The translations under genes and the position numbers were made by a program. From a virus (Duplodnaviria; Caudoviricetes), in the IMG/VR virus record IMGVR_UViG_3300025392_000232, positions 31,129 to 95,128 of that record: a stretch of DNA of 64,000 bases; one strand, 5' to 3'. The notes under the pieces are model-generated. The model made no database searches. It had not been told where the DNA came from and saw only the letters and a program-made list of their open reading frames with translations. Position 1 is the first letter of the stretch; the number at the start of each line of letters is the position of its first letter. This document shows, in pieces, positions 1-64,000 of this stretch.

Positions 1-431
1 TTTTTCATCTTGTCCATGTAACCTTTGTAGACATCAAATGCAATTTGTTTAGGCATTGCAATTTCTACAATCCATATAGGTTTGCGGTCCATTAGTCCTT
101 TCTTGCTATTAGGACGAATGTCTTCTGGTGTACGAATCTTGCGTGGCTCGAGCAAATGGCTCTTTTGATAGCTAACTTTACATCCTAGTTCTGTTAATCG
201 CTTGGCAGCCACAGGGTTTGGCATTTTATCTTTGTCCCACATGAATCCTGCTGTGATCCAGTGACGATCAACTTTAGGCCCATAGGCTAGTTCGCCATCT
301 TCCCAGTTTTCATATACATACATATCCATTTCGTCAAGAACTCGTTCAAAGTCCTTTAATACAGCTAGACTGCTGTTATTTTCGTATAGATCCTGTATGT
401 TTTGAATAACGTCTAAAATATCGTGGTGCAT
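1..431 (-). CDS. Phage hypothetical protein, runs off the window edge (MHHDILDVIQNIQDLYENNSSLAVLKDFERVLDEMDMYVYENWEDGELAYGP...)
   Basis: Translated by hand; open from ATG 431 to the window start; TAAATA late-promoter motif upstream at about 457-462. Confidence 0.8.
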   Translation of the reverse strand, partial: MHHDILDVIQNIQDLYENNSSLAVLKDFERVLDEMDMYVYENWEDGELAYGPKVDRHWITAGFMWDKDKMPNPVAAKRLTELGCKVSYQKSHLLEPRKIRTPEDIRPNSKKGLMDRKPIWIVEIAMPKQIAFDVYKGYMDKMK

Positions 432-509
432 GTGTAGTCCTAGGTGATCTTATACTTATTTAGCTGGTTTGAAATCATAACATAACAGTTTATATTTCTA
501 AGTATTCGT

Positions 510-589
510 TAAATAATAGTGTAGGACCTCTGTAGTTATCAGGGCGGTCGCTACAAGTCTTACTTTTTTATAAGAGTAGGAGCAACTAG
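510..589 (+). promoter_or_regulatory. Late promoter (TAAATA 510-515) and structured 5' leader of phoH with an anti-SD alternative fold
   Basis: GTAGGAC(521-527)/GTCTTAC(557-563) and TGTAG/CTACA stems; competing TCTTACTTTT(558-567)/AAGAGTAGGA(572-581) covers the SD. Confidence 0.5.
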
Positions 590-1309
590 ATGAGTAAACA
601 ACGAGTGAAAAAGCGTTTTACATCAGAAGTTAATATCATTGATTTTCAGCCGTATCTTCCGGCAAAAAAGCAACGTGTAACAATTCAGGCACGTAATGCT
701 AATCAGAAACTATATCTCAGTAAATTGTATGCGGAGCAAACTAGCATAGTACTTGCTATTGGCCCAGCCGGTACAGGTAAAACTATGTTGGCCGTACAAC
801 ATGGGATTAAAATGTTTCAGGAAGGAAAAGTTGACAAGATCGTGGTAACAAGACCCGCCGTCTCTGTGGACGAGGATCTAGGATTTTTACCAGGTACATT
901 AAATGAAAAAATGGCGCCATGGACAAGACCTATATTCGACGTTCTTGGAGAATATTACCAACAAAAAGAAATAGCACACATGTTAGAGGAAGGAACTATC
1001 GAAATAAGCCCATTGGCCTACATGCGAGGCCGCACATTCAAAAATGCATACATCGTTGCAGATGAGATGCAAAACGCTACAGTAAATCAAATGAAAATGT
1101 TACTAACTCGCTTAGGCGAAGGAAGTAAAATGGTAGTTACAGGAGATTTAGCTCAGGCAGACCGAGTGAGCGATAACGGTTTAATAAACTTTTGCAACCT
1201 ACTCTCGGAAAAACAAGGACTTCATCATATCGATATTGTTAGATTTGATGCCAAGGACATCGAACGCCATAATGCCGTGAAGGAGGTGCTTGCGGTTTAT
1301 GGAGAATAA
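590..1309 (+). CDS. phoH: PhoH-family ATPase
   Basis: GPAGTGKT Walker A, LGFLPG, YMRGRTF, DEMQN, GDLAQ motifs. Confidence 0.95.
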   Translation: MSKQRVKKRFTSEVNIIDFQPYLPAKKQRVTIQARNANQKLYLSKLYAEQTSIVLAIGPAGTGKTMLAVQHGIKMFQEGKVDKIVVTRPAVSVDEDLGFLPGTLNEKMAPWTRPIFDVLGEYYQQKEIAHMLEEGTIEISPLAYMRGRTFKNAYIVADEMQNATVNQMKMLLTRLGEGSKMVVTGDLAQADRVSDNGLINFCNLLSEKQGLHHIDIVRFDAKDIERHNAVKEVLAVYGE

Positions 1310-1337
1310 AATAGCTGTGCTATTTTAGATAGTCAAC

Positions 1338-1364
1338 AAAAAAGGGCCTTGATGGCCCTTTTTT
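1338..1364. terminator. Bidirectional intrinsic terminator between convergent genes
   Basis: A6-GGGCC-ttgat-GGCCC-T6. Confidence 0.85.
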
Positions 1365-2139
1365 ATTTAAGTCCTAATTCTTTACGAATTTTTGTAGCAC
1401 TAATATCTGTTACGCTTTCGTCAAATAATTCCTCGCCCGATGTGTATCCAACACCACGACCCCAGCCTATATGTATAATGTTAGGAACAATCTGAATTTC
1501 ATATTGTCCTTGATATAATGGATCTAAATCTCGGCGAATAAAATTTTTAACCTTTTCTACTTCAAAAGGATTGCTACCTTGCCACCCTTGTACATCGCGT
1601 ACTTGAATAATAACTTGTCCGGTACGTGCTAGTAATCTTTCAAATAATGCACGGTGTCCATCATGCCACGGTTGCCACCGTCCTAGCATCTGTACAGTTT
1701 CTTTCTTCCAATCAAATACAGGACGTCTACGATTATCTAGAATATGCTCTGCAATGAAGTCCGCCCATTTTTCTGCATCTTGCTCTGTTATACGGAAATC
1801 ATAGACTTCAGGTTCCTGGAACATAGCGTTGGTGTCTGCATATCTACCTTCACGGATAGTATCTACCCAAATAGTCCAATCTGCTTTAAAGTTATTACGC
1901 ATCTCTACTAGCGGTGCAACAAAGTCGCAAATAACAAATTTTGCATGACTATCATCAGCTAGGTTGCGCATACGATGGCTTTGACGAATACGACCTTCGT
2001 GGCTAAAATCCCAATCATTGTATTGTTTACGAACATCATCGGCATTGAACCACATAGCATCTATTTTGTCTGCCAGCAACTTTGCTAATGTAGTTTTACC
2101 AGATCCTGGCAATCCCATGATTAAAATACGTTGTGTCAT
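1363..2139 (-). CDS. Adenylylsulfate kinase-like domain fused to a cytidylyltransferase-like (HxGH) domain
   Basis: GLPGSGKTT, NADDVR, DFSHEGR (CysC-like); C-terminal GRWQPWHDGH and ISATKIR. Confidence 0.8.
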   Translation of the reverse strand: MTQRILIMGLPGSGKTTLAKLLADKIDAMWFNADDVRKQYNDWDFSHEGRIRQSHRMRNLADDSHAKFVICDFVAPLVEMRNNFKADWTIWVDTIREGRYADTNAMFQEPEVYDFRITEQDAEKWADFIAEHILDNRRRPVFDWKKETVQMLGRWQPWHDGHRALFERLLARTGQVIIQVRDVQGWQGSNPFEVEKVKNFIRRDLDPLYQGQYEIQIVPNIIHIGWGRGVGYTSGEELFDESVTDISATKIRKELGLK

Positions 2140-2762
2140 AAATGATCCTTTATTTTACTTTTTATTTCTTCATAATTTGCAGGTTGGGGTGTTTTAAATA
2201 TAGTCGGGTCCGTTAATCGGTCAAAGTCTTCATACCATAAGTCCAAATCTATCTTAGCAGGTATATTATCAACACTATGGTTTCGTACCTTAATAATTTC
2301 AATACATTGTCGTATGTCATTATCATCAATTGGCACTGTTTCTTTTAAAAACTTTTCAACTAATTCAGGAGGGTTAGTATGTACATTATACATCCACATA
2401 TCTCTGCTACGTGCAATATAATTACTTGTAACTTGATCCAGCAAACTACGCCTACGTATCCTAATTTTAAAACTATTAAATTGTAAATCATCGGCAATGT
2501 GCGGATACTGATTTCGTATGCCTTGTATCACACCTGAGTTGAATACATCATATGCCATTGTTTTTACAATATATGTTTTGTTCCTATGTGCATATTTGAT
2601 GAATTCAGTAGGATCGACGTCTCTGCCGAGAGGCTCATTAAAATATTGTAGTTGTTTGAATTTCTTAGATAGTATTTCTCCAATAATACTACAACCAGTG
2701 CGTGGACTGGCATAGATAACAATCGGAAATTTAGAGATGTCTAAATTGGTTAAATCAAACAT
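2136..2762 (-). CDS. Putative sulfotransferase-fold protein
   Basis: SPRTGCS 5'-PSB-like motif, FNEP, RRxxxxQxxS, YED; adjacent to APS kinase. Confidence 0.55.
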   Translation of the reverse strand: MFDLTNLDISKFPIVIYASPRTGCSIIGEILSKKFKQLQYFNEPLGRDVDPTEFIKYAHRNKTYIVKTMAYDVFNSGVIQGIRNQYPHIADDLQFNSFKIRIRRRSLLDQVTSNYIARSRDMWMYNVHTNPPELVEKFLKETVPIDDNDIRQCIEIIKVRNHSVDNIPAKIDLDLWYEDFDRLTDPTIFKTPQPANYEEIKSKIKDHL

Positions 2763-3675
2763 TCAAATGGCTCAAACGAATCAACGTCGCGGCCAGATTA
2801 ATTTCGGGATCACTTACTAGCGTGTGATCTACTAGCCCTTGCTTGATAAGAAGGATAGCATTATCTTGTACTTTGCCTTCTCCAAAGATAGATACATTAT
2901 CATATAGCCAGCGATAAATTTCTTCTATTTCTTCTGGTCTAGCTTGTCCACAAACAAGTTTACGAGCTTCGGTAATTTTGCCGGCTTTAAATAATTGCAC
3001 CATCTCTATTTTGTAATCTGCTTGTCCGGTATCTCCGCGCTCCGGACTATGCAATTTACCATCGAGACTATTCATTTGTACTGTATTAATGCATTTACGC
3101 AAGTCAGGGTATGTTGCTTTAACAAATGTATCTAACGTATCTAGTTCAAATTCAACAGCTTCTGTGATTAAAATCTCTGCCATACGAGCAGTAAATTCTG
3201 TAATGTCTACACGTTCAATATGGAATCCCTGGCAACGACTATGTAGTGCAGGTATGATACGATTAGGATAATTACAAGTGAGAATAAATCGAGCAGTGGT
3301 ATGATATTCTTCCATAACTCCGCGAAGTGCCGCTTGTGCGTTAGGGCTTAGATAGTCCGATTCGTCTAGCAATACTACTTTGAAATCGCCAAACGGAATC
3401 ATTTGCACAAAATTTACAATTTTATCTCTAACATCTTCCACAGAGTTTGTACGACTAGCATTAATTTCTAATACATCTAAGTCATTAATATCCAACTCAT
3501 TAAACAAAATTTTAGCTAGAGTTGTTTTACCAATACCTGCATTACCGCTAAACAATAAGTGCGGAATACTTTTTTGCTTAATCCAATTTTCTACTTGTTC
3601 TTTTTGATGAGAATCTCTAAAAACATATCCATCGATAGTTTTAGGACGATATTTTTCAACCCATAATTCTTTCAT
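2755..3675 (-). CDS. Sliding-clamp loader AAA+ subunit (RFC small subunit / T4 gp44-like)
   Basis: WVEKYRP, GNAGIGKTT, INAS, LDESD, SRC motif. Confidence 0.93.
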   Translation of the reverse strand: MKELWVEKYRPKTIDGYVFRDSHQKEQVENWIKQKSIPHLLFSGNAGIGKTTLAKILFNELDINDLDVLEINASRTNSVEDVRDKIVNFVQMIPFGDFKVVLLDESDYLSPNAQAALRGVMEEYHTTARFILTCNYPNRIIPALHSRCQGFHIERVDITEFTARMAEILITEAVEFELDTLDTFVKATYPDLRKCINTVQMNSLDGKLHSPERGDTGQADYKIEMVQLFKAGKITEARKLVCGQARPEEIEEIYRWLYDNVSIFGEGKVQDNAILLIKQGLVDHTLVSDPEINLAATLIRLSHLNV

Positions 3676-3695
3676 ATGATTCCTTAGTTTTGTAT

Positions 3696-3735
3696 AGTAT
3701 ACAGGTGGAAACAGGACTAGTCAATAGTCCTGTTG
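3696..3735 (-). promoter_or_regulatory. Sigma70-type promoter TTGACT-17-TATACT overlapping a terminator-like hairpin (AACAGGACTA/TAGTCCTGTT)
   Basis: -35 at 3719-3724, -10 at 3696-3701. Confidence 0.7.
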
Positions 3736-3747
3736 CTCGATTAGAAC

Positions 3748-4149
3748 TTATTGTTCGAATGATGGTCTGGCAAATGTTCCAGGATCAAATGTCTGGTGCT
3801 CTACTTTACTGTGGCTACCAAATGTGTTATCGCCGGGATTTTCGTCGGTGACCATTAAGATACCTTTTATATCTGCACGACGGATAACGATCTCGTTACC
3901 ATCTTCGTCTACAACAGTAACACCGCGAGTCCAACGGCCATGTTCTAATAAAATCCATTCGCCGACTTTGACATCTTGTTGTTTTGGCCCGACCGCCCAA
4001 ACTCTTCCCCAACGATGCCTAACACCTTCGCTTTTGCCGTCATCGCTTGGCAATACAATGCCTCCGGCAGATACTCGGACATCAAAATTCATATCCGTTA
4101 CTAGTACATTGTCACGGATTGGTATAATTTTGCCAGTTACTACATTCAT
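3748..4149 (-). CDS. groES: Co-chaperonin GroES/Cpn10
   Basis: IIPIRDNVLV, SAGGIVLP, GRVWAVGP, VKVGE. Confidence 0.85.
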   Translation of the reverse strand: MNVVTGKIIPIRDNVLVTDMNFDVRVSAGGIVLPSDDGKSEGVRHRWGRVWAVGPKQQDVKVGEWILLEHGRWTRGVTVVDEDGNEIVIRRADIKGILMVTDENPGDNTFGSHSKVEHQTFDPGTFARPSFEQ

Positions 4150-4421
4150 TCTTTACCCTCTGGATCCATACTACTAACATCTTTCTTAGCAGGTAGTGCT
4201 AAAGATTCTTGTATTTGATCTGGAACTCCAGCAGTATTAGCTTGTAGTTCTTCACGCTTTTGAATGATCTGTCCACCAGGACCGATTTTATCACCTCGGG
4301 CATTGACCTTCATATTACCTACTGCTAGGGTCATTTCATTTTTGTTGACTAATTTATTTAAATCAACTTCTTTACCGCGGGCGGTGCGATAAACTTGTCT
4401 TTGTTGTTCTTTCATTGCCAT
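4146..4421 (-). CDS. Phage hypothetical protein
   Basis: ORF with GAGGAG SD, coupled to groES. Confidence 0.75.
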   Translation of the reverse strand: MAMKEQQRQVYRTARGKEVDLNKLVNKNEMTLAVGNMKVNARGDKIGPGGQIIQKREELQANTAGVPDQIQESLALPAKKDVSSMDPEGKE

Positions 4422-4447
4422 ATTAATCTCCTCGATTATAATACTAC

Positions 4448-4957
4448 TTATCTCAGGAATTCCTGCCAGTCTAAATTATATTTGACAGAATCCACTTGGT
4501 GTACTCCTAGTAAAAATAGCACAAAACTGGCTACACTGGACCCACGTCCTAAACCCCAAACTATATTATTTTCATTACAAGTATCTACAAAATGTTTACA
4601 CCATTGTAGTAAGGGAATCATTCCACGAGCTTCAAATGCATCTATTTCAGCCTCTACCCGAGCAATTTGCTCTGGAGTTGTACATCTTGCCAAACACCAT
4701 TCTTCTACATCAAAGTCTTTGTACTCTGCAGGCATGAACCAGTCGCTTTGAAGCGCAGAGTCAAAATCTTCGATATCTATTTGATCTAATTGTTCGTTAA
4801 ATTTCTGGAATGTAAATCCAGCAGTTTGCTCCAACTGCTCAATATCTTCAGTATAGTCTACTGTGATGTCTTTGAGGTTGGTTAATTTTCCTTGATAAAG
4901 GATTTTGAATATATCTAACGAATTAAAAATAGGATTACCGAATCGATCTAGGCGCAT
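4448..4957 (-). CDS. Stand-alone fragment of DNA polymerase III alpha (DnaE)
   Basis: WGLGRGSSVASFVLFLLGVHQVDSVKYNLDWQEFL matches the DnaE GxGRGS...ERFL segment. Confidence 0.8.
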   Translation of the reverse strand: MRLDRFGNPIFNSLDIFKILYQGKLTNLKDITVDYTEDIEQLEQTAGFTFQKFNEQLDQIDIEDFDSALQSDWFMPAEYKDFDVEEWCLARCTTPEQIARVEAEIDAFEARGMIPLLQWCKHFVDTCNENNIVWGLGRGSSVASFVLFLLGVHQVDSVKYNLDWQEFLR

Positions 4958-4967
4958 AGCCTATAGT

Positions 4968-5192
4968 TTAGTTGACTTTAACTAATTTGTCAAGGTTTTT
5001 ATTGTCCATTAATTTCTTCAAAGCCGCATTTCTTCGATTGGACAATTCTTCTTTGTAGCTGTCTAGTAACCCTGCAATCTGATCTCTTACTAGAAAATTA
5101 CTAGTCATAAAGTATTTTTTGGATAAGTCGCCGATTTTTAGTTCAAGCTCGGCGTCCTTGATTTGACTCAAATCACCTGCTAGCGGATGCAT
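4968..5192 (-). CDS. Hypothetical protein
   Basis: Operon-coupled ORF. Confidence 0.7.
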   Translation of the reverse strand: MHPLAGDLSQIKDAELELKIGDLSKKYFMTSNFLVRDQIAGLLDSYKEELSNRRNAALKKLMDNKNLDKLVKVN

Positions 5193-5785
5193 TAATATTC
5201 ACCTATGTTTTTAAGATATACAGTAGCACCTGCATTTACAGTCCATGCTTCGATAACTTCAATTTTTCCATTAGCTACTGATACAGTTGGAGGAGTTGTT
5301 CCGCCCGACCAACCAGTTGCAGTTCTGAATGTTCCGCCACCCGATGTTGCTAGCGTAGTAGTGTATGTACTAATTCCTCCTACTAACAAAATTTTAACAA
5401 CCGCGTATTGATTATTAGCAGGCCAATTGGTAAATGTTAGTACAGCATTGCCTCCAAGTGTAACTTGTTGGATAGGACCATTATTTAAATCAATGTTTGT
5501 GCTGGCCGCAACAGTTCCATTATTAAAGAATTTACCGTTAAATTGATAATAAATTCCGTTATGTAGCGTAGTACTTAACAAGTCGGTAGTACCAGAAAAT
5601 GTGTCATCATTTCCAAAACTAGCAACTCTTATAGCATTAGCCTGTAGAGTAGTAATTTCTGTTTGTGCAGATGCCAGTGCGGATTGGATAGCTGTGAAAT
5701 TATCACGGAATCCTTGGCTGTCGTTATCTTGCCCTGCTACCGGGTAAGTTGTACTAATTGTAGAGGGGTTTATCAAACTTGTCAT
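5192..5785 (-). CDS. Putative virion structural protein
   Basis: YPVAGQDNDSQGFRDNF N-terminus, coiled coil, T/G/N-rich beta region; lies in the tail operon. Confidence 0.65.
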   Translation of the reverse strand: MTSLINPSTISTTYPVAGQDNDSQGFRDNFTAIQSALASAQTEITTLQANAIRVASFGNDDTFSGTTDLLSTTLHNGIYYQFNGKFFNNGTVAASTNIDLNNGPIQQVTLGGNAVLTFTNWPANNQYAVVKILLVGGISTYTTTLATSGGGTFRTATGWSGGTTPPTVSVANGKIEVIEAWTVNAGATVYLKNIGEY

Positions 5786-8700
5786 ACTGTTATCCTATCG
5801 TTTTTGAATACTAGGTATTTATCGCCTAGATATCCGGTTACACTGTCTATTATGAATCTATCTACTGTATAGTCTAGGGCTTTAAAATCAAACCCACTAA
5901 ATTTAATATTCAGTAAAATAGTATCGGCTGTTCCTGGTTTACAAAAGCACAGCGGTACACTTAATATATACCCTAATTGTTCTTTATTTCCTTTTGGAAT
6001 ACTACGCATCCAAAGGGGTAGATAATTGCGTTCTGTTATTCCTACAGCGTTTAATCTATCTTGCCAATTAGATATACTATTGGGAAAATATGTATCCGGA
6101 TTAGGATTACTAGCTTCGTAGCCAGTACTATCTACAGTGATTTGAGGTAAATCTCTATGGCTATCTGGAGCATCAATAGTTAAGTTAGCAGAATCTACTG
6201 TCCAATAATTTACACTATTGTCTACAGTAATTGTATCAGATTCTGTTCCTGGAGTGTATACAATTTTTTGTGGGCGGCGTTTGCCGTTAGATTCGGTAGG
6301 ATCTATCATTTGAATGTATATAACTTCATAAACAGTGGCGCCGCTAATTGGATCTACAGCTAATGCTTTCTTTATACTGCCAAACTGGAAACGTTTCTTT
6401 TTATGATTTAGTCCCATTGCTCCTATATAGGCTGCCGCTGACTGTGTTTGGATTCCTGCATAGACTAACATTTTTAAATCAGATTGTAATCCAAAGTTTG
6501 GATCATTAGTTCTATAGATACTGGTACTTGGAAAGATGCTACTATTATTAATAAATGATTTCCACAGATCTCTTTGATCCGATTTTAAATATGGACGAGT
6601 TATTATATTACTGTATGCTACCGCATTTGGTGTATTAACAGTAATACTAAATTCTTGGGTAAGCGCACTGTAATTGTATTGATCTCTTGCTAGTACTGTA
6701 AATTTAAACACACGATCTATGCTAGTTGTGTTTACATCAAAAGTTACTCTTCCGCCGTCGAATGTTGTTAACCCTGGATTGCCAGTGGCAGGATCAAAGT
6801 ACTGGCGAGTAGTACCAATAATTTCTCCGTCTAGATTTAAAGTCAATCCGGGTGGCAATCTTCCTGACTGCAATTGATATAACATTACTGCATCTGGCAC
6901 AGTAGTCGTTGCACTAATAGATAACGTACTAATATAGTTTGCAGGAATAGTTCCTAAATTGCCAGGAGTATTCCAGGAGATAACACTATCGACATCTCCT
7001 ACAACAGACATAGTAAATGTTCTACTAGAGTTTAGATACTCTTTAACATTGTCGCCTAATCTTGTAGCAGTGATTGTAAAGGTATAGTTGGTTGTAACTG
7101 CTGGCTGGTAAGGTAACTGCCCATATACATCTCCAGTTCCAGCATCAAAACTCAATCCTTCTGGCAATTGACTTAACGACCCAATATAGAATGGAATACC
7201 ATTAGGTATTGGCAGTTGCAATACTTTGTTTAATGTTAGTCTGTATCTACTATTAACTAGTGTTTCTACGCCAACAATTTCATATATTAATTCAGTAGCG
7301 CCGTCTACGTAGTTGTCAAAGGTAAAGTATTGACCAACAGCCAATGTACCTTTTACATTGCCAACTGTAACTTGATTACCACCGCATAACAATGTAGTTG
7401 CATAACTTGTTCCTAATGCACCTTTAGAAAGTGTGATTGTCGATATTGTTTTAGCAACAATAGTAGTGCCTGATGCAATATTTGTACCACTTACTAGTTG
7501 TCCAACAACTAAAGAGTTTGCATTTGAAACATTAGATACTGTTGTACTATTAGCAACGAGATCTCCGCTAAAAGCTAACCCTGTAAAGTTATCAGTATTG
7601 TTAACTTGATATGTTACAGCATATACTTCTTCATTAGTTGTTTCTAATCTAAATAGTACATCCAGTGTGTCATATAGTGCAACTGGAATAGTTAGATAAT
7701 TATTAGCTCTAAATGTTCCTAAATGACTGTTTGTAATCCATACAGGAGCTCGTAAATAAGTAGCATCGCTACTAAATCCATCTGCCACTCCATTAAAGCT
7801 AGTGTTGTCAGCACGGAATTGATCAGTACCTACTACAAATATTTTAAATATTCTTTGTGCATAGTTTACACCATCAGTCAATGTAACTCTAAACTGATAG
7901 TTTACATTGAGTGTAGTCGGCGGTGCCTGTGTACGGTTAAAGTCAAAGAATACATCATCGTACTGATAGCTGTCGTAACCGTCAGTAGGAGTCTTACCAA
8001 AGTCAAATGCTACCGCATCGTAATATGCATCATCATATGTACCGTTGCCGTCTTTAGGTGTAATTTTAACAGTAGGCTGAATAAATCCGCTTAACAATCC
8101 GTCAGGACTTAATGTAATACCGGCAGGTAACGCACCATCTTCGCTAGCGATAAAATAAGTCAATTTTTGTCCGACTGCGGTGTTTAGATCAAAAGACTCG
8201 ATTTGGTAGCTGACATAAGTTTGATCTAATACATATAATTGTTGTCCAGGCCCAATTGGTAAGTAGCCCTCTCCAGTAACAAAGTTTGGAAAATTTTGTC
8301 CAGAAACTGTGATAAAAAATGCTCTGTCGCTAACACTAGATCCTTGGTTAGCACGTATACAAAAATTATAAGTTGTATTATTAGATACAATATAAGGATT
8401 ACCTTGAATCCTTGGCCCATGAAGATGTAATCCTGGCGGCAATTCTCCACTAATAACTTGCAATCCTAAATTAAATGTATCGGCATACAGACCAGCAGTT
8501 CTTGCGGTTACACTATTAACATTGCCTGCTAATAAATCTGCACGTTCGACAGCAACAAACGCATCGGCTTGCATGTGAACAGTATCGGTATTACGCAAAA
8601 TTATATCTGATAATGTACTAGATCTTAGCCATGCTAGATCAGTAGGAGCCCACGGTAAATTTTCAAACCATTGTTGATCACCGTCTCTCACATTTAACAT

Positions 8701-10176
8701 TTGGTTTACAATGATTTTCTGGAAAGTAGTGCCGACCATTGCTCCTACAGCTGGATCTTCTGCTAAACCACCTACCCACAGGTCGATGTTGTTTACATCT
8801 GTATAGGCAGTTTGAAGTGCAGTAACTACAGAACCGTCAGATGATATTTGCGCAAACGTTGTATAAGGTGTTAGGCCTAGTACTGTACGCATTTGATTTA
8901 AACTTGGTAAACCAAGATCACGACCGCGTTGTATATTTGTAGCGGCCAAATCCATTGCGGCAGGCGGATCATTCAACAAGTTTCGTAAATCATCGATAAT
9001 ATGTATGTCTAACTTGTTTGATGTATCGCTAGCTAGTTTACGTAAGAAACCATCAGCACCGCCATTACGTTCAAACTGTGCAGGTGTTAAGAAAAATGCC
9101 TGTGCAAGTGTTAAAGACTCGGTTATATTTCCTGCCTCGTCAACTCTGTCTTGTGCATCGGATACAATACTATGACCAAAACGCATAGCGGCAGCGGCAA
9201 ATTCTACAGTTATAGTTCCATCGACGCCAGGTTTAAATCCTGTGTATGCTGGAATATTATCTGCACCAACAACCTTTGGTAACCATTCTTTAAAAGTTAT
9301 ATTTTGAACTTCTGCAATGACAATACTACGAGCACGTTGATATAATTGCTCACCAGTCCAGTCTGGATGTAATGTTTTTAACTTGGCTACATGCCAGTTA
9401 TGTTCTCTAATGAATAATGTTTGTACCGATGTTAAGTCTGGATTTTCAGCACCACGCGGATCGCCAAAAATGAATTGTCCTGTTACCGGATCGATAGGAC
9501 CATACTGCCCGTTGCTAGTAGTTAATAATTTACCTGTAGTGGCAATCTGTCCACCTTCGCGCAAGTTAACTGGATTTTGAAAAGGTGTTGGCCCTTGTGG
9601 AACTCCCGGTGGATATGCAACTCCATACACCACACTAGCATCGATCCATCCGGTAACATCGTTCATAGGTAATGCAGGATGTTGTGCATCGGTTCCAGTA
9701 TTCGGTGCAACTGCACTTCTTGTAACCGGTATGTGACTACCGGGAGTTAGTTCAGTATCGCCTGCCGGAACTATAACATCAATATTACCTGTGCCAGATC
9801 TTGCAAACTCTAAGTCATGTGTTAAGAATTGGCCAAACGCATACATGAATCCACTGTAGCCGTTCGGGTCTGCTTGATTGCCATGAAAAACTGGATCTTT
9901 AACAACCAAGTTACTCACTGTTCTTGCATTAGGTAAATCAGAACGCATCTGATGTATACCATCAACATAGCTGTTTACACTTGCTCGAGCAAATGGAGCA
10001 CCTGCACTATTTCTTAAAGGTGCGGTAGGATGATGACCAGATCCGTCAAAACTTGGAGGAGGTACGCCGTTAAACGCCGCCGCACTTGCTAGCGGTAAAG
10101 GTATGTCTACTGGTAGTTCCTGGGGAAATGTTCCAAGTGAAATACCAGATTGCTGTGTCCAGACATTTAACGCCAT
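5782..10176 (-). CDS. Baseplate/virion protein with putative Ig-like repeats and an inserted animal-type heme peroxidase domain (about aa 42-540)
   Basis: Repeated (S)GxLPxGL...GxIxG Ig-like motifs; peroxidase motifs FGQFLTHD, GDPRGAE, LFIREHN, MRFGHS, NIQRGRD, IDLWVGGLAE, RDGD. Confidence 0.85.
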   Translation of the reverse strand: MALNVWTQQSGISLGTFPQELPVDIPLPLASAAAFNGVPPPSFDGSGHHPTAPLRNSAGAPFARASVNSYVDGIHQMRSDLPNARTVSNLVVKDPVFHGNQADPNGYSGFMYAFGQFLTHDLEFARSGTGNIDVIVPAGDTELTPGSHIPVTRSAVAPNTGTDAQHPALPMNDVTGWIDASVVYGVAYPPGVPQGPTPFQNPVNLREGGQIATTGKLLTTSNGQYGPIDPVTGQFIFGDPRGAENPDLTSVQTLFIREHNWHVAKLKTLHPDWTGEQLYQRARSIVIAEVQNITFKEWLPKVVGADNIPAYTGFKPGVDGTITVEFAAAAMRFGHSIVSDAQDRVDEAGNITESLTLAQAFFLTPAQFERNGGADGFLRKLASDTSNKLDIHIIDDLRNLLNDPPAAMDLAATNIQRGRDLGLPSLNQMRTVLGLTPYTTFAQISSDGSVVTALQTAYTDVNNIDLWVGGLAEDPAVGAMVGTTFQKIIVNQMLNVRDGDQQWFENLPWAPTDLAWLRSSTLSDIILRNTDTVHMQADAFVAVERADLLAGNVNSVTARTAGLYADTFNLGLQVISGELPPGLHLHGPRIQGNPYIVSNNTTYNFCIRANQGSSVSDRAFFITVSGQNFPNFVTGEGYLPIGPGQQLYVLDQTYVSYQIESFDLNTAVGQKLTYFIASEDGALPAGITLSPDGLLSGFIQPTVKITPKDGNGTYDDAYYDAVAFDFGKTPTDGYDSYQYDDVFFDFNRTQAPPTTLNVNYQFRVTLTDGVNYAQRIFKIFVVGTDQFRADNTSFNGVADGFSSDATYLRAPVWITNSHLGTFRANNYLTIPVALYDTLDVLFRLETTNEEVYAVTYQVNNTDNFTGLAFSGDLVANSTTVSNVSNANSLVVGQLVSGTNIASGTTIVAKTISTITLSKGALGTSYATTLLCGGNQVTVGNVKGTLAVGQYFTFDNYVDGATELIYEIVGVETLVNSRYRLTLNKVLQLPIPNGIPFYIGSLSQLPEGLSFDAGTGDVYGQLPYQPAVTTNYTFTITATRLGDNVKEYLNSSRTFTMSVVGDVDSVISWNTPGNLGTIPANYISTLSISATTTVPDAVMLYQLQSGRLPPGLTLNLDGEIIGTTRQYFDPATGNPGLTTFDGGRVTFDVNTTSIDRVFKFTVLARDQYNYSALTQEFSITVNTPNAVAYSNIITRPYLKSDQRDLWKSFINNSSIFPSTSIYRTNDPNFGLQSDLKMLVYAGIQTQSAAAYIGAMGLNHKKKRFQFGSIKKALAVDPISGATVYEVIYIQMIDPTESNGKRRPQKIVYTPGTESDTITVDNSVNYWTVDSANLTIDAPDSHRDLPQITVDSTGYEASNPNPDTYFPNSISNWQDRLNAVGITERNYLPLWMRSIPKGNKEQLGYILSVPLCFCKPGTADTILLNIKFSGFDFKALDYTVDRFIIDSVTGYLGDKYLVFKNDRITV

Positions 10177-10198
10177 TGCTCATGTCCTAAAAAGTTAA

Positions 10199-11728
10199 TT
10201 ACTGTAATCTGTACCATGTAGTGCCAGTAGCTCTATATACATAGGTAAATGTTGTTGGTGCAGTTACGCTTCCGGCAAATGTTCCTGATAATGTTGGGCC
10301 AGCAGTTAATGCCAATGTTACTGTGTTTGTATGTACAGCAAATTGACAAATTTGCCCATCAACTGGTGCCGACGGGAATGTCAATGTTGCAGTTAATGAT
10401 CCAGCAGTTACTAACAATATATTAGTACTACTAGTTGTACTTAATACATACGTTGTTGATGAACTTACAGTTATATAATTTGGAACACTAATTTTTAAAC
10501 CAGAATGTGTCAAACTTCCGCTAACCGACATACTACCATTGTGTGTTAATAATTGTGTATGATCGATAGTAGTAGCTAATGTAGATACACCTGAACTATT
10601 GGTTGTAGAAAATTTAATTTGTCCCGGAACAAATGTAGCACCTGGAGCGGTACTTGTAACAATTTGAATAATTGCCGCAGTTGCCGCAGTAGATCCGTTA
10701 TAATATCCGCGACCCACAAGACTCATTAATACATCTTGAGATTGTACAGCAGAAGGTGTTGCATAAGTTCCTCTTGCCTTATTAAAACTTATAGTTGGGC
10801 CGCTGGCATCTGAATAAAAATTGTCAAAACGCCCAACCGGTGCACCTGTACTAAGAGCAGTTTGTCTAACAATTAAACGTCCCGAACCACCCTCTGTTGT
10901 AGTACTTGGCCCAAAAAATATCTGTCCGTCATTACCAAAACGAGCCACTGGTTGGTCGTTACCTGCCGCATCGCCTATGAAAAACATCAAATTACCTGGC
11001 ACAATACCAGCTGTAGGAGTTCCTACTACTAGTGTATTAATATATGCAGAATTTTGGAAAGCAGAACCATCGTAACCTTGCCAAGTAAGACTATGAATAA
11101 CATCACCAGTAGCTAGTGCTGTTGGAGTTATGTTAGTGCCTCTGCCTTTTCTGAACAATATACTATTTGCACCGCTAGCAACGTTGTTATAACTATCTAA
11201 TATAACTACACCACGACCAGAGTTGTTAGCAGTGACCTGTATGGTACCGTTGATATTTTGTAATAAGTTTGTAGTTTCATTCCAAGTAATATTTGCACTT
11301 GCACTTAAGGCAGTTCCGTTCGCCGCATAATAGGCCAAACTGTTTGTTGTACCTGAATTGATTACCGAGCTACTAACTGGAACAGATGCTGTAATTCTAT
11401 TATTAGCATCATCATATGTAAATGTAATATTAGTATTATAAGCGTTACCCGCAACAAATGCCGCTGCCACTGCATCCTGAGCACGTTCTGTTGTAAAGTA
11501 CAAGTTAGTTGGACTACCACTTGCTTCTGCAATGTTATCAGCAGTAAGTACAACCGCACCAGTTTGTGTGTTTACTGAGCTAACAAGGCTAACAGGATTA
11601 CCACCAGCAGTGGTACCGTCACCTATATAAACTTTTTTAGTATCGGTAGTATAAATTATTTCGCCAACACCCGGTGTTATTGCTGTTCTAGCTGTACCGT
11701 CTAAACCTCTTCTTAATTGTAATGCCAT
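10199..11728 (-). CDS. Tail fibre protein with an Mtd-N-like N-terminus
   Basis: LQLRRG...GEIIYTTDTKKVYIGDG; VSSVNTQTGAVVL; duplicated F.K.RGT..TP module. Confidence 0.75.
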   Translation of the reverse strand: MALQLRRGLDGTARTAITPGVGEIIYTTDTKKVYIGDGTTAGGNPVSLVSSVNTQTGAVVLTADNIAEASGSPTNLYFTTERAQDAVAAAFVAGNAYNTNITFTYDDANNRITASVPVSSSVINSGTTNSLAYYAANGTALSASANITWNETTNLLQNINGTIQVTANNSGRGVVILDSYNNVASGANSILFRKGRGTNITPTALATGDVIHSLTWQGYDGSAFQNSAYINTLVVGTPTAGIVPGNLMFFIGDAAGNDQPVARFGNDGQIFFGPSTTTEGGSGRLIVRQTALSTGAPVGRFDNFYSDASGPTISFNKARGTYATPSAVQSQDVLMSLVGRGYYNGSTAATAAIIQIVTSTAPGATFVPGQIKFSTTNSSGVSTLATTIDHTQLLTHNGSMSVSGSLTHSGLKISVPNYITVSSSTTYVLSTTSSTNILLVTAGSLTATLTFPSAPVDGQICQFAVHTNTVTLALTAGPTLSGTFAGSVTAPTTFTYVYRATGTTWYRLQ

Positions 11729-11743
11729 TATATTTCTCCTACC

Positions 11744-12214
11744 TTAAAAGGTACCTAAGTCGAATCCGTTTGCGGCAGGATTTGAAAATGTTCCCTGGTC
11801 GCCAAATGTTGTAGCCAGTAACGTGTTTAACTGGTTTTGTAATGCTCGCATATCTATGCCCCATACTGTAGCTTGTACATCTCCAGTACCAGTTATATTA
11901 TGACTGTTTAAATTTAAATTGCTACCCAGTGTTGCATTAGTATCTGACGATAATGTATATCCAGCAATATTAACCGATGTTGCCGTTGAAGTAACAGTTA
12001 TACCATTACTACCGGTAATTGATTTAAATTGCAATATACCTGCTGTATCTGCTACAAAAACACCCTGCCCACTACCTAAGTTAGTACCATTTATGTTGGT
12101 AATTTGACTATACAAATCTGTAAAATTTGAATTAGTTTTAGTAAATGCGGTACGGAGATCGTCCCCTGTACCGTCATTTGCATAGCTACCTAGGTTAATT
12201 GTTAGTTGAGTCAT
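11744..12214 (-). CDS. Baseplate/fibre connector protein (gp9/gp10-like N-terminus)
   Basis: INLGSYANDGTGDDLRTAFTKTNSNF. Confidence 0.7.
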   Translation of the reverse strand: MTQLTINLGSYANDGTGDDLRTAFTKTNSNFTDLYSQITNINGTNLGSGQGVFVADTAGILQFKSITGSNGITVTSTATSVNIAGYTLSSDTNATLGSNLNLNSHNITGTGDVQATVWGIDMRALQNQLNTLLATTFGDQGTFSNPAANGFDLGTF

Positions 12215-12250
12215 TTTATCGTGTTCCTATTAGTATTTACCAACTTTTCG

Positions 12251-15200
12251 TTACGCTCTTCCAACAGCTACTTGAATTATGCCAGCTTCGCCGTAGTCCT
12301 TGTCTTCTAGGGCTTTTCCAACAATACTGCCCAATGTTGGAGTTAATGCTTTAACAGCATAGCCAGGAGTGGCACTAGTTGTCAACATATCGCCTTTCTT
12401 AACACGACCGACAACCTTACAACTTACTCGTCCTGCAAGTGCAATCAAGTTCTTCTCGCCTGGACATGCATCATACATGATGTAAGCCGCATTGTCAGAA
12501 ACAATACCAGCTAGTCTTGTATCATTCATTGTGTCAGTAGTAGTAACTTCTTTATCACCGCCAAACACTAAGACAGTACCAATTTCATAAGTCTTGTCGC
12601 CTTCATAGTATTCTGCTAAGTCAGCGGCATAGGTAGCTGTAATAGTTGCATTAGTACCCAAACTCCAAGCTCCGTTGATTGTGCCAGAACCGTAAGTTCC
12701 AGGACCGTTACCATTTAATGTAGCAGTGTTAACTGCACCACTAAAGTGTCCAGAGCCGTCGTCTGAGTTTAAGAATATACTAGCAGTACCGTTAGATGCC
12801 ACATACAATCCCCACTTGCTATTAGAAACACCACCAGGATTTTTAATAGCACCGCCTGCTCCGCTATATCCAAAACCAACACCGTACATAGTACCTAGGT
12901 CAGTGCTACCTGGAGCATAAGTTCCACCAATGCTATAAATTACACCTGAAGTACTTGTAGTTTCTACACTAGGATAGTTACCGTCTAAGTAACCTAGGCC
13001 TGCGGCAGTGCGGCGTATCTTACCGTTATGCGACCAGTTACCAGTTATAGTACCAGCGGTAGTTGCACTACCCGATGTAATGTTAGTAGTTTGTAGTGTA
13101 CCGTTGTTGAAACTGAATACAGCATTTGCACCTAATGCCCATGAACCATATAACGAACCAACAATACTTGTATCTGTAGTAGTAGCACCAGACTGAATAC
13201 TGACACTTTGTATAGTTGCATTTAACAATCCATTAACAGTTGTAGTTGCACTACCAGCCACATCAACTGTTGACAAGAAATTAAATGCACCTGGTGTATA
13301 GAAGTTTAATGTACTACCAGTAGAATCAATGGTCTTACTACCATTAACTTTTAATTGCGTTGTAGTAATTTCACCGTTGGTACCAGTTTTAACAATCTTA
13401 CTTCCAGAGCCAGTTGTTGTAATTCCTAATAATCCATAAGTGTTGTTGCTAGTATTACTATTGTCGTATTTTGCTAACATGACACTAGCCGCCGCATCGG
13501 TAGTTACGCTATTGGCAGCTCCAAACAAAACGTTCTTTATACCGTCACCATCTGTAACTACGTTAGCTGGAGTAATTAACGATGGCACTGCTGGAACACC
13601 GCTACGGTTACCTAACAAGTAACCAGTGGCCATTTGACGTAGTTTACTTAATGCAATACCGGTAGTTGAGCTAGTAGAGTCTAATAAATCTACCCAACCT
13701 GTTCCACTTACGTTAAACACATTATTGTTGAATACACTTAGACCCAAGTCTGCCTGTACAATAGCACCTGCTAGACCTGAACCGCTGGTGTTAGTTGCTA
13801 ATCCTTTAGCAACGTTCATTGCTAACTTGCTTTGAACAATAGCCGCACTGGCATTAACCATGCTGTCAACAATCACACTTCCTTGAATTGTAGTTACTAG
13901 TGTACCTGGAGTACCGTGTGTAAATGTGAATCCAATATGTGATCCAGCTGGACTACCTGTAGGAGCACTAGATGCAGGAGGAGCAATATTGGTCCACTGA
14001 CTTAGTGTGCTATCGTATAATAAGAAGTTTCCGTTAGCGTAGCTTGTGAATACAAGTGTGCCGCTAGCACCAGTTAAGTTTCCACTGAGTGTAACTGTAC
14101 CACTTGCACCTGCTGGGAATAATCCTGATGTAAGACTAACTGACAACACAGTTTGTCCGCCAGTATACCCAGACCCTGATTGTAGAACCATACCAGGAAC
14201 AATAGTTCCATATACACTACTCAAACTCAATGTATATACAGTAGGTAATCCGCCACTTGCGGCAAATCCTACGTATGTTCCAGTAGCTTTAACAGCAACA
14301 TCGCCTAATTTGTAAAGATTGTTTAGTCCTGTTGAACTCGCATCTACATAGCCTCTATTTACAGCATCGTATTGTGTAATACTACTGTTAGGCATGAACA
14401 AGTTACCAATAGTGTAACCTGCCATGTTCAAGTTACCCTTCATGGCTAATGCACCGTTTAATGCTAGGTAACCTGGCCCAATTAAGTTAGTATTAGCAAC
14501 TGGAGTACCACCATAGTCTAGACCCAATCTGTAATCAACAAAGCTACGAATAGCACTTTGGGTTGGCACAGTATCTGGTGCGTTCTGTGTCATATTTGCA
14601 TCTGTTGAGAATTCAGATACAACCACACCGCGTTTGAATCCTAGACCGTCTAAGTTACTTAACGCAATACTAGCGGAGAATGTAACTGTACCTGTACCTT
14701 GGTCAACTTTAAAGAAACGTCCTACACGGAAAATACCGTTTTGGTCTGTTGATACGTGGAATACACGACCTACTGTTTCTTCTACAACGTCATTACTATC
14801 ATTACTTGCAATAGCCGCATTACCATAAATTTGGTTTGGATAGTTTGTAGTAATGAAACCACCAGTACCAATATCTAAAAAGTCATGTCCTGTAGCACGA
14901 CAAGTACTAATACGAATAGTAATTTGTCCAGTTTGTGTCGCTGGATAACCCATACGCAATGTTGTACTTTGACTTGCATTAAATGGACGACTAATACCTA
15001 AACTACTACTTGATGCACTAGTTACTTCTTTTGCAACTACAGTGGTAGCCGCCGCACCTGCTGTACCTGGACTAAACGGATAGATTAAAGTAAGTGTTGT
15101 ACTTGATGCAGTCGAATTAGCAGTTAACCAGTAACCGTTATACAATGAGTTTGTATTACCAGTTACACGATAATATGTTCCAGCAGTAATACTTGTGCTA

Positions 15201-18200
15201 GGAATTGTAAACGATACGTTGTAGTAATTGGTATAAGTTGTACCATTGATAGTTTGTGTTGCTGTCAATGTTGGAGTACCAATGGCACTTGGAGTAATAT
15301 CCTGATTAATACCACCATAACTTGGTGAGTAGAACGTTGTAGTTGCACTACTACTTGAAGTAATAGTTGTTAACGCACTACCGCCTTTAGTATTAGCAAT
15401 AGTAATGTTATTACCAGATAAACTAACAATATAGAACGTTGGGTTAGCAGTACCAACACCTGAACCTATACCAGTTGCTTTAAAAGTTGTACCTATGTTG
15501 TTATTAGCCGCACCAATTGCAGTAAAATCTGTATAGTTTGTAGTACTACCGGATGCATTAATACCGGCACCGCTCACGATTGTATAGGAGTTACCAATTA
15601 CAAACGATCCAGCAGTCACAGCCGCAGTTGGAATCCCACCAAACGCTGTTCCACCAAATATAATCTTATTACCAATACTTACATTAGTTACTGAACTCAA
15701 TGTAATAGTACTTGGACTTGTAGTTGTAGTAGCATTACCACTTGTACCTGGGTCTGTTGGATACAACAAACTCATATTGATTGTGTTTGTACTTGCAGTA
15801 GTTGTAGTTACAACTTGTGGATTAGATGTTAATACTGCTGTCAATACACCGGTACCTGGTGTACTCCATGTCATTTGACTTCCGCTACCATCAGTTAACA
15901 CAAATACAGGAGTTAGAAGATTAGATCCACTTACTGTAATCTTATTACCAATAATACTTGCAATATAGTAGTTGGTTAATGTTTGTAAATTACCAAATGT
16001 TGTTCCGCTAAATGTAATTACGGCACCAGTTTGTAGATTAGCAGTAGAATTTAATGTGATTAAATTAGTACCGCTAGTTGTAGTCGATGCAGTTCCTGAA
16101 TTACCGCTTAGTGTAATTGTCGGAATACTAGTATATCCAGATCCAGGACTTACACGAGTAACAGAACTAATACTACCAAAGGAATCAATTGTACAAGTTG
16201 CAAGTGCATGACTTGTACTATTGTCTGCTAGGCCACCACCTGAGAACTTGATAGTCGGTGCTTTAACATATCCGCTACCTGCATTAGTAATTGTGATACT
16301 GGCTACAGTTGCTACTAGTATCGCAGTAATACTTGTGCTAGGTTGTACCCATACACCTGGACTCACTGTAAACTGAGTACTGCTATCAACACTCTGTACA
16401 ATAGTTGAACCACTAGGTGTTGTAGCGGCACCTTCGACGAATGCACCACTAGCACTAGTTGTTATAACCATACCAACTTTAATATTAGTAGTATCTGCTA
16501 CAGTAAGCTGACTTGTATTAGTTATTGCTGTAACTAGATAATTACCGTTATAGTTAGTATTGGCATTACCTGTAACACTCAGATAACTATCAACTGGAGG
16601 GTATGCATATATTGTGTTGAATGGAATCTGGTAAGTAACAACTTTACTTGTAGTACTACCAGTTGCTAGTGCATCACTGATATAGGTCATACTGTTAATA
16701 CCAGTACCATAAGCACCAATATTAGCTACTGGGTTACTATCTATTTGTAGATATCCGTTTACACTAAATCCACCAAATGTAATCGAACCACTTGGAGTTC
16801 CAGTAGCCGGTGTATCAAGAATAACTACTGCTTGTGTATTTGTAGTTCCAGGGATAACACTAGTTGTATAAGATACAACTTTTTGTGTTCCATTAAAACC
16901 AGTACCAGTTATAATTTGTCCTGCACTTATTGTACCTGAAAAGTTTTGTACTGTTAAAGTATATGTAGTACTTACTGCGGTGTAAGCACTATATAAACCA
17001 GTACCAACGCTAGTAGGTTGTACATAGCTGACAACACGATGTGTTCTGCCATTCCAAGCAAACAAGTAAGTACCAGTATTCATCTGACTGATTGTTGCGG
17101 CATCGCTAATCTGTAATACTGCAATCTTGTTATCGCCTATATTACCACCTTGTGTGCTAGTTGAGAAGTATACCGATCCTACTGCGGAAATAGCAGGAGT
17201 TCCTGACAATGTTATTACAGTATTAGCACCTGACACACTGGTACTTACAACTTTGATATTTTGGAATCCATATCCGCCAACATATTGTCCTGTGGCAATA
17301 CTACCGACAATAGATGAAGTTATCACATACAATGTTGTTCCACCACTTGTTGGAGTCAATGCTACATTAGCAGTTGCCACAGTTACAGTTGGATCAGCAT
17401 TAAACATGTTGCTGGTATCAACAACAAACTTGTAGTAGACAAACGAGCTGTCAAACTGTAACAAACTTTGGTTTGCCGGTAATTGTTCACCAGTGGACTG
17501 TACCAAGTTATACGCAATAATACGATAAATGGTAGCCAAGTTGTTTGTGTACTGCAATGCGGTACTTGGACGAACTGGTTTTACGTTATCAATGTTATAG
17601 AACAAGATATTTTGTAGTACACGCATTGTAATAACTTGTCCGTCATACAATGGATAAGCCAATCCGCCAGTTGCAGTATTTTCTGTACCAGCAGTACTCA
17701 ATGTTAGTTGTAATACGTTTTGTCCGTTAACTGTTACACTAGTATGTGTGACTGTACTGATCAAGTATCTAGTAATGCCACCACCAGCTAAGGTGTGGTC
17801 AATTTCCAATTCAGTTGTACCAGGTGGAATGTATTCCCAACCAATAGCATAAACACTCAACGCTGCCTGTGTAGCAGTAGGAGTCATTGTAGCTGTGAAC
17901 GCACCTTGCTTATAGACACGAGCACTTTGCATCATGTTATAAGATAAGTTTACACTATCTGGTTGTTCGGTAACGTCACTACCAGTACCACGTAGACCAT
18001 ATACACCGTTGGCATTAGAACCAGCTACCGAACGAATCTGGCCACCATTCAATGCCCAGTAGGCAGTATAGCAGTAGTAGGTAAATGTTGAAACTTGTTC
18101 AGTTAAACCAGCGTTGGTACACAAAATACCATAACCTAAGTCGTTGATCTGTGTATAATCGTTGGCCAACATGGACTTGTTACCGCCCATTTCCATATTA

Positions 18201-21200
18201 ATACTAATTCCAGCACCGTTGTTAACGTATGTAATTGTATTAGATGTTAATGTTGTCTTGGCAGTTACGATGTTGTTATAATCTGTAACCAGTGCGGAAG
18301 TTTGCCCATTAATCATTGATGTTAATGGAGCAGTTCTAGTGCTAGTATCAAATTTGCCATCGGCAACATAGTCTGTAAATATAGCGCATAGTGTAGCTAG
18401 TGTAGTGGCTTCTGCGCTAGTACCTGCTGTGCCTGTAGTATTTTGTGTAAGCACATTACCAGCACTCTTGGTCACAGCAGTCTTTTGAACTATCTGTCCA
18501 ACAATAGTACTTAGGTAACCAATTGCGGCACCATTCAACAATATAAGATTGCTATTGTATATCCATTGAGCAACGTCATAGCTAGCAGTTGTACCAGTAT
18601 ATAACATGTCATATGTCAATGCGTCAATTGCAAATCCAATATTATTGCTCATTGTTACTGCGCTGTAACTACTGTAACTTGCTACGTTGTAGTTAGCGGC
18701 AAGTCTTGCTACAATTTCTGCTTGTATAAATGCACGGTTAGCTTGTAATAATGTTTTTGCATTTGTTACATTTGCAGTAGCGTTTGTTGGATTAGGGAAT
18801 GTTAGTGTAGGAATACCTGCACTTGTATTACCATAGATACCGTTGACAATAATGTTGTTAACAATATTAACACTACTTGCTGCCGAACTAATGCCAGCCG
18901 CATCAACTGTTCCAAGAGTAGCAATTTGAGTTGCTATATAACTGAACGCTTGTGTTACTAGTGTTTGTGGTACACCGACTACGGCATTTTGTGGTTGCAA
19001 GAATACAATACCATACTTGACACTTTGGTAATTAGAACCAAATACCAAGTCAAGATTGACAGCATCAATTAAACTAGGTGCTGTTACACTAGCACTATTT
19101 ACTGTAATAGTTCCGCCTGACAGGTTTGTAGTTAAAATGCTGTTGCCATAACTTGCACTTGGATAAAATGGTGTAGCGGTATCTAAACCAAGTACGGCAG
19201 TATATGTTCCACTGTTATAACTTAGTACATTATTAATCTGATAACGTGCTCCTGATACATAGAACGCACAAGGTGTTTGTGGTGGGCGAACATCCAATCC
19301 ACTGTTCAAGTAACCAGTAACTGTGATAGTTTGACCAAGGCTGGCAATACTAGTAATAGTTCCTTTTAATCGTCCTGCAAATCCGTCAATGAACTGTCCA
19401 CCAGCAAAACGCTGACGGTTAGTACTTCCGGAGAAGCTAGCAGATTCTTGTGCGTACGGTGATTTAGTTTTGATCTGACCTGTTGGGTCAAGCACCATCA
19501 TGAAACCGCCGTGTCCTTGACAGCTGACTAACTTAATACGAGTTGCATCGTTACACAAGAATACGTCCATCAACTTGTTATTCTTTGGAGTACTTGTAAC
19601 ATCTAATGGATTAGTCAAGTAGTGACGTCCGTAGTTAAATGTGCCATAGATATGCCAGTTGCCAACTGTATAAGTTGCCACTGTTGCAAATGGATAGATA
19701 ACAGTACAACTCATTGTGTTGCCGCTAACAGTATTAATAACAGCCTTACCAGCAGTTCCTGTTTCGCTAGTTGCATCAACAATGATCTTACCAATCCAAT
19801 ATGGACTTGCTTGTCCAGATCCTAGAGTAGCAGTAATTGTTCCAGTTGTTCCATTGATAGATAATGTTGTTCCTGTAATGGCGGCAAAGTCAGAACTAAA
19901 ATCAATCAAACCCAGTTGCAAACCGTCAATGACTGCATCGCGATAGAAGAATGTTGTTCTCCATGGAGATTGTGAAACACGATCTAATGGACGAATAATT
20001 GTACGACGGAAGTCGTCACCGAAGATAGAAACGTTAGCTGGTAATTTGATTGGATAATCTTCGTAGTAAGTTCCTGACTCGACAAAGATTTTAATGTTCA
20101 AGTCTGCTACAGTTTCACCAAAGTCTAGCTTTTCACCAAATGTCGCATTGCTGTTAGTTAAATTACTTAGTAATGCTTTGTTCAACGTTACAGTATTGCC
20201 ACTCACCCCAGTTACAAATGTTCCAGTAGCAATTCCACCACCAGTTACACCCATGCCAACTGTAATGGTACTAATGCTATTAAATGGAATTGTATAAGTA
20301 GTTGATGATGCTGTGAGTGTATACTGTCCAATTGTTCCGGTAACAGTAGTTGGGACTACATTAAAGAATCCAGGGCGAGTCATGTTGACAGTAATTGTGT
20401 CGTAGTTTGTACTTACACCTGCGGTGTAACTTATAATTTGTCCATACGCACTACTGTTAACACCTACTAATACCTTACCAGGAATAATATGATTACTACC
20501 AGCTTGTCCTTGGTCAACAGATCCGTTACCACCGTTAGCAAATGTAATAGTGTAATAGCCAGTACCAAAACTTGGTGCAGGAGCCGCACCAATACCGTTG
20601 GCAATAATACTAACAATAGTATTCATGTTGGCATTGAACTCTGTAATTGGTGTAGCAGTAAATGTTAGTGTAGCACCATTACCAGGTGTGCCAGCTGGTG
20701 CCGCACTAATAGTAACCAAAGTTGGGCTTAGTATATTTGTAATTGTTACAGATGTAGTATTGGTAAATCCACTACCTGAAATAGTCATTCCTGGTACTAG
20801 TGTGCCAGTAACATTTGATAATGTTAATGTGGTTGTTGTATTACTTACAAATGCCGCAGTAGCAGTATTAGTTCCTACTGTGGCATTATAGGTTGTTCCA
20901 AGTGTAGCATTGGTCTGTTGTGTTACTAGTGTTTGATAACGTGTTTGTGTAACTTGATTCAAGCATTGAGTAGCCAATTGTTGTGCAAACTGTATGCCGT
21001 CAACTGTTTCTGAATATTGTGTACCAATAGCAATAGCCTTGGCTGACACGTTTTTGTAATAACTCTTACCAGCAGTGATACTTTGATATGTACCATCTGT
21101 TAATAAGTCTATGATCATCCCATCGATGATATAGCCTATATCTCGTGAACATGTAGCTTGATTATAACTAAATCCGCCTGCAAATGTAGTTGATAGATAA

Positions 21201-24200
21201 CTTATTACACTATTACTAATAGTAACTGCATTGTTTTCAATAATGCCAAATGTGGTTTGTAAACTAGAACTATAGTTAGTAGTATCGGGGTAAGTGGCAA
21301 CAGCAATTTGTACACTAGTACTAATAACACCAGTTACTAATGCTACTAAAGTAGTGATAGTAGTTGCTTGACCTGAACCAGCACTCCAGCTAGCATTGCT
21401 AACTTGATTTGTAATCTTACCGGCAACAGTTTGACTACCAGTAACTGTTGAAGCAAAGCTAACGCTTGTTGCTGTACAATTAGTTACAGTCCAGTAACCG
21501 TTGTAACCAGTAGGAGCCATTCCCTGAATGGTAATAACTTGTCCATTGGTATAAGGTGCAGATCCTTGATTAGCAAAAGTTATTGTGGCAGTTGTACCAT
21601 TACCACTAGCTCCTGTTGTTGTAATATAGTTTCCAGGAGCAGGACTTGACGCACTATTAGATATGACATCTCTAACTACGTTGCTTAGATGGTTAAGGCC
21701 GGCTAAACATGCATCTTTATGTGAAGGCAATAATTGTGCAATACCGTTGGCATAATATTGATTGGCAGCCTGCACAGTTGCAGAGTTACCGCCATAGGTA
21801 ATATCATATGCCAATGCTTCTAATACATAAGTTACATCTCGTGTTGATTGGCTTAGGCTGTAAGGAACATTAGGATATGCGTTAGTCATAAACGCATTAA
21901 TCTCAGCTGTAATATAAGGTATGTTAGCTATAATGGCAGCTTGTGCGGCAACATTACTAGCGGCCAATCCACTTGGATTAGTAAATGTTGGAGTAGTTCT
22001 AGAGTTGATACCTTGGTTTACTAAATTTAAAATATTATTAAACAAGCTGGCGATTGTTGCTTGTTGTGTAGGATCGTTTAGAACTGGGAAGTTATTGTTT
22101 ACGTAGGTAACTGCGCTGGTTTCTAAAGCAACTTTATTATACTGAATAGTTCCACTAGCAGGATTTGTAAATGCTCCAACGATTCCAGTTAATGTACTTG
22201 ATACACCAGTTAATACTGGATAGATAGAAGTTGCACTTGGCTGACTTACGCTATTAACAATAGCCTGGATACTTGCAACGTTAGCACTAATAGAACTACT
22301 AGCAACACTACCTCCAGATAATGTTACGTTAGCATACTGAATAACACCAGTTTGATATAGTGTAGCTGGTGGGTTATTGGTAATAACAGCCTGTGCTAAT
22401 GTGTTGATATAACCAATTGCCGCAACAGTTCCAGATTGTTCGTAGCTGGCAATTTGTAATTTACTATTCAACCAATATGATAATCCAGCATAGATACTTG
22501 CACTATTTCCTCCATACATTGTATCGTAACATAGTGCCCAAACAATATATTTGACATCGCGTTGGCAAGTTGTTTTACTGAATGTCAGTGTTGGGTAGTT
22601 AGCTTGCAAGTATGCAATGATTTCTGTTTGAATAAAATTAATGTTGTTTAACAACAATGATACTGCACTAGTTTCACCACTGCTAGAAACATAAGTTTCA
22701 TTTAAGAACAAGATAACATTTGATTGTATAGTACTTAGACCGGTTAGTACAGTTGTACGTGATGGGTTCTTAGAGTAGTTTACACCGTATGTATAACTTG
22801 GAGCAACACTTATTGGATTAGAACTTAGACCGTTATTGATAACATTAATCACATAACCTAAAAGTGTACTAACTTGTGTTGCAGCCTGCGAACTTCCTAC
22901 ACCAGCAGTAGTACTTTGTGTAGTATTATTACCAACAGACTTGGACCAACTTGTACTACCGGTAATTATAAAACCGATAATACTTTGCAATCTAGTAAAT
23001 GCACTAGCTACCTGTGCATATTCTTGACTAATAGTACTTACACCGCTACCATTATAGTAAGCATCTACCGCAATGACAGTAGCTGTGTTACCACCATATA
23101 GCAAGTCAAATGTTAATGCATCGATTAGGTATCCTGTGTCTCTACGACAGTTGTCTTCGTTATACAATGGAATGCTGCCAGGTACTAAATTAGCATTAAT
23201 GTATGCAATAGTCTCGTCAATTAAAAATTGGCGGTTAGCAATCAATTCAGCCGCGCCATTTGTAACACCAGACAATGCACCACCTAGTGTTGAACCTGTT
23301 GGATTACTAAATGTTAATGCTGGTGCACCTACTGTACTTACAGCGTTGATAATACTAGTAACCACATTCATACTATTAGTAATGCTAGTAATAGCCGCAG
23401 AGTCACTTAGTAACGCAATTACTTGATCTCTAGCGTAGTTTAAACCTGCAATAGTCTGTGCTTTTTGACTAGTAGTCACAGTTGAACTATAACTTCTTAA
23501 GTAAGAAAATGCCGCAGTGATTGTGCGATAATTAGTGCCAAAAATTAAATCATCTAATACTGCATTAACAATCAATCCAACGTCGCGTGAACATTTGTTA
23601 GTGTCATATGTAAATCCAGTACTTTGACTGACTGCTGGGAATGATGGTGTCGGTAGGATGCCGGTAACAATTATGTTACCAATATTGGCACAAATTGAAG
23701 TAATAGTAGCTGTTGCACTAGGAACTGCGGCTACAGCAGGTATTGCATTAATATTGACAGCAAGATTATTTAATGTACTTACAATTCCTGATGGAGCAGT
23801 AGTGCTAGCCTCCATCGATCCACCATCAGTAGTTAAACCATAAGTAGGACCATTTAGTGTTTGACTAATTGTAATTGTTGCACTGTCTAGAATACTTGCA
23901 ATGTAATAAGTATTACCTGTAATTATATTACCAAAACTTGTTCCGCTGAAAGTAATAGCAGTTCCTACTACCATACTCTTCGTACTGGCTACTGTGATAG
24001 TATTGTTAGTTCCTGTTATACTTATTGGTGCACCTAGCGTACCTGCATTTTGACTAATGCTAACTGTGTATGTACCTGCAACACCTAGACCAGTTAATAG
24101 CCCAGTAATTTTCGTACCAGCTGTTACACCAAATCCAGTAATAGTCATGCCAACTGCAAATCTACCAGCGATAGTTCCTCCTACAGTTAATACTGTTCCT

Positions 24201-25963
24201 GCAATGAAACTTTGTGTTCCAGTAGCAACACCACTAGTAGCAGTTGCCTGAGTATTAATTATAGTTGCAGTTGTTTCTAAACCAGTGTTTGCATATGAGA
24301 ATGCCAAGGCTGCCTGAATGCTATTATAGTTAGTTCCTAATAATAGATCGTAACAAACAGCATCTATAACTGTGCTTAGGTAAGTTTGTAAATTAGTTGT
24401 GCTATAAGCATAATTTAGAATCTGACTCTCAGCATTTTGAATAGCCGCTACAATAGTTGTTAAGTTTCCAATAACATCGGAGTTGTATGCATCAAATAAT
24501 TTGCTGGCCTGTGTTACACTGTTAAAATTAGTGCCTTCCAACAAGTCATAACCGACACCTGTTACAATGTCTTGTATAATTTTGTTATAACGTGTTTTGT
24601 CAAAACTAAACGTGTTTACATATTTTTGATTCAGATAAGCAAGTGTTTCGTTTTGGATAAAAGATTTATTAGCTTCTAACAAACTAGCGGCATCTAAATA
24701 TCCTTGTACTCCGCTATTACCTCCGCTAAATGTGACACTTAAAATACTACTTTGATATTGGTTAGGTCCAATGGTATAAGCAATGGTCTGACGATATGGT
24801 CCAGGTTCGCCAAACGCTAATGTGATCAAATTGTCAGCTTGCAAACAGGCCGCGCCCACTGTCTTATAAGCATAGCGTGGACTACGACCTTCTCGACCAG
24901 CAGGTGTGTTCTTTTGGGTATCATCTCCAGCCATGCTTACATATAAGTTTACATTACTGTAGTAGGTACTATTATCTACATAAAATTTAGTAGCGGCTTG
25001 TAAGTCATCTTGACCATTTCTAACACCAAAGCCACTCATGCTACCAGGATGGTCGCTAAGTGTCAGAGCACCAGTCATCTTATCGCCATCACGTAGTACT
25101 ACATGTTTACGTTGTACAGCTTCTTGTCCTGTATAATTACCACTTAGTGTTGGATCATAATCTGGTTCGTTAGTTTGCGCAATAGTCGGCATTTCACGTA
25201 CACGTAATGGTCCAGTAACTTGTCCATTAACAACTTGTAAGTAATGATTATTAGCATAGTTAACTGTTACTGCTAACTGACCTAACGTAGTTTGTACACC
25301 ACTCTTGGCATAAACAGCGTTGAATGCATCTACCAAGTTACTACTTGGATCACTTAAACGTCCAATGGTAAACAAGTTGGCATTGATAGGAGCACCCATA
25401 GTAGGTTGATTATCACTAACAAGACCTGCGGCATTAGCAGTAATCACCACTTGTGCATTATTTCCAGAGTCAATAGTAATACCGTCACCAGCTACTAGAT
25501 TTCTAGCACTTAGACTTCCGCCTGTTGTGCTACCCATAATAACTTGATTAGCACTATACGGAGTTCCAGTGATTAAACCAGTTTGTGTAATTGGAGATGT
25601 AACTGTACTTGCAAATGTAACACTAGTTGCAGTAGAATATAAAACCTTATATGTTCCGTTATAAGTAGCCGGAGTAACTTTGCTGATAACAATGTTCTGT
25701 CCAATGCTAAAAGGCAGTCCTAATTGCGGAGCACCATTGGTAAAGTTAATTGTAGTATTAGTACCATTACCGCTAGCAGTGGTAATTTGATAAGCAGTCG
25801 TACCTGGAGCATCAGCAAGCTGTCCAAAACCAATACTACCGCCAGCACCAAAAATAGCATATATTTCTGTAAAGTTTGAGTTAACTTTTTCAAACGATGT
25901 ACGTATACTATCGCCTGTGCCGTCATTACCTTGGATACCAATATCAATTATTTGTTGTGTCAT
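12251..25963 (-). CDS. Giant (4570 aa) tail fibre/spike protein
   Basis: gp9/gp10-like N-terminus (GNDGTGDSIRTSFEKVNSNF); beta-helix entry motif IFVESGTYYEDYPIKLPANVSIFGD; helical CxRD repeats; C-terminal DLAEYY...GTVLVFGG...ALAGRVSCKV intramolecular-chaperone (peptidase G2-like) domain. Confidence 0.85.
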   Translation of the reverse strand: MTQQIIDIGIQGNDGTGDSIRTSFEKVNSNFTEIYAIFGAGGSIGFGQLADAPGTTAYQITTASGNGTNTTINFTNGAPQLGLPFSIGQNIVISKVTPATYNGTYKVLYSTATSVTFASTVTSPITQTGLITGTPYSANQVIMGSTTGGSLSARNLVAGDGITIDSGNNAQVVITANAAGLVSDNQPTMGAPINANLFTIGRLSDPSSNLVDAFNAVYAKSGVQTTLGQLAVTVNYANNHYLQVVNGQVTGPLRVREMPTIAQTNEPDYDPTLSGNYTGQEAVQRKHVVLRDGDKMTGALTLSDHPGSMSGFGVRNGQDDLQAATKFYVDNSTYYSNVNLYVSMAGDDTQKNTPAGREGRSPRYAYKTVGAACLQADNLITLAFGEPGPYRQTIAYTIGPNQYQSSILSVTFSGGNSGVQGYLDAASLLEANKSFIQNETLAYLNQKYVNTFSFDKTRYNKIIQDIVTGVGYDLLEGTNFNSVTQASKLFDAYNSDVIGNLTTIVAAIQNAESQILNYAYSTTNLQTYLSTVIDAVCYDLLLGTNYNSIQAALAFSYANTGLETTATIINTQATATSGVATGTQSFIAGTVLTVGGTIAGRFAVGMTITGFGVTAGTKITGLLTGLGVAGTYTVSISQNAGTLGAPISITGTNNTITVASTKSMVVGTAITFSGTSFGNIITGNTYYIASILDSATITISQTLNGPTYGLTTDGGSMEASTTAPSGIVSTLNNLAVNINAIPAVAAVPSATATITSICANIGNIIVTGILPTPSFPAVSQSTGFTYDTNKCSRDVGLIVNAVLDDLIFGTNYRTITAAFSYLRSYSSTVTTSQKAQTIAGLNYARDQVIALLSDSAAITSITNSMNVVTSIINAVSTVGAPALTFSNPTGSTLGGALSGVTNGAAELIANRQFLIDETIAYINANLVPGSIPLYNEDNCRRDTGYLIDALTFDLLYGGNTATVIAVDAYYNGSGVSTISQEYAQVASAFTRLQSIIGFIITGSTSWSKSVGNNTTQSTTAGVGSSQAATQVSTLLGYVINVINNGLSSNPISVAPSYTYGVNYSKNPSRTTVLTGLSTIQSNVILFLNETYVSSSGETSAVSLLLNNINFIQTEIIAYLQANYPTLTFSKTTCQRDVKYIVWALCYDTMYGGNSASIYAGLSYWLNSKLQIASYEQSGTVAAIGYINTLAQAVITNNPPATLYQTGVIQYANVTLSGGSVASSSISANVASIQAIVNSVSQPSATSIYPVLTGVSSTLTGIVGAFTNPASGTIQYNKVALETSAVTYVNNNFPVLNDPTQQATIASLFNNILNLVNQGINSRTTPTFTNPSGLAASNVAAQAAIIANIPYITAEINAFMTNAYPNVPYSLSQSTRDVTYVLEALAYDITYGGNSATVQAANQYYANGIAQLLPSHKDACLAGLNHLSNVVRDVISNSASSPAPGNYITTTGASGNGTTATITFANQGSAPYTNGQVITIQGMAPTGYNGYWTVTNCTATSVSFASTVTGSQTVAGKITNQVSNASWSAGSGQATTITTLVALVTGVISTSVQIAVATYPDTTNYSSSLQTTFGIIENNAVTISNSVISYLSTTFAGGFSYNQATCSRDIGYIIDGMIIDLLTDGTYQSITAGKSYYKNVSAKAIAIGTQYSETVDGIQFAQQLATQCLNQVTQTRYQTLVTQQTNATLGTTYNATVGTNTATAAFVSNTTTTLTLSNVTGTLVPGMTISGSGFTNTTSVTITNILSPTLVTISAAPAGTPGNGATLTFTATPITEFNANMNTIVSIIANGIGAAPAPSFGTGYYTITFANGGNGSVDQGQAGSNHIIPGKVLVGVNSSAYGQIISYTAGVSTNYDTITVNMTRPGFFNVVPTTVTGTIGQYTLTASSTTYTIPFNSISTITVGMGVTGGGIATGTFVTGVSGNTVTLNKALLSNLTNSNATFGEKLDFGETVADLNIKIFVESGTYYEDYPIKLPANVSIFGDDFRRTIIRPLDRVSQSPWRTTFFYRDAVIDGLQLGLIDFSSDFAAITGTTLSINGTTGTITATLGSGQASPYWIGKIIVDATSETGTAGKAVINTVSGNTMSCTVIYPFATVATYTVGNWHIYGTFNYGRHYLTNPLDVTSTPKNNKLMDVFLCNDATRIKLVSCQGHGGFMMVLDPTGQIKTKSPYAQESASFSGSTNRQRFAGGQFIDGFAGRLKGTITSIASLGQTITVTGYLNSGLDVRPPQTPCAFYVSGARYQINNVLSYNSGTYTAVLGLDTATPFYPSASYGNSILTTNLSGGTITVNSASVTAPSLIDAVNLDLVFGSNYQSVKYGIVFLQPQNAVVGVPQTLVTQAFSYIATQIATLGTVDAAGISSAASSVNIVNNIIVNGIYGNTSAGIPTLTFPNPTNATANVTNAKTLLQANRAFIQAEIVARLAANYNVASYSSYSAVTMSNNIGFAIDALTYDMLYTGTTASYDVAQWIYNSNLILLNGAAIGYLSTIVGQIVQKTAVTKSAGNVLTQNTTGTAGTSAEATTLATLCAIFTDYVADGKFDTSTRTAPLTSMINGQTSALVTDYNNIVTAKTTLTSNTITYVNNGAGISINMEMGGNKSMLANDYTQINDLGYGILCTNAGLTEQVSTFTYYCYTAYWALNGGQIRSVAGSNANGVYGLRGTGSDVTEQPDSVNLSYNMMQSARVYKQGAFTATMTPTATQAALSVYAIGWEYIPPGTTELEIDHTLAGGGITRYLISTVTHTSVTVNGQNVLQLTLSTAGTENTATGGLAYPLYDGQVITMRVLQNILFYNIDNVKPVRPSTALQYTNNLATIYRIIAYNLVQSTGEQLPANQSLLQFDSSFVYYKFVVDTSNMFNADPTVTVATANVALTPTSGGTTLYVITSSIVGSIATGQYVGGYGFQNIKVVSTSVSGANTVITLSGTPAISAVGSVYFSTSTQGGNIGDNKIAVLQISDAATISQMNTGTYLFAWNGRTHRVVSYVQPTSVGTGLYSAYTAVSTTYTLTVQNFSGTISAGQIITGTGFNGTQKVVSYTTSVIPGTTNTQAVVILDTPATGTPSGSITFGGFSVNGYLQIDSNPVANIGAYGTGINSMTYISDALATGSTTSKVVTYQIPFNTIYAYPPVDSYLSVTGNANTNYNGNYLVTAITNTSQLTVADTTNIKVGMVITTSASGAFVEGAATTPSGSTIVQSVDSSTQFTVSPGVWVQPSTSITAILVATVASITITNAGSGYVKAPTIKFSGGGLADNSTSHALATCTIDSFGSISSVTRVSPGSGYTSIPTITLSGNSGTASTTTSGTNLITLNSTANLQTGAVITFSGTTFGNLQTLTNYYIASIIGNKITVSGSNLLTPVFVLTDGSGSQMTWSTPGTGVLTAVLTSNPQVVTTTTASTNTINMSLLYPTDPGTSGNATTTTSPSTITLSSVTNVSIGNKIIFGGTAFGGIPTAAVTAGSFVIGNSYTIVSGAGINASGSTTNYTDFTAIGAANNNIGTTFKATGIGSGVGTANPTFYIVSLSGNNITIANTKGGSALTTITSSSSATTTFYSPSYGGINQDITPSAIGTPTLTATQTINGTTYTNYYNVSFTIPSTSITAGTYYRVTGNTNSLYNGYWLTANSTASSTTLTLIYPFSPGTAGAAATTVVAKEVTSASSSSLGISRPFNASQSTTLRMGYPATQTGQITIRISTCRATGHDFLDIGTGGFITTNYPNQIYGNAAIASNDSNDVVEETVGRVFHVSTDQNGIFRVGRFFKVDQGTGTVTFSASIALSNLDGLGFKRGVVVSEFSTDANMTQNAPDTVPTQSAIRSFVDYRLGLDYGGTPVANTNLIGPGYLALNGALAMKGNLNMAGYTIGNLFMPNSSITQYDAVNRGYVDASSTGLNNLYKLGDVAVKATGTYVGFAASGGLPTVYTLSLSSVYGTIVPGMVLQSGSGYTGGQTVLSVSLTSGLFPAGASGTVTLSGNLTGASGTLVFTSYANGNFLLYDSTLSQWTNIAPPASSAPTGSPAGSHIGFTFTHGTPGTLVTTIQGSVIVDSMVNASAAIVQSKLAMNVAKGLATNTSGSGLAGAIVQADLGLSVFNNNVFNVSGTGWVDLLDSTSSTTGIALSKLRQMATGYLLGNRSGVPAVPSLITPANVVTDGDGIKNVLFGAANSVTTDAAASVMLAKYDNSNTSNNTYGLLGITTTGSGSKIVKTGTNGEITTTQLKVNGSKTIDSTGSTLNFYTPGAFNFLSTVDVAGSATTTVNGLLNATIQSVSIQSGATTTDTSIVGSLYGSWALGANAVFSFNNGTLQTTNITSGSATTAGTITGNWSHNGKIRRTAAGLGYLDGNYPSVETTSTSGVIYSIGGTYAPGSTDLGTMYGVGFGYSGAGGAIKNPGGVSNSKWGLYVASNGTASIFLNSDDGSGHFSGAVNTATLNGNGPGTYGSGTINGAWSLGTNATITATYAADLAEYYEGDKTYEIGTVLVFGGDKEVTTTDTMNDTRLAGIVSDNAAYIMYDACPGEKNLIALAGRVSCKVVGRVKKGDMLTTSATPGYAVKALTPTLGSIVGKALEDKDYGEAGIIQVAVGRA
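18590..24690 (-). repeat. About nine helical protein repeats, LxxNxxFIxxExxAY...(C)xRDxxYxxDAxxYDxxYGGN
   Basis: Visible in translation: KCSRDVGL, NCRRDTGY, TCQRDVKY, QSTRDVTY, TCSRDIGY plus four degenerate copies. Confidence 0.8.
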
Positions 25964-25969
25964 TTTAAC

Positions 25970-26293
25970 TTAAACTCCGAAACTGCTACCGCAGCCGCAT
26001 TTGGTTGTTGCATTAGGGTTGTTTATAACAAAGTTACTACCCATTAATTCTTCTTTATAATCTATCTCTGCACCTGTCATATATTGCATACTCATGCTGT
26101 CTACAAGTACTCGAAATTCATCTAGGGGGATTTCAAAATCATCTTCGTTGGCTACTTCGTCTAGAGTAAAGCCGTAGGAAAAACCTGAGCAACCGCCACC
26201 TTGTACAAACGCTCGTAATGCTAAACTAGGATTTCCTTCTTCATAAAGGATATCTTTAATTTTTTCTTTTGCTGACGCTGAAATTGTGATCAC
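25970..26293 (-). CDS. A-type Fe-S carrier (IscA/ErpA/HesB family)
   Basis: GGGCSGFSY and CGCGSSF. Confidence 0.92.
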
Positions 26294-26353
26294 ATTTAGC
26301 CCTCGATATAATATTTATCAAAGGCATTTTATAATCTTAATGTAAATAACTGT

Positions 26354-26647
26354 ATGTACTTGACCACAGAATACCAGCATACACAGTATGTACGTACCAG
26401 CAAGCGCGGTAAACATCATACATATAGTCGTAAAAAGACTATAGTTGTGTTTAGGTGTGATTCATGTCAGGGTATTTTCAAGAGAGATAAAGGAAGTATG
26501 GATCCTAATCGCTTGAATAACAACTATTACCACGTGTGTGGTGATTGTGATGCTAAAAAGTTTGCCCAGGAAAAGGGTGTAGAAAGTCGTAAAGTTTGGG
26601 ATATGCCTGTAAGTAGTCTTAAGACGTTAGGCCAATTCGGGAGCTGA
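26354..26647 (+). CDS. Zinc-ribbon hypothetical protein
   Basis: CDSC and CGDC; TAAATA 5 nt before the ATG. Confidence 0.7.
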   Translation: MYLTTEYQHTQYVRTSKRGKHHTYSRKKTIVVFRCDSCQGIFKRDKGSMDPNRLNNNYYHVCGDCDAKKFAQEKGVESRKVWDMPVSSLKTLGQFGS

Positions 26648-27179
26648 CAATATTCCAGTTGATAATCGTCCACTGGTTAGATAGATAACGCTTTTTATCG
26701 GCTTGATAATCTAAAGCCCACGCATGTTCCCACCAGTCAACTAGTAGTACTATATCCATCTTTACTTGATGATTTTTAATAGTTTTTATTTCACCGTTAG
26801 TAGCTAGATAAATCCATCCTGAGCCTTGTATTTTCATAGCTTCTTTTTCAAATTCAGTTTTAAAATTATCAAAACTTTTGAAATACTTGTTGATAAAATT
26901 ACCAGCAATATTAGTTGGTTGATTCGATGCTACCGGTGCGTGATATTGTGTGAATAAAATATGGTGTAAAAATGCACCTGCTTCGTTAAAATCAGCATCT
27001 CCTTCACCATTATTAAAACGATCAACATATCCTTTGTACAATTTACCATAATGATAGCGCATTGTGTCTTCGGATATAGCCGGCTCTAATTCATCCTTTT
27101 TATAAGGAAGTATTGCCTGCTCTAAAGTTTTGGGACTTTTACCCTCGTTTAGACTAACATATCTAATAAAGTTGTACAT
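26619..27179 (-). CDS. sod: Fe/Mn superoxide dismutase
   Basis: LPYKKDELEPAIS, YHYGK, QGSGW, DWWEHA; all four metal ligands recognisable. Confidence 0.9.
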   Translation of the reverse strand: MYNFIRYVSLNEGKSPKTLEQAILPYKKDELEPAISEDTMRYHYGKLYKGYVDRFNNGEGDADFNEAGAFLHHILFTQYHAPVASNQPTNIAGNFINKYFKSFDNFKTEFEKEAMKIQGSGWIYLATNGEIKTIKNHQVKMDIVLLVDWWEHAWALDYQADKKRYLSNQWTIINWNIVSSRIGLTS

Positions 27180-27220
27180 AATGATATTTATCGTATAAAT
27201 ATTCTACAGGAGATATAACC

Positions 27221-27511
27221 ATGTTACATCACATTAAAAAATTATTTGGCACTAAACCTAAAGAAGCACCAGCACCGATCAGATATGAAGATCAAATACA
27301 ATCAAAAATTGATATTTCATTTCCAGATTCAGCAGTTGCTCCATATAAAGTAGAAACACCGTCACCTGCTGTTGAAGCAATGGTAACTAGCTTAGTAGTA
27401 GAAGGGGCCGGGACTGTTGAAGTTCCAGCTAAGCCAGCTAAAAAAACTGCGGCCAAAAAAGCACCAGCTGAAAAGAAGCCACGTGCTCCACGCAAGCCTA
27501 AAGCAGAGTAA
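27221..27511 (+). CDS. Hypothetical protein with a Lys/Ala/Pro-rich histone-like tail
   Basis: PAKPAKKTAAKKAPAEKKPRAPRKPKAE; TATAAATA at 27194-27201 and AGGAG SD. Confidence 0.75.
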   Translation: MLHHIKKLFGTKPKEAPAPIRYEDQIQSKIDISFPDSAVAPYKVETPSPAVEAMVTSLVVEGAGTVEVPAKPAKKTAAKKAPAEKKPRAPRKPKAE

Positions 27512-28523
27512 GTTTCTTAGCCTGCTCGTATAGAGCAAAGCTAGCAAGGTTTTTACCTTTGGATTCGCACATAATATCGTGTGTATTTAAAAAGCTCAAA
27601 GCCCATTCATTCGATGCTGTATTCCAGTAAAAATCTGAATGTGCTCTGAGCTTTTGTTTTTTGTAACCTTCTTTTAGTAAGTTTTCGTGGTGCGGCATTA
27701 TACTAGTGTCATGATCTACGAGATAGTCTTCGCGAGATATTGAATAATGACAAGTAGGGCGCAGACCGCGCCAACTATCCACGACACGCTTAACGCGACT
27801 ATCCTGGTTACTGATGTATTCGCCTTCACGTATCCAGTGATGGTGTATATCAAGCACAATAGGAACGATATCGCTAATAGTAAGACAGTCATCTAATCCC
27901 CATAAGTTTTCTTCGTTTTCAATTGTAATACAGTTGCGGGCTTCGGGTGAGAGTTTGTTGTAGGCACGTCGAATACCTTCGGGACCTTGTTTACCCGAGA
28001 TGTGGACATTGATTTTAAAATCCTGGAAGGTTTTACCGTAGCCCATGTAACGTGCCATATCAGCATGATATTCAAACTCTGCTATTGACCGTTCAACAAT
28101 GCCTGGGTTATCACTTGCCATGACTGTAAACTGCCCAGGATGCATAGACAACCGAACATTGCTATTGCGAGCAATATCGCCCACTCTTTTGAACGCGGCG
28201 GCCGCGTATGAAACCACGTCAGGTTTATGCCAATAACTAGCATAGTCAGCGTGAGTATAAGCAGGCAAGATGTCACTACTAATCCTAACCATCCTAAGAT
28301 GAGGGTCAAGTGTACTGACACGTTCAACCAATCTCCGTGTTGCTTCGATATTGCCTACCATTAGGTCCCATAATTTCTGCTCCGCGACTTCTCTCGATTG
28401 TCTATTTAACCAAGAAATAGTTGTTGTACCAGTATTATACTGTTTGGCATCGTCCTTTGGACCAATGCCATCTGTTTGATGTGGAAAATCGATCCACTTA
28501 CATGCAAAGCCTATACGTTTCAT
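27498..28523 (-). CDS. uvsE: UV-damage endonuclease (probable start MKRIGFACK at 28523)
   Basis: RISSD, RLSMHPGQF, INVHISG, TIENE, LDIHHH, RAHSD, DIMCESKGK. Confidence 0.92.
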   Translation of the reverse strand: MKRIGFACKWIDFPHQTDGIGPKDDAKQYNTGTTTISWLNRQSREVAEQKLWDLMVGNIEATRRLVERVSTLDPHLRMVRISSDILPAYTHADYASYWHKPDVVSYAAAAFKRVGDIARNSNVRLSMHPGQFTVMASDNPGIVERSIAEFEYHADMARYMGYGKTFQDFKINVHISGKQGPEGIRRAYNKLSPEARNCITIENEENLWGLDDCLTISDIVPIVLDIHHHWIREGEYISNQDSRVKRVVDSWRGLRPTCHYSISREDYLVDHDTSIMPHHENLLKEGYKKQKLRAHSDFYWNTASNEWALSFLNTHDIMCESKGKNLASFALYEQAKKLTLL

Positions 28524-28681
28524 TACCAATGCCTTATGACGCCTGCGATTATAAAAGTGTTTGTAAGTATATATGATAACACAATTAGGGTACGAATGCA
28601 AGCAATTCGATCCGATTCCTCGTCTGTTTTGCCTGCTTTTTCTCCTAAAGCCTTGGCCCAAAGTCGCCAAAGCCTCTTCAT
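28523..28681 (-). CDS. 52-aa small membrane protein (MKRLWRLWAKALGEKAGKTDEESDRIACIRTLIVLSYILTNTFIIAGVIRHW), not in the ORF track
   Basis: Hand translation; TAATG coupling on both sides. Confidence 0.75.
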   Translation of the reverse strand: MKRLWRLWAKALGEKAGKTDEESDRIACIRTLIVLSYILTNTFIIAGVIRHW

Positions 28682-28935
28682 TAGCTAGCCCAATATTTAA
28701 TTATTCCTACAACATACATAATACAAACTATGGCTTCAACGATAATCAAAGACCATTTACGCCAGATGATGCCTGTAAACAACCAAAGTAGATTGGTTAC
28801 GAGACTAGCGTACAAGTATTCTGGATAGTAGTTGAGACTGGTAAGTGCTACTGATATCAAAAAAGATACAGTAGCAATCCATTCAATATAGATCTTACCC
28901 TTCGTAAATAGCTGAGTTAGCACCGTGTTCTGCAC
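28681..28935 (-). CDS. Small multi-TM membrane protein (start uncertain)
   Basis: Three hydrophobic segments. Confidence 0.55.
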   Translation of the reverse strand: MQNTVLTQLFTKGKIYIEWIATVSFLISVALTSLNYYPEYLYASLVTNLLWLFTGIIWRKWSLIIVEAIVCIMYVVGIIKYWAS

Positions 28936-29344
28936 ATTCTACCCTTACACAATAGCAACGACCATTGCTTTTTTCTCTAATCAATTGATCGGCAAAATTG
29001 AAAGCATGTTCTGCAAATTTCTCTGCACCCACACCATCAAACATTCTAATTTCGGCTAGGCCTAATTCTTCTAGTTCTTGAAATTTGGCTAAGTGTGGAT
29101 CTGCCAAATCCAAAGCCAATTTGTGATCAAACTTGTCTTCAAGCCATGCTTTGAGTTGTTTGAGTCCACCAAAGTCTACTGCCCAATTTTTATCATCTAG
29201 TGTGTCGCAACCAAATGTAAATGTAAATGCTAGACTATAACCATGTAGCAAATGACAATGACTATGATCCGCATTGGGCTGTCTAAATACGGCACTCAAT
29301 CCAATGTTGTGTCCGTAATGTTTTGTACTGTAATATTTTGCCAT
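28895..29344 (-). CDS. queD: 6-carboxy-5,6,7,8-tetrahydropterin synthase / PTPS family
   Basis: HSHCHLLHGY, VDFGGLK, FDHK, GAEKFAE. Confidence 0.88.
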   Translation of the reverse strand: MAKYYSTKHYGHNIGLSAVFRQPNADHSHCHLLHGYSLAFTFTFGCDTLDDKNWAVDFGGLKQLKAWLEDKFDHKLALDLADPHLAKFQELEELGLAEIRMFDGVGAEKFAEHAFNFADQLIREKSNGRCYCVRVECAEHGANSAIYEG

Positions 29345-29408
29345 CTTTCATTTCCTTTAAGATGACACGCAGAGTTTATAATGCGGGATGAGCGTCTAAG
29401 TCCGCAAT
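29338..29408 (-). ncRNA. Candidate preQ1-class-I-like riboswitch leader of queD
   Basis: UGCGG-ACUUAGACGCUCAUC-CCGCA-UUAUAAACUCUGCGU followed by a hairpin over the SD and AUG. Confidence 0.4.
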
Positions 29409-29444
29409 ATAGTTATTATACAGGTTTATTTAGTAATAGCAAGA

Positions 29445-30854
29445 CTACTGAGCATCGATTCTGCCAAAGCCTGCCCATTCACCCGGTGTACCTGAAGTAA
29501 TACATACCCAACCAAGATAACTGCCTACTTGCGGATTTTGATTCCAGCAAATATCACCTTTATTGAATGTCCCACTAGTTGGGATAGTCATACTATTAGT
29601 AAAACGTTTTTCGCCAATATGTACATCACCATTTACTGCAAAGTTAAGATCTGCGTCAGGGTTATTAATGTTTACACTTAGTTTACCAAATACTTTTACA
29701 GGTTTAGTTTGATCAGATTTATCTCCAATGCTAACTTGGGTACCATCACCATAAACAACTTCTTTTTCATTTACAGTTAGTTTGATTTGTTTGCTAGAGT
29801 TAATTTGATTATTACTCAGAGATAAACTTTGTGTACCGTCATTAAGTGTAATATTATCAACAATAATGTTACTAAAACTAGCATCGCCTGCAACACTTAA
29901 CGATTCTAGTACACCTACATTAACTAGATTAGAATTTAATATATTTGAACCGAGACTGTTGCTAGTAATTACAGATTTGCCATCGATATAGTAACATTGG
30001 TCGGCACCTACTTCGATACTTTCACTTGAGTATAATCTTTCAGGATTTTCTAAAAGGATTAGTTGTCTTGTACGATCTTCTCTTGCCCATAATAGTCCAA
30101 GCCCGTAGATATCAGTATCGCGTCCTGCAAAGAATTGCAATGGGTGACTACGATCAATTCTATTGTCTGTTTGTATGGATTCTACTGTTAAAGTGCCAGC
30201 GATATGTAAGTTTCCAACTACAGTAACATCGCCGCTATTCTTAACAACAATACGTTGCTGACCGTCTGTTATCAACGCTAAATCGTGATTGCTATGTGTT
30301 CCGATTGTAGCTAAGTTTACTACAGGACTACCAATAACAATATTAACATTATTATCTAAAATATCGATACTTGCGGCTGGCTCTTCATTGCCAATACCTA
30401 AACGATTAAACGAACTATTAAAAAACGCAAAATCGCTAATTACAGCATCACCGCTTACTTCTAAACTAGATAATGTTCCAATTTGAGTAAGATTACTTTT
30501 AGTAATAGTACGGCCTAGTTCGCCAGCACTTAGTACAGGAATATCATCAATGTTAAAACTAGATCCTTGGGCTAAATCAATTATGCCATTAGTCCATAAA
30601 CGTCCGCCGGTACGATAGATTAATTGTGTGTTACCGCCACCCCAAGTCCAGCTAAATCCCTTACCAGCTAGGTCTGTTTCTAGATTAACTATCCAATCAC
30701 CAACATTATTATTGTTTTGCGAGTCGCTTACAACAAGTTTACCAACGGTTACTGTTCCGTTGATTGTATAATCGCCGTTGTGTACAAACTCGCCTGTTGA
30801 ATTGGCCAGCTCTGAATTTAACAGTTGTACTATGCTATCTTGAATTTGGGTCAT
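29445..30854 (-). CDS. Putative virion structural (fibre-like) protein
   Basis: Duplicated LGxxIxxSNLxxxGxLxSL module; C-terminal GDICWN...GWVCITSGTPGEW; late promoter upstream. Confidence 0.65.
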   Translation of the reverse strand: MTQIQDSIVQLLNSELANSTGEFVHNGDYTINGTVTVGKLVVSDSQNNNNVGDWIVNLETDLAGKGFSWTWGGGNTQLIYRTGGRLWTNGIIDLAQGSSFNIDDIPVLSAGELGRTITKSNLTQIGTLSSLEVSGDAVISDFAFFNSSFNRLGIGNEEPAASIDILDNNVNIVIGSPVVNLATIGTHSNHDLALITDGQQRIVVKNSGDVTVVGNLHIAGTLTVESIQTDNRIDRSHPLQFFAGRDTDIYGLGLLWAREDRTRQLILLENPERLYSSESIEVGADQCYYIDGKSVITSNSLGSNILNSNLVNVGVLESLSVAGDASFSNIIVDNITLNDGTQSLSLSNNQINSSKQIKLTVNEKEVVYGDGTQVSIGDKSDQTKPVKVFGKLSVNINNPDADLNFAVNGDVHIGEKRFTNSMTIPTSGTFNKGDICWNQNPQVGSYLGWVCITSGTPGEWAGFGRIDAQ

Positions 30855-30886
30855 GGAAAATACTCTCTTTTGAGTATTTATCCATG
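30852..30886 (-). promoter_or_regulatory. Late promoter embedded in a start-codon-sequestering hairpin
   Basis: CATGGA-AAATACTC / GAGTATTT-a-TCCATG inverted repeat; TAAATA at 30875-30880. Confidence 0.7.
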
Positions 30887-30898
30887 TTTGCTAGACCC

Positions 30899-32098
30899 TT
30901 ATGCTACTTTTAGCAGTATTATGTCTTCGTTAATGCGTCCATTCATTTTAGTGTCTGTAGCATTAATGTCTTCTAAGAACTTGCGTAGTTGTACTTTACC
31001 TGCGGCTTTGAACTCTTTGAGCTTTTCCTCGGGCTTGCGTACAGTCTTTTGAATACTTTTGAATTCATCAAATCCTGTAATTGTAGTGCCCTTGACCCCC
31101 AAGTCGTTAAATTCAGAGGCCACATACTTGCCCAATTTACGTGTCTTAGTGTTAAAGATCCAAAGTTCCTTAGTACCAATGATATCGGCAGGGTTAATGG
31201 ACACTAACTTCAACGGCTCGTTCGATTTCATGTACTTGAGTTTGGCAACCAATTTCTCTTTAGGAACCGACTTCTTAGCACGTGGAGCACGATTAACTTT
31301 GGCTTCTTGTGCAAGCATATCACAGGCACTCATAATCTCTTGATAAAATGCAATCAAATTCTTAATTTGCTTCTTTGTACGATGGGCATAGCCCTCACGT
31401 AGCTGTTCATCTGCCTTGCCGGATGCCAACTCCTCCAGTTCAGCTAAATCCCTGCTGTAGAGGGTTTTAATAAGTCTAGCATGTGCGGCTTTGACTTGTT
31501 TTCCCTTGAGCAAGTTCAAAACTTTGAACGCTTTTGGATCAAAGTTTTCTGGATCATTTTGAAAACCTTCAATGGCATCTTCCAACTCTTCAGTCATTCG
31601 GTAAGCGGCTTCTTTAACACGCTCTTGAATTGACGGTTGAACAACTGTAGGCTTTGCGGCCTCAGCGGCTTTTGCGTCATCTTCGTCGATATCGTTCTTG
31701 CCCTCTGCAATAACTTGTGCAATTTGACCACGCAACCAAGCGGCAGTGTCGCGTCCATCGTTAAAGTCTGCTCGAACTGCGGGCATACCGCGAAGCAAAC
31801 AACTAGCAATGGCACCCATTGTAGTGTTACAACGACCATCTTTAGTCTTCTTAAATGCTACGATGTCAGCTTTGGTACAGCCAATATCAGTCATCCATTT
31901 GATAACTGCGGGCTTCAAATCCTTGCCGCTAAATTCCAATCGGTAGTATTCCATAGCATGATGCCAGTGACGCAGAAATTGTTCTGCTGTCATCTTCTCG
32001 ACATTTTCCCAAACTGGGCTGTGATCTTTTACAGCTCGTGTGCGATGCGCAATTACCTGCTTTTTGGTAACACGAGTTTTGGTTGCTACTTTAGCCAA
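30899..32098 (-). CDS. Early phage hypothetical protein (TTG start)
   Basis: AGGAG SD and a consensus sigma70 promoter upstream; basic C-terminal domain. Confidence 0.85.
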   Translation of the reverse strand: MAKVATKTRVTKKQVIAHRTRAVKDHSPVWENVEKMTAEQFLRHWHHAMEYYRLEFSGKDLKPAVIKWMTDIGCTKADIVAFKKTKDGRCNTTMGAIASCLLRGMPAVRADFNDGRDTAAWLRGQIAQVIAEGKNDIDEDDAKAAEAAKPTVVQPSIQERVKEAAYRMTEELEDAIEGFQNDPENFDPKAFKVLNLLKGKQVKAAHARLIKTLYSRDLAELEELASGKADEQLREGYAHRTKKQIKNLIAFYQEIMSACDMLAQEAKVNRAPRAKKSVPKEKLVAKLKYMKSNEPLKLVSINPADIIGTKELWIFNTKTRKLGKYVASEFNDLGVKGTTITGFDEFKSIQKTVRKPEEKLKEFKAAGKVQLRKFLEDINATDTKMNGRINEDIILLKVA

Positions 32099-32129
32099 TT
32101 TTAGCTCCTGTTGTGTTTAACATGTGTAT

Positions 32130-32158
32130 ATTATACTGCCAATTGGTTATCATGTCAA
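32130..32158 (-). promoter_or_regulatory. Consensus sigma70 early promoter
   Basis: TTGACA-17-TATAAT. Confidence 0.9.
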
Positions 32159-33037
32159 CCGCTCATTTTCCTTAATAAATTTGAAAATTTCATGGGCCAT
32201 CAGTCTATAACCTTCTCTGCTAGGATGCATACAATTGGTAATGTATTTTGAAGGCCATTCCAATTTTGAGTAATAATCGTGATATGCACCCAACGCCAAT
32301 TCTTCGTGATTTTCGTGTCCTTCAAACTTCAGTAGCAAATGCATAAAGCTGTTACAATTTTGGGGATATAAGAAGTTGCCCCACGGAATAGAATCAACCA
32401 AATCTGTAAAGTCTCTATCTGTTTTATTAATATTTTTAACAAATGAATCTCTCGTAATCCTTTGATCAAACGCACTAGCAATTATTAATTGCCAGCCATT
32501 GGCTTTACAAATCATTTCGGCTTCACGTAAGTTTAATAATGTTTCTAATGCTACAAATCGTTCACTCCAAATATCTTCTGCGTACACAGTCCATAAAGAT
32601 TTATTAGTGGTATTCTTATCCCACGGATTTGGCCACATGGCAAAGAAGTGTGATGTGTCAGGAAAGTCTCGATTAATAAAATCAAATCTTTCCATGCCAC
32701 TTAACATATACACTACAATTACTTCGCTAGCATTACTAAGTTTGATTTCAGGATTAAGATACAGTTCTTTAACAGATGCGCGATTACCCCTGCCCATTTG
32801 ACCTAAGTTAATAGGAAGCCAGCCGTGTAAGTAACGATTGCACAGTTGAGATACCCAACTGTTTTCATACATTTCAGATTTAATACTATCAGGTATGTTT
32901 AATGGATCTATCCATCCATTAAATTTTTTATATGTTTCGTCACTCCAGCTACCGACACCTTGGGTAAAACTATCTCCCAATCCTACTATAACTTTAGCAC
33001 CCTTGTGTATTTCAGGTAATTCTCTAACCCACATCAC
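32150..33037 (-). CDS. SGNH/GDSL hydrolase-like protein
   Basis: GDSFTQG, NLG...GN, HPSREGY. Confidence 0.7.
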   Translation of the reverse strand: MMWVRELPEIHKGAKVIVGLGDSFTQGVGSWSDETYKKFNGWIDPLNIPDSIKSEMYENSWVSQLCNRYLHGWLPINLGQMGRGNRASVKELYLNPEIKLSNASEVIVVYMLSGMERFDFINRDFPDTSHFFAMWPNPWDKNTTNKSLWTVYAEDIWSERFVALETLLNLREAEMICKANGWQLIIASAFDQRITRDSFVKNINKTDRDFTDLVDSIPWGNFLYPQNCNSFMHLLLKFEGHENHEELALGAYHDYYSKLEWPSKYITNCMHPSREGYRLMAHEIFKFIKENERLT

Positions 33038-34284
33038 TTGTCCTTAAAATAATCGTTATAATAATTTATCAATTCGGTATGTGCCTTTACATCTTTATGT
33101 TCGCTAGCACAGAACACTTGATAGTTATGTTCTAAAATGTTGCGCATGGATTCATACCATTTGACTTTATCTTCAATAGCATCTATTTGTTTAATAGCAC
33201 TAATAATTGCTTCAAATCTTTGAAAAGTGGGCAAGTCATCGTAACTTTCATCTATAAAACCTTCAAATGTTTTGTAACCCATTTCTCTTAATTTTTTAAG
33301 ACTGCCACGATTACCTAATATGATGAATGGATGCATACACGCAATAGGTTTAAAAATCTTTTCACTTAAGAATAATGTATGTTCGCTATCTACAAAACTA
33401 GCTTCGCTTACCACGCTTACCCATGTATCTAAACAAACTTTATCTAGTATGCGATTAATATAATGCTGATCGTCTTTAACATTATTAGGCTCACCGTGTA
33501 CTACTAATGGTAATAGTTTCCCTGCTTCTTCTAACAATGCTTGCGGAGGTTTAACTCCGTCAATATTAGGTATATGTGTGCCGTAACTGTTAGTACTGAC
33601 TAAACCTGAGTCTAGCAAGTTATTTTTATATAGATACAAGTAAAACCAACTACGGTGAACACGTTGCCGTTTTTGCAAACAGTTATATGTTTTAATTGGG
33701 TTGGTAAGTTTATATTCTAAATTAGCATCAAAGTTGGATACTAAATTCATACGTTTGGCAATTTGTTGTATGTCACGTTCAAAGTGCATATAAGGAATAA
33801 CTTTTATCCTATCTGATATATGATTGTACTTAGCCCATTCGTTATACTGTTCGTCGGCTATCATATTGCCGGTAACATATACTATTGCTTGCGGTGCAAC
33901 ATTATATTTGTTACAATCCTCATGGAAGAATTCCCATAGCCATTCTGTTTGGTAGCCTTCTAGGCTTTGATCTAACACTAGTAATGCCTTACCTTGTTGT
34001 AATCGTTCTAGATATTGTGTACTAATATTTTCTAATACACTTGTACCCGAGTACTTACCAATAGCCCAATCGTCTGGATGATGGTTAACACCCGATGCTA
34101 TGATACAGTTGTTGGGTATTTGGTCGCTAGAGTATACACGACTATTGCCGGAATATTTTACTCTACGGGTTAATGCACTGGCAATAACCGCAGGCGCAAA
34201 ACGTCTAATGCCCGACTTGTTTACATCCGGGCATTGAGTGAAGTTCGTTATATTATTAGTATCTTCAAATACAAAGTTTATCAC
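33034..34284 (-). CDS. Hypothetical protein, possibly glycosyltransferase-like
   Basis: VVSE...LSEKIFKPI...HPF...GYKTF...DESYD C-terminal motif; adjacent to an epimerase. Confidence 0.5.
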   Translation of the reverse strand: MINFVFEDTNNITNFTQCPDVNKSGIRRFAPAVIASALTRRVKYSGNSRVYSSDQIPNNCIIASGVNHHPDDWAIGKYSGTSVLENISTQYLERLQQGKALLVLDQSLEGYQTEWLWEFFHEDCNKYNVAPQAIVYVTGNMIADEQYNEWAKYNHISDRIKVIPYMHFERDIQQIAKRMNLVSNFDANLEYKLTNPIKTYNCLQKRQRVHRSWFYLYLYKNNLLDSGLVSTNSYGTHIPNIDGVKPPQALLEEAGKLLPLVVHGEPNNVKDDQHYINRILDKVCLDTWVSVVSEASFVDSEHTLFLSEKIFKPIACMHPFIILGNRGSLKKLREMGYKTFEGFIDESYDDLPTFQRFEAIISAIKQIDAIEDKVKWYESMRNILEHNYQVFCASEHKDVKAHTELINYYNDYFKDK

Positions 34285-35282
34285 ATTAATCTATCTTTCC
34301 AAGTAGTTGGAGTTTTATCATTAACAATCTCTAATGGGAATGTATAGTCAAATGGTTTTGTTCCTCTGCTACGTATCCAATCAGCAGTGGCTTTAATAGA
34401 AGTTTTTAAATCAACTGTAGTTTTATAACCGAGTACATTTCTAGCTAAGTTAGCTGAACAAGTTGCAATCTTAACTTCTTTTGGACGATCTGGTAAGTAA
34501 ATCGGGTCGCCGACAAAATCACATTCTTCTGCAACTAATTTTGCTAGTTCGTTAATAGTAACAGTACCTTCATCAGGCCCGATGTTGATTACTTGCTCAA
34601 TAAGATTTTCATCTAATATTAATTTTTCTAAACAATATATGCAGTCGTCAATATAACTAAAGCAACGTGCCTGTGTGCCATCTCCGTAAATGTATGCAGG
34701 TTTGTTCTGCAAATTACGATTGATCATAATACTCATAACATTACGGAACGGGTCATCGTAGCGTTGACGTGGACCTACAATATTATGCGGGACAGCAATG
34801 TTCCACTCCATGCCGTGTGTCTGGCATAACGATACAAGTGTATTTTCTACTGCTACTTTAGCAATACCATACGGATCGCATGGTTGTGGAGTAAACCATT
34901 CTTCGAACGGAGCTTCCACGTTTCCGTATCTTGCCATACTTGAGCAGAATACAAAACGTTTTACCTTAGCACGGATAGCGGCACTGATAGTAGATATACT
35001 TGCTTGATATATATTTTTAGTAATAAAGTTAGGACTGAATACACTTAGCCCTTCATGTGCGGTGGCGGCACAATGCACAACAGTATCACAGTCCTTCATG
35101 GCATCTGTCATTTCAGCAAGACTACAACAATCGATATTATAGAACTTTACTTTAGAATTAATATTATCAACATACCCGCCTAATAAATTATCATTGCCTA
35201 CTACGGTATGCCCTAGCTCGATCATACGATCTGCTAAATGGCTACCTAGGAACCCTGCAACTCCTGTAATAAAAATCTTCAT
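34281..35282 (-). CDS. NAD-dependent nucleotide-sugar epimerase/dehydratase
   Basis: GVAGFLG Rossmann motif, SSMARYG, YGIAK. Confidence 0.92.
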   Translation of the reverse strand: MKIFITGVAGFLGSHLADRMIELGHTVVGNDNLLGGYVDNINSKVKFYNIDCCSLAEMTDAMKDCDTVVHCAATAHEGLSVFSPNFITKNIYQASISTISAAIRAKVKRFVFCSSMARYGNVEAPFEEWFTPQPCDPYGIAKVAVENTLVSLCQTHGMEWNIAVPHNIVGPRQRYDDPFRNVMSIMINRNLQNKPAYIYGDGTQARCFSYIDDCIYCLEKLILDENLIEQVINIGPDEGTVTINELAKLVAEECDFVGDPIYLPDRPKEVKIATCSANLARNVLGYKTTVDLKTSIKATADWIRSRGTKPFDYTFPLEIVNDKTPTTWKDRLM

Positions 35283-36640
35283 AGTTTGCTACACATATTA
35301 TAAAATTCCAGCATCTCTGGAAATGTTTCTGCAAAGTTAGTATTACGGCGTACATCGTGTTCAGTAAACCAGTTGTAAAAATCTTTGCGGCCTTCTTTTA
35401 ATTTATCATCTGGATAAACAGTAGTCTCCATATATTTGACTACACGCCTAAACTTTTCGTATTCAATTTCTGTAAATTGATTACTAGCATTGTTATTTAA
35501 ATTTGCTTGCATAAAGGCTAGACTTTCATCCATATAAGGCATAAAATCTTCTTTGGGCAATATATTCATATCGTATTGTAACGGTTCCTTTAGATAAGGA
35601 GTATCAAAACGAATACGATGCTTACCTGTTTCATACCAGTCATACTGGGTACGCCATTCAAGCAACTTTTCTAAAAATGATCTAAAACTGCTTACAGCCA
35701 GTACATTAAATGTAATCATGAATGTAAGCGGATTATTTGTTGTACTTAGATAGGTATGGAAATTTTCCTGCCATGCTTCTAAATTTAGACCAGTACGTAT
35801 GTACTCGGCTCTAGGACCCCAAGTGTCTAAACTAGTGAATAGTTTGAAACTACGGATCTTACCTTCGCTACGCAATTTTTCTACTTTCTCTGCTAGACGT
35901 TTAACCAGTACAGGTTTAACACCTAAATTACTGTTAATGTTTAATTCTAAATTAGGTAGTGGATTCTTGTCCAAGTCTTCTAGTAAGCGCCATGTACTAG
36001 CTTGTAACAACGGCTCGCCGCCTGTAACACGTAAGATGTTTAAAGTTTGCTTGACTTGTGGCCACCACTTCCACCATGCATCTACATAAGGATTTGATTC
36101 TTCTTCGTAGATAATAAGTTTGTCTATACCAAAGTGGTGATTCTTAACAGGATAAGGCCCGTATTGTTTTATTTCTTTATAATAAGCACTGGACGCTTTT
36201 GGGTGACAGTACCCGCATTTAAAATTACACTCATTGCCAAAACTTACTTCGATATATTCTGGATTAATATTAAAGTCGGGCCCCTCGTTGAAAATCTCAT
36301 CAAAGCGTTCTTTAGTGTAGATACCAGCATTACGTTCATGCCTGTCGCTAATGTAGTCTGCACCTAATGCTTCTATATTCCAGCAGTACTGACATCCGTC
36401 TGGCTTTTCGCCGTTAAGCATAAGAAGACGTTGTGTTTTCTTTTCACTAGTGTTGTGTATAGCACTAGGATTTGTTTTAATTTCTTCTAGTGGAATAGTA
36501 TGTGGTGCTGGATGATAGCAACTATGTGTTTCGCCCGACTGTAAGTAGATAGTCGTATGATGCCACTTAGCCAAACAAAAAGTTGGACTAAGTGTATCGG
36601 TTATATTTTTTATCTCTATAATGCGTTTTTTAGGATCCAC
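35279..36640 (-). CDS. Radical SAM protein with an N-terminal SPASM/twitch-like Cys domain
   Basis: CNFKCGYC, GGEP; N-terminal C...SCYH...CQYC. Confidence 0.88.
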   Translation of the reverse strand: MDPKKRIIEIKNITDTLSPTFCLAKWHHTTIYLQSGETHSCYHPAPHTIPLEEIKTNPSAIHNTSEKKTQRLLMLNGEKPDGCQYCWNIEALGADYISDRHERNAGIYTKERFDEIFNEGPDFNINPEYIEVSFGNECNFKCGYCHPKASSAYYKEIKQYGPYPVKNHHFGIDKLIIYEEESNPYVDAWWKWWPQVKQTLNILRVTGGEPLLQASTWRLLEDLDKNPLPNLELNINSNLGVKPVLVKRLAEKVEKLRSEGKIRSFKLFTSLDTWGPRAEYIRTGLNLEAWQENFHTYLSTTNNPLTFMITFNVLAVSSFRSFLEKLLEWRTQYDWYETGKHRIRFDTPYLKEPLQYDMNILPKEDFMPYMDESLAFMQANLNNNASNQFTEIEYEKFRRVVKYMETTVYPDDKLKEGRKDFYNWFTEHDVRRNTNFAETFPEMLEFYNMCSKL

Positions 36641-36641
36641 A

Positions 36642-37475
36642 TTATGTCCATAGGCTTTGTCGAATTTTGATTAAACGAATCATCATTTCTTCTTCTTCTT
36701 TTTCATAAGCCTCTTCCATTTCACGAAGTGCTTTGTGTGCGGCTTCGCTTTTGGCCTTAAGCTCAGGGGTATCTTTGCCGCCACTCCAGCTTAGTTTGCC
36801 ACCGTTAGCCGCACGACTTTCTTCACAGTAGGTAGTCCAGCCACTGGCTTCATATGGGTCAGGACGATTACGATAGACAGTAGTCCACCAAGTATAAAGT
36901 TCGATAATCTCTTTAGCGGCCGTAGCTTGATAAGTTGGTTCTGCTAGATGCTTCTCGCCTTCGTCTAGGAATTCTGCATTAGTTAGTGTACTAGCCCAGT
37001 TCAGATACGCCATACCAGCTTCTGGACTGCGCCAAGTACGCCAACGCAACCAACCACTGCGATACCAAGGAACATCAAACTTTTTACGTTCCTCGTCATT
37101 CCACATTACATAGTGCCACGCTTGTTCGATTTCAACGAAGTTGACAAGTTCGTTAAAAAGACAAGGGAGAAACCTATTACCAACGTCACTCCAACTGCCA
37201 GGGCGGATATCACGAGTATCGGCAGTAAGAGCGTGACTCTTACTAACCCAACGATTATTGATGTAGTATCTGACGTCATTTAGTCGATCCGGTATGTAGT
37301 AAACAATTTTTTGTAGAATGTCTAATCCTTCTTCAGCTATCCAGTAACGGATAGGATGTGCGGCACCAGCAGTCTTATACCACTCGTCCCATTCTTCGCT
37401 AGTACCTGCACCTAGTTTAGGTGTGCCACGAAGCCAGTCTGCAAATTTTGAGCAAGTCCAATAATGTGATCTCAT
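36642..37475 (-). CDS. Trp-rich phage hypothetical protein
   Basis: Long ORF, operon-coupled. Confidence 0.8.
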   Translation of the reverse strand: MRSHYWTCSKFADWLRGTPKLGAGTSEEWDEWYKTAGAAHPIRYWIAEEGLDILQKIVYYIPDRLNDVRYYINNRWVSKSHALTADTRDIRPGSWSDVGNRFLPCLFNELVNFVEIEQAWHYVMWNDEERKKFDVPWYRSGWLRWRTWRSPEAGMAYLNWASTLTNAEFLDEGEKHLAEPTYQATAAKEIIELYTWWTTVYRNRPDPYEASGWTTYCEESRAANGGKLSWSGGKDTPELKAKSEAAHKALREMEEAYEKEEEEMMIRLIKIRQSLWT

Positions 37476-38998
37476 ATTACTACCTTATTTTTAATCCATT
37501 CGTCTACTGTAGGATACATTATAACATTTTTTTGATAGAATTCAACAGTCTTTTGGTGTAATTGTTTGCCTTCTTCCAAAAAAAGATAGTTAGTTTTTTT
37601 AAGATTAGCTGTATCAAACATGTTTAAACCTTGAATTACAGTAACCCATGCCGCACTACTGTATCCATGTGTCCGGGGTTGAGCAGTATTTTCTAAATAA
37701 TATAACTTCCAACCTTCTAGTTTTTCAGATAATGAATCTGGAATTCTAAATTGATCATAGCAGTGGCTCTTCCAAAATTCTGTATCATTCCTGTGTCCTC
37801 GATAATGAAGACACAAGTAGTCCCTGATATCAATAATAACATTCCAAATTTTGTCATTCATGATATCGAAATCTTCTTGTGTAGTATTGTGTGGATTCCA
37901 ATTACTATACAGACTTTGCAATGTATCTACAATTACTGCAATACCGTTGGCTTCTAACGGCTCCATGAATCCTGTACTTAGTCCTACACCAACAACATTT
38001 TTAACAATAAAGTTTTTCATCATACCAGGTTTGATGTTTAACTTTGCAATAGGTTCAATATGATTACCAAATGTATTGTGTATTTCTTCAAGTGCTTGAT
38101 CTTCGGTGAGATGTTCTGGATCATACAAATAACCGTTGCCGCTACGATGACAAAGATTAATATTCCAACTCCAACCATATTTCATAGCACGGGCATTAGT
38201 AGTAACTTGATATTTAGGTTCGTCCCACCAAGCAATCACACTTCGTGCAGGAAAATAATTACCAAAGTCTACTATTGGTTCTTTTAATACTTTACCTAAC
38301 AGTAAACTAGCAAATCCGCTACAATCAAAAAACCAATCTGCTGTATGAGACGATCCGTCTTTTAAAAAGATAGAGTTTATATTACCAGATTCGTCTTGAC
38401 CAGAATGTATGTATTCTCCCAGTATTAATTTTATACCTTTTGATAGACCTAGCTCTTTTAAGTACGCGGCATTTTCTCTACTTTCATAGTGCCACATACA
38501 TCCAATATCCAATGGACTAGTTGCATCCAATGGCACTCTGTTCTGTTTAATAAATTCTCCAGCATAAAATGCATCGGATAATGGAATGTCGTTAGCTATT
38601 AGTGTCTTAAAATATAATTCCTTACTTTGTAGTCCACTAGACCTATTCAATAAGTCTAGTATACTCATACTAGATAAATCAGAAAAATTTGATTCTATGC
38701 CATCTGGGATTAACTCGGTTTGTAGTGCATGGATGAATTCTGTTCCGACACCATTCCAATTGGTAAACTTTCCTCCTAGCTTGGGAGTAGCATTTACTTT
38801 TATCAACCAGTCGGCCACACTTATATCCAAGTATGCAAATAATTTTAATAGTGTTGATGTTCCACTTTCACCGGCTATAATTGGAGGGCGGTTTGGATCT
38901 TCAATTAATTCAATAGAAATATCTTTATAAGTCTTTTGTAAGAATAATGCCGTAAGCCATCCGGCAGTCCCGCCGCCAAGTACGACAATTTTTTTCAT
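37472..38998 (-). CDS. Flavin-dependent tryptophan halogenase-family protein
   Basis: GGGTAGW, GES, ATPKLG, DCSGF, WSWNI, GFMEPLEA. Confidence 0.88.
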   Translation of the reverse strand: MKKIVVLGGGTAGWLTALFLQKTYKDISIELIEDPNRPPIIAGESGTSTLLKLFAYLDISVADWLIKVNATPKLGGKFTNWNGVGTEFIHALQTELIPDGIESNFSDLSSMSILDLLNRSSGLQSKELYFKTLIANDIPLSDAFYAGEFIKQNRVPLDATSPLDIGCMWHYESRENAAYLKELGLSKGIKLILGEYIHSGQDESGNINSIFLKDGSSHTADWFFDCSGFASLLLGKVLKEPIVDFGNYFPARSVIAWWDEPKYQVTTNARAMKYGWSWNINLCHRSGNGYLYDPEHLTEDQALEEIHNTFGNHIEPIAKLNIKPGMMKNFIVKNVVGVGLSTGFMEPLEANGIAVIVDTLQSLYSNWNPHNTTQEDFDIMNDKIWNVIIDIRDYLCLHYRGHRNDTEFWKSHCYDQFRIPDSLSEKLEGWKLYYLENTAQPRTHGYSSAAWVTVIQGLNMFDTANLKKTNYLFLEEGKQLHQKTVEFYQKNVIMYPTVDEWIKNKVVI

Positions 38999-39126
38999 AT
39001 AAGGTCAATTCCGTATAGTTGTTGGAAACCGACTTTATACACTGAGAAATTAACTGCTTCTCTAAGTGTGTCGAACTTCTTTGATACAAGAGTACCACCT
39101 GTTAAATAATATCTTACTTTATACAT
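38995..39126 (-). CDS. 43-aa hypothetical protein (MYKVRYYLTGGTLVSKKFDTLREAVNFSVYKVGFQQLYGIDLI), not in the ORF track
   Basis: Fills the gap and overlaps both neighbours (ATGA coupling to the halogenase). Confidence 0.6.
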   Translation of the reverse strand: MYKVRYYLTGGTLVSKKFDTLREAVNFSVYKVGFQQLYGIDLI

Positions 39127-39487
39127 CTTTCTTTACAAACGGTTCCAAATTAGGTGGAACCCAACCTACTGGTTTTAATACTTTACCATCTTCACGCTTG
39201 CGAACTTTACCATCCTCGCCAATTTTAGCAAAGTTAGTTTTCATAACTTCTTTCCATGCACCTTCAATATCGCAACCTATACTATGGGCGGCACCGATAG
39301 TAACGACTAAGATATCTGTTAATGCATCTACAACTTCTTTACTATCACAATCATTGATAGCAACTTTTAATTCGCCGAGTTCTTCTTCAATCAAATTAAC
39401 ATATAGATTAAATTGAGCAACATTCCAATCATCAGTAGTTTGATCGCATGCCTTCATAAATTTTTCTTGATCTCGAAACGGATTCAT
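39119..39487 (-). CDS. All-alpha NTP pyrophosphohydrolase (MazG/PRA-PH-like)
   Basis: LIEEELGEL, DALTDILVV, REDGKVLKP. Confidence 0.85.
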   Translation of the reverse strand: MNPFRDQEKFMKACDQTTDDWNVAQFNLYVNLIEEELGELKVAINDCDSKEVVDALTDILVVTIGAAHSIGCDIEGAWKEVMKTNFAKIGEDGKVRKREDGKVLKPVGWVPPNLEPFVKKDV

Positions 39488-39720
39488 ATAACTCCTTTAG
39501 TTGATTCTTTTATTTCATTGAGCGAACAGCTCATTGGTCGGCCATCGCTATCTAGTAACATGGTTCCCCATCTCTTACCATGTTCGTCAAATTCAACAAA
39601 TATTTTACCATATGCACAGAATGTAGTAGCATTGGTTTCGTGTCCTGCATCTTCAAATAACCATAATACCAAAGACATGCATATGATAAATGCTAAACTG
39701 ACTAATCTGATGTGTTTCAC
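39484..39720 (-). CDS. Small membrane-anchored hypothetical protein
   Basis: N-terminal hydrophobic helix. Confidence 0.65.
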   Translation of the reverse strand: MKHIRLVSLAFIICMSLVLWLFEDAGHETNATTFCAYGKIFVEFDEHGKRWGTMLLDSDGRPMSCSLNEIKESTKGVI

Positions 39721-41046
39721 TTAGATCTTTTCTCCAACTTCAAAACCTCTCCAACGTAGGAAACGGGGGAACCGCAAACTATAGGTGCCGTCCTGGTTTT
39801 GCGTGATTGCGTCTGCTCGCACTTCAACGATGTTACCGATGAGACGATCACGTTCCCTCCAATAACTATCGCGGTTATCGTCAGTAAAGCCGCTACCGAT
39901 ATTGACGACAATATCCTTTCCGTCATCTCTACCACTGCATACAAGAGCTCCCAACTTGCCAACATTGCGGCCGGTGCCTTCTTCAACTGCGGTAACCGCC
40001 AGTGAAACTTCGATAAAAGGTTTAAGTTTAAGCCATGCAACACTTCTTTTACATTCATACGGAGCCTCCGGGTCTTTAATCATGATACCTTCATATCCAC
40101 CGTCAACTGCCCGTTGGTTAATTTCTTTAAAACGCTGTTTACCTTCTTCTGTATCTAAATCTACAAATTCATTAGCAACACAAGTCACATTAGGTAGTAG
40201 TTCTTGATTCTGTTCAACCCAAAACTTGACCATTGAACTTCGAGTAGCTTGTGGTTTATTGTAAACTCCTTGTTCAAAGTCTGCTAATGGTAGCACATCA
40301 AATAGGTTAAGCACAGCATCGTCTGATTTAACATTATCTTTACGGTGTACTTGTTTCATCAAGTCCTGGAAACTGGAGCTCATAATTTCACCGTCTAGTA
40401 CCAAGTCCATATCTTTACTAGTAGATTTTGATTTAACTACACTACTAATCTGTTCTGCTATATGGGGAAAGTTAGCAAGCTCTTTACCGTTACGACTAAA
40501 CATATCCACCCGACCATCAGCACGAACGATAGTGATAACACGGACACCGTCAAGTTTAACTTCGATAAGTTTCTTGCCGGCGACTTTAGTTTCATGATTA
40601 GCACTATCATGAGCAAGCTGACAACCAAATACGGGAATAGCATAGTCAGCATATTTCTTCTCCACTACTTTGTTAATTGTTTTTTCGCTTACACCACAGC
40701 GTAAGTCTTTGATTAAAATTCTACGATACCAACCGTTCCACTCTGCTTTGGTTGCTGACTTCATCATCGTTTGAATCATGTCGCGAGCTGTATTACCTGT
40801 GACATTGCGAGTTGTAAAGCCAGTAAGAGCGAGAGTAAAACTGTCCCAAGGTAAACCAGGGCCGTCTTCATCTGTTTTCTCCGGTATTTGTTTAAGTCCA
40901 AAAGTTATCATCGGATCTAGCGCAAGTCGACAACCTTCAAAGAATTCTTTATTACCTTCTTGGGCAATAGCTTCAATAATAGCTTCTTTGTTCAAACGGC
41001 TCGGATGACTTTCCAAACTCCAAATGTGGCTGGCACAAACGCTCAT
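39721..41046 (-). CDS. ATP-dependent DNA ligase
   Basis: EVKLDGVR, LDGE, EGIMIK, WLKLK, IGSGF, SLRFPRF. Confidence 0.95.
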   Translation of the reverse strand: MSVCASHIWSLESHPSRLNKEAIIEAIAQEGNKEFFEGCRLALDPMITFGLKQIPEKTDEDGPGLPWDSFTLALTGFTTRNVTGNTARDMIQTMMKSATKAEWNGWYRRILIKDLRCGVSEKTINKVVEKKYADYAIPVFGCQLAHDSANHETKVAGKKLIEVKLDGVRVITIVRADGRVDMFSRNGKELANFPHIAEQISSVVKSKSTSKDMDLVLDGEIMSSSFQDLMKQVHRKDNVKSDDAVLNLFDVLPLADFEQGVYNKPQATRSSMVKFWVEQNQELLPNVTCVANEFVDLDTEEGKQRFKEINQRAVDGGYEGIMIKDPEAPYECKRSVAWLKLKPFIEVSLAVTAVEEGTGRNVGKLGALVCSGRDDGKDIVVNIGSGFTDDNRDSYWRERDRLIGNIVEVRADAITQNQDGTYSLRFPRFLRWRGFEVGEKI

Positions 41047-41078
41047 GTTGACTCCAATGATTAACTGTATAAGTGTAT

Positions 41079-41107
41079 ATTATACAGAGTAATTATCAGT
41101 ATGTCAA
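41079..41107 (-). promoter_or_regulatory. Consensus sigma70 promoter for the ligase
   Basis: TTGACA-17-TATAAT. Confidence 0.9.
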
Positions 41108-41821
41108 GTGGTTGTTGGTCTTAAATGGCTTACCTAAGTAAGCATTTTCTAATTGACGTAGAATTAAATTTTTCATTCTACGGATGATTTTATGGTTGTG
41201 ATCCCAGTTGAATGTTTTCAAATAGTAACACCACCAAGAGCTTTTGTGTTTACGGGCTAGGTTAGAATCCATGTATTGACCTATAGCATGTGGATTATAT
41301 CCAAATCGATCAATCATTTCGCAGGCAATATTAAAAGCAAAGGCCCCCATTTCATCAGTGTCGCCGTAGTACTCTTGTTGCTTACGCTCTTTCGCCAATT
41401 CTGCTGTACTTTGATATCCAGGAATTGATTTGAAATTGCGACTACGAAATTGACGCATATGAATCAATTCGTGTAGCATTGTATCAGCAAATCGAGCACT
41501 CATACGTTTCCAACGATATTGTGTAATTTTCAACTTAGTATCAGTTGGATTAAAGTTAAAATTTACCTCTATTGACGGTACACCTTTTTTGTCCAAATTA
41601 CTATAGTAAACACCACCCATAAAAATCAGCCCTTTGTCTGTAGGAGGGTGGATGCACTTTTTAAGTTTAATAGGTAAGTGTGCTTTGATATGCTTATTAA
41701 TGCGTTTCTGTATCTGGCTAGGAGATAGCTCTTTTCCTACTATTTGGCTGTTAAGCGAATAGAACATAGAGTACAGATTATTTCGAGTAAGTTCCGACCA
41801 ATCGAATGGTAATTGGGCCAT
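41096..41821 (-). CDS. HExxH zincin-like hypothetical protein
   Basis: LHELIHMRQ...YY...DEMGAFA. Confidence 0.6.
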   Translation of the reverse strand: MAQLPFDWSELTRNNLYSMFYSLNSQIVGKELSPSQIQKRINKHIKAHLPIKLKKCIHPPTDKGLIFMGGVYYSNLDKKGVPSIEVNFNFNPTDTKLKITQYRWKRMSARFADTMLHELIHMRQFRSRNFKSIPGYQSTAELAKERKQQEYYGDTDEMGAFAFNIACEMIDRFGYNPHAIGQYMDSNLARKHKSSWWCYYLKTFNWDHNHKIIRRMKNLILRQLENAYLGKPFKTNNHLTY

Positions 41822-41862
41822 AGTACACTCCTAGACATAACTATTTATAGTGTACTACGGCC
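41816..41862 (-). promoter_or_regulatory. Late promoter TATAAATA within a 14-bp hairpin that sequesters the SD and AUG
   Basis: GGCCGTAGTACACT / AGTGTACTATGGCC on the minus strand; TATAAATA at 41842-41849. Confidence 0.8.
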
Positions 41863-41880
41863 TACCATTATATACGCACT

Positions 41881-42471
41881 TTATGGGCGTTTTGTGATAA
41901 TCTCGTCAATCAAACCATATTCTAGTGCTTCTTGGGCACTCATGAACTTATCACGTTCCATATCGTTTTTAAACTCTTCATAAGTTTTACCTTTTGAATT
42001 ATGGTTTACGTAAATCTGGGTTAAATTCTTTTTCATTTTTAGGATCTCCTCAACCTGGATTTCCATGTCTGTAGCTTGTCCGCCTGCGCCGCCTGAGGGC
42101 TGGTGAATCATGTGCCTAGCGTTTGGTAGCATTTTACGCTTGCCAGGAGCACCAGCAGTAGCAAGCAGGCTTCCCATACTACAGGCTTGGCCCATAACGA
42201 CTGTGCAAACATCAGGTTTAATGAATTGCATAGTATCGTAAATAGCCATACCAGCTGTAACTACTCCGCCTGGACTGTTGATAAAAAATGTAATATCTTC
42301 ATTTCCTTGACTTTCTAAAAACAACAACTGAGCTACTAGCAAACTAGCAGAATGCTCGTTTACATCTGTATCCAGCATGACAATACGGTCCTTAAGTAAG
42401 CGACTATAAATGTCATAACTACGTTCTCCGCGAGCTTCTTGCTCGATTACCATTGGTACTAAATTAGGCAT
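41881..42471 (-). CDS. clpP: ATP-dependent Clp protease proteolytic subunit
   Basis: [33 protein letters not shown]; catalytic triad intact. Confidence 0.96.
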
Positions 42472-42686
42472 TACATCTCCATTGTTAAAGTAAATTCTTT
42501 ATCGTGTTGGCTAAGATAGAAACTAGCCAACTTAAACATTGTGCGGGCATGTTCAATATCTACTGGAACAATAATACGTTCACCAGAACGTAGCTGTCTC
42601 AGTTCCTCTGCATCTTGCAATGCAACACGTTCCATGGCTTCATAATCGCGAGCCATTTCCATTAGTTCAATTTCATTATACAGCAT
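42471..42686 (-). CDS. Hypothetical protein
   Basis: Operon-coupled ORF. Confidence 0.65.
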
Positions 42687-43122
42687 TTGATGTGTCGTAT
42701 GTTTGTTTAAAAATATCTTTTTTAACTACACCGTAGTCACCTGCACCGTGACGTACAATATAGTCCTCTCCTGCTCGATAATTCAAATCGCCGTAACTGG
42801 CATGTACTACACCATCGTGGTCGGCTAGTTTAGCGTGTTTATGTATCTTCTTAGGAGTAGCAGTACCATCTTTGTTGTCGTCGTAATATTCGGCAAACTT
42901 CTTTGGATCTACTGGATACTGTTCACCTTTAGGACCTGTAATGATTTTATGTCCAGCTTGATAGTCAACCGGGCCTTCGAGTGTTTCAATAGTACCGCTA
43001 GCGATAGCAGTTTTATAATGAATAGGTGTAGGATGTTTGAATGTTTCAAATGAACCAGTCTTAAACCAATCGTCGGTAATACCTTCCATTGTTTCTACAA
43101 TTTTAATAAATTCTTTAATCAT
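42676..43122 (-). CDS. PGDYG-like protein with an internal duplication
   Basis: IETLEG...GPKGEQYPV and AGEDYIV...GDYGVV. Confidence 0.6.
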   Translation of the reverse strand: MIKEFIKIVETMEGITDDWFKTGSFETFKHPTPIHYKTAIASGTIETLEGPVDYQAGHKIITGPKGEQYPVDPKKFAEYYDDNKDGTATPKKIHKHAKLADHDGVVHASYGDLNYRAGEDYIVRHGAGDYGVVKKDIFKQTYDTSNAV

Positions 43123-43301
43123 GATCTTGCCAACTTTATGTTTAAGTATGCTAGGCCGCCACTAATCAACGCCCATACATATTCGCCTTTAGATAAATCA
43201 GTTAATGCGGCTTCAGCACACCAACCAGCAATAAAAAAACTAATCTCGTAATTGTAACGTCTAAACCAATCAAGCATTTTCTGTCTCCTCGATACCTTCA
43301 T
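43119..43301 (-). CDS. Small membrane protein
   Basis: Two hydrophobic segments. Confidence 0.55.
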   Translation of the reverse strand: MKVSRRQKMLDWFRRYNYEISFFIAGWCAEAALTDLSKGEYVWALISGGLAYLNIKLARS

Positions 43302-43746
43302 ATTGAGCCAACTGTTTCTTAAATGTTTCTAGTTGTTCAATCAAATTAACAACACCACCATAGTTCATAGTAATGGCACTATAGCCCATTTTAAACTCTA
43401 GTCTGTTCTCGCTAGTCATTCCTAGTGTGTAGTAGGTCACAGCAGGCTTCTTAGGTTCGGGTGTATAACCGCCACCATCTCCGCCACCGTGTTCGGGTTC
43501 TTTAGGAAACGGTACAACATTGCTAGGTTTCTTTTTAAACATACTCAACATATTATTCTCTTTCATATTAAGCCAGCGAGCCAGCGGATTACATATTAAC
43601 GGTAAAGCTACCATAACAAGCCATACTAACTGTACACACATAGTATAGTCTCTATATGGACTAAAAGCAACCACTGCGGTTAAACTGAGATATGTAAAAC
43701 CGCTCCAGAATAACCAATGTCCTCCGGAGCGAGCAAACAACTTCAT
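43270..43746 (-). CDS. Membrane-anchored hypothetical protein
   Basis: Two N-terminal TM segments. Confidence 0.65.
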   Translation of the reverse strand: MKLFARSGGHWLFWSGFTYLSLTAVVAFSPYRDYTMCVQLVWLVMVALPLICNPLARWLNMKENNMLSMFKKKPSNVVPFPKEPEHGGGDGGGYTPEPKKPAVTYYTLGMTSENRLEFKMGYSAITMNYGGVVNLIEQLETFKKQLAQYEGIEETENA

Positions 43747-43747
43747 A

Positions 43748-44230
43748 TTATTCGCCTAATGCAATCGGGCTTACAATAATACGTGGTTCAATGTAAACTG
43801 GTTTAGGTTTACCAGACTTAGTATCTACGCACAATACCCAAGTACCATCGGCACTTGCAGGACTGTATAAACCGTTTGGATCTGCTTGTGGCAATGTTAC
43901 ATAACCGTGACCGTCACCGCTAATACGCATTGGGTTAGTATACTGAGTAGCGTAAGGCAAGCCATAGCCAACTGCATTACATACTTTGTGTAACTTACCG
44001 TTCATATCGGTGATGTAGACTGTAGTAGCTACGTTTTGATCACGCAACTCGATAATGTCTTTCATCATACGCTTTTCAGCAAAGTTAGTGATTGCGGGCA
44101 TACCGACTGACTGTACACCTTGCAAGCTCAATTCTTCTTGCTTACGTCGTTCGATCTGTGTAGATGTTTCTTTAACATCACATGCTGTCAAAAGAGTTGC
44201 GACAGCTACAAGAGATAGAATACTTTTCAT
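43748..44230 (-). CDS. Lipoprotein
   Basis: Lipobox LLTA-C. Confidence 0.8.
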   Translation of the reverse strand: MKSILSLVAVATLLTACDVKETSTQIERRKQEELSLQGVQSVGMPAITNFAEKRMMKDIIELRDQNVATTVYITDMNGKLHKVCNAVGYGLPYATQYTNPMRISGDGHGYVTLPQADPNGLYSPASADGTWVLCVDTKSGKPKPVYIEPRIIVSPIALGE

Positions 44231-44231
44231 T

Positions 44232-44549
44232 TTACTTACCTGCTTTCAAACTGTTATAAAAATTACGAAGGTTGGGAGGCATTTTATCCTCTGGGTATAC
44301 ACTAAAACGGTGTAACACAATAGCACGGAGAGCTTGTTTCTTCTCCGCATCTGAACTGATGTATTCAATTTGCAAGTTTTCCAAATCACGGATCATACCG
44401 TCATTGTACTGTTCACTTTGCTTGAACACTTCATTATCTACCTGGCGATACTTTGGAGCAAAGTATTGATAGGCAAAAAAACTACCAAACATACATACCG
44501 CAATAAATGCGATCCAACCAATTACGATTGCTGAGATTTCTTTAAACAT
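44232..44549 (-). CDS. Single-TM membrane protein
   Basis: N-terminal hydrophobic helix. Confidence 0.75.
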   Translation of the reverse strand: MFKEISAIVIGWIAFIAVCMFGSFFAYQYFAPKYRQVDNEVFKQSEQYNDGMIRDLENLQIEYISSDAEKKQALRAIVLHRFSVYPEDKMPPNLRNFYNSLKAGK

Positions 44550-44557
44550 ACGGTTCC

Positions 44558-45115
44558 TTAGTTTTTATCTAATTCTTTAAATGCTTCTGTAGCACGGTTA
44601 GCCGCAAACTCACGTTGCTTACGAGCATCAGCCGCTTTACGCAAAATGTTAGCGTCACCTGTAGGCAATGCTACCAAAACGTATACACGGAAACGAGTAC
44701 CTTCTGCTACACGTTTAACTTCTTTGACTTCTACACCAGTAAGGTCAACTTCTTTACAGCTGGTACGCAAAGCCATTTCTGAAAATTCAGTGCTAGTTGC
44801 TTCGCTGTCTGTTTTATAAATCTTAGTACGCTGACTTACAGTACCGCCTGCCGCCATACAAATCTTACCATATGCATCTGCCTTAGCTTTGATATCAGCC
44901 ATACTCCAGTCTTGACTAACCGCAGTACCTGATTCAAAAACTGCACTATTGCTTAGTGGTGGATTGCCCATCCATTTAGGTGCTTTGTCGATTGCACTTT
45001 CAACATAACGTTCTTGACGTTCACGTTCTGCATCTGCACGGCGCTCATATGGATCGCGAGTTGAACCGCAAGCCGCTAAAATTGCAACGATTGGAATTAG
45101 TAATAGTGCCTTCAT
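44558..45115 (-). CDS. Lipoprotein (LPP20-like; probable start MKALLL at 45115)
   Basis: Lipobox ILAA-C; APKW motif. Confidence 0.75.
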   Translation of the reverse strand: MKALLLIPIVAILAACGSTRDPYERRADAERERQERYVESAIDKAPKWMGNPPLSNSAVFESGTAVSQDWSMADIKAKADAYGKICMAAGGTVSQRTKIYKTDSEATSTEFSEMALRTSCKEVDLTGVEVKEVKRVAEGTRFRVYVLVALPTGDANILRKAADARKQREFAANRATEAFKELDKN

Positions 45116-45237
45116 TATTTGCCACCCATCTGTTCTTTTGTCCATTCTGCGGACGATTGAATATCCTTACCAATGCCTGCTACGGTTGAGCAAGCTGTAA
45201 GGGCTAAAAGTAAAGCCAATGTCAAAACAGTTTTCAT
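45115..45237 (-). CDS. Entericidin EcnA/B-family lipoprotein, 40 aa (MKTVLTLALLLALTACSTVAGIGKDIQSSAEWTKEQMGGK), not in the ORF track
   Basis: Hand translation; lipobox LTA-C followed by the entericidin-type TVxGxGKDI motif. Confidence 0.8.
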   Translation of the reverse strand: MKTVLTLALLLALTACSTVAGIGKDIQSSAEWTKEQMGGK

Positions 45238-45272
45238 AAAACTCTTTCTGTGTATGTGTTGAACATGTGTAT

Positions 45273-45301
45273 ATTATACGATAAGTTGAATAGGATGTCA
45301 A
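45273..45301 (-). promoter_or_regulatory. Consensus sigma70 early promoter
   Basis: TTGACA-17-TATAAT; downstream ATACACATGTTnAACACA shared with the promoter at 32130. Confidence 0.9.
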
Positions 45302-45302
45302 C

Positions 45303-45653
45303 TTATCGATTAGCCAAACTGCCTTCTTTACAGGTAGTTTTGGTTTCAGTTTTAAAACGTCCGGGCAAGTCCATAAGAAGATTGCGGCGAGCACGTTCTC
45401 TGGCATAGTAGCACAGAGCTTCTTCTCGTTCCAAACCTTTTTCAGTTTCGGTTAAATGATAGGTCTTGTCGTCTACTGTTATATCAAAATTTACAGTACA
45501 GTAATGCCAGCCGCGATCCATACGTGTGTCTTTGACAAGATTAGTAATTGCACCAACATTTCGTTCGCTAACCAAATCGCTAGCTACAACGATGTCACAC
45601 CCAGCGTAGGCAATTTGGCTAACAAACATACTAGCCAGAATTAGGTTTTTCAT
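45303..45653 (-). CDS. Secreted hypothetical protein
   Basis: Signal peptide ending AYA; four Cys. Confidence 0.7.
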   Translation of the reverse strand: MKNLILASMFVSQIAYAGCDIVVASDLVSERNVGAITNLVKDTRMDRGWHYCTVNFDITVDDKTYHLTETEKGLEREEALCYYARERARRNLLMDLPGRFKTETKTTCKEGSLANR

Positions 45654-45696
45654 TTTAGACTTTCTGCTAAGTTACAATAATAATATTATAACTTCG

Positions 45697-46116
45697 TTAA
45701 CGATACTTGTCATCCAATTCGACACTCGAAAGTCCTGCAATAGTTTGAAACTTTTCAAAAGCCTTTTTAGCGGCAGGGTTCTTAGACAATTCACTATTTG
45801 GTAGAACTGCTTCTAGCCAAATCTCAGGGCGACGACTAGGATGTGCGCCAAACTGTCTAGGCTGATGTAGTTTACCAGTTTCCAATAATTCAATACTAAC
45901 GCTACGGAAAAGATCCTCATCACCATCTGGGTATGCCGCCCATTCAGGATTACTCAAACCATACGGGTCGTGATAGCCTCCCCAAATACTTGCCCACTGT
46001 ACATCATCTCGTGGATCAAAGTCTGTGCGAGAAATTACTACCAATACATCGTCAATATTTACTACACCATCGACGATGTCTCTAACACAACGGCTATAAC
46101 TCAATCCAATTTTCAT
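45697..46116 (-). CDS. Hypothetical protein (probable start MKIGLSY at 46116)
   Basis: GAGG SD before the ATG at 46116. Confidence 0.75.
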   Translation of the reverse strand: MKIGLSYSRCVRDIVDGVVNIDDVLVVISRTDFDPRDDVQWASIWGGYHDPYGLSNPEWAAYPDGDEDLFRSVSIELLETGKLHQPRQFGAHPSRRPEIWLEAVLPNSELSKNPAAKKAFEKFQTIAGLSSVELDDKYR

Positions 46117-46117
46117 T

Positions 46118-46357
46118 TTATCCTCTTGTTCCCGTAGATGTGCGTGTGACTGTGGGCCCAGCACTTTCGAAGTCTATACCGGCATTGCGACCTTCGTAGC
46201 ATTTGCCGTTCCATTTCATATTAATCTTAACTGCTTTGTTAACCACCACATTGAGCAGGACCTTGTCTTCAAAGTCCTGCACAACTGCTTCAGTCATTTT
46301 AGATGACTTGGCCATTTTAATCAGACAAGTATCACTGTGCCGTAGTATTGTTGCCAC
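46118..46357 (-). CDS. Hypothetical protein (GTG start)
   Basis: GGAG SD; operon-coupled. Confidence 0.65.
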   Translation of the reverse strand: MATILRHSDTCLIKMAKSSKMTEAVVQDFEDKVLLNVVVNKAVKINMKWNGKCYEGRNAGIDFESAGPTVTRTSTGTRG

Positions 46358-46514
46358 TGGCGGACTCCAATTCTGTTACACGTTCTTTTAATTGCACGAT
46401 CATATCTTCTAGTTTTAAAATATGATCTGCCACTTGCTTCATAAACTCGGCAGTATTTTCTCCAGTCACACGTAGCATTTCTGGTACTGTAGGTAATTTT
46501 GTATCTTCACTCAT
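46332..46514 (-). CDS. Small coiled-coil hypothetical protein
   Basis: GGAG SD; operon-coupled. Confidence 0.65.
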   Translation of the reverse strand: MSEDTKLPTVPEMLRVTGENTAEFMKQVADHILKLEDMIVQLKERVTELESASGNNTTAQ

Positions 46515-47375
46515 TTAAATCTCCAATAAAATATTAGGGTTCCAGCCTGTATCTTCGCTGTATCCATCGTTTTCATAACCGCGTGGGTTACATACTACCC
46601 TTGTTTCGCCAACCATGTAATCAAACGGATGATGAGTATGGCCATGTGTCCAAAGCACAACCTGTGGGTGATCCAAAATGAACTCACTCAAGTCACTGTG
46701 ATAGCCACCGTTCATCAATGTGTCGTTACCGTACATTGGATGACAGCTTTGGAAGCTAGGGCTGTGGTGTCCAACTACTACACACTTCTTATCCTTGTTC
46801 TCGTCGAGCACAAGTTTAAAATATTGTAGTGTACGAGCATGACGACCAACAACATCTCTAGCACTCATAGTAGCATAGCTACGTTTGTCGTTACGAATGA
46901 TCTTAAAGTCGTTCATCATACCTTCTATGGCATGCATAGTCAGTGGATCGCCTTTATTCATATCAGTCCAAAGTGTAGCGCCTACAAATACTACATCGTC
47001 AATAACCTTAGTATCGTTTTCTAACATATAGACATTAGGATACTTGGCACATTCTTCACGCATATATTCAATGCCGTCAAAGAACTTACCATTGTAGAAT
47101 TCATGGTTGCCCATGATGTAAACAACATGCGGGAACTGAAAACTGCAACGTTTCAAAAAATCTCTGTAACGCTGTGCTTTTAGTTGACGCTTGCCCAATC
47201 CTGTGCTGTTAGCAATAGCCGCTTGATCGGCAGTATTGGTCGGCTCAGGATGGTCGTGGAGATCCTGGGCAACCATAATGTCACCACCTAAAATCAAAAC
47301 GTCATAGTTATTGTCGTTTTGAATGTTAATATCACTGAACTCTAAATGGAGGTCACTGACTAGTTTGATTCTCAT
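46515..47375 (-). CDS. Calcineurin-like metallophosphoesterase
   Basis: SDLH, GD, GNHE, HH, HGHTH, NPRGY. Confidence 0.92.
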   Translation of the reverse strand: MRIKLVSDLHLEFSDINIQNDNNYDVLILGGDIMVAQDLHDHPEPTNTADQAAIANSTGLGKRQLKAQRYRDFLKRCSFQFPHVVYIMGNHEFYNGKFFDGIEYMREECAKYPNVYMLENDTKVIDDVVFVGATLWTDMNKGDPLTMHAIEGMMNDFKIIRNDKRSYATMSARDVVGRHARTLQYFKLVLDENKDKKCVVVGHHSPSFQSCHPMYGNDTLMNGGYHSDLSEFILDHPQVVLWTHGHTHHPFDYMVGETRVVCNPRGYENDGYSEDTGWNPNILLEI

Positions 47376-47960
47376 TTAATCCTCTATAGGAAATTTTGGT
47401 AAAGTTTCATCTTTCCATTTCTGGACGTCTTCTTTATTATACTCGCCTTTGTTTACTTTGTCAATAAATTCTTTCAACATCTTGTTCATCCAATCGTTGA
47501 AGGTCATGTTTTCTTCATGTGCGCTTTTGAACGCAAACATTAACAAGTCGTCTGGCAACACCAAAGGAACACTTATACTGGTGTCGTAGTCTTCGCCTGC
47601 TTTAATAGCTAGGCATTTAGAAATAAAATCATCATCAACTTCCAAATCTACATACTCGATATCGTCCCAAGCTTCGTTTAGATTGACTCCATGTGCTTTG
47701 GCTTCTTTGGCATGCTTCTCACGTTTGTTTTCCACAATCATACGATACGCACGATTGTTGGTATAGTCACATACTTCTACTTCATAGACCTTTTGTGTCT
47801 TAGTACTGAATATAATATTAAAACTCCAGCCACCCTTGTCGTGAAGCCCGTTCCAACTAGACAACTGATAGGCATTAGGGCCATAACAACTCCAACCATA
47901 ATCGCCACCTTCGGTGATCTTATAGTCTACTAATTCCATCCATTCTTTCATCGAGATCAT
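47376..47960 (-). CDS. Hypothetical protein with a possible C-terminal ribbon-helix-helix-like segment
   Basis: ORF; VPLVLPDDLL...AHEENMTFNDW. Confidence 0.7.
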   Translation of the reverse strand: MISMKEWMELVDYKITEGGDYGWSCYGPNAYQLSSWNGLHDKGGWSFNIIFSTKTQKVYEVEVCDYTNNRAYRMIVENKREKHAKEAKAHGVNLNEAWDDIEYVDLEVDDDFISKCLAIKAGEDYDTSISVPLVLPDDLLMFAFKSAHEENMTFNDWMNKMLKEFIDKVNKGEYNKEDVQKWKDETLPKFPIED

Positions 47961-48556
47961 TGTTCAAATCCTTGTTTAAGCATTGACGCTTCATCATCTT
48001 CTGGAGTATCAAAATCTACACCACCATGCTCTACACACACAGTTTTAATCCATCCGCCGGGAGTTTGTGTTCCCGGCTTACCACATTCTTCACAAGTAAC
48101 ACCTGACATTGATTCTGCCATGCTTACAAGTCCCGAAATGTATTCATCGCCGCCTGTGTAGTAAAAACGTAGTGTACCAAATTTTTCTTTAACTTGATCC
48201 AAAGTAACTTGCGTAATAAGTTCTGGTACTTCTCTAAAATTACCTTCAACAATTTCCCGGAGACGCTTTTCTTTATATTCTTGATTGACTACACTTTCCA
48301 TGTCCTTTTCAAACATGTCAAAGATACCAGACTTACATTGTGTAGCCATCTCATTGTATTTGATAGCAACATCACGTTGTCTAACACGCCAATCGATATG
48401 ATGTTGTATATTTCCCATAAGCTGATTAAGGATCTGGAACCAACCATCTCCACATTCAAAGCCCCAGCACATACAAGTTTCTTTCATATCCTTGTTGCGA
48501 TTTATCATCATCTTGGGATATACCTTACATAGGTATTCGTCCAGTTCTTGTTTCAT
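47957..48556 (-). CDS. Phage hypothetical protein
   Basis: GFECGDGW, QVKEKFGTLRFY, CEECG motifs. Confidence 0.8.
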   Translation of the reverse strand: MKQELDEYLCKVYPKMMINRNKDMKETCMCWGFECGDGWFQILNQLMGNIQHHIDWRVRQRDVAIKYNEMATQCKSGIFDMFEKDMESVVNQEYKEKRLREIVEGNFREVPELITQVTLDQVKEKFGTLRFYYTGGDEYISGLVSMAESMSGVTCEECGKPGTQTPGGWIKTVCVEHGGVDFDTPEDDEASMLKQGFEQ

Positions 48557-48730
48557 TTAGTATACCTCTTTCACAATGTTATATTCTTCTACGGGCCACT
48601 TGGCCTTAAATTCATCGGTCTTAACGTACTCATTAAAGTCCTTAGCATTAAAAAATACTTTATGGAATTCTGTTTTATATGAACCTTTTTTGGTTACTGT
48701 TAAGTAGACCGATTTAGCTGTACCTGCCAT
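48557..48730 (-). CDS. 57-aa hypothetical protein (MAGTAKSVYLTVTKKGSYKTEFHKVFFNAKDFNEYVK...), not in the ORF track
   Basis: Hand translation; exactly fills the gap between neighbours. Confidence 0.7.
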   Translation of the reverse strand: MAGTAKSVYLTVTKKGSYKTEFHKVFFNAKDFNEYVKTDEFKAKWPVEEYNIVKEVY

Positions 48731-49426
48731 TTATTGTGCCGCCTTTACGAAGTTAAGTCTAGTTTCATCATTCCCATGTTTCCAATGTTTACTGTTGTCT
48801 TTGACTTTAGCCTTGACAACGATACATGGCCCTTGTTTTAATTCTACTTGGCTCATCCAGCTGGCCATTTTGTTGTTTATTATAGCACAAATATTCCAGC
48901 CTGTAAAGTTCTTTGACTTTATAACTTCTAATATTTCGCAATCTAAATCTACCAAACGATCCCCCGGCTTGCCTAGGAATCCTTCTTCAACACTCCGCGC
49001 GGCCTTTTTAACCTTATTGTGTACGGTGTCACGAGCTTGCACACTAGGCAAACATGCCACATAACCAAATTGATTTTCTTTTACAGTATCACTATTCAAA
49101 ATTGTATTGATAGTGGTAAGGAATTCGTTCTCACCATCGATTGCGGCAAACAGCAGTCGCTTGTAATAAGTTTTGATTTCTTCTGCACGAGCAGTATCTT
49201 CCTCTAGGATCTTCAAAGGCATTGGTGCATCTTTTGGATCCGCAGTCCAAATTCTGTGATCCACTGTACACAACATAAGCATTTTATTTGTATGTTTGGT
49301 GTACATGAATTTATTGTCTTCTGCAAAGACATGCTCTTGATCTTTGATATACGCACCATTGACTCGCTGTGCGGCGCAGGCCAATTCTAATACTTGCTGT
49401 GTAGGAAACTCTTTCATGTCGCTCAC
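48731..49426 (-). CDS. Hypothetical protein with a possible C-terminal OB fold
   Basis: ORF preceded by TTGACA-17-TAGAAT (49448-49476). Confidence 0.75.
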   Translation of the reverse strand: MSDMKEFPTQQVLELACAAQRVNGAYIKDQEHVFAEDNKFMYTKHTNKMLMLCTVDHRIWTADPKDAPMPLKILEEDTARAEEIKTYYKRLLFAAIDGENEFLTTINTILNSDTVKENQFGYVACLPSVQARDTVHNKVKKAARSVEEGFLGKPGDRLVDLDCEILEVIKSKNFTGWNICAIINNKMASWMSQVELKQGPCIVVKAKVKDNSKHWKHGNDETRLNFVKAAQ

Positions 49427-49450
49427 GCTATGAGTTAATATACAAGTATT

Positions 49451-50119
49451 CTACATGAAAACAGAGTCTGTGTCAATCTTTTGTAAGCGGACATAAACTT
49501 TTTTGGACAACCGTTTGAGAGTAGGATCTTGAAGATTTTCAAATTGTCCAAAATAAGCAGCCAAACAAGGACTTACATATTTGTCGTTAAACTTCAATCT
49601 AGCTAACATTGAAATTCGTCCAATATGTTTTAGTGCTCTATATTTTCCCAAAGATCTGCATAATTCGATTGCTATACTAATTGAGTAGGCATCGACTTCG
49701 TCATCCTCTTCTAAATAATCTTTGTAGGGTTTTTTAATATAGTCTGAATAAACTACATGGTTGCGTTTAATACTTTGGCGTTGATGTTTAAATTCGTGTA
49801 CTACTGCATCAAAGATTTGTATTAACAAATCAGTAACGTGCTTTTGACTCCATAAAATATTCTTATCAAAATTATGGTGTACAACTACTTCAATTGGGAT
49901 TTCGCTGTTACTATCTTCTTCTGCATCATAGTATGCATTTACATAGAACTCTTCAGACAATAAATTCTTATCTCGTTCAGTTTTAATCTTAAGATTGAAT
50001 TGTTGTTTTCTAAATTCTTTGCGTAGGATTGTTAGTAGTGTTTGAAAATTTACTCCAGATTTGCTGTTAGTCCTTACTTTATTACAAACTGAGCAAACTG
50101 TTTCCATTATACTATTCAT
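49451..50119 (-). CDS. HExxH zincin-like hypothetical protein, probable paralog of 41096-41821
   Basis: VHEFKHQRQ...YL...DEVDAYS. Confidence 0.6.
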   Translation of the reverse strand: MNSIMETVCSVCNKVRTNSKSGVNFQTLLTILRKEFRKQQFNLKIKTERDKNLLSEEFYVNAYYDAEEDSNSEIPIEVVVHHNFDKNILWSQKHVTDLLIQIFDAVVHEFKHQRQSIKRNHVVYSDYIKKPYKDYLEEDDEVDAYSISIAIELCRSLGKYRALKHIGRISMLARLKFNDKYVSPCLAAYFGQFENLQDPTLKRLSKKVYVRLQKIDTDSVFM

Positions 50120-50120
50120 A

Positions 50121-50339
50121 CTACAACCTATAAGTTACTCTACCTTTGGTGAGGTCATACGGACTAACCTCTAACCTAACATTATCCCCTAGGATAATGC
50201 GAATTTTGTTTTGCTTCAATTTACCGCCCATGTAACATAGTAATGGATTCGGCATGTTTTCTACTTTGACCCTAAACATATTTCCGGGTAATACTTCCTC
50301 TACCGAGCCTGTTAATTCAATAATATCGTCTTTAGCCAT
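50121..50339 (-). CDS. infA: Translation initiation factor IF-1 (72 aa, start MAKDDIIE)
   Basis: GSVEEVLPGNMFRV...GKLKQNKIRIILGDNVRLEVSPYDLTKGRVTYR. Confidence 0.95.
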   Translation of the reverse strand: MAKDDIIELTGSVEEVLPGNMFRVKVENMPNPLLCYMGGKLKQNKIRIILGDNVRLEVSPYDLTKGRVTYRL

Positions 50340-50505
50340 TAGTTGCTTTTGTAATGGACCAAGCACCATTGCCCATATCGTTCCATTCCAATGTATCTCC
50401 TTCTTTCCAACCTTGTAAATCTAGTAAGTCTTGAGGTAACGGAAGAATTAAATCCCCGCTACTATCATCTGCTTCTCCGACTGTTACTGTCCAGTTTGTT
50501 TTCAT
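50332..50505 (-). CDS. AbrB/MazE/SpoVT-like small protein, 57 aa, not in the ORF track
   Basis: Hand translation GDLILPLPQDLLDLQGWKEGDTLEW; promoter TTGACT-17-TATAAT at 50511-50539. Confidence 0.75.
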   Translation of the reverse strand: MKTNWTVTVGEADDSSGDLILPLPQDLLDLQGWKEGDTLEWNDMGNGAWSITKATNG

Positions 50506-50589
50506 AATGTATTATACTTTAATCTATTTATTCAGTCAACCATACTAGAAAATTATTTCGATGTATCCAACCATACTATAAATAGTTCC

Positions 50590-51327
50590 ATGCTAAGTGT
50601 TCCAAAACAATATCTATATTTGGTTGTTGATCAAACTAATAAGTGTGTAATAACAACCACTAATAGCATTAGTACTGCTAATGCTGTTTCTAACGGAATT
50701 CTAAATAGCTCTCCTATGGTTGTTTGGTTTCCATATTTTGATACAAAACATGATATCATACAAGCCAACAAAAATGAAAATATAAACTATAAATTAGTTA
50801 GACAAATTGGTAAACATATTGACAAGGGTGGTGTTACAATCTCCGATACACACATGTTTGAACCTGTTGAAAAGACACCTTCAGGCAAGATGTTTGATTT
50901 AGTTGAAATGGATAAAGATTTGATCACCGATGAATGGATTGTACGCAGGCGGCTGGGAAATTTTAGAGCCAGTTTAATGATGGAGCTCGAAATGTATTGC
51001 GAAAGATATCTTTCAAGAGCTGTAGAATTTTGTGGCGACGAGCTATTATTTCCGTATCTTCAAAAACAAATAGAATTGTCTAATCCAACACTAGGTATCT
51101 ATGCACCGGGTATACAGGAATGGGCATTAATTAATGAAATCTCTGTTGCTAATGCATATCAAGAATTAAAATTAAAATACGACTCTGCGTGTATCACTGC
51201 AATGCGTATACATTCTTTTTGGAATAAATTTGTTAATAAGTTTAATACTATCACATTAGATGATAATCAAACTCGTAGCGAAATATTTAAAAGAATGGAA
51301 GCATATTTTATATTTGGTGATATATGA
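50590..51327 (+). CDS. Hypothetical protein, partner of the downstream PP-loop enzyme
   Basis: TATAAATA at 50577-50584, 5 nt before the ATG. Confidence 0.75.
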   Translation: MLSVPKQYLYLVVDQTNKCVITTTNSISTANAVSNGILNSSPMVVWFPYFDTKHDIIQANKNENINYKLVRQIGKHIDKGGVTISDTHMFEPVEKTPSGKMFDLVEMDKDLITDEWIVRRRLGNFRASLMMELEMYCERYLSRAVEFCGDELLFPYLQKQIELSNPTLGIYAPGIQEWALINEISVANAYQELKLKYDSACITAMRIHSFWNKFVNKFNTITLDDNQTRSEIFKRMEAYFIFGDI

Positions 51328-52418
51328 ATCAACTATGCATAAGCACAATATACGAATTAAGGGATAGATTTACTTTATTTAAAGACTACCCAGATATTAA
51401 ATTTTTTGAAGAAATAACAAATAAAACTTCAGGTATATGGATGGTTGATCGCACAAGTACCATACAACTTCCATTTAGGACCAAATTACTTGAAAAACAT
51501 AGACTTCCAGATTTAACCGATATTGAAAGTCTATCATTAGAACAATGTTGTATGAATCGTTCTAGGGATTTACTAACTGGAGATTTAACACTTTATTTTT
51601 TGTATAGCGGTGGCATCGATTCTACACTTGCATTATCTTCATTTATTAAAGCAGGCGCACCCCGCGATAAACTAATAGTAGTTTGTAATGCTGATAGTAT
51701 AAGAGAAAATCCTAATTTCTATCATATATACATAAAACCAAATTTTAATTTGATGTCGTCTGAATTATTCATGCAGACTATAAAAACACAAGAGCTAGAC
51801 GGACAAGTTATACTATGCGAGCCTGGAGATGCATTATATGGTCAACACCTTATGTCGATTGCATTTTCAATGTTTGGCGGCGATTATCTTGAAAAACCAG
51901 CTACTAGACAAACTCTAGTAGATTTTTTCAAAGCAAGGGGTCTAGATAATCTAACAGCCAATTGTTGTTTTGATATGTATGCATCTGAAATGTCTCCTCG
52001 ACCGATAGAGACACTATATGATTTTTTCTGGTGGACGCATTTTAATTGGCGTTGGCAATATAATTGTGAAAAACTAAGCCTCCGGACTTTGCTAAATCCT
52101 AAAATAGAACCATTTTATTCTACTCCAGAATTCCAAAAATGGGCAGTAACACATGATCAGCCTAGGATTAGTACACCTGGCGACTTCAAAAAAGATTATA
52201 AACAATTAATATATGATTTTACAAAAGATCGAGAGTATTTTAATTTAAAAATTAAACATACATCATCGAGCTATTTTTATTTAAACGGAGCCTGCGTAGC
52301 AGTAGACGCCGATGGTACTAGATTGAAGTCAAAAGATTTTTCTTTAATGGACTATTATCAACCAGACAATTTTATCTCTAATTGGATCAAAGATAATTGT
52401 CGTCGCTATACGGTATAG
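51324..52418 (+). CDS. PP-loop (asparagine synthetase-like) ATP pyrophosphatase
   Basis: LYSGGIDST, CEPGDALYG, DFFWW. Confidence 0.75.
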   Translation: MNQLCISTIYELRDRFTLFKDYPDIKFFEEITNKTSGIWMVDRTSTIQLPFRTKLLEKHRLPDLTDIESLSLEQCCMNRSRDLLTGDLTLYFLYSGGIDSTLALSSFIKAGAPRDKLIVVCNADSIRENPNFYHIYIKPNFNLMSSELFMQTIKTQELDGQVILCEPGDALYGQHLMSIAFSMFGGDYLEKPATRQTLVDFFKARGLDNLTANCCFDMYASEMSPRPIETLYDFFWWTHFNWRWQYNCEKLSLRTLLNPKIEPFYSTPEFQKWAVTHDQPRISTPGDFKKDYKQLIYDFTKDREYFNLKIKHTSSSYFYLNGACVAVDADGTRLKSKDFSLMDYYQPDNFISNWIKDNCRRYTV

Positions 52419-52797
52419 GAAACCATCCTAGCTTGTCGAGATCCTCGAGTATTTCATCTGTTACTACACCTTCGGACGCATACTTAGTTCGTTCAAAATA
52501 CTCGTCATCATCTTTACCGTCAAAGCTCAGCCCTCCACGCATACCACTACAGTAATAGTCCATGTAGTCTTCTCCCTGGTTACGAAGGTCAGCTACGATT
52601 CCACCGGCGCCACGCCAACTAGCAGTCCAATATTCTTCTTTGAGTATGGGCCATACATTTTTAGAATCACGTTTACACCATTGCATGTTACACCAAGCCG
52701 CATACAAGTTCTGTGCATAGGCTTTATCCTCGGCACGAATCTTGGCCATTATTTCGGGGCTATTTCGAATGTCTTCAACTAAATCTTGTCTTTTCAT
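52387..52797 (-). CDS. Phage hypothetical protein
   Basis: YAQNLYAAWCN...SWRGAGGIVADLR...DYMDYYCSG. Confidence 0.8.
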   Translation of the reverse strand: MKRQDLVEDIRNSPEIMAKIRAEDKAYAQNLYAAWCNMQWCKRDSKNVWPILKEEYWTASWRGAGGIVADLRNQGEDYMDYYCSGMRGGLSFDGKDDDEYFERTKYASEGVVTDEILEDLDKLGWFPIPYSDDNYL

Positions 52798-53126
52798 TTA
52801 TGCCACGGGCCTTGGAAACAGTGTCGCATTTCGTGGCCTACTGCCCACATGGTCGTGTTTCGTGCTGTAATAACTGTACAAGTTGGTTGACCTTGCGGAC
52901 CTTTGTCCCAAAAGCTACAGGCTTCAACAGTATAACCAAATCCGCCAAACTTACGTTTACGACTTTCTGCTTCACATCGAGCTTGTACATTGTCTACTGG
53001 GAACCATGAGACAGCAACTTCAGTTGTATAGTTTTGATTTGTACTGAATAGTACGTTTGGATCATCACGTTCTACAGCGAATGCAGAACTGCTTAATAAT
53101 GCTATTACTAACAATGCCTTTTTCAT
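52794..53126 (-). CDS. Secreted small protein with HExxH
   Basis: Signal peptide ending AFA; GHEMRHC. Confidence 0.7.
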   Translation of the reverse strand: MKKALLVIALLSSSAFAVERDDPNVLFSTNQNYTTEVAVSWFPVDNVQARCEAESRKRKFGGFGYTVEACSFWDKGPQGQPTCTVITARNTTMWAVGHEMRHCFQGPWHK

Positions 53127-53150
53127 ACTAGCCTTTCTGTGTGCCTAAAT

Positions 53151-53246
53151 TGGTGTGGGCGGTAGGATTCGAACCTACAAAGGCAGTCTAAGACCAAGCC
53201 CCGTACCCGGCAAGCCGGAGGTCTACCATATTCCACTCACGTCCAC
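53151..53246 (-). tRNA. Non-canonical tRNA-like RNA (Leu-type body, no regular anticodon arm)
   Basis: Acceptor GTGGACG/CGCCCAC-A-CCA, D loop GGAATATGGTAGAC, T arm GTAGG-TTCGAAT-CCTAC; 96 nt. Confidence 0.75.
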
Positions 53247-53252
53247 ATTATA

Positions 53253-53281
53253 ATTATATGTGAATTATTAATAAATGTCAA
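53253..53281 (-). promoter_or_regulatory. Consensus sigma70 promoter for the tRNA-like RNA
   Basis: TTGACA-17-TATAAT; G1 lies 7 nt downstream of the -10 box. Confidence 0.9.
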
Positions 53282-53700
53282 CCAGGATAATCGGCGTTTT
53301 TCAAAGTTGGATGAAAATAAAAAATTGGATTTGTATACTGCGGATCGACTCTGCTATCATAATAGGGAATTTCTTGCCCAAGATGTTGGGTTTTGATAGC
53401 TAAATGATGATTATGCTCGATCAAATATGCCATACGTAGCTCTCTCCATGCTGGATGTAAAGTTCTACGTTTTAGTACAAACTCTTGATAGTCAGGATCA
53501 CTCTTATATAAGTTTCGAATAACTAGCGTTAATCCGTCTTCGGAGTAAGTTTTTTCTCTTTCAACAACCAAGCTATCTTCATGAATTTCTTTGTAGGTTT
53601 CTTGAATCTCTGGCAATTCGGTAAAAAATTCAGCCGATGTGTTTGGACGTGTAAAAGTTGACACGCTCATTAGCTCTTCGCCTTCTGGGAATTCTTTCAT
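53278..53700 (-). CDS. Hypothetical protein
   Basis: AAGGAG SD and TAAATA upstream. Confidence 0.75.
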   Translation of the reverse strand: MKEFPEGEELMSVSTFTRPNTSAEFFTELPEIQETYKEIHEDSLVVEREKTYSEDGLTLVIRNLYKSDPDYQEFVLKRRTLHPAWRELRMAYLIEHNHHLAIKTQHLGQEIPYYDSRVDPQYTNPIFYFHPTLKNADYPG

Positions 53701-53727
53701 AATATCTCCTTAATAACTATCCTGTAT

Positions 53728-54216
53728 TTATTCCTTTACTACACCTACTAAATGTAATCTTGCTTCCGAACTACAATTCATAAAAGTATGGTGTTGACGA
53801 GTATCTACCCAAAACACATGATCTTGTTTTAGATGAGATACCATACCTCTTTGAAACACAAAAAAACACTGATCGTTTGTAATAATGGGGATATGTATCC
53901 TGGGACTAATATCTCGATGCATACTATAGCAGGTCTTTGGTCCGACCCATAAAAATCTAGTTCGGGTTAGATTATATTTCTTAATAATTGTTTCAAATAC
54001 AGAACCTTGAAAAAACATGTTTAAGTTAGTATATTCTAAATCTCGACCTTTACTAGTTCCTACTGCGCTAGACCACGGGTCTTCTTGTTCTAAATATTGT
54101 AGTCCAGCTTGTCTATTATTAGATCCAAACTCTGTCCATTGAATTTTTTCTTCTATAGATTTATATGTTTCTGTTAAACTAGCAGAATTGCATGTGTCTA
54201 TAATTTTAATTAACAT
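53728..54216 (-). CDS. 2OG-Fe(II) oxygenase, Asp/Asn beta-hydroxylase-like (probable start MLIKII)
   Basis: HRD...RIHIPI...HTFMN...RLHLV. Confidence 0.8.
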   Translation of the reverse strand: MLIKIIDTCNSASLTETYKSIEEKIQWTEFGSNNRQAGLQYLEQEDPWSSAVGTSKGRDLEYTNLNMFFQGSVFETIIKKYNLTRTRFLWVGPKTCYSMHRDISPRIHIPIITNDQCFFVFQRGMVSHLKQDHVFWVDTRQHHTFMNCSSEARLHLVGVVKE

Positions 54217-54217
54217 A

Positions 54218-55477
54218 TCAAATAGCCATGTCTTGTTCAATTCTACTCAAATCTACATTTCCAAAATCTAATATTAAATCTGAAGAAACAGAATTATTTG
54301 GTAAGAATTTATTAACTGGCCCTAGGGAATAAAATTTCTTCCAAATTTTAAAACCTAGCAACCCTTTATACTTGTGTATATTAAGATATTTTTTATCTAT
54401 CGAGCCTATCAAATTATCCAAATCACTTTGCATCATTTGTGCGGCATGAGTTCCTGAATGTAGATTATAGAACCATGCATCATGCCGACCTAAAAACATT
54501 CTATCCGGCTTTTGTGCTTGGAAAGATAATTTCTTGATTGCAGGGTATATTGCAGGTACAATCCCACGTTCGTATACTCCGCCGTTGACTTCTTTAAATA
54601 CATGCCCAATAGGATTGAATGCCGATTTGTTTCCTTTTTCATCATTAAATCGCATGGCACTATACGCCTCACTGCCAGCCGGTGTCATTAAGAATTTAGC
54701 AGTTTCGTGTGCTTGTTTAACTATTAGCTGTGGTAGCTGTGGACTGTGATAAAAGAATACAGCAAATGTGTTAGGATGGTTAACTGAATTATATTTGTTG
54801 CTATACACAGTATCGTAAAATGAAATTAAAAAATTATTCTTATATCTAACAACCGCAGGTTTATCGATACCTTGTACAATGGCAATCTTTTTTCCAGATT
54901 CTGCAATATGTTTTAGATAGGTATAACGGTCTAAGTTATAACGCCCAGCCATAGTAGGATGTAACCAATCGTTACATTTTAACAACCACATATCAGGTTC
55001 GTAATTTAACATATCTTCAAAATAGTCATGCAACGTTACTTTAATTTTTGGATAGTTATCCTTAATCTTTTGCATGAATGGCAACTGTGTGTGAAATGTT
55101 TCGTCGATAGTATTTGTTACATCTTGATTAGTTGGATCTGACTTCCAGTCTCTAAGACCACTAAGCGGAGCACTTGCTACAACTTCGTCTACATGCAAAC
55201 CATTATTAACAAATGCATAAAACATGTTGGTGCTGTCTGCACCTCCGCTAAGGAACATTAATACATAGTCGTATTCATCTCTAATCTGCCTAGCACGTTC
55301 AGCATATAGTTCATCTAAAGTCTGTGTAGGTTCAGTTTTCCAATCAGTAGCTTGAAATACAGCATCATTAAAATTCCAGACTGGATCAACATTTAATTGC
55401 TGTGCTCTAAATAGAGCAGGAATTTTTTCATAAAACTTTTCAGTGCCGACAGTATAAAATCCTAAATCATCAATCAT
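54218..55477 (-). CDS. PP-loop (adenine nucleotide alpha-hydrolase) enzyme
   Basis: LSGGADSTN, GIDKP. Confidence 0.7.
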   Translation of the reverse strand: MIDDLGFYTVGTEKFYEKIPALFRAQQLNVDPVWNFNDAVFQATDWKTEPTQTLDELYAERARQIRDEYDYVLMFLSGGADSTNMFYAFVNNGLHVDEVVASAPLSGLRDWKSDPTNQDVTNTIDETFHTQLPFMQKIKDNYPKIKVTLHDYFEDMLNYEPDMWLLKCNDWLHPTMAGRYNLDRYTYLKHIAESGKKIAIVQGIDKPAVVRYKNNFLISFYDTVYSNKYNSVNHPNTFAVFFYHSPQLPQLIVKQAHETAKFLMTPAGSEAYSAMRFNDEKGNKSAFNPIGHVFKEVNGGVYERGIVPAIYPAIKKLSFQAQKPDRMFLGRHDAWFYNLHSGTHAAQMMQSDLDNLIGSIDKKYLNIHKYKGLLGFKIWKKFYSLGPVNKFLPNNSVSSDLILDFGNVDLSRIEQDMAI

Positions 55478-56757
55478 TTTAATATTCCTATATCTCTTCT
55501 GTATCTAAATTGGCCTATATGTTGCTTATCAAGATATGCATAAAGTTTTTTACTAGCCGCTTCGTGTGTATTATCAGTCGCTGTAAAAATTGAATGTTTG
55601 ATATACGGAGGATCAAACCCTTCCAAACCCATAATAATATCTTCCGGAACAGGCTCTAACTTGGGTAAGAAACTAGCAGGCTTAGTCCAATCAAATACTC
55701 TGTTAGCTAATTTAATAGTTACTGTCTTTTTATTATTATGTACAATTTTAGGAATTTTATTTCCACAACTTGCGGCATAAAATAGCTCGCCTAAATCGTT
55801 TGTAATTGATCCTAATATAGCTGGGAGTTCCGGATCTCCGCTACGTGTATTAATTTCAAGTATAATTGGAGTGTCCGTTTCATCGACTGCTATACCTAAA
55901 AACATAAAACCTTTATAATGACAGTTTTTAATTTTTAAATAATTATAAATTTTATCTGCATACTCATGCACCCGGGGATCGATATCATTAACATTATATG
56001 CACCCATACTACAACTATTAAATCCTAAGTCATTATCTAAAGACTTTTTGTAATCTCTTGCAGATCCAAAGTATTCCCAGCCCGAATCATTTACTAACAT
56101 GTGATAAGAATATTCTCTTTTAATATTAACAACTTCTTCGAGTACAATACTTGCATTAAGATCAATATTAGTAATCTTAGGTTCGTCTCTAAGATGTGTA
56201 CTAAACAAATCGTTAAAAACTTCTTCGTAATTTAAATTATCTACGACTGTAGTTTGCCTACCACTTTGAAATAGATAATTTAATTTAACCACAAATGGAC
56301 GAGGAATAGTTTTAAAATTTTCGTAAAGATATTGTCCGGACACTAACTTACCTTTTCCTGTAGGTATTCCTAATTCATTAAGTATTTGCTTGGTAATGAA
56401 CTTGTCTTTTTCTAAAATAGTATTATCTGGAGTTACAAAGAAGTAAGGAATATTGGCCAATCGAAATGCATCGTGTGCATATTGTGTGGACGGCCAAGGC
56501 AAACTTGCTGCCACAACAAAACTTATATCTTTATCTTTTATGAACTCAATTAGCTGATCTACATTTATCTTTGGTATTTCGGATATAATTGTAGGGTTTC
56601 CGCTACTGCCGTCAACATTTCGAGATATAGGAATATAATTTTCAGTACGCTTAATTGACTTATGTGCGCCTACATGATAAACTTTATGTCCTTGTTGAAC
56701 AAATAGTTGAGCCCAGTGATGATAACATCCGGTTGGTGATAACACTAATATATTCAT
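55474..56757 (-). CDS. ATP-grasp ligase, diverged PurD (GARS)-like
   Basis: LEKDKFITKQIL..LGIPT, EYS, RDYKK...SMGAY, LEINTRSGDPE. Confidence 0.8.
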   Translation of the reverse strand: MNILVLSPTGCYHHWAQLFVQQGHKVYHVGAHKSIKRTENYIPISRNVDGSSGNPTIISEIPKINVDQLIEFIKDKDISFVVAASLPWPSTQYAHDAFRLANIPYFFVTPDNTILEKDKFITKQILNELGIPTGKGKLVSGQYLYENFKTIPRPFVVKLNYLFQSGRQTTVVDNLNYEEVFNDLFSTHLRDEPKITNIDLNASIVLEEVVNIKREYSYHMLVNDSGWEYFGSARDYKKSLDNDLGFNSCSMGAYNVNDIDPRVHEYADKIYNYLKIKNCHYKGFMFLGIAVDETDTPIILEINTRSGDPELPAILGSITNDLGELFYAASCGNKIPKIVHNNKKTVTIKLANRVFDWTKPASFLPKLEPVPEDIIMGLEGFDPPYIKHSIFTATDNTHEAASKKLYAYLDKQHIGQFRYRRDIGILK

Positions 56758-57549
56758 TTATTTCTTTCTAAGCAAACATATAATCCAATATGTAGGATCT
56801 AGTTCCCACCAGCGTCGTCCACCATAATTTGGATTCTTTGCATCACCATGATGATTGTTATGCCAACATTCACCCTGTGTAATTAAAAACAACCAAGGAA
56901 TATTTGCACTAGTATCTTTTGTATTGTAATTTTTATAACCTAACTTTTCATAGTGTACCACACTTGTTTGTAAACAAAATACATGAAGTGTAATAAATGC
57001 CGGAAGTGCTAGCAGATAAAAGAAGGCATCTACGCTAATTAATGCAGTTACACCGTATACGGCCCACAGTAGGTAACTATAGTATTTGTGTACAAACACA
57101 TGGTCTGGATCTCGTAATAAGTCTGGAATACTACGTACTGGAACATCACCCTCTTTCATTTTAAACATCCACAAGATGTAACTATGCCAAAAACCATCTT
57201 CTGGGCTGTGCGGGTCTTTATCAGTATCGCTAAATCTGTGGTGCAGGCCGCGATGTATACCGACCCACAATATACTACTACCTTGTCCAGCAATCGCACC
57301 GCAAAATAATATAAATCTTTTCATAAATTTGCTTACGGGAAATCCATGGTGACTAAACAGTCTGTGATAACCGGCGCCAACTCCTACAAATTTCATAAAG
57401 ATCCAACCGACTATTGTAGCCATCCACCACCAGCTAGGTGCGTTACCAATACAAATATTATAAATTGCCCATACTCCAAAAATATTTAGAGGAATAATTC
57501 CGCCCCATAAGTGTTTTATAGTCAGCGTATTCTTTAACATTTGATTCAT
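56758..57549 (-). CDS. Membrane fatty-acid desaturase (delta-9 type; probable start MNQML)
   Basis: His boxes HRLFSH, HRGLHH, HNNHH; DPHSP. Confidence 0.9.
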   Translation of the reverse strand: MNQMLKNTLTIKHLWGGIIPLNIFGVWAIYNICIGNAPSWWWMATIVGWIFMKFVGVGAGYHRLFSHHGFPVSKFMKRFILFCGAIAGQGSSILWVGIHRGLHHRFSDTDKDPHSPEDGFWHSYILWMFKMKEGDVPVRSIPDLLRDPDHVFVHKYYSYLLWAVYGVTALISVDAFFYLLALPAFITLHVFCLQTSVVHYEKLGYKNYNTKDTSANIPWLFLITQGECWHNNHHGDAKNPNYGGRRWWELDPTYWIICLLRKK

Positions 57550-58088
57550 TTTCGTTTCCATGTGTTTAATAGGGTAATATCGCCACTGTAAATAATAGTT
57601 TGCCAACAGGTATTGTCGCATTCATTTGGGCATGTAAGGTATTTATAGTTGTCTGTTTCGAAGATCAAATTAAATTGTTTTTCAAAATTTTCAATCACCC
57701 ATTTATCCCAATTATTTGTTTGTCTGCTAATAAAGTATAGTTTACAGCTGGTATGTTCTGCCAACCAGTTAATTTGGCTCTTTGCACTACAACCCATGCA
57801 GTCACTTATTTTCTTTAAAAATGACTTTTTGTTATTAGGTTTCCACGCACGGTTCAATATACGATACGCTTCACTCGGCCAGCAATCTCTGTTACTAATA
57901 CTAGAACAAAGTTCTGGAACATCATCATCGTCAAAATGAATAGTTAGTGCAACTGCAAATTGAAAAGACTCTCGATCGTAGTTCTTCCACAGTCGATGAC
58001 TACGGTCGTTATACTGTACTTCTCTCAATTGATCAAACAATGCATCGTATTCAGAGTTAGTGCCTGGAGCCCATGTTATAGTACGCAT
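57546..58088 (-). CDS. Hypothetical protein, possibly GNAT-like
   Basis: Operon-coupled ORF; the fold call is a weak impression only. Confidence 0.5.
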   Translation of the reverse strand: MRTITWAPGTNSEYDALFDQLREVQYNDRSHRLWKNYDRESFQFAVALTIHFDDDDVPELCSSISNRDCWPSEAYRILNRAWKPNNKKSFLKKISDCMGCSAKSQINWLAEHTSCKLYFISRQTNNWDKWVIENFEKQFNLIFETDNYKYLTCPNECDNTCWQTIIYSGDITLLNTWKRK

Positions 58089-58963
58089 TAAGATTCCATC
58101 CGTTTCAACATTTCAAAGAATGGCTCGCGATGTACTCCCCACCAGTCTTTTTCAAATTGATTAAAAATTTGTAAATTTTTATGCTGATAGATTGGACTTT
58201 TTTCTATATTCTCGTATCCAGTGAATTTGGGTCGTTCGGCCATATTGAACGGAGCAAGGCTGTTTAATATTTTCCACTTGGTACTATTACTGCCCAGTTT
58301 ACCTGGAATTTTGTTATTTGCTAGGTCAGCCATTAGCGGACTTTGCATATAGGACAGATATTGTTCAGCAGTATATGTTAAGAAGAACGGGCATCCATAT
58401 AAGTTATTTTTTCTAAAATAATCTAAGCAAGGCCAAATAGGCTCGTATTCGTCAACGTACCATATGCCTGTAGCTTCATCCTTAGCTATGTGCGGTACAC
58501 TATGACTACCCATAATAATAGTGCCGTCCACTTTGCCCAATGCATACAGTGTTGATGGAATCTGGTAAGTGGCTAGTTTATATTCTTGACCAATGTCAGA
58601 TATTAGACCTGACTTAACAAAATCATCAAAGTCAATATCTATAATAATAGGTGAAAGATTTTTACTTTTGCAAAAGTCAAACGCATATTTTACATCGTGA
58701 TCGTTGTAGCCAGGGTTTAATTTAATAATAACAGGCACAACATCTATGCCCATTGATAAAAATACATTTAATACAAACTCGCTATCTACACCGCCGCTAT
58801 ACATTAAGTGTAATTTGCCACGCTTGTTGTTGTAAACATACTCGGCAACTTTCAAACACTCTTGCAAGTAGTTGGGCTTTTTATTTGTAGGTGCATCGAT
58901 AGCTACATGGAAAGTATCTCCACTTCCGCTTGGGCGCATATAGTTGTCTTTAAGTAATTCCAT
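58088..58963 (-). CDS. PP-loop enzyme
   Basis: MYSGGVDSE; C-terminal RPKFTGYE. Confidence 0.7.
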   Translation of the reverse strand: MELLKDNYMRPSGSGDTFHVAIDAPTNKKPNYLQECLKVAEYVYNNKRGKLHLMYSGGVDSEFVLNVFLSMGIDVVPVIIKLNPGYNDHDVKYAFDFCKSKNLSPIIIDIDFDDFVKSGLISDIGQEYKLATYQIPSTLYALGKVDGTIIMGSHSVPHIAKDEATGIWYVDEYEPIWPCLDYFRKNNLYGCPFFLTYTAEQYLSYMQSPLMADLANNKIPGKLGSNSTKWKILNSLAPFNMAERPKFTGYENIEKSPIYQHKNLQIFNQFEKDWWGVHREPFFEMLKRMES

Positions 58964-58964
58964 G

Positions 58965-60245
58965 TTACCAATCTATAGTGTATGCTGACATCTTTTCAGC
59001 AATAAAGTCTTTAACCTTTTGGTCAGTCATGTACAACACGTTGTACTCGTGGTCCAACCCAAATCTGAAGTTAGGTTGTTTGGCTATTTCAATATTTGAT
59101 AGATCTTGAAATAGCATAACAGATGCACCTAGCGATCCTATCTTTAGTTTAAAGTAATAGTACCAATCGTTTTTATCTAGATTGTAGATATATTTGCGTG
59201 AAGCCATTTTATAAGTAGATGCACCTATAGTTTGTATCTTCTCGCCATTGTTATTGTTAGTCATACTCCAGTGTTGATAGTCCGAGGAGTTGAACCAATT
59301 AATAGCCCAGTCATTAACTACTGTCTTTACATCGATCCTATCATTAAGATAAATGGCACAACGCATAGCGCAGTTAACATATTTTAGATTAAAAATTTGC
59401 CACCAGAAGAAATCGTGTAATGTGTATACAGGAGTTAGACTAGTTTCAATGTTCTTAACAATTTTTTGATACCATAGTTCTGCAAAGTTAGGATTGGTAT
59501 CTATATGGAAGTTGTGTATGCCACCACGCTTAACTTGATTTATCTCAAAGTGCTTTAGTATAATGTCTTTGAACTTAGAGTAGTGTGCTGTATTAAAGTC
59601 TTTCTTTAAGTTTTGTAAATTTACTCTTGAACTTTCTGACATCATACTACAGTAGTGATCGTAGTGTTGATACAAGTCTAATGCAAATAACATGCCAAAC
59701 AAACAATCGCCTTCGTCTGCTGTAATAGGGCGATAGCCTGCTTCGATTAAATCATCGTACTTGCTAACAGTAGAGTTAATAATTTTAAACTTGCCCCAAA
59801 TAAACTTACTCCAAAATGTAGGATTCTCTACAATGCTTTGCGAGTTAGCACAGACTACTACATTCTTTAGTTCTTCTACAGTTAGATTCTTAATCAATGC
59901 GCTAAGAGCTAATGTACTGTCAATGCCTCCACTATACATAATAGCAAACTTTTGATTCTTCTCGTTGATTAATTGTTTAATTTCTCTAGCACGATTGTCA
60001 GTTACTTCGGCAAAGGACTTTGAAAATGTAGCATCATATGTTGGCAACTTATACACGTCGGGAATCTCTTGCGCCCACGGTAAACTCCATTCGCCATCGC
60101 GAGCAACAAATCTGTTAGGATTATACTTACGAGCTAGATCGACCATAAACTGTCCGCCCGTGCTAGACTGTGCTCTGATATCAGTCCAGAAGTCTCGTTG
60201 TTGAGGGTTCAATACAACGTTACTAAACAACAGTGGTTCGTTCAT
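58965..60245 (-). CDS. PP-loop (asparagine synthetase-like) enzyme, paralog of 51324-52418
   Basis: MYSGGIDSTLALS, SIVENPTF, ADEGDCLFG, DFFWW. Confidence 0.75.
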   Translation of the reverse strand: MNEPLLFSNVVLNPQQRDFWTDIRAQSSTGGQFMVDLARKYNPNRFVARDGEWSLPWAQEIPDVYKLPTYDATFSKSFAEVTDNRAREIKQLINEKNQKFAIMYSGGIDSTLALSALIKNLTVEELKNVVVCANSQSIVENPTFWSKFIWGKFKIINSTVSKYDDLIEAGYRPITADEGDCLFGMLFALDLYQHYDHYCSMMSESSRVNLQNLKKDFNTAHYSKFKDIILKHFEINQVKRGGIHNFHIDTNPNFAELWYQKIVKNIETSLTPVYTLHDFFWWQIFNLKYVNCAMRCAIYLNDRIDVKTVVNDWAINWFNSSDYQHWSMTNNNNGEKIQTIGASTYKMASRKYIYNLDKNDWYYYFKLKIGSLGASVMLFQDLSNIEIAKQPNFRFGLDHEYNVLYMTDQKVKDFIAEKMSAYTIDW

Positions 60246-60246
60246 A

Positions 60247-60981
60247 TTAACACGCCCAGAATGTATAGTTGTCTTTGACCGTTGAGGTTAGGGCGGGTTG
60301 TGCAATTCCTGCGGCAGAATAAAACAAATCTCTAAAGTTAGCATTGTCGTTTAATGAATACACTGCCCATGCATGATGGATTTGTTCAGTTGCTTCGGTT
60401 AATGTATTTGCGTGATACAGAATATTTTTAATCTCATTCATCATGCCCTTGGGTGCAGTAGTTGTGTCGTACTGTATTCTAAACTCAGTAGGACTTGTAT
60501 CAGCAAAAAAAGCATCTAAGTACTTTGCATCCGGCCACAAGTTTCTATAGGACTCGGCGATTGTAATTGCATGAACACATTGTAATACAAATAGGGAATA
60601 TTCTTGTAAGTTTTTGAGCGCCTGTTTTCTATCTTCTTGTTCGTATTCTGTACTCCATCCCTTTTCGATAATTTCGTTAGATTTTAAAAATGACATCGAT
60701 GCACTTTGTTTAATACTAGTCAATGAACTAGCACCGTACAACATTTCATTTCGTTTATGCTGTGTTCCGAAACACAAACAATTATCGTTAGTCAATTGAT
60801 CCGCTTTTAAAATGTAAGTTACGGTTAGCACTTTAGATGATAGCAATTTTCCAGCTTCAAGTAACAACCACGGATCTAAATTGTCTACTAGAAGAAATCG
60901 ATCAAACACCGGCGAAAACAACGCATATCTGTTTGGAGCATTTTTATTTGCAGGATAGTATTCGGCCCAAGGTCTGTTCAT
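60247..60981 (-). CDS. Hypothetical protein, first gene of a late operon
   Basis: TAAATA at 60987-60992, 5 nt before the ATG. Confidence 0.75.
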   Translation of the reverse strand: MNRPWAEYYPANKNAPNRYALFSPVFDRFLLVDNLDPWLLLEAGKLLSSKVLTVTYILKADQLTNDNCLCFGTQHKRNEMLYGASSLTSIKQSASMSFLKSNEIIEKGWSTEYEQEDRKQALKNLQEYSLFVLQCVHAITIAESYRNLWPDAKYLDAFFADTSPTEFRIQYDTTTAPKGMMNEIKNILYHANTLTEATEQIHHAWAVYSLNDNANFRDLFYSAAGIAQPALTSTVKDNYTFWAC

Positions 60982-61011
60982 GCTAATATTTAACTATAAA
61001 GAAAACGAGCC

Positions 61012-61040
61012 AAAAAAAAAGGACCCAAAGGTCCTTTTTT
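61012..61040 (-). terminator. Intrinsic terminator
   Basis: A9-GGACC-caaa-GGTCC-T6. Confidence 0.85.
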
Positions 61041-61053
61041 AATCAATCAATTA

Positions 61054-61998
61054 TTATTTTGATTGGATTTTTGATACTAAGCCTGGAGTAAAGTAATTTT
61101 CAAACTTTTGATAAACTACTTTAGTTGCTTCTGCAAATCGAGCTTTTTCTTCTGCACTCATACGAACAACTTCGATTCCATCTGCTTCTGCACGAACTTG
61201 TGTCTTAACAATATCATCGATACTGATTGAACGCTCATAACGTGCGGCTACCTTAGCTGACTCACTGACAATTTCTTGTAGCTCTGGGCTCAATGTATTC
61301 CAGAAGTCAGTACCAACTAGAATACTTGTTAAGAACAAGCTGTGTTCTGTATGGTTGATAACTTTAGAAACTTTATCATGTCCAAGTGCATATACACGTG
61401 GGTATGTGCTTTCGCCAACTGCAACATTAGCTGAAGCCAAGTTGTCTGATAATTCTTCTAGTTCCAATGGAACTACATCAGCACCTAGTGTCTTGAATGT
61501 TTCGATAGCAACTGGGCTATGACTTGTACGTAGTTTAACACCGCGTAGGTCTTCAATCTTAGCAACTGTTTCGTTACCAGGAATAATACGGAACCCACCT
61601 GAGTATGTGAAAGCTAAACCTTTAACTTTCTTTGACTCTTGCAAACTGTCTAACAAGCTAGCACCAACTTCGCCTTCAAATACACGAGTTGCGTGATCGT
61701 GATCTTTGAATAGGAATGGTAGATCCAACGCAAAGAAATCTTTGTTGATCTTACCTAATGTGATTGTATAAGTCTGGCTCATTTCGATTGCACCAGAATC
61801 TAGCAAATCTACTAAGCTGTGCTTGTCAACTACAACACCGTTGTTATACTTTTCAGCATATTCGCTCATAGTCATAACTTCGATTTCTAATGCTTCAGGA
61901 GCTCTTGTGTTTACTTCTTCGGCAAATACTTTAGCGGCACGAATGAACAACTCGATTGGTTCGTGTGCTAATACCCATTTTACATGTTTTTTATTCAT
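61054..61998 (-). CDS. TRAP transporter solute-binding protein (DctP family) lacking a signal peptide
   Basis: ALDLPFLFKD, GFRII, EDLRGVKLR, FKTLGA, WNTLSPELQ; GGAG SD before MNKKH. Confidence 0.85.
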   Translation of the reverse strand: MNKKHVKWVLAHEPIELFIRAAKVFAEEVNTRAPEALEIEVMTMSEYAEKYNNGVVVDKHSLVDLLDSGAIEMSQTYTITLGKINKDFFALDLPFLFKDHDHATRVFEGEVGASLLDSLQESKKVKGLAFTYSGGFRIIPGNETVAKIEDLRGVKLRTSHSPVAIETFKTLGADVVPLELEELSDNLASANVAVGESTYPRVYALGHDKVSKVINHTEHSLFLTSILVGTDFWNTLSPELQEIVSESAKVAARYERSISIDDIVKTQVRAEADGIEVVRMSAEEKARFAEATKVVYQKFENYFTPGLVSKIQSK

Positions 61999-62053
61999 TT
62001 TGGAATCTCCAATATTTAACGTTAAATTTCGGCAGGTCATGACTCCTGTCCGT

Positions 62054-62308
62054 TTATTTAGTCGTTTCTTCTGAGTTATCTGCTAGTTTTTTACCCCAAT
62101 CACTACGATTCCATGCTCGTTCGTGAAAGAAATACAGTGTACTATTAACTACAGTTGTGAAACTAGCAAGTCCTAACCCAAATGCTACACTACCTGTAGT
62201 AAAATAACCAATAGCAAAATACTGACCCATGATAATAATACGCCAAGAAACAACCTTAGCTAGCGATCTTGGAATACGTTCTTGAAATTTAGCTTTTAAA
62301 TCAAACAT
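62054..62308 (-). CDS. DUF2061-like small membrane protein
   Basis: RSLAKVVSWR...LYFFHERAWN..WG. Confidence 0.8.
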   Translation of the reverse strand: MFDLKAKFQERIPRSLAKVVSWRIIIMGQYFAIGYFTTGSVAFGLGLASFTTVVNSTLYFFHERAWNRSDWGKKLADNSEETTK

Positions 62309-62311
62309 AGT

Positions 62312-63226
62312 TTACCTTATATATTTTTCGTAGTCTTTAAATGCCGCATCGATATCGGCAGGCAATGTGTTGTATTGGATATTTATAGAGCCTGCGCCTT
62401 GCTCTAAGAATTTCAGGAATTCGAAGTAGGGAATTCCAATTAGTTTTTGTAAGAACTTAGGGTTAGTACACAAGTAGTCTACATTCTCTGAACCCGCAAA
62501 TTTTGGAAAGTAAGATAGACTGGTGCCCCAGTACTTGGCAAACATAATAGGTTTGATATAATAATCCCAGCGGTCGACTGTCTTTAACCACTTCTTGCCA
62601 TCTACTTTAAGACCATTCTTATCAAAGTAAACATGCGACACAATACTTGCTTTATAAATGTCGTCACCTATCATACTATAGAGATATTCGCTTGTAGCGG
62701 TAAAACTTATTTCTCCGCCGGGCCTGTTAAGACTTTTCCATGCTCGAAGTCTAGCATTAGTTGGAGTATAGTATCCGTCTATAAAATAAGGCTCTTTACC
62801 TTCTCGGCAGTATATAAAATGATCATGTAAATGTTGTACAAACAATTTGTCTGCTGGTAACATACTTAGAAATTTTGTGTGTAAGGCCGCTACACAATGT
62901 ACATCTAAGGTTTCAGCAAGTTGTTCAATTTCTGCTCTTGACGCGATAGGATCTATTTCAACAACTTGGAACTTTTTATTGTATATTTCTTCTAAGAGCT
63001 TTAACTGTTCAAATTCGTTATCGTTATATCCAGGTAAGTGCATAAATGCACCCTCTACATCCAAGCCTTGATTTAAAAATGCCATCAGCATAGTTTGACT
63101 ATCTAAACCAGAACTCATTCCTAGCAAGATTTTGCCCGGATTCATATTGTATATTTCTTTAGCCCTACGCATTGTCTCATCATAAATGGACAACACAGGA
63201 CGAGAGCAGGTAGTGTATGTAAACAT
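62312..63226 (-). CDS. PP-loop enzyme, related to 58088-58963
   Basis: MSSGLDSQ; PKFAGSE. Confidence 0.65.
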   Translation of the reverse strand: MFTYTTCSRPVLSIYDETMRRAKEIYNMNPGKILLGMSSGLDSQTMLMAFLNQGLDVEGAFMHLPGYNDNEFEQLKLLEEIYNKKFQVVEIDPIASRAEIEQLAETLDVHCVAALHTKFLSMLPADKLFVQHLHDHFIYCREGKEPYFIDGYYTPTNARLRAWKSLNRPGGEISFTATSEYLYSMIGDDIYKASIVSHVYFDKNGLKVDGKKWLKTVDRWDYYIKPIMFAKYWGTSLSYFPKFAGSENVDYLCTNPKFLQKLIGIPYFEFLKFLEQGAGSINIQYNTLPADIDAAFKDYEKYIR

Positions 63227-63255
63227 GAACTATTTAACACTAAAAAAATACTACC

Positions 63256-63283
63256 AAAAAAAAAGGACCCGAAGGTCCTTTTT
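63256..63283 (-). terminator. Intrinsic terminator, near-identical to 61012-61040
   Basis: A9-GGACC-cgaa-GGTCC-T5. Confidence 0.85.
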
Positions 63284-63887
63284 ACATTGTAGGTCCGTTG
63301 CCGTTCCTAAATCCTACACTACCACCTTCTGCTTCGATGTTCTTGATGACATCTTCAAACAGTATGGGTGCAAAGTCCGGTGTTTGTTCTACGCAAACGC
63401 AATGATAACGAACATCGTTTTCATCGCTGTATAAAATTTCACCAGTTCTAGCATCGACACCACGAGCCTTTTTAACACGGTTTGCGTGTAAGTGTCCGTG
63501 AATGTTAACACCAAAACGACCCATTGAATCTGAGTGTAACGGAATATGGCTAAGGATCATACCGTTCATAACGTGATAAGCTCTAAGCTCTCTAAAGTAC
63601 ATACGATACTCGTCGTCTCTAAAGATGTCGTGGTTACCACGAATTAAAACCTTGTCGCCGTTTAATCTCGACATGATACTTAACGCTTTACGATTAATGA
63701 CAACATCGCCCAGATGATAGACCTTGTCAGTGGGCTTTACCCGTTCGTTCCACGCCTTAACCATTGCTTCGTCCATTTCCTCAGGTGAGTCCCAAGGACG
63801 AAGTTTTGTAACACCATCGTTACGTGTAAAGCGACACACGCCAGTATGTCCAAAATGCGTGTCGCTCACTAAGAATACACTTGGCAT
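63282..63887 (-). CDS. Calcineurin-like metallophosphoesterase
   Basis: SDTHFGH, HLGD, GNHD, SHIP, HGHLH. Confidence 0.92.
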   Translation of the reverse strand: MPSVFLVSDTHFGHTGVCRFTRNDGVTKLRPWDSPEEMDEAMVKAWNERVKPTDKVYHLGDVVINRKALSIMSRLNGDKVLIRGNHDIFRDDEYRMYFRELRAYHVMNGMILSHIPLHSDSMGRFGVNIHGHLHANRVKKARGVDARTGEILYSDENDVRYHCVCVEQTPDFAPILFEDVIKNIEAEGGSVGFRNGNGPTM

Positions 63888-63916
63888 ATTCGCCTCCTTT
63901 CATTGTTTAAGTTATA

Positions 63917-63945
63917 ATTATACTACCAAAAACTCAATTAGTCAA
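63917..63945 (-). promoter_or_regulatory. Sigma70 promoter
   Basis: TTGACT-17-TATAAT. Confidence 0.8.
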
Positions 63946-64000
63946 CACTTCTAAAAGTGCGCCAATCGTCGATGTTGGGCTTTTCGTCCGGGTCATAGGT

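What the first reader, a model, noticed from the sequence alone, without database searches (positions are those of the whole stretch)
8557..10053. Complete animal-type heme peroxidase domain inserted into a phage baseplate/virion protein
Seen: after about 40 N-terminal residues the 1464-aa protein contains about 500 aa bearing peroxidase-cyclooxygenase motifs: distal GQFLTHD (His120), GDPRGAE (distal Arg and the heme-ester Glu), LFIREHN, proximal RFGHS (His335), NIQRGRD and IDLWVGGLAE. It then resumes with SGELPPGL Ig-like repeats, in frame, inside the tail operon. The Asp that forms the second heme ester in MPO/LPO is Thr here. Established: these enzymes use H2O2 to oxidise halides or phenolics, or to cross-link proteins. 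Inference: a virion-displayed heme enzyme that could detoxify peroxide, cross-link the particle or oxidatively attack the host envelope. I know of no description of this in a phage particle.
Basis: partly seen in the sequence, partly recalled or inferred. Interest (0 to 1): 0.88.

Follow-up and report, generated by a model that had tools for sequence, protein, structure and literature searches.

The report
Heme peroxidase on phage fibre protein
An uncultured freshwater jumbo phage carries an apparently intact heme peroxidase, captured once from bacteria, as a swappable block inside a widespread tail-fibre-cluster protein; a redox heme enzyme on a phage particle has not been described, but nothing here has been tested at the bench.

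Summary
ORF 5782-10176 (-), 1464 aa, has a full-length PF03098 match (E 4e-116, residues 42-540). All catalytic landmarks are present, and Thr119 replaces the MPO/LPO ester Asp.

It is not a chimera: the identical protein lies on four contigs from different samples, and about 45 clusters share the architecture.

Alignment with short homologues (about 820-1100 aa) shows one clean block, residues 30-566, inserted after a shared 29-residue N-terminus.

- The 49 phage peroxidase domains form one clade, all with Thr, sister to secreted bacterial peroxidases that keep Asp.
- The block sits at two or more positions in the scaffold. Its presence flips at least 11 times on the scaffold tree, even between scaffolds 87-99% identical.
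- It is the most conserved segment (dN/dS about 0.06).
- A distant cultured homologue, Atu_ph07 gp329, carries an S8 protease instead and was detected, weakly, in purified virions.

Best reading: a virion-displayed, single-ester (DdPoxA-like) peroxidase acting on the host surface with ambient H2O2. Virion location, heme binding and activity are inferred.

This scan found the same family earlier on other genomes (e1-5368433, e1-5809992, e1-5809997).

The parts
5782..10176 (-). Whole gene, 1464 aa (P0001): N-terminal strands, inserted peroxidase, Ig (He_PIG) repeats, conserved C-terminal module
   Evidence: ORF list and translation; Pfam PF03098 plus three He_PIG stretches; identical protein on four contigs from different samples
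10090..10176 (-). Residues 1-29, the N-terminus shared with peroxidase-free homologues (W6, G11, G15, P28 invariant); predicted as two beta strands
   Evidence: Alignment A1; AF2 strands 12-18 and 23-26
8479..10089 (-). Inserted block, residues 30-566: heme peroxidase domain plus short linkers; a single clean gap in all short homologues
   Evidence: also one gap of about 535 aa in scaffold pairs that are otherwise 87-99% identical
8557..10053 (-). Pfam An_peroxidase envelope, residues 42-540 (the finding's coordinates)
   Evidence: PDB 8s6c E 1.5e-80 and 6erc E 3.9e-63; Foldseek TM 0.86 and 0.83
9814..9834 (-). Distal motif GQFLTHD: Gln116, Thr119 (in place of the ester Asp), catalytic His120, Ca-ligand Asp121
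   Evidence: Q116, T119 and H120 invariant in 34 phage homologues; Thr in 45/45 phage forms versus Asp in most cellular forms
9634..9654 (-). Ca2+-site motif TGWIDAS (T175, W177, D179, S181)
   Evidence: W177 and D179 invariant, T175 and S181 at least 90% conserved; motif present across the phage clade
9442..9465 (-). GDPRGAEN: distal Arg241 and heme-ester Glu244
   Evidence: Invariant; motif in 48/48 phage domains
9169..9183 (-). RFGHS: proximal heme ligand His335, with Arg332
   Evidence: Invariant; 47/48 phage domains
8917..8937 (-). NIQRGRD: Asn414 (H-bond partner of the proximal His), Arg419, Asp420
6685..8478 (-). Residues 567-1164: tandem cadherin-like / He_PIG Ig domains, starting with the VISGELPPGL motif
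   Evidence: Pfam He_PIG; AF2 plus Foldseek and VIA give cadherin-like hits only
5785..6684 (-). Residues 1165-1464: conserved C-terminal module of no known fold; the hallmark of the scaffold family and presumed attachment part
   Evidence: 988 representatives at E<=1e-3; homologous to the C-terminus of Atu_ph07 gp329, hhalign 99.3%, E 8e-21; no PDB or PHROG name
12251..25963 (-). Upstream giant 4570-aa fibre-like protein with a gp9/10-type N-terminal motif
   Evidence: phrog_5342 tail fibre 1e-36, phrog_4527 short tail fibre 3e-27; N-terminal motif
11744..12214 (-). 156-aa protein with a T4 gp9/gp10-like N-terminal domain
   Evidence: phrog_677 2e-9; weak PF07880 match; shares an N-terminal motif with the giant protein
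10199..11728 (-). 509-aa fibre protein with an Mtd_N domain, 22 nt upstream of the peroxidase gene
   Evidence: PF18454 2e-7; phrog_9942 tail fibre
5192..5785 (-). 197-aa downstream gene overlapping the stop codon by 4 nt (ATGA), with a fibre-type N-terminal motif; conserved partner position in relatives
   Evidence: synteny in L011, L013, L017, L018, L100

Best explanation
The gene encodes a modular appendage protein of an uncultured freshwater jumbo phage related to Atu_ph07 and the Rak2-like phages.

A widespread scaffold forms the body: a 29-residue N-terminus, tandem He_PIG/cadherin-like Ig domains, and a conserved 300-residue C-terminal module. Here it carries a 537-residue cassette that is a complete heme peroxidase of the peroxidase-cyclooxygenase superfamily.

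The cassette was captured once from secreted bacterial peroxidases. It then lost the Asp ester residue (now Thr) and has moved among related phages by recombination as an accessory module.

Proposed mechanism (inferred):
1. The domain binds host heme b in the cytoplasm.
2. It leaves the cell as part of the virion fibre apparatus.
3. It forms a single Glu244-heme ester once it meets H2O2.
4. Outside the cell it uses ambient or host-derived H2O2 to oxidise small donors (iodide, thiocyanate, phenolics), or surface components directly.
5. This modifies or loosens the host's outer layer at the point of contact. It would be an oxidative counterpart of the hydrolytic depolymerases and proteases that other phages carry on fibres.

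Shown: domain integrity, the insertion, the single phage clade, mobility, purifying selection, the fibre-cluster context.
Inferred: virion location, heme loading, catalysis, the target.
For: Domain integrity:
- Full-length PF03098 match, E 4e-116.
- PDB 8s6c E 1.5e-80, DdPoxA E 3.9e-63.
- AF2 pLDDT 78, pTM 0.76, with TM 0.86 to 8s6c.
- Q116, H120, R241, E244, H335, R332, D179, R419 and D420 are invariant over 34 homologues of 46-97% identity.
- dN/dS is about 0.06, and the domain is the most conserved segment in four pairs.

Insertion and orthology:
- One clean gap covering residues 30-566 against short forms.
- The same locus and synteny with and without the domain.

Single capture: 49 phage domains form one clade (support 100), sister to 103 bacterial sequences of about 50% identity that keep Asp and often carry RTX repeats.

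Accessory and mobile behaviour:
- At least 11 presence/absence flips on the scaffold tree.
- Pairs 87-99% identical outside the block.
- Two or more insertion positions and a third carrier, P0233.
- Other modules occur on the same scaffold: S8 protease, CBM_5_12, YHYH.

Virion link:
- The neighbours are fibre proteins.
- Atu_ph07 gp329, which shares the C-terminal module (hhalign 99.3%), was detected in purified virions along with gp326-328 (PMC6102473 Table S5).

Single-ester precedent: DdPoxA has a Glu-only ester and oxidises iodide and thiocyanate fast but bromide poorly (PMC5787809).

A Ca2+ site and secreted bacterial relatives fit an extracellular enzyme (inference).
Against: - No experiment covers any member of this family.
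- The scaffold matches no named structural family or solved phage protein.
- The record contains no capsid, sheath or baseplate genes.
- Virion detection of the Atu_ph07 homologue is weak (3 peptides, 2% coverage), and that protein is only about 27% identical over about 400 residues.
- The C-terminal AF2 model is poor (pLDDT 63).
- Heme incorporation in an unknown host is assumed.
- A few enzyme copies working at nanomolar to micromolar H2O2 may do little chemistry.
- No substrate or host is known.
Confidence: 0.55

Rival explanations
1. Cross-linking enzyme. The tethered peroxidase makes dityrosine or similar covalent links. It would either harden the phage's own fibres or fix the fibre irreversibly to host surface proteins, as ovoperoxidase, chorion peroxidase and peroxidasin do in extracellular matrices.
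For: A peroxidase joined to Ig domains is the peroxidasin layout (my own knowledge). The catalytic residues are conserved. The enzyme sits on a fibre-cluster protein.
Against: Phages whose scaffolds are otherwise 87-99% identical lack the domain, so it is not needed to build the particle. A single-ester enzyme is a poor bromide oxidant (PMC5787809), so peroxidasin-type sulfilimine chemistry is unlikely. Covalent attachment to the host remains possible.
Confidence: 0.15
2. Antioxidant role. The enzyme removes H2O2, either around the particle or inside the infected cell. It would work alongside the phage's Fe/Mn superoxide dismutase and Fe-S assembly gene.
For: SOD (26619-27179) and an IscA-like gene (25970-26293) lie just upstream of the fibre cluster.
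Against: SOD occurs in 7 related records, all with peroxidase-free scaffolds, so it is a clade feature and not linked to the peroxidase. A peroxidase needs an electron donor and makes reactive products. A few tethered copies cannot lower a diffusing solute in open water (inference). Fusion to an Ig-repeat fibre-cluster protein and the Ca2+ site fit poorly with a cytoplasmic job.
Confidence: 0.1
3. Binding module only. The fold is used as an adhesin or receptor-binding head (peroxinectin-like) and catalysis is irrelevant.
For: The scaffold also carries pure binding modules (CBM_5_12) at comparable positions.
Against: Every heme-contacting and catalytic residue is invariant across 46-97% identity, and the domain is the most constrained segment. 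Non-catalytic relatives such as the DUOX peroxidase domain lose these residues (PMC4420034).
Confidence: 0.08
4. Not a particle component. The protein acts in the infected cell or is released as a free enzyme at lysis, and the fibre-cluster position is incidental.
For: There is no direct virion evidence for this family. The scaffold has no structural annotation. Detection of the Atu_ph07 homologue is weak.
Against: The position between fibre genes is conserved in all relatives examined. The gene overlaps a downstream fibre-type gene by 4 nt. The Atu_ph07 homologue and its three neighbours were all found in purified particles.
Confidence: 0.1
5. Assembly chimera or pseudogene.
For: None found.
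Against: The identical 1464-aa protein lies on four contigs from different samples and assemblers. Its 90% cluster has 10 members. About 45 clusters share the architecture. The frame is open and under strong purifying selection.
Confidence: 0.01

Closest known systems
Secreted bacterial peroxidases of the peroxidase-cyclooxygenase superfamily (Cyanobacterium TDX16 peroxidase, PDB 8s6c; RTX-repeat 'peroxidase family proteins' of about 620-760 aa)
   Same: Same fold and catalytic set. About 50% identity to the nearest metagenomic bacterial proteins; 33% identity and TM 0.86 to 8s6c. Cys-free domain. Extracellular enzymes.
   Different: The bacterial ones keep the ester Asp (GQFxDHD) and leave the cell through signal peptides, RTX/T1SS or T9SS tags. 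The phage clade has Thr and no secretion signal, and is embedded in a phage Ig-repeat protein.
Dictyostelium DdPoxA (PDB 6erc)
   Same: The Asp ester residue is absent (Ile in DdPoxA, Thr here) while Glu is kept, so a single heme-protein ester is expected. E 3.9e-63, TM 0.83. This predicts an iodide/thiocyanate/phenolic specificity rather than chloride or bromide (PMC5787809).
   Different: DdPoxA is a eukaryotic, glycosylated, free secreted monomer. It is not the nearest relative by sequence.
Agrobacterium phage Atu_ph07 gp329 ('extracellular serine proteinase precursor', AUZ95088.1) and its Sinorhizobium phage Phosso homologue
   Same: Same scaffold idea: He_PIG repeats plus the homologous C-terminal module (hhalign 99.3%, E 8e-21). 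It lies in a fibre gene cluster and carries an enzyme head. It was detected in purified virions. These phages are also the nearest cultured relatives by DNA polymerase, at 45-49% identity.
   Different: The enzyme is a subtilase (PF00082, residues 177-459), not a peroxidase. Identity is only about 27% in the shared part. The hosts are soil alphaproteobacteria.
Phage fibre and tailspike depolymerases (for example the multi-enzyme branched fibres of Rak2-like and PhiK64-1-type jumbo phages; my own knowledge)
   Same: Swappable enzymatic modules on virion appendages that act on the host surface and shape host range. The gain, loss and exchange pattern seen here is typical of such modules.
   Different: Known modules are hydrolases, lyases, esterases or proteases without redox cofactors. 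This one needs heme, Ca2+ and H2O2.
Matrix-tethered animal peroxidases (peroxidasin, peroxinectin, ovoperoxidase; families 2-3 in PMC4420034)
   Same: A peroxidase domain joined to adhesion or Ig-type domains so that oxidation happens at a surface.
   Different: Different Ig types and domain order. The animal enzymes keep both ester residues and have known cross-linking or immune roles. There is no evolutionary link beyond the shared superfamily.

Membership tests
Peroxidase-cyclooxygenase superfamily (Pfam PF03098) | Full-length profile match above the curated cut-off | tested here: met
   389 bits against a cut-off of 25, profile positions 3-530 of 530
Peroxidase-cyclooxygenase superfamily (Pfam PF03098) | Distal Gln and catalytic His in the X-G-Q-X-X-D-H-D-X signature (PMC4420034) | tested here: met
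   Q116 and H120 are invariant in 34 homologues
Peroxidase-cyclooxygenase superfamily (Pfam PF03098) | Distal Arg and ester Glu (X-R-X-X-E-X) | tested here: met
   R241 and E244 are invariant; motif in 48/48 phage domains
Peroxidase-cyclooxygenase superfamily (Pfam PF03098) | Proximal His hydrogen-bonded to Asn | tested here: met
   H335 is invariant and N414 at least 90% conserved. The H-bond itself was not checked in 3D.
Peroxidase-cyclooxygenase superfamily (Pfam PF03098) | Ca2+-binding motif (Asp after the distal His; T-x-x-x-D-x-S loop) | tested here: met
   D121 (Asp or Glu across the clade); T175, W177, D179, S181 conserved
Peroxidase-cyclooxygenase superfamily (Pfam PF03098) | Alpha-helical peroxidase fold | tested here: met
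   AF2 model pTM 0.76; Foldseek hit to 8s6c at E 3e-38 and TM 0.86
Peroxidase-cyclooxygenase superfamily (Pfam PF03098) | Heme bound and peroxidase activity | not testable with these tools
   Needs recombinant protein
Two-ester halogenating peroxidases (MPO/LPO/LspPOX type) | Asp before the distal His forming the second heme ester | tested here: not met
   Thr119, and Thr in 45/45 phage forms. The protein is therefore not filed here. It should work like the single-ester DdPoxA type.
He_PIG / cadherin-like Ig repeat proteins (PF05345) | Pfam match and Ig fold | tested here: met
   E 7e-16 with three stretches; cadherin-like structural hits, Z about 10
Phage virion fibre / baseplate-peripheral protein | Lies among genes of recognised tail-fibre families, with conserved synteny | tested here: met
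   Giant protein phrog_5342/4527; gp9/10_N-like; Mtd_N fibre; fibre-type N-terminal motifs. Same order in relatives.
Phage virion fibre / baseplate-peripheral protein | The protein itself matches a named structural family or a solved phage tail protein | tested here: inconclusive
   No named PHROG and no PDB profile hit; fold searches return generic Ig only; the C-terminal model is of low confidence
Phage virion fibre / baseplate-peripheral protein | Detected in purified particles | tested here: inconclusive
   Only the distant homologue Atu_ph07 gp329 was detected: 3 peptides, 2.08% coverage (PMC6102473 Table S5). No data exist for this clade.

The most novel reading that the evidence does not exclude
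Phage particles of a widespread freshwater jumbo-phage clade carry a catalytically active heme peroxidase on a fibre-associated protein. They would use environmental or host-made H2O2 to attack or modify the host cell surface oxidatively. This would be the first redox, cofactor-dependent virion enzyme. It behaves as a mobile cassette exchanged between closely related phages, much like a depolymerase that sets host range or niche.
Probability: 0.35. Interest if true: 0.85.

Novelty: new variant of a known kind. Interest (0 to 1): 0.72.

Why it matters
Enzymes known on phage appendages are hydrolases, lyases, esterases and proteases.

A heme peroxidase would add oxidative chemistry to the ways a virus can deal with a cell envelope. 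It would also tie infection to ambient H2O2, which sunlight and humic matter generate in lakes.

The family gives a natural experiment: near-identical phages with and without the cassette, and the same scaffold carrying a protease, carbohydrate-binding modules or YHYH domains.

It also offers a disulfide-free peroxidase that probably folds in the cytoplasm, with a naturally fixed single-ester (Thr) active site. That is of interest to peroxidase enzymologists.

Limits: the host is unknown, and there is no virion or activity data.

Tried and rejected
- **Cultured phage genomes.** tblastn of the peroxidase part found no match, and megablast of 25 kb found none.
- **SOD-peroxidase pairing.** Rejected. 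SOD is present in 7 of 18 related records, all with peroxidase-free scaffolds, including a 356-kb record that is 96% complete.
- **Disulfide loss as a phage adaptation.** Rejected. The bacterial relatives are Cys-free too.
- **Naming the C-terminal module.** Nothing came from a PDB profile search, PHROGs, the ESM Atlas, Foldseek or VIA-align. Only generic Ig/cadherin hits appeared. The 905-residue model had pLDDT 63, and the module was never folded alone.
- **3D check of the insertion site.** I could not inspect contacts between the N-terminal strands and the first Ig domain. That the insertion lies inside that domain rests on alignment, on predicted strands, and on a He_PIG hit at residues 15-90 of P0044.
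- **Literature.** Searches for heme peroxidase with bacteriophage/virion, PF03098 with phage, and jumbo phage with peroxidase/tail found nothing relevant. The superfamily review does not mention viruses.
- **dN/dS.** A first ungapped comparison was wrong because of compensating indels. It was redone on a codon alignment. dS is about 1.4 or higher and saturated, so the ratios are rough.

Full report
**What is there.** The finding lies in ORF 5782-10176 on the minus strand (1464 aa, P0001).
- Pfam gives a full-length An_peroxidase match: PF03098, E 3.8e-116, residues 42-540, profile 3-530 of 530. It also gives three He_PIG Ig stretches.
- The window is the last 64 kb of a 95-kb IMG/VR record that CheckV rates 26% complete, so it is a fragment of a jumbo phage.
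- The phage's family-B DNA polymerase is closest to Sinorhizobium phage Phosso (49%), Agrobacterium phage Atu_ph07 (45%) and Rak2-like phages (44%).

**Is the enzyme intact?**
- By sequence, the best solved relatives are the Cyanobacterium TDX16 peroxidase (8s6c, E 1.5e-80) and Dictyostelium DdPoxA (6erc, E 3.9e-63).
- An AlphaFold model of residues 1-720, built on 34 homologues, has pLDDT 78 and pTM 0.76. It superposes on 8s6c (TM 0.86, rmsd 3.2 Å) and on 6erc (TM 0.83).
- The signature residues defined in the superfamily review (PMC4420034) are present and invariant across homologues of 46-97% identity. These are Gln116 and His120, Arg241 and Glu244, and His335 with Asn414. The Ca2+ site is also kept: D121, T175, W177, D179, S181.
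- The one departure is Thr119 in place of the Asp that forms the second heme ester. It is Thr in 45 of 45 phage forms, while most cellular relatives keep Asp.
- DdPoxA also lacks this Asp. It has a single Glu ester and oxidises iodide and thiocyanate very fast but bromide poorly (PMC5787809). That is the best functional analogue.
- The domain has no cysteines, like its bacterial relatives, so folding in the cytoplasm is plausible.
- On a codon alignment with a relative 88% identical, dN/dS is 0.06 for the peroxidase, 0.07 for the Ig part and 0.09 for the C-terminus. In all four pairs tested the peroxidase is the best-conserved segment. dS is saturated, so the ratios are rough.

**Is it real, and is it an insertion?**
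- The identical protein is encoded on four contigs from different samples and assemblers, and its 90% cluster has ten members.
- About 45 clusters of 48-96% identity share the peroxidase plus He_PIG architecture.
- The C-terminal part has more than 1,300 cluster relatives. Most are 820-1100 aa and lack a peroxidase.
- A full scan of 1.84 billion representatives finds 988 relatives at E <= 1e-3, and at least 562 IMG/VR contigs encode one.
- Aligned with six short forms, residues 1-29 match their N-termini and residues 30-566 are one clean gap. The alignment resumes at the VISG-LP-GL Ig motif.
- Short and long forms occupy the same locus: giant fibre protein, fibre gene(s), scaffold, a partner gene of about 190 aa, a 74-76-aa gene, a DNA_pol3_alpha fragment, Cpn10, then the clamp loader.

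- In a tree of 219 peroxidase domains, the 49 phage sequences form one clade (support 100). Its sister is a group of 103 bacterial sequences that all keep Asp, many with RTX repeats. This points to a single capture followed by the Asp-to-Thr change.
- Within the scaffold family the domain sits at different places:
  - after residue about 29, about 38 or about 55;
  - in P0034-40 and P0044-46, immediately before the C-terminal module;
  - in P0233, on a different N-terminus.
- On a tree of the C-terminal 300 residues (152 rows), presence or absence changes 14 times. Well-supported branches force at least 11 of these changes.
- P0026 (with the domain) and P0217 (without) differ by one gap of about 535 aa. 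Beyond the gap they are 87%, 94% and 99% identical in successive thirds toward the C-terminus. This pattern suggests the cassette is exchanged by recombination together with its flank.
- The same scaffold elsewhere carries CBM_5_12 and YHYH modules.
- In Atu_ph07 gp329 it carries a subtilase (PF00082), while the C-terminal module is shared (hhalign 99.3%, E 8e-21, 382 columns).

**Is it on the particle?** No direct evidence exists for this clade.

Indirect evidence for a virion location:
- The giant upstream protein matches tail-fibre PHROGs at E 1e-36.
- The 156-aa gene has a gp9/10-type N-terminus, the 509-aa gene has Mtd_N, and the 197-aa downstream gene overlaps the stop codon and has a fibre-type N-terminal motif.
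- Atu_ph07 gp329 was detected in purified virions by ESI-MS/MS with 3 peptides and 2.08% coverage. Its neighbours gp326-328 were detected too (PMC6102473, Supplementary Table S5).

Evidence that leaves the question open:
- The scaffold has no named structural family and no solved homologue.
- The record itself holds no capsid, sheath or baseplate genes. The fibre cluster is flanked by replication and metabolic genes.

**How it most likely works.** My best reading, at about 0.55 confidence, is that the protein is a particle appendage presenting a single-ester peroxidase to the outside.
1. Heme would be loaded in the host cytoplasm.
2. The Glu244 ester would form autocatalytically on first contact with H2O2. 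This is known for this superfamily from my own knowledge and was not tested here.
3. The enzyme would then oxidise iodide, thiocyanate or phenolic donors, or surface groups directly, at the host envelope.

The accessory, swappable behaviour mirrors fibre depolymerases, and the parallel with protease- and CBM-bearing versions favours a surface-directed role. The rivals are listed with their odds: cross-linking, antioxidant, pure adhesin, and non-virion enzyme.

The nearby SOD gene is not specifically linked to the peroxidase. It occurs in seven relatives that lack the cassette.

**Novelty.** My literature searches found no description of a heme peroxidase on a phage particle. This scan had already flagged the same family on other genomes (e1-5368433, followed up; e1-5809992 and e1-5809997, first-reader notes). 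I reached the same core reading independently. I add:
- the single-capture phylogeny;
- the multiple insertion sites;
- the gain/loss pattern;
- the selection data;
- the virion proteome link through Atu_ph07.

I rate it a new variant of a known kind: enzyme modules on phage appendages, here with an unprecedented redox, heme-dependent chemistry.

Noticed in passing
window 26619-27179 (-) and 25970-26293 (-): The phage encodes an Fe/Mn superoxide dismutase (Sod_Fe_C 4.5e-23) and an IscA/HesB-type Fe-S assembly protein (6e-19) just upstream of the fibre cluster. The SOD is conserved in relatives whether or not they carry the peroxidase.
   Followed up: yes
window 37472-38998 (-), 35279-36640 (-), 34281-35282 (-): A flavin-dependent tryptophan-halogenase-like gene (phrog_2928, 1e-80) sits next to a radical-SAM-like gene and an NAD epimerase/dehydratase. 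A cyanophage halogenase, VirX1, is known from the literature to prefer iodide (my own memory). Any link to an iodide-preferring single-ester peroxidase is pure speculation.
   Followed up: no
window 12251-25963 (-): A giant 4570-aa ORF has no Pfam hit but matches tail-fibre PHROGs. Its N-terminal motif (NDGTGD..R..F.K.NSNF) is shared with the adjacent 156-aa gene. Relatives have giants of 2631 aa or more, 3598 aa and 4472 aa at the same position.
   Followed up: partly
proteins P0235-P0253 (bacterial, 626 aa; not in the window): A group of secreted bacterial peroxidases appears circularly permuted. Pfam positions 143-530 map to residues 71-442, and the distal GQFLTHE motif lies near the C-terminus (residue 548). 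They also have Thr in place of the ester Asp.
   Followed up: partly
proteins P0041, P0043, P0029, P0031, P0038 (relatives): Some phage peroxidase domains carry an extra insert of about 40-100 residues inside the domain, after about profile position 115. That is a nested insertion within the cassette.
   Followed up: no
alignment A4 (long scaffold relatives): Six of 40 long scaffold representatives carry a YHYH domain (PF14240, best E 5e-39) and five carry CBM_5_12. These are other accessory modules on the same scaffold whose roles are unknown.
   Followed up: partly
window 4448-4957 (-), 3748-4149 (-), 2755-3675 (-): A stand-alone 169-aa fragment is related to DNA polymerase III alpha (PF07733 in relatives). 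A Cpn10/GroES-like gene and a T4-type clamp loader lie directly downstream of the fibre cluster. Relatives also encode DnaJ, ClpB and PhoH.
   Followed up: partly
L086 = IMGVR_UViG_3300023174_000036 (356,312 bp, 96% complete): This is a near-complete genome of a relative with the peroxidase-free scaffold. It would be a useful reference for the clade's full gene content and the position of the fibre cluster.
   Followed up: no

Follow-up and report, generated by a model that had tools for sequence, protein, structure and literature searches.

The NRPS-independent amide assembly of dapdiamide employs the ATP-grasp enzymes DdaG and DdaF, the AsnB-like amidotransferase DdaH and the Fe/2OG oxygenase DdaC. 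Carboxylates of peptides or proteins serve as substrates for lasso cyclases, which are AsnB-like, and for the QueC-like Cap9. The PF05118 archetype hydroxylates Asp and Asn of proteins, and ATP-grasp enzymes like RimK extend the C-termini of proteins. The tailoring of ornithine lipids and other aminolipids and of lipid A involves the GNAT OlsB, the PF05118 enzymes OlsC and LpxO, and OlsE of the desaturase/hydroxylase superfamily. In marine phages, members of the desaturase, hydroxylase and binding-protein families are also found standing alone as auxiliary genes (PMC5776448, PMC7029224).

Here we describe a gene cluster at 50577-63236 in a 64-kb stretch of DNA (the window) from an uncultured giant aquatic phage. 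The nearest cultured relatives of this jumbo phage are only ~35% identical, and this in single proteins. We read the cluster, with a probability of roughly 45%, as a mosaic island whose ATP-driven amide-bond enzymes are specific to phages, arranged in small modules and active on a carboxylate metabolite or lipid.

Organization of the gene cluster

The features of the region are compiled in Table 1. All three transcription unit heads of the form TAAATA-N4/5-ATG described in an earlier note on this DNA are present: TATAAATAGTTCC-ATG at 50590 on the plus strand (gene A) and, on the minus strand, TAAATATTAGC-ATG at 60981 (gene M, spacer N5) and TAAATAGTTC-ATG at 63226 (gene P, spacer N4). A Shine-Dalgarno sequence was absent at the head of gene A (50577..50589). 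Near-identical GC hairpins with a T-run precede the heads of both M and P, the terminator hairpin ahead of P lying at 63283-63260. TAAATA-N3-7-ATG opens an ORF of 50 aa or more at only five sites in the window, the three cluster heads included. ATAAATA is also found ahead of tail-fibre-like genes at 5192, 11744 and 29445, whereas neighbouring genes carry TTGACA-N17-TATAAT promoters. This promoter-like motif is the basis of the late expression proposed in the earlier note and suggests that the cluster may be expressed late.

The minus-strand operon runs M, L, K, J, I, H, G, F. The genes are separated by 1-nt gaps at M/L and L/K, a 1-nt overlap at K/J, an ATGA overlap at J/I, a zero gap at I/H, a 4-nt overlap at H/G and a 1-nt gap at G/F. 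The ATGA overlap with the stop of J requires that I starts at Met25 (base 57549), the longest ORF starting at 57621, and the last gap requires that F starts at its likely start, the ATG at 54216 (the F homolog in the close relative L007 has 161 aa). The ORF coordinates thus bear out the gene order and the 1-nt gaps or overlaps claimed before.

Table 1 Positions and assignments of the features in and around the cluster
Feature	Position	Strand	Assignment	Basis
Late-promoter-like motif TATAAATA	50577..50589	+	5 nt ahead of gene A ATG	
A	50590..51327	+	245-aa protein, 4-nt overlap with B	no family match
B	51324..52418	+	PP-loop protein, paralog of L	SGGIDS
C	52387-52797	-	acidic 136-aa protein	sequence
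D	52794-53126	-	small secreted protein, signal peptide, HEMRH	sequence
tRNA-Leu-like RNA and promoter	53151..53281	-		12/12 sigma-70 match
E	53278..53700	-	140-aa protein, family of ~100-aa small proteins	local phmmer/hmmsearch
F	53728..54240	-	Asp/Asn beta-hydroxylase-family (AspH/LpxO/OlsC type) Fe/2OG oxygenase	PF05118
G	54218..55477	-	AsnB-synthetase-like PP-loop ATPase without glutaminase domain	AF2 fold; SGGADS
H	55474..56757	-	PurD-like ATP-grasp ligase with family-specific loop	GARS_A 57 bits
I	56758..57549	-	delta-9-type membrane desaturase-like di-iron protein	PF00487 (FA_desaturase) 54 bits
J	57546..58088	-	180-aa Cys- and Trp-rich protein, K neighbour	no family match
K	58088..58963	-	small PP-loop ATPase, P homolog, distant G relative	SGGVDS, hhalign
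L	58965..60245	-	AsnB-synthetase-like PP-loop ATPase without glutaminase domain	AF2 fold; SGGIDS
M	60247..60981	-	244-aa protein, neighbour of L/B-type genes	terminator hairpin, then TAAATA-N5-ATG
N	61054..62040	-	DctP-family binding protein without signal peptide	PF03480 168 bits
O	62054..62308	-	DUF2061 small membrane protein	PF09834 58 bits
P	62312..63226	-	small PP-loop ATPase, K homolog	SSGLDS; terminator hairpin, then TAAATA-N4-ATG

PP-loop proteins

Across the window, five ORFs of 100 aa or longer, and no others of that length, contain the motif S[GS]GxDS: B, G, K, L and P, in agreement with the five PP-loop proteins recognized earlier. None of them received a Pfam or NCBIfam assignment above cut-off. 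As had also been claimed, they have no Ntn glutaminase domain according to Pfam and no CxxC or CxxCxxC (QueC zinc motif) in a motif scan; a Met-Cys start was seen in 0/5. Their pI values range from 5.8 to 6.5.

The AF2 models of G (pLDDT 87) and L (pLDDT 91) show the AsnB synthetase fold minus the glutaminase domain. Among the VIA structure matches, G aligned with 1ct9 (Z 10.5 over 282 aa), 9b6c (Z 10.1) and 1jgt (Z 9.5), and L best with TsnB9 (7ylz, Z 13.7 over 278 aa), followed by human ASNS (Z 11.4), beta-lactam synthetase (Z 11.3) and CarA (Z 9.8). All the top matches of the two models, namely AsnB, ASNS, beta-lactam synthetase, carbapenam synthetase and TsnB9, form amides by adenylating a carboxylate. 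The model of G also matched the QueC-like Cap9 (9nto) with Z 6.5. The AsnB-like label had been given to L only; the fold of L supports it, but the label was too narrow, since G has the same fold and B is a paralog of L (26.5% identity over 324 aa, E 9e-21; both in one sequence cluster). K and P are distant relatives of these AsnB-fold proteins by profile comparison (hhalign K-P 99.3%, K-G 96.4%), and K has weak matches to LarE and NadE. L has 373 homologs, none of them named. G is a virus-specific family and the constant neighbour of H.

QueC, TilS, MnmA, ThiI and NcsA also belong to the PP-loop superfamily and are weaker fold matches of G and L (Z 5.5-8.6). Together with a conserved tRNA-Leu-like RNA within the region, this would fit a modification of phage DNA bases or of the tRNA-like RNA itself. 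We regard such a role in nucleic-acid modification as very improbable: the best fold matches are AsnB-type, neither TilS- nor QueC-type, the QueC zinc motif is absent, the pI values are acidic to neutral, and late-type heads are uncommon among DNA-modification genes. Neither TGT/DpdA nor QueC was found in the 95-kb contig. The RNA itself (96 nt, 53246-53151) is headed by a predicted 12/12 sigma-70 promoter (53281-53253), has an encoded ACCA end and bears a CUUG-tetraloop hairpin in place of the anticodon arm. The order RNA-D-C is common to the loci L007, L009, L011 and L012, and in 80 loci selected by the RNA, C was nearby in 44 and D in 22, but H/G only once. The RNA, with D and C downstream of it, belongs to a separate unit inside the region and is no part of the ligase module.

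ATP-grasp ligase H

H shares with PurD the ATP-grasp architecture including the C domain, the EINxRxGDPE motif and the C-terminal YRxDIG. Aligned to Aquifex PurD (2YW2), it conserves the ATP/Mg residues E100, K103, K143, E185, E192 and K214 and the glycine residues D212, R287 and E292 (residue roles after PMC8880213). H scores, however, only 103 bits against the purD model (TIGR00877), far below the equivalog cut-off of 288, and was therefore rejected as PurD. The altered substrate loops reported earlier are real: G[FY]N[ST]x[SG]xG replaces the GPNTGGMG of PurD family-wide and DHKR is changed to DYKK. The N-terminal domain is poorly conserved. Moreover, H has no purine-gene context; of 16 non-redundant loci, 15 have it beside an AsnB-like gene of the G family, in either order. 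The enzymes of the cluster are not ordinary QueC, PurD or tRNA-modification orthologs, an assignment rejected on the family searches, the purD score and the lack of QueC and TGT in the contig. The three aligned residues suggest a specificity of H for glycine.

Other genes of the cluster

Pfam confirmed the assignments of the DctP protein N and the DUF2061 protein O, and those of the desaturase I and the hydroxylase F (27.5 bits against Asp_Arg_Hydrox, cut-off 22.6) hold as well. I has the His boxes HRLFSHH, HRGLHHRFSD and HNNHH, three hydrophobic segments and 29% identity to the FA_desaturase of Pelagibacter phage Mosig. N, with Met15 (base 61998) as its likely start, retains the GFR arginine when aligned to 4p47. 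A signal peptide was absent in all 30 phage homologs of N, and the sequences are 84-91% identical between phages.

A had no match in Pfam, PHROG and NCBIfam, no similarity to M by hhalign, and a homolog only in L007 among the fetched loci. Family searches with J gave no match, while its profile weakly resembles c57 (hhalign 51%), another K-associated family. The 164 representative relatives of M are all standalone proteins. M has no conserved His. E-family proteins recur in such islands with up to four copies per locus; in L013 an E homolog lies immediately upstream of H-G.

The cluster might instead modify virion proteins (tail fibres, capsid) or host proteins by amidation, isopeptide bonds or cross-links, glycine addition or Asp/Asn hydroxylation. 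The late-promoter-like operon heads, the structural and tail-fibre-like genes of the window and the protein- or peptide-acting kin of its enzymes (lasso cyclases, Cap9, the PF05118 archetype, RimK) are in line with this explanation. We nevertheless consider it improbable: the analysis turned up neither a precursor peptide nor a leader-binding (RRE) protein or a protease partner, and a membrane desaturase and a carboxylate-binding protein would have no obvious role. H has also retained the residues for holding glycine by its free amino group and thus fits a free amino acid.

Modules and distribution

The co-occurrence of these genes in other genomes was confirmed across phage loci, but not the eight-gene operon as a fixed unit. 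Its complete order is found only in L007, whereas more distant phages keep two-gene modules, recombined with radical SAM, Rieske, GNAT and TctC genes. One locus holds two H-G pairs, and adjacency was complete for M with L/B-type genes (5/5 loci), J-K (4/4) and c46-K (7/7). Because the modules reshuffle freely, tight packing need not mean one pathway. The region could be part of a hypervariable island without a common pathway, in which the H-G, M-L and K-J pairs, the lipid desaturase, the hydroxylase and the binding protein are independent auxiliary modules with unrelated targets, brought together by tight phage packing. Such a scenario is unlikely, though more probable than the two other alternatives. 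In its favour, only the two-gene modules are conserved, the remainder being reshuffled and mixed with AhpC/CMD genes in addition to those named above. A comparable island by the tail fibres of a cultured pelagimyophage holds desaturase, Asp_Arg_Hydrox, GNAT, TauD, peroxiredoxin and radical SAM genes yet no PP-loop or ATP-grasp genes; these islands have been described as variable 'host recognition clusters' (PMC7029224), and stand-alone phage desaturases are known (PMC5776448). On the other hand, loci with H are significantly enriched in desaturase (11/14 versus 15/58, p 4e-4), L/B (7/14 versus 5/58, p 1e-3) and K (9/14 versus 17/58), all counted regardless of phage relatedness. That five paralogous or related PP-loop genes crowd into 13 kb, with none elsewhere in the 64 kb, and up to seven into 21 kb of other phages, points to a chemical theme in common.

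Relatives of G were present on 418 IMG/VR contigs, on none of 50,697 GenBank phages and, in 185,579 species genomes, on only four MAG contigs. Altogether, the PP-loop and ATP-grasp families are spread over hundreds of IMG/VR phage contigs, missing from the GenBank phages and nearly missing from the species genomes. The enzyme families of the cluster are nearly confined to phages and move jointly in small modules; they therefore probably make or alter a small molecule or lipid that contains an amide linkage.

Proposed pathway

The folds, conserved residues, module adjacency and phage-only distribution were observed here; the following steps and their order, with substrate, product and timing, are proposed for an amide-forming island. 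H and G would form the core module. H would most likely activate a small amino acid, glycine or one similar to it, as acyl phosphate and join it to an amine other than phosphoribosylamine; G would adenylate a carboxylate and then hand it over to ammonia or an amine, both enzymes probably working successively on one molecule. Further adenylation-dependent amidations may be carried out by L (with M), B (with A), the small K (with J) and P. The tailoring of an acyl chain or of an Asp/Asn-like part would fall to the desaturase I and the AspH/LpxO-type hydroxylase F, and the signal-less N may hold a carboxylate substrate or product in the cytoplasm. The pI of the PP-loop proteins and the carboxylate-binding Arg of N are hints to the type of substrate. 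This is most likely a small metabolite with a carboxylate, or else a lipid bearing an amino acid, whose synthesis or editing would fall late in infection. No carrier protein or scaffold-forming enzyme was identified. The amide or peptide pathway suggested in the earlier note is thus retained in part, with non-ordinary enzymes, AsnB-like folds and co-occurrence in its favour and the operon not being fixed.

Comparison with known systems

AsnB superfamily members working without or apart from glutaminase chemistry (beta-lactam synthetase, carbapenam synthetase, the hydroxyamidotransferase TsnB9, lasso cyclases and DdaH) have in common with the phage proteins the PP-loop SGGxDS and, for G and L, the C-terminal synthetase fold over ~230-280 residues. 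This would imply a common chemistry in which a carboxylate is adenylated and then attacked by a nitrogen nucleophile. The phage proteins differ by the absence of an N-terminal Ntn glutaminase domain and of a PF00733 match, by just 7-14% sequence identity to the superfamily structures, and by forming phage-restricted families with usually several copies per island.

The dapdiamide system likewise combines an ATP-grasp ligase, an AsnB-like enzyme and an Fe/2OG oxygenase in one small cluster. Here the sequence relationship is at the superfamily level only, and the phage set adds a membrane desaturase, extra PP-loop paralogs and a predicted cytoplasmic binding protein. In aminolipid and lipid A tailoring, PF05118 and PF00487 families act on amino-acid-bearing lipids, and GNATs are recurrent in the related phage islands; the window, however, contains no OlsA/OlsB-type acyltransferase, and the amide-forming enzymes of the phage belong to other classes.

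The host recognition cluster of pelagimyophages and cyanomyophages (PMC7029224; Mosig) differs in that its cultured example, Mosig, has no PP-loop or ATP-grasp genes, and in that the present phage is a jumbo phage. Both are variable blocks in aquatic myophages, often near tail-fibre genes, and they share the gene types oxygenase, desaturase, Asp_Arg_Hydrox, GNAT, radical SAM and peroxiredoxin.

Genomic setting and transcription units

The window covers bases 31129-95128 of a viral contig of 95 kb from IMG/VR. With a completeness of 26% according to CheckV, it is a fragment of a jumbo phage genome. Its GC content lies between 34 and 41%. The 5' side of the region is occupied by tail-fibre-like and virion genes, a radical SAM, a tryptophan halogenase, a sugar epimerase and a DNA ligase gene, and an ORF of 4570 aa which probably encodes a giant virion or fibre protein. 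The radical-SAM-like protein, the nucleotide-sugar epimerase and the tryptophan-halogenase-like flavoenzyme form, together with unknowns, a second enzyme block. The closest cultured phages reached only about 35% identity, and this in single proteins: the DNA ligase pointed to SPO1-like Bacillus phages and another gene to PA5oct-like jumbo phages. A DNA-level search with the operon gave no match among GenBank phages.

The observations listed in the earlier note were all recovered from the sequence. The minus-strand operon M-L-K-J-I-H-G-F, which encodes three PP-loop proteins (L, K, G), a PurD-like ATP-grasp protein (H), a desaturase (I), a hydroxylase (F) and two proteins of unknown family (M, J), is packed with 1-nt gaps or overlaps throughout, given that F starts with the ATG at 54216 and I with Met25, the latter creating an ATGA overlap with the stop codon of J. 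The division into three units, each headed by TAAATA, was likewise confirmed: the plus-strand pair A-B, the genes M to F (or E), and P-O-N. Such a sequence close to an ATG opens an ORF at only five sites in the window. The units headed in this way have no Shine-Dalgarno sequence, and near-identical terminator hairpins precede the heads of the M-to-F(E) and P-O-N units. Because ATAAATA is also found before the tail-fibre-like genes and other genes, including the neighbouring gene Q, have consensus sigma-70 promoters, it is plausible that the heads represent a T4-type late promoter class. If TAAATA served as the -10 element, the late transcripts would be leaderless or nearly so. The metallophosphoesterase gene differs from its late-type neighbours in its consensus sigma-70 promoter and strong Shine-Dalgarno sequence, and phages that are otherwise divergent share it with 75-90% identity.

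Features of the window and their coordinates
Feature	Position	Strand	Remarks
4570-aa ORF	12251-25963	-	one ORF; adjoins a 1464-aa ORF and tail-fibre-like genes
Second enzyme block	32150-38998	-	between DNA ligase and structural genes
TAAATA heads	50577-50592, 60981-61000, 63226-63245		TAAATA 4-5 nt before ATG
D and C	52387-53126	-	in many phages located after the tRNA-like RNA
tRNA-Leu-like RNA, 96 nt, with promoter	53151-53281	-	between E and D
N	61054-62040	-	DctP-type binding protein
Metallophosphoesterase gene	63282-63887	-

The five PP-loop proteins

Exactly five ORFs in the 64 kb carry the motif S[GS]GxDS, all of them inside the region (B, G, K, L and P), as the earlier note had stated. 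In G the PP-loop ATP pyrophosphatase motif is SGGADS (residue 77), in L it is SGGIDS (residue 105). Over 324 aa, B shares 26.5% identity with L, its paralog, while K and P are mutual homologs (hhalign 99%) and both distant relatives of G (96%). The five proteins received no above-threshold assignment in Pfam, NCBIfam or PHROG, and a PHROGs search with the PP-loop and ATP-grasp genes returned nothing. Sequence and profile searches of the PDB with G and L gave nothing meaningful, a profile built from 32 G homologs found no AsnB sequence there, and Foldseek with G yielded generic PP-loop matches only, with E-values above 1e-3.

AlphaFold models of G and L were compared exhaustively with known structures; they were built on alignments of metagenomic homologs and reached pLDDT values of 87 and 91, respectively. 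The model of G matched E. coli AsnB (1ct9; Z 10.5, 282 aligned residues, rmsd 4.8), human ASNS (10.1) and beta-lactam synthetase (9.5). For L the highest scores were obtained with TsnB9 (7ylz; Z 13.7, 278 aligned), ASNS (9b6c; 11.4), beta-lactam synthetase (1jgt; 11.3) and carbapenam synthetase (9.8). QueC, TilS and tRNA thiolases scored lower, QueC (3bl5) with Z values of only 5.5 and 4.3. In this comparison the closest fold for both G and L is the synthetase domain found in the asparagine synthetase B superfamily. They keep the PP-loop motif and the synthetase fold of the AsnB family, but lack an N-terminal class II (Ntn) glutaminase domain with catalytic Cys2: no GATase Pfam match was obtained, the N-termini read MIDD and MNEP, and the models superpose on the synthetase half of the structures only. 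Nor did G and L match PF00733 at an E-value of 0.01 in Pfam, which places them below the family cut-off.

The earlier note had considered that these enzymes might prove to be ordinary QueC orthologs. This is contradicted by the low structural scores with QueC, by the lack of a PF06508 match in the contig at an E-value of 0.1 and by the absence of CxxC or CxxCxxC, and hence of a QueC-type zinc cysteine cluster, from all five PP-loop proteins. A search of the contig for TGT was also negative, and with both TGT and QueC absent a 7-deazaguanine pathway was rejected. A modification of nucleic acids in general is very improbable, given these two absences and PP-loop proteins whose pI is near-neutral to acidic and whose fold is of AsnB type rather than of TilS or QueC type. 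Among the Pfam matches of the neighbouring genes, a set that covers small ORFs only unsystematically, there was no lasso or RiPP precursor and no leader-recognition or protease family.

The PurD-like ATP-grasp protein H

H matched the ATP-grasp family GARS_A with 57 bits and the purD equivalog TIGR00877 with 103 bits, far below the cut-off of 288. An alignment with Aquifex PurD shows that H retains the ATP/Mg residues E100, K103, K143, E185, E192 and K214 as well as the glycine residues D212, R287 and E292 (Aquifex numbering), roles that are known from the Aquifex enzyme (PMC8880213). The glycine residues lie within ARDYKK and EINTRSGDPE, whose positions are invariant in 34 members of the H family. 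The PurD loop GPNTGGMG is replaced family-wide, by G[FY]N[ST]x[SG]xG in 112 H homologs, and conservation in the N domain is poor; the phosphoribosylamine (PRA) site of PurD itself is not defined (PMC8880213). The gene context of H consists of an AsnB-like gene and not of pur genes. The low equivalog score and the replaced loop speak against an ordinary PurD, another identity that the earlier note had considered. Since the glycine residues are kept while the loop and the N domain have diverged, glycine or a similar amino acid is probably still the substrate that H activates, with a different amine as its acceptor.

Desaturase, hydroxylase, binding protein and small proteins

The desaturase I matched PF00487 with 54 bits (cut-off 29.7) and contains the His boxes of delta-9 desaturases, HRLFSHH, HRGLHHRFSD and HNNHH. 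The DesA equivalog gave 56 bits (cut-off 400), and desaturation of a fatty acyl chain, as opposed to hydroxylation or a different substrate, is a prediction. F is a member of the AspH/LpxO/OlsC hydroxylase family. The earlier note had also proposed that virion proteins might be decorated or cross-linked. Protein modification is improbable, as the free-amino-acid site of H and the membrane desaturase suit a small molecule or lipid target better.

N belongs to the DctP family (PF03480, 168 bits), and its GGFR aligned with the GFR of 4p47, so that the carboxylate-binding arginine is kept. Neither N nor any of its 30 phage homologs (30/30) has a signal peptide, and no DctQ/M genes lie beside N. 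The phage TctC homologs all possess a signal peptide and often adjoin a DctP-type gene in other phages. N is unusually conserved, with 84-91% identity compared to 50-78% for the neighbouring enzymes.

For M, the ESM Atlas had suggested a lipoxygenase (feature score 0.91, only 138 features shared). This candidate was rejected because four family members gave no Pfam match at an E-value of 10 and the family alignment contains no conserved histidine. A and M, both of unknown family, were rejected as paralogs, since hhalign found no similarity. E was rejected as a carrier with a C-terminal glycine, its C-terminus being variable within the family. The E family comprises small proteins of about 100 aa with the conserved motifs T-RP-x-t-x-v-x-F and SEDGLTL; its members are found repeatedly in these islands, in some loci in several copies (4 in L040, one of the compared phage loci), and in one distant phage an E homolog lies immediately upstream of H-G.

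A tRNA-like RNA with the genes D and C

The 96-nt RNA is preceded by a perfect (12/12) sigma-70 promoter, TTGACA-N17-TATAAT. Its D arm resembles that of tRNA-Leu, the variable arm is long, the T arm canonical and the ACCA end encoded, and a tetraloop hairpin takes the place of the anticodon arm; ARAGORN did not call it, and its Rfam tRNA score was below the gathering threshold. The RNA is conserved, with 7 compensatory (covarying) pairs, and occurs in 9 loci of the first set, the window included, and in at least 78 further IMG/VR phage contigs. The length of the arm in the anticodon position differs between copies, from the tetraloop up to a long stem ending in CUCAUAG; in three of the more distant ones a 7-nt loop with CAU closes it.

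In the first set, H accompanied the RNA in all 9 loci. A functional link of the RNA to H and G was nevertheless rejected, because among 80 loci selected by the RNA itself C was nearby in 44 and D in 22, whereas H/G was found once; we read the association in the first set as shared ancestry or a shared island location. With C and D rather than the ligases as constant neighbours, the RNA is treated here as a separate unit. It might be charged by LeuRS, or might be a processing signal for the D-C transcript. D (110 aa) has a signal peptide and a metallopeptidase-like HEMRH motif, and C is an acidic protein of 136 aa without known family.

Distribution and module linkage

Homologs of H, G and L are abundant in metagenomes and all unnamed. 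A scan for the G family recovered 418 contigs from IMG/VR, but only 4 contigs, all in MAGs, from 185,579 species genomes. In tblastn searches of 50,697 GenBank phages neither G nor L was found, and H retrieved true purD only, at about 25% identity. The ESM Atlas neighbours of G were viral clusters only.

Related loci were compared (85 in total, 81 by gene-order string, 72 once de-duplicated by hand). The full arrangement was present only in L007, a close relative, and elsewhere small modules recur. The expectation that the genes co-occur in other genomes was therefore borne out for such modules and not for the operon as a whole.

Recurrent gene adjacencies in the compared loci
Pair	Loci	Remarks
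H-G	15/16 loci with H	both orders, once duplicated
M-L/B	5/5 loci with M
J-K	4/4 loci with J
c46-K	7/7 loci with c46	c46, a K-associated gene family
K-Rieske oxygenase	9/12 loci with Rieske gene
G-TctC	27/43 loci with TctC
TctC-DctP	21/33 loci with DctP

PP-loop genes were mostly multi-copy, with a maximum of 7 in 21 kb, and related islands also carry radical SAM, GNAT, AhpC/CMD and nitroreductase genes. The recurrence of small modules would suit independent modules that merely share one island, a rather unlikely explanation in view of the enrichment, uncorrected for phylogeny, of desaturase, L/B and K genes in H-bearing loci.

Proposed function and comparison with known islands

Aquatic myophages carry tailoring islands that are poorly understood, and the region represents a variant of these with uncharacterised, phage-restricted ligase families at its core. 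The enzyme classes point to ATP-driven amide-bond chemistry on carboxylates, in which one acyl-phosphate ligase and up to five adenylating enzymes may act together with oxidative tailoring and a cytoplasmic carboxylate binder. Considering these classes, the signs against nucleic-acid targets, the amino acid site of H and the desaturase, we favour a modular, phage-specific amide-forming pathway acting on a carboxylate metabolite or an amino-acid-bearing lipid, with a probability of roughly 45%. The undescribed pathway for an acyl-amide or peptidic product proposed in the earlier note thus gains partial support: the enzymes are not ordinary QueC or PurD and modules co-occur, but the whole operon is not fixed. 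A more far-reaching version is unlikely. It holds that giant aquatic phages possess their own ribosome- and NRPS-independent assembly line of virus-exclusive AsnB-like ligases, a glycine-activating PurD-like ligase and a cytoplasmic solute-binding protein, which would make a glycine-containing acyl-amide. Late in infection this product, for instance an aminolipid or an amphiphilic chelator-like compound, would alter the host cell or its envelope.

If the favoured amide-forming pathway is confirmed, phages would own a whole class of amide-forming enzymes, present in hundreds of uncultured aquatic phage genomes and distinct from the borrowed host metabolism usual in phages. Several large families labelled 'hypothetical' would gain a function and enzymologists a set of new ligases of the ATP-grasp and AsnB types, and the chemistry of the variable islands in marine and freshwater myophages would become testable, with the pair H and G as a compact entry point.

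A similar island lies beside the tail fibres of a cultured pelagimyophage, Pelagibacter phage Mosig EXVC030M (MT647606, 50756-69337), but without the ligases; the tail-fibre-adjacent island of pelagimyophages has been termed 'host recognition cluster' (PMC7029224). The Mosig island carries FA_desaturase, two Asp_Arg_Hydrox, GNAT, TauD, peroxiredoxin, nitroreductase, MoaA-like radical SAM, carbamoyltransferase and aminotransferase genes. For the portion of such islands outside the ligases, Mosig is a possible experimental model.

Follow-up and report, generated by a model that had tools for sequence, protein, structure and literature searches.

The tRNA-Like RNA Gene and Its Surroundings

The window, i.e., the whole 64,000-nt stretch of DNA analyzed here, is the final 64 kb of an IMG/VR virus record that is 95 kb long. 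With a completeness of 26% according to CheckV, the record represents only part of a very large phage genome, and this phage has no close cultured relative, since its DNA ligase shares at most 35% identity with any ligase in a collection of cultured phages (~50,700 records). A tRNA-like RNA of 96 nt is encoded on the minus strand at positions 53151–53246, extending from G1 (53246) to the A of an encoded CCA (53151). This RNA scored 106.1 bits with the family's covariance model (R1, see below) and was the only R1 match in the 95-kb record. Upstream of G1 lies a promoter consisting of a −35 hexamer (TTGACA; 53276–53281) and, after a 17-nt spacer, a −10 hexamer (TATAAT; 53253–53258) that ends 6 nt before G1. 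Both hexamers are on the minus strand and together match the consensus at 12 of 12 positions.

The 5′ strand of the acceptor stem (GUGGACG; 53240–53246) pairs with 53155–53161 to form a 7-bp helix containing one mismatch, A5·C68, that was missing from the original prediction. It is followed by U8, G9 and a Leu-type D arm of the form AGUG-GAAUAUGGUAG-ACCU (together 53219–53239; the D arm itself occupies 53237–53219), by a first hairpin (hairpin 1; CCGG-CUUG-CCGG, 53207–53218) that sits at the anticodon-arm position without an anticodon, and by a GUAC linker (53203–53206). A second arm (arm 2; 53180–53202) occupies the position of a class II variable arm and reads GGGGC-UU-GGUC-UUA-GACU-GCCUU, i.e., an outer stem (GGGGC/GCCUU), a UU bulge, an inner stem (GGUC/GACU) and a UUA triloop. 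A lone U (53179), the counterpart of U48, separates arm 2 from the T arm (GUAGG-UUCGAAU-CCUAC; 53162–53178), and the RNA closes with the 3′ acceptor strand CGCCCAC, A73 (53154) and the CCA (together 53151–53161). All of these elements lie on the minus strand. The motifs and coordinates that had been listed from the letters of the window, namely the encoded CCA, A73, a Leu-type D loop, a perfect T arm, the CUUG-capped hairpin at 53218–53207, the longer arm after it and the promoter, were all confirmed on that strand.

The RNA is followed on the same strand by a 24-nt, A/U-rich spacer (53127–53150) that contains a Shine-Dalgarno (SD) sequence and no terminator. Beyond it lies the first gene of the operon (52794–53126), encoding a 110-aa secreted protein with four conserved Cys residues and an HExxHxxGxxH motif. 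By eye, the SD region appeared able to pair with the 3′ strand of arm 2, and an anti-SD-like ACCUCC was noticed as well; both were judged to be coincidences of G/C-rich stems. Just upstream of the RNA gene, the window encodes a GARS-like ATP-grasp protein, three PP-loop-like paralogues, an Asp/Asn-hydroxylase-like protein and a desaturase.

Relatives in Uncultured Giant Phages

Relatives were collected from IMG/VR with DNA patterns, each of which fixed one part of the sequence and left another free. A pattern spanning the D and T loops gave seven loci, and a relaxed version gave 73 loci that reduced to 44 distinct sequences of 96–114 nt. A third pattern, limited to the −10 box and nucleotides 1–16 of the RNA, matched at least 119 stretches and added at least 52 further members. 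More divergent members would be missed by such patterns. The family invariants described below held in the pattern-free parts, yet some of the invariance was imposed by the patterns themselves. The final alignment (A5) held 95 members, 84 of them distinct. The family thus has at least 84 distinct members, 96–118 nt in length, all of them in IMG/VR contigs of uncultured giant phages.

Model R1 was built from the 11 shortest forms, the window copy among them. Members scored 63.9–119.8 bits with it, as compared with at most 39.5 bits for genuine tRNAs of the same phage contigs. A DNA-pattern search of 185,579 bacterial and archaeal species genomes in GTDB (596 Gb) produced 23 matches, all due to chance, and the family was absent from these genomes. 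Together with the gap in scores between members and tRNAs, this places the feature far beyond chance. The family was also not detected among cultured phages (~50,700 records) by blastn with three members: the searches yielded either no match or the T arm of tRNA-Tyr alone. One such candidate, the tRNA-Tyr of phage PX29, was rejected as a relative because it shares just the T arm and the 3′ acceptor strand. Likewise, an exact search of IMG/VR with a 20-nt central motif gave no match, no relatives were reached in IMG/VR through a 140-aa upstream protein, and tblastn with the 419-aa PP-loop protein found no match in cultured phages. A motif of the 2023 IMG/VR structured-RNA catalogue, DNAVirus_2961, at times overlaps tRNA-Arg calls and is a candidate for the same family.

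Covariation and the Two Central Hairpins

In alignment A5, 97.1% of the cells in paired columns were standard pairs, compared with 32–50% in controls in which the 3′ partners were slid by 1–3 columns. Compensatory changes on both sides were seen at 20 of 29 pairs, and none of 500 shuffles matched the observed covariation score. All five variable helices covaried: the acceptor stem at 5 of 7 pairs (with 99.5% of its cells paired across the family), hairpin 1 at 4 of 6, the outer and inner stems of arm 2 at 4 of 5 and 4 of 4, and the T stem at 3 of 5. Two D-stem pairs showed no variation and were hence uninformative. Single-sequence folding was uninformative as well (z = +1.0), and the structure was assigned solely from covariation; RNAalifold run on the family independently recovered the acceptor stem, arm 2 and the T arm. 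Covariation of both central arms, proposed earlier as a check, was thus found in relatives.

Exactly two hairpins occupied the central region in 82 of the 84 distinct members. Hairpin 1 varied from 12 to 34 nt, carried 31 different caps (including UUCG, GNRA and CUUG) and in some members contained AGUA/GAA internal loops, and a 7-nt loop with U33 and R37 occurred in none of the 84. This free variation in length and cap indicates an RNA without an anticodon, in keeping with the original description of the window copy as lacking a normal anticodon arm; two hairpins stand there instead. In the linker behind hairpin 1, the G was kept in 80 members and the three nucleotides after it varied. Arm 2 kept a constant plan at 17–27 nt, with a triloop that was UUA in 44 members and CUA, AUU, GUA, AUA or AUG in others.

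The order of the elements, with hairpin 1 abutting the D stem and one invariant U separating arm 2 from the T stem, is that of a class II tRNA. The variable and anticodon arms are therefore not swapped, as had been suggested: hairpin 1 occupies the anticodon-arm site and arm 2 the class II variable-arm site. The CU-UAG-AC stretch of arm 2, once likened to a Leu(UAG) loop, is a coincidence, given that the triloop differs among relatives.

Promoter and Transcript

Promoter statistics were taken from the 44 sequences that had been collected without any promoter constraint. TTG was present at −35 to −33 in 43 of them, while T−12, A−11 and T−7, the 17-nt spacer and the distance to nucleotide 1 of the RNA were the same in all 44. 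Nucleotide 1 was G in 42 sequences and A in two, and position −1 was usually T. Judging from this fixed spacing, transcription should begin at acceptor nucleotide 1, and a start at that nucleotide would leave a 5′ end that is leaderless and independent of RNase P. The original prediction had held that a perfect promoter with its +1 at or near G1 argues against decay, and the conservation of promoter spacing in 44 of 44 relatives makes that argument stronger than first claimed.

At the other end, no terminator was found 3′ of the window RNA. Across the family, the first 12 nt after the CCA were 80% A+T, compared with 61% for the loci overall. Nearly every member with downstream sequence had an ORF on the same strand, usually starting 14–65 nt past the CCA.

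Leucine-Type Identity Features

Several parts of the RNA were invariant in all 84 distinct members, including U8, A10 G11 U12 G13, the AA and GG of the D loop, ACCU and the U before the T stem, as well as U54, U55, C56, A58, G4-C69, G7-C66, A73, C74 and C75; G57 was kept in 83 members and A76 in 81. Pair 3:70 was G-C in 49 members, A-U in 33 and G·U in two. The only synthetases known to ignore the anticodon are LeuRS, SerRS (with its requirement for G73) and AlaRS (with its requirement for G3·U70), and the combination of A73 with G-C or A-U at 3:70 leaves leucine as the sole plausible charge.

The determinants of bacterial LeuRS, as reported for Aquifex and summarized for E. coli, are A73, U8-A14, G18-U55, G19-C56, the orientation set by U48 and the variable arm, and a regular acceptor helix (PMC2377443). 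In Aquifex, U8-A14 and G18/G19 are critical and A15-U48 is not, although the latter belongs to the E. coli set; the enzyme can do without the anticodon loop, and deletion of the whole arm costs affinity only (PMC2377443). In the phage family, A73 was found in 84 of 84 members, and the core nucleotides U8-A14, G18-U55, G19-C56, A58 and A15-U48 were present and invariant at the sequence level. The family also resembles the isoacceptors of tRNA-Leu, in which variation spares the D and T arms and falls elsewhere (PMC2377443). The best canonical matches of R1 were tRNA-Leu in T4 (34.5 bits) and T5 (32 bits) and again tRNA-Leu in the genomes of the three relatives that were looked up. In addition, the D region was closest to that of the co-resident phage tRNA-Leu (score of 13, vs. 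at most 7 for other isotypes).

Three features count against a leucylated mimic. The U48 counterpart is invariant, but arm 2 (17–27 nt, bulged) is longer than Leu variable arms, and grafting of a longer Ser arm lowered both the kcat and the affinity of LeuRS in Aquifex (PMC2377443). Relative to phage tRNA-Leu, the D stem carries an extra nucleotide along with an invariant U·C mismatch. The acceptor stem of the window copy is interrupted by the A5·C68 mismatch. Taken as a whole, the leucine identity features noted originally in the window hold across the family, and they suggest that the RNA is probably leucylated by the LeuRS of the host.

Genomic Setting and a Possible Cis Role

Each of the 11 records checked contained exactly one copy of the RNA gene, including genomes of 364, 400 and 345 kb with completeness of 100, 100, and 94%, respectively. 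In relatives, the gene lay kilobases from the normal tRNA cluster. It always headed an operon, with at least six different downstream contexts (two main and at least four minor). The first downstream gene of 32 of the 84 distinct members, the window copy among them, encodes the ~110-aa secreted HExxHxxGxxH protein, followed in most loci examined by a ~185-aa protein, a small AbrB-like protein and a homologue of IF-1; in another 36 it encodes a 63-aa Lys/Ala-rich protein and is followed by ThyX. Upstream genes differed between relatives. The constant neighbors were those of the downstream operon only, and not one neighbor gene was common to the entire family. A divergent radical SAM gene adjoined the RNA in 42 of 84 members, but it was 37 kb away in one complete genome, and a GNAT pair stood beside the RNA only in relatives of the L002/L004 type.

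The main rival to a trans-acting RNA is a purely cis-acting 5′ module, which is favored by the unchanging location of the gene as the first element of an operon. By this account, a tRNA-shaped fold carried on, or cut from, the early operon transcript would serve as a stabilizer or processing signal for the downstream genes, in the manner of plant mitochondrial t-elements or the mascRNA module, and would have no role in trans. The RNA comes first in a same-strand gene array in every case, most often with the short spacer noted above and ahead of at least six kinds of downstream genes; no terminator stands behind it, and its 5′ end is base-paired from nucleotide 1. In E. coli, a base-paired 5′ end protects transcripts from decay that depends on the 5′ end. 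The closely following ORF and missing terminator count against a trans-acting mimic and also fit a cis role. Three observations are harder to accommodate. A generic stabilizer would be expected to recur, yet even genomes of 345–400 kb have one copy, which argues against a generic leader module. A simple hairpin would suffice, yet A73, CCA, U8, the D-loop GG and AA, U48 and the T loop are invariant. Lastly, without a 5′ leader there is nothing for RNase P to cut. Moreover, the single-stranded ACCA tail is strictly conserved, which speaks for the importance of a free 3′ end. On balance, we regard a purely cis-acting module as rather unlikely, at perhaps one chance in four.

An explanation built on the upstream genes fared much worse. 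It had been proposed, as one of two options, that the RNA is a non-ribosomal aminoacyl carrier for the flanking ligase cluster (the ATP-grasp, PP-loop and hydroxylase proteins), and the position of these genes and the desaturase just upstream in the window fits that idea. In relatives, however, the ATP-grasp, PP-loop and hydroxylase genes were not beside the RNA, where radical SAM genes (42/84), GNAT genes (L002/L004 type) and others stood instead. Furthermore, ATP-grasp and PP-loop enzymes activate carboxylates with ATP by themselves, and none is known to use an aminoacyl-tRNA. Without conserved linkage, the proposed tie to the flanking ligase cluster is largely refuted, and we consider it very improbable.

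Decoding tRNA, Intron, or Decay

With default settings, ARAGORN called neither a tRNA nor a tmRNA in the window copy, where a pseudo or undetermined tRNA had been expected, and the Rfam tRNA model (RF00005) gave 23.4 bits, below its gathering score of 29; no other Rfam family matched. None of 10 relatives reached the RF00005 gathering score. ARAGORN made no default call for 72 of the 84 distinct members and mis-called the other 12 as Arg(tcg), Pro(ggg) or undetermined. Several parts of a canonical tRNA are in place, including the 7-bp acceptor stem, the discriminator base, a UUCRANY T loop and the D-loop GG, but the canonical 5-bp/7-nt anticodon arm is not: hairpin 1 of the window copy is a 4-bp stem with a CUUG cap. 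An RNA with no anticodon arm cannot read codons.

A genuine decoding tRNA, either odd in architecture or rendered canonical by removal of an insert, as in the oversized, intron-bearing tRNAs of Lak phages, has a very small probability. Relaxed ARAGORN settings force a Gly(GCC) call on the window copy, at the price of two mismatches, and deletion of 18 nt creates a stem with a UCUUAGA loop. The same 18-nt solution, however, fails by eye in relative L003. With introns allowed, ARAGORN made no call in 56 of 84 members and spread the rest over eight isotypes, and ~1,000 internal deletions of the window copy gave just three calls (Arg(ccg) twice and "Stop"(tta) once). The hairpin-1 caps are tetraloops without the U33/R37 pattern, the arm-2 triloop is variable, and the ORFs of the window are intact under the standard code. 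A cloverleaf restored by intron removal had been named beforehand as an outcome that would speak against a non-decoding mimic, as had random decay of the central region in relatives. Neither was found: no cloverleaf was consistent across the 84 members, and the central arms covary.

A decaying tRNA pseudogene or integration-site remnant, for which one could cite the failure of default detectors and the acceptor-stem mismatch of the window copy, is excluded for practical purposes by the compensatory changes in every variable helix across 84 distinct sequences, and it also conflicts with the conserved promoter, the single copy in all records examined and the absence of the family from the 185,579 bacterial and archaeal species genomes. 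By these comparisons, the RNA is a selected one and not a decayed tRNA; in this respect, the original view of a non-decoding tRNA mimic that did not arise by simple decay is borne out.

Proposed Role of the RNA

The reading that we favor, and hold to be somewhat better than an even bet, is that the single-copy gene of the jumbo-phage contigs carrying it specifies a stable, non-decoding mimic of tRNA-Leu that is probably chargeable with leucine and acts in trans. Host sigma-70 RNA polymerase would start at acceptor nucleotide 1 from the near-consensus promoter, giving a 5′ triphosphate with no RNase P step, and would continue into the downstream operon. The RNA could then be released by cleavage in the A/U-rich spacer and trimming to the encoded CCA. 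The RNA retains the acceptor helix and A73-CCA, together with the D/T core of Leu type, U48 and the long extra arm, and its anticodon arm has shrunk to a capped hairpin of arbitrary length that makes codon reading impossible. Such an RNA might act in trans through proteins that handle tRNA-Leu, first among them the host LeuRS, which does not need the anticodon. Once charged, it may divert tRNA-attacking host factors, in the manner of a decoy or sponge, or provide a private supply of leucine that stays outside translation.

Counting against the trans-acting mimic is the search for a partner enzyme in the phage genomes. In up to 11 phage records, PF00133, PF03588, PF02388 and PF01743 were absent, and no LeuRS-type synthetase, L/F-transferase, FemAB or CCA-adding enzyme was found.

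Genes for tRNAs in phages are usually explained by codon usage or by the replacement of tRNAs that the host has destroyed. A tRNA-Leu body without an anticodon can do neither job, yet this one is conserved in a large group of giant phages and driven by one of the strongest possible promoters. We tentatively put forward, with a little less than even confidence, a more specific form of the proposal: a leucine-accepting, RNase P-free tRNA barred from decoding, made by jumbo phages early and in bulk, and used as a sponge or an aminoacyl carrier. If so, it would represent a new functional class, the "non-decoding tRNA." A sponge would absorb anti-phage enzymes of the host that are directed against the acceptor end or variable arm of class II tRNAs, and as a decoy the RNA would constitute an RNA-based counter-defense against the growing list of tRNA-targeting immunity systems. 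A carrier would provide a private aminoacyl supply for an as yet unrecognized phage transferase. Charging of the RNA, if it occurs, would show that phages turn aminoacylation to an end other than translation. Either way, the RNA is a compact (96–118 nt), testable object, and the family explains mis-annotations in phage contigs, i.e., the oversized "tRNA-Arg(TCG)" and "tRNA-Pro(GGG)" calls.

Comparison with Known Systems

The closest known RNAs are bacterial and phage class II tRNA-Leu species (RF00005), which share the 7-bp acceptor stem, A73-CCA, U8, a D loop of the type GGAAUUGGUAGAC, U48, a canonical T arm and a long extra arm placed between the "anticodon" helix and the T arm. The phage RNA differs in having a capped hairpin of variable length in place of the 5-bp/7-nt anticodon arm, an extra arm that is longer (17–27 nt) and internally bulged, the invariant D-stem U·C mismatch with its extra nucleotide, its own promoter with +1 at nucleotide 1, and a score under the Rfam threshold. 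As for the Lak-phage tRNAs, which are of an oversized, intron-containing type (PMC6784885), removal of an insert restores no cloverleaf or anticodon that is shared across the relatives of the phage RNA.

Stable RNAs of other phages offer a second comparison. RNA1, RNA2 and RNA3 of T5 and species 1 and 2 (rnaC, rnaD) of T4 are annotated as stable, in part tRNA-like RNAs of unknown function (NC_005859, NC_000866). They resemble the present family in being phage-encoded, non-decoding and 70–145 nt long, with some tRNA-like parts. Model R1 detected no homology, with 17.4 bits for rnaC, 11.5 for RNA1 and 11.2 for RNA2, vs. at least 63.9 for members. The T4 and T5 RNAs lie inside tRNA clusters and require processing at both ends, whereas the gene of this family is located away from the tRNA cluster, with its own promoter in front and an operon behind it.

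Other tRNA-shaped RNAs resemble the phage RNA in part. The tRNA-like domain of tmRNA likewise mimics the acceptor and T arms, is charged although it has no anticodon, and feeds into tRNA pathways. It has the Ala identity pair G3·U70, is assembled from both ends of the molecule and accompanies a tag reading frame and pseudoknots; the phage RNA has neither tag frame nor pseudoknots, 82 of 84 members carry G-C or A-U at 3:70, and neither the tmRNA search of ARAGORN nor Rfam gave a tmRNA match. In YrlA and other bacterial Y RNAs, the 5′ and 3′ ends form the Ro-binding stem and the tRNA-like module is internal and without CCA; the ends of the phage RNA instead form the acceptor stem with its ACCA, and Rfam returned no Y-RNA-type match at E values up to 10. 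Plant mitochondrial t-elements, the mascRNA of MALAT1 and the 3′ tRNA-like structures of plant viruses are tRNA-shaped signals attached to an mRNA or genome and read by tRNA enzymes. An anticodon arm is missing from some of them, and those of viruses are aminoacylated, but they are located at 3′ ends or depend on RNase P/Z cuts. The phage RNA, in contrast, comes from dsDNA phages and lies at the extreme 5′ end without a leader, and an ORF follows its encoded CCA.

Finally, charged tRNAs are known to be used off the ribosome. In S. aureus, a tRNA-Gly that keeps a normal anticodon arm serves FemXAB as aminoacyl donor. Mom of phage Mu, a GNAT enzyme, uses Gly-tRNA as the donor to modify DNA (PMC13219725). 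These donors differ from the phage RNA in retaining a normal anticodon arm, and in having a transferase partner of a kind not found for this family in the genomes searched. On the side of defense, Septu and retron-Eco7 cleave tRNA-Tyr, a class II tRNA, in its variable arm, and an extra phage tRNA counters them (PMC13096335). Both a decoy of the kind that would blunt Septu or retron-Eco7 and an aminoacyl donor of the kind used by Mu Mom fit known biology, and the leucine-type RNA described here may act as either.

Genes Surrounding the tRNA-like RNA

In the window, the first gene downstream of the tRNA-like RNA, a look-alike of tRNA-Leu that lacks an anticodon, encodes a secreted protein of 110 aa (52794-53126, minus strand). 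Along with a signal peptide and four conserved Cys residues, the protein carries the sequence GHExxHCxxGxxH at its C-terminal end, a zinc motif of the metzincin type (HExxHxxGxxH); in its mature form the chain is short, at only ~90 residues. It matched no entry in Pfam or PHROG and is retained in 32 related loci. A phage-encoded homolog of translation initiation factor IF-1 (50121-50369, minus strand; PF01176, E = 5e-18) was also identified. Among relatives, the IF-1 gene lies in the same operon as the RNA and a few genes downstream of it; in the window, two genes of the opposite strand (50590-52418) are interposed between the two.

The RNA is also flanked by genes for three proteins with an SGGxDS PP-loop motif (51324-52418, plus strand; 54218-55477 and 58088-58963, both minus strand), none of which had a match in Pfam or PHROG. 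Beside them are genes for a GARS-like ATP-grasp protein (55474-56757), an Asp/Asn-hydroxylase-like protein (53728-54240) and a fatty-acid-desaturase-like protein (56758-57621). Together, the PP-loop, ATP-grasp, hydroxylase-like and desaturase-like genes constitute a candidate small-molecule or modification cluster.

In half of the family of 84 relatives, a radical SAM gene is divergent from the RNA promoter (L003:4864-5835, minus strand, and 41 other loci). Its product is 318-366 aa long and carries a CNYNCSYCW motif, with no subfamily assigned. In one complete genome the radical SAM gene is located 37 kb from the tRNA-like RNA.

Other Genes of the Window

A 1464-aa protein (5782-10176, minus strand) has a complete animal haem peroxidase domain (E = 4e-116) together with an Ig-like He_PIG domain, an unusual protein for a phage. 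A single open reading frame (12251-25963, minus strand) encodes a product of 4570 aa. Genes for a tryptophan halogenase (E = 2e-81), a twitch-domain radical SAM protein (NF033640, E = 9e-98) and an NAD-dependent epimerase/dehydratase occur close to one another on the minus strand within 33034-38998, and may represent a phage-borne natural-product or sugar-modification set.

Variation of the RNA and Its 3′ Flank

One locus recovered by the search patterns (L088:4530-4690, plus strand), on a Gammaproteobacteria MAG contig, was rejected as a chance match; the contig has a tRNA-Val with a duplicated tRNA 5′ fragment upstream, which looks like an integration-site scar.

In one subfamily of the RNA, the acceptor sequence is GUGGUCG and the next gene downstream encodes a 63-aa Lys/Ala-rich protein. 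In the members inspected, a small hairpin with AUAAGUAG occurs 5-25 nt 3′ of the encoded CCA (e.g., L017:5634-5665, plus strand; L005 downstream of 8819, minus strand). This hairpin was ruled out as a terminator because it has no U-tract.

In some family members, a long form of hairpin 1, the capped hairpin at the anticodon-arm position, contains an AGUA/GAA internal loop (L126:4390-4507, L150, L169 and L136). By eye, this loop matches the sequence signature of the loop E / sarcin-ricin motif, so that hairpin 1 may be more than a stub in those lineages.
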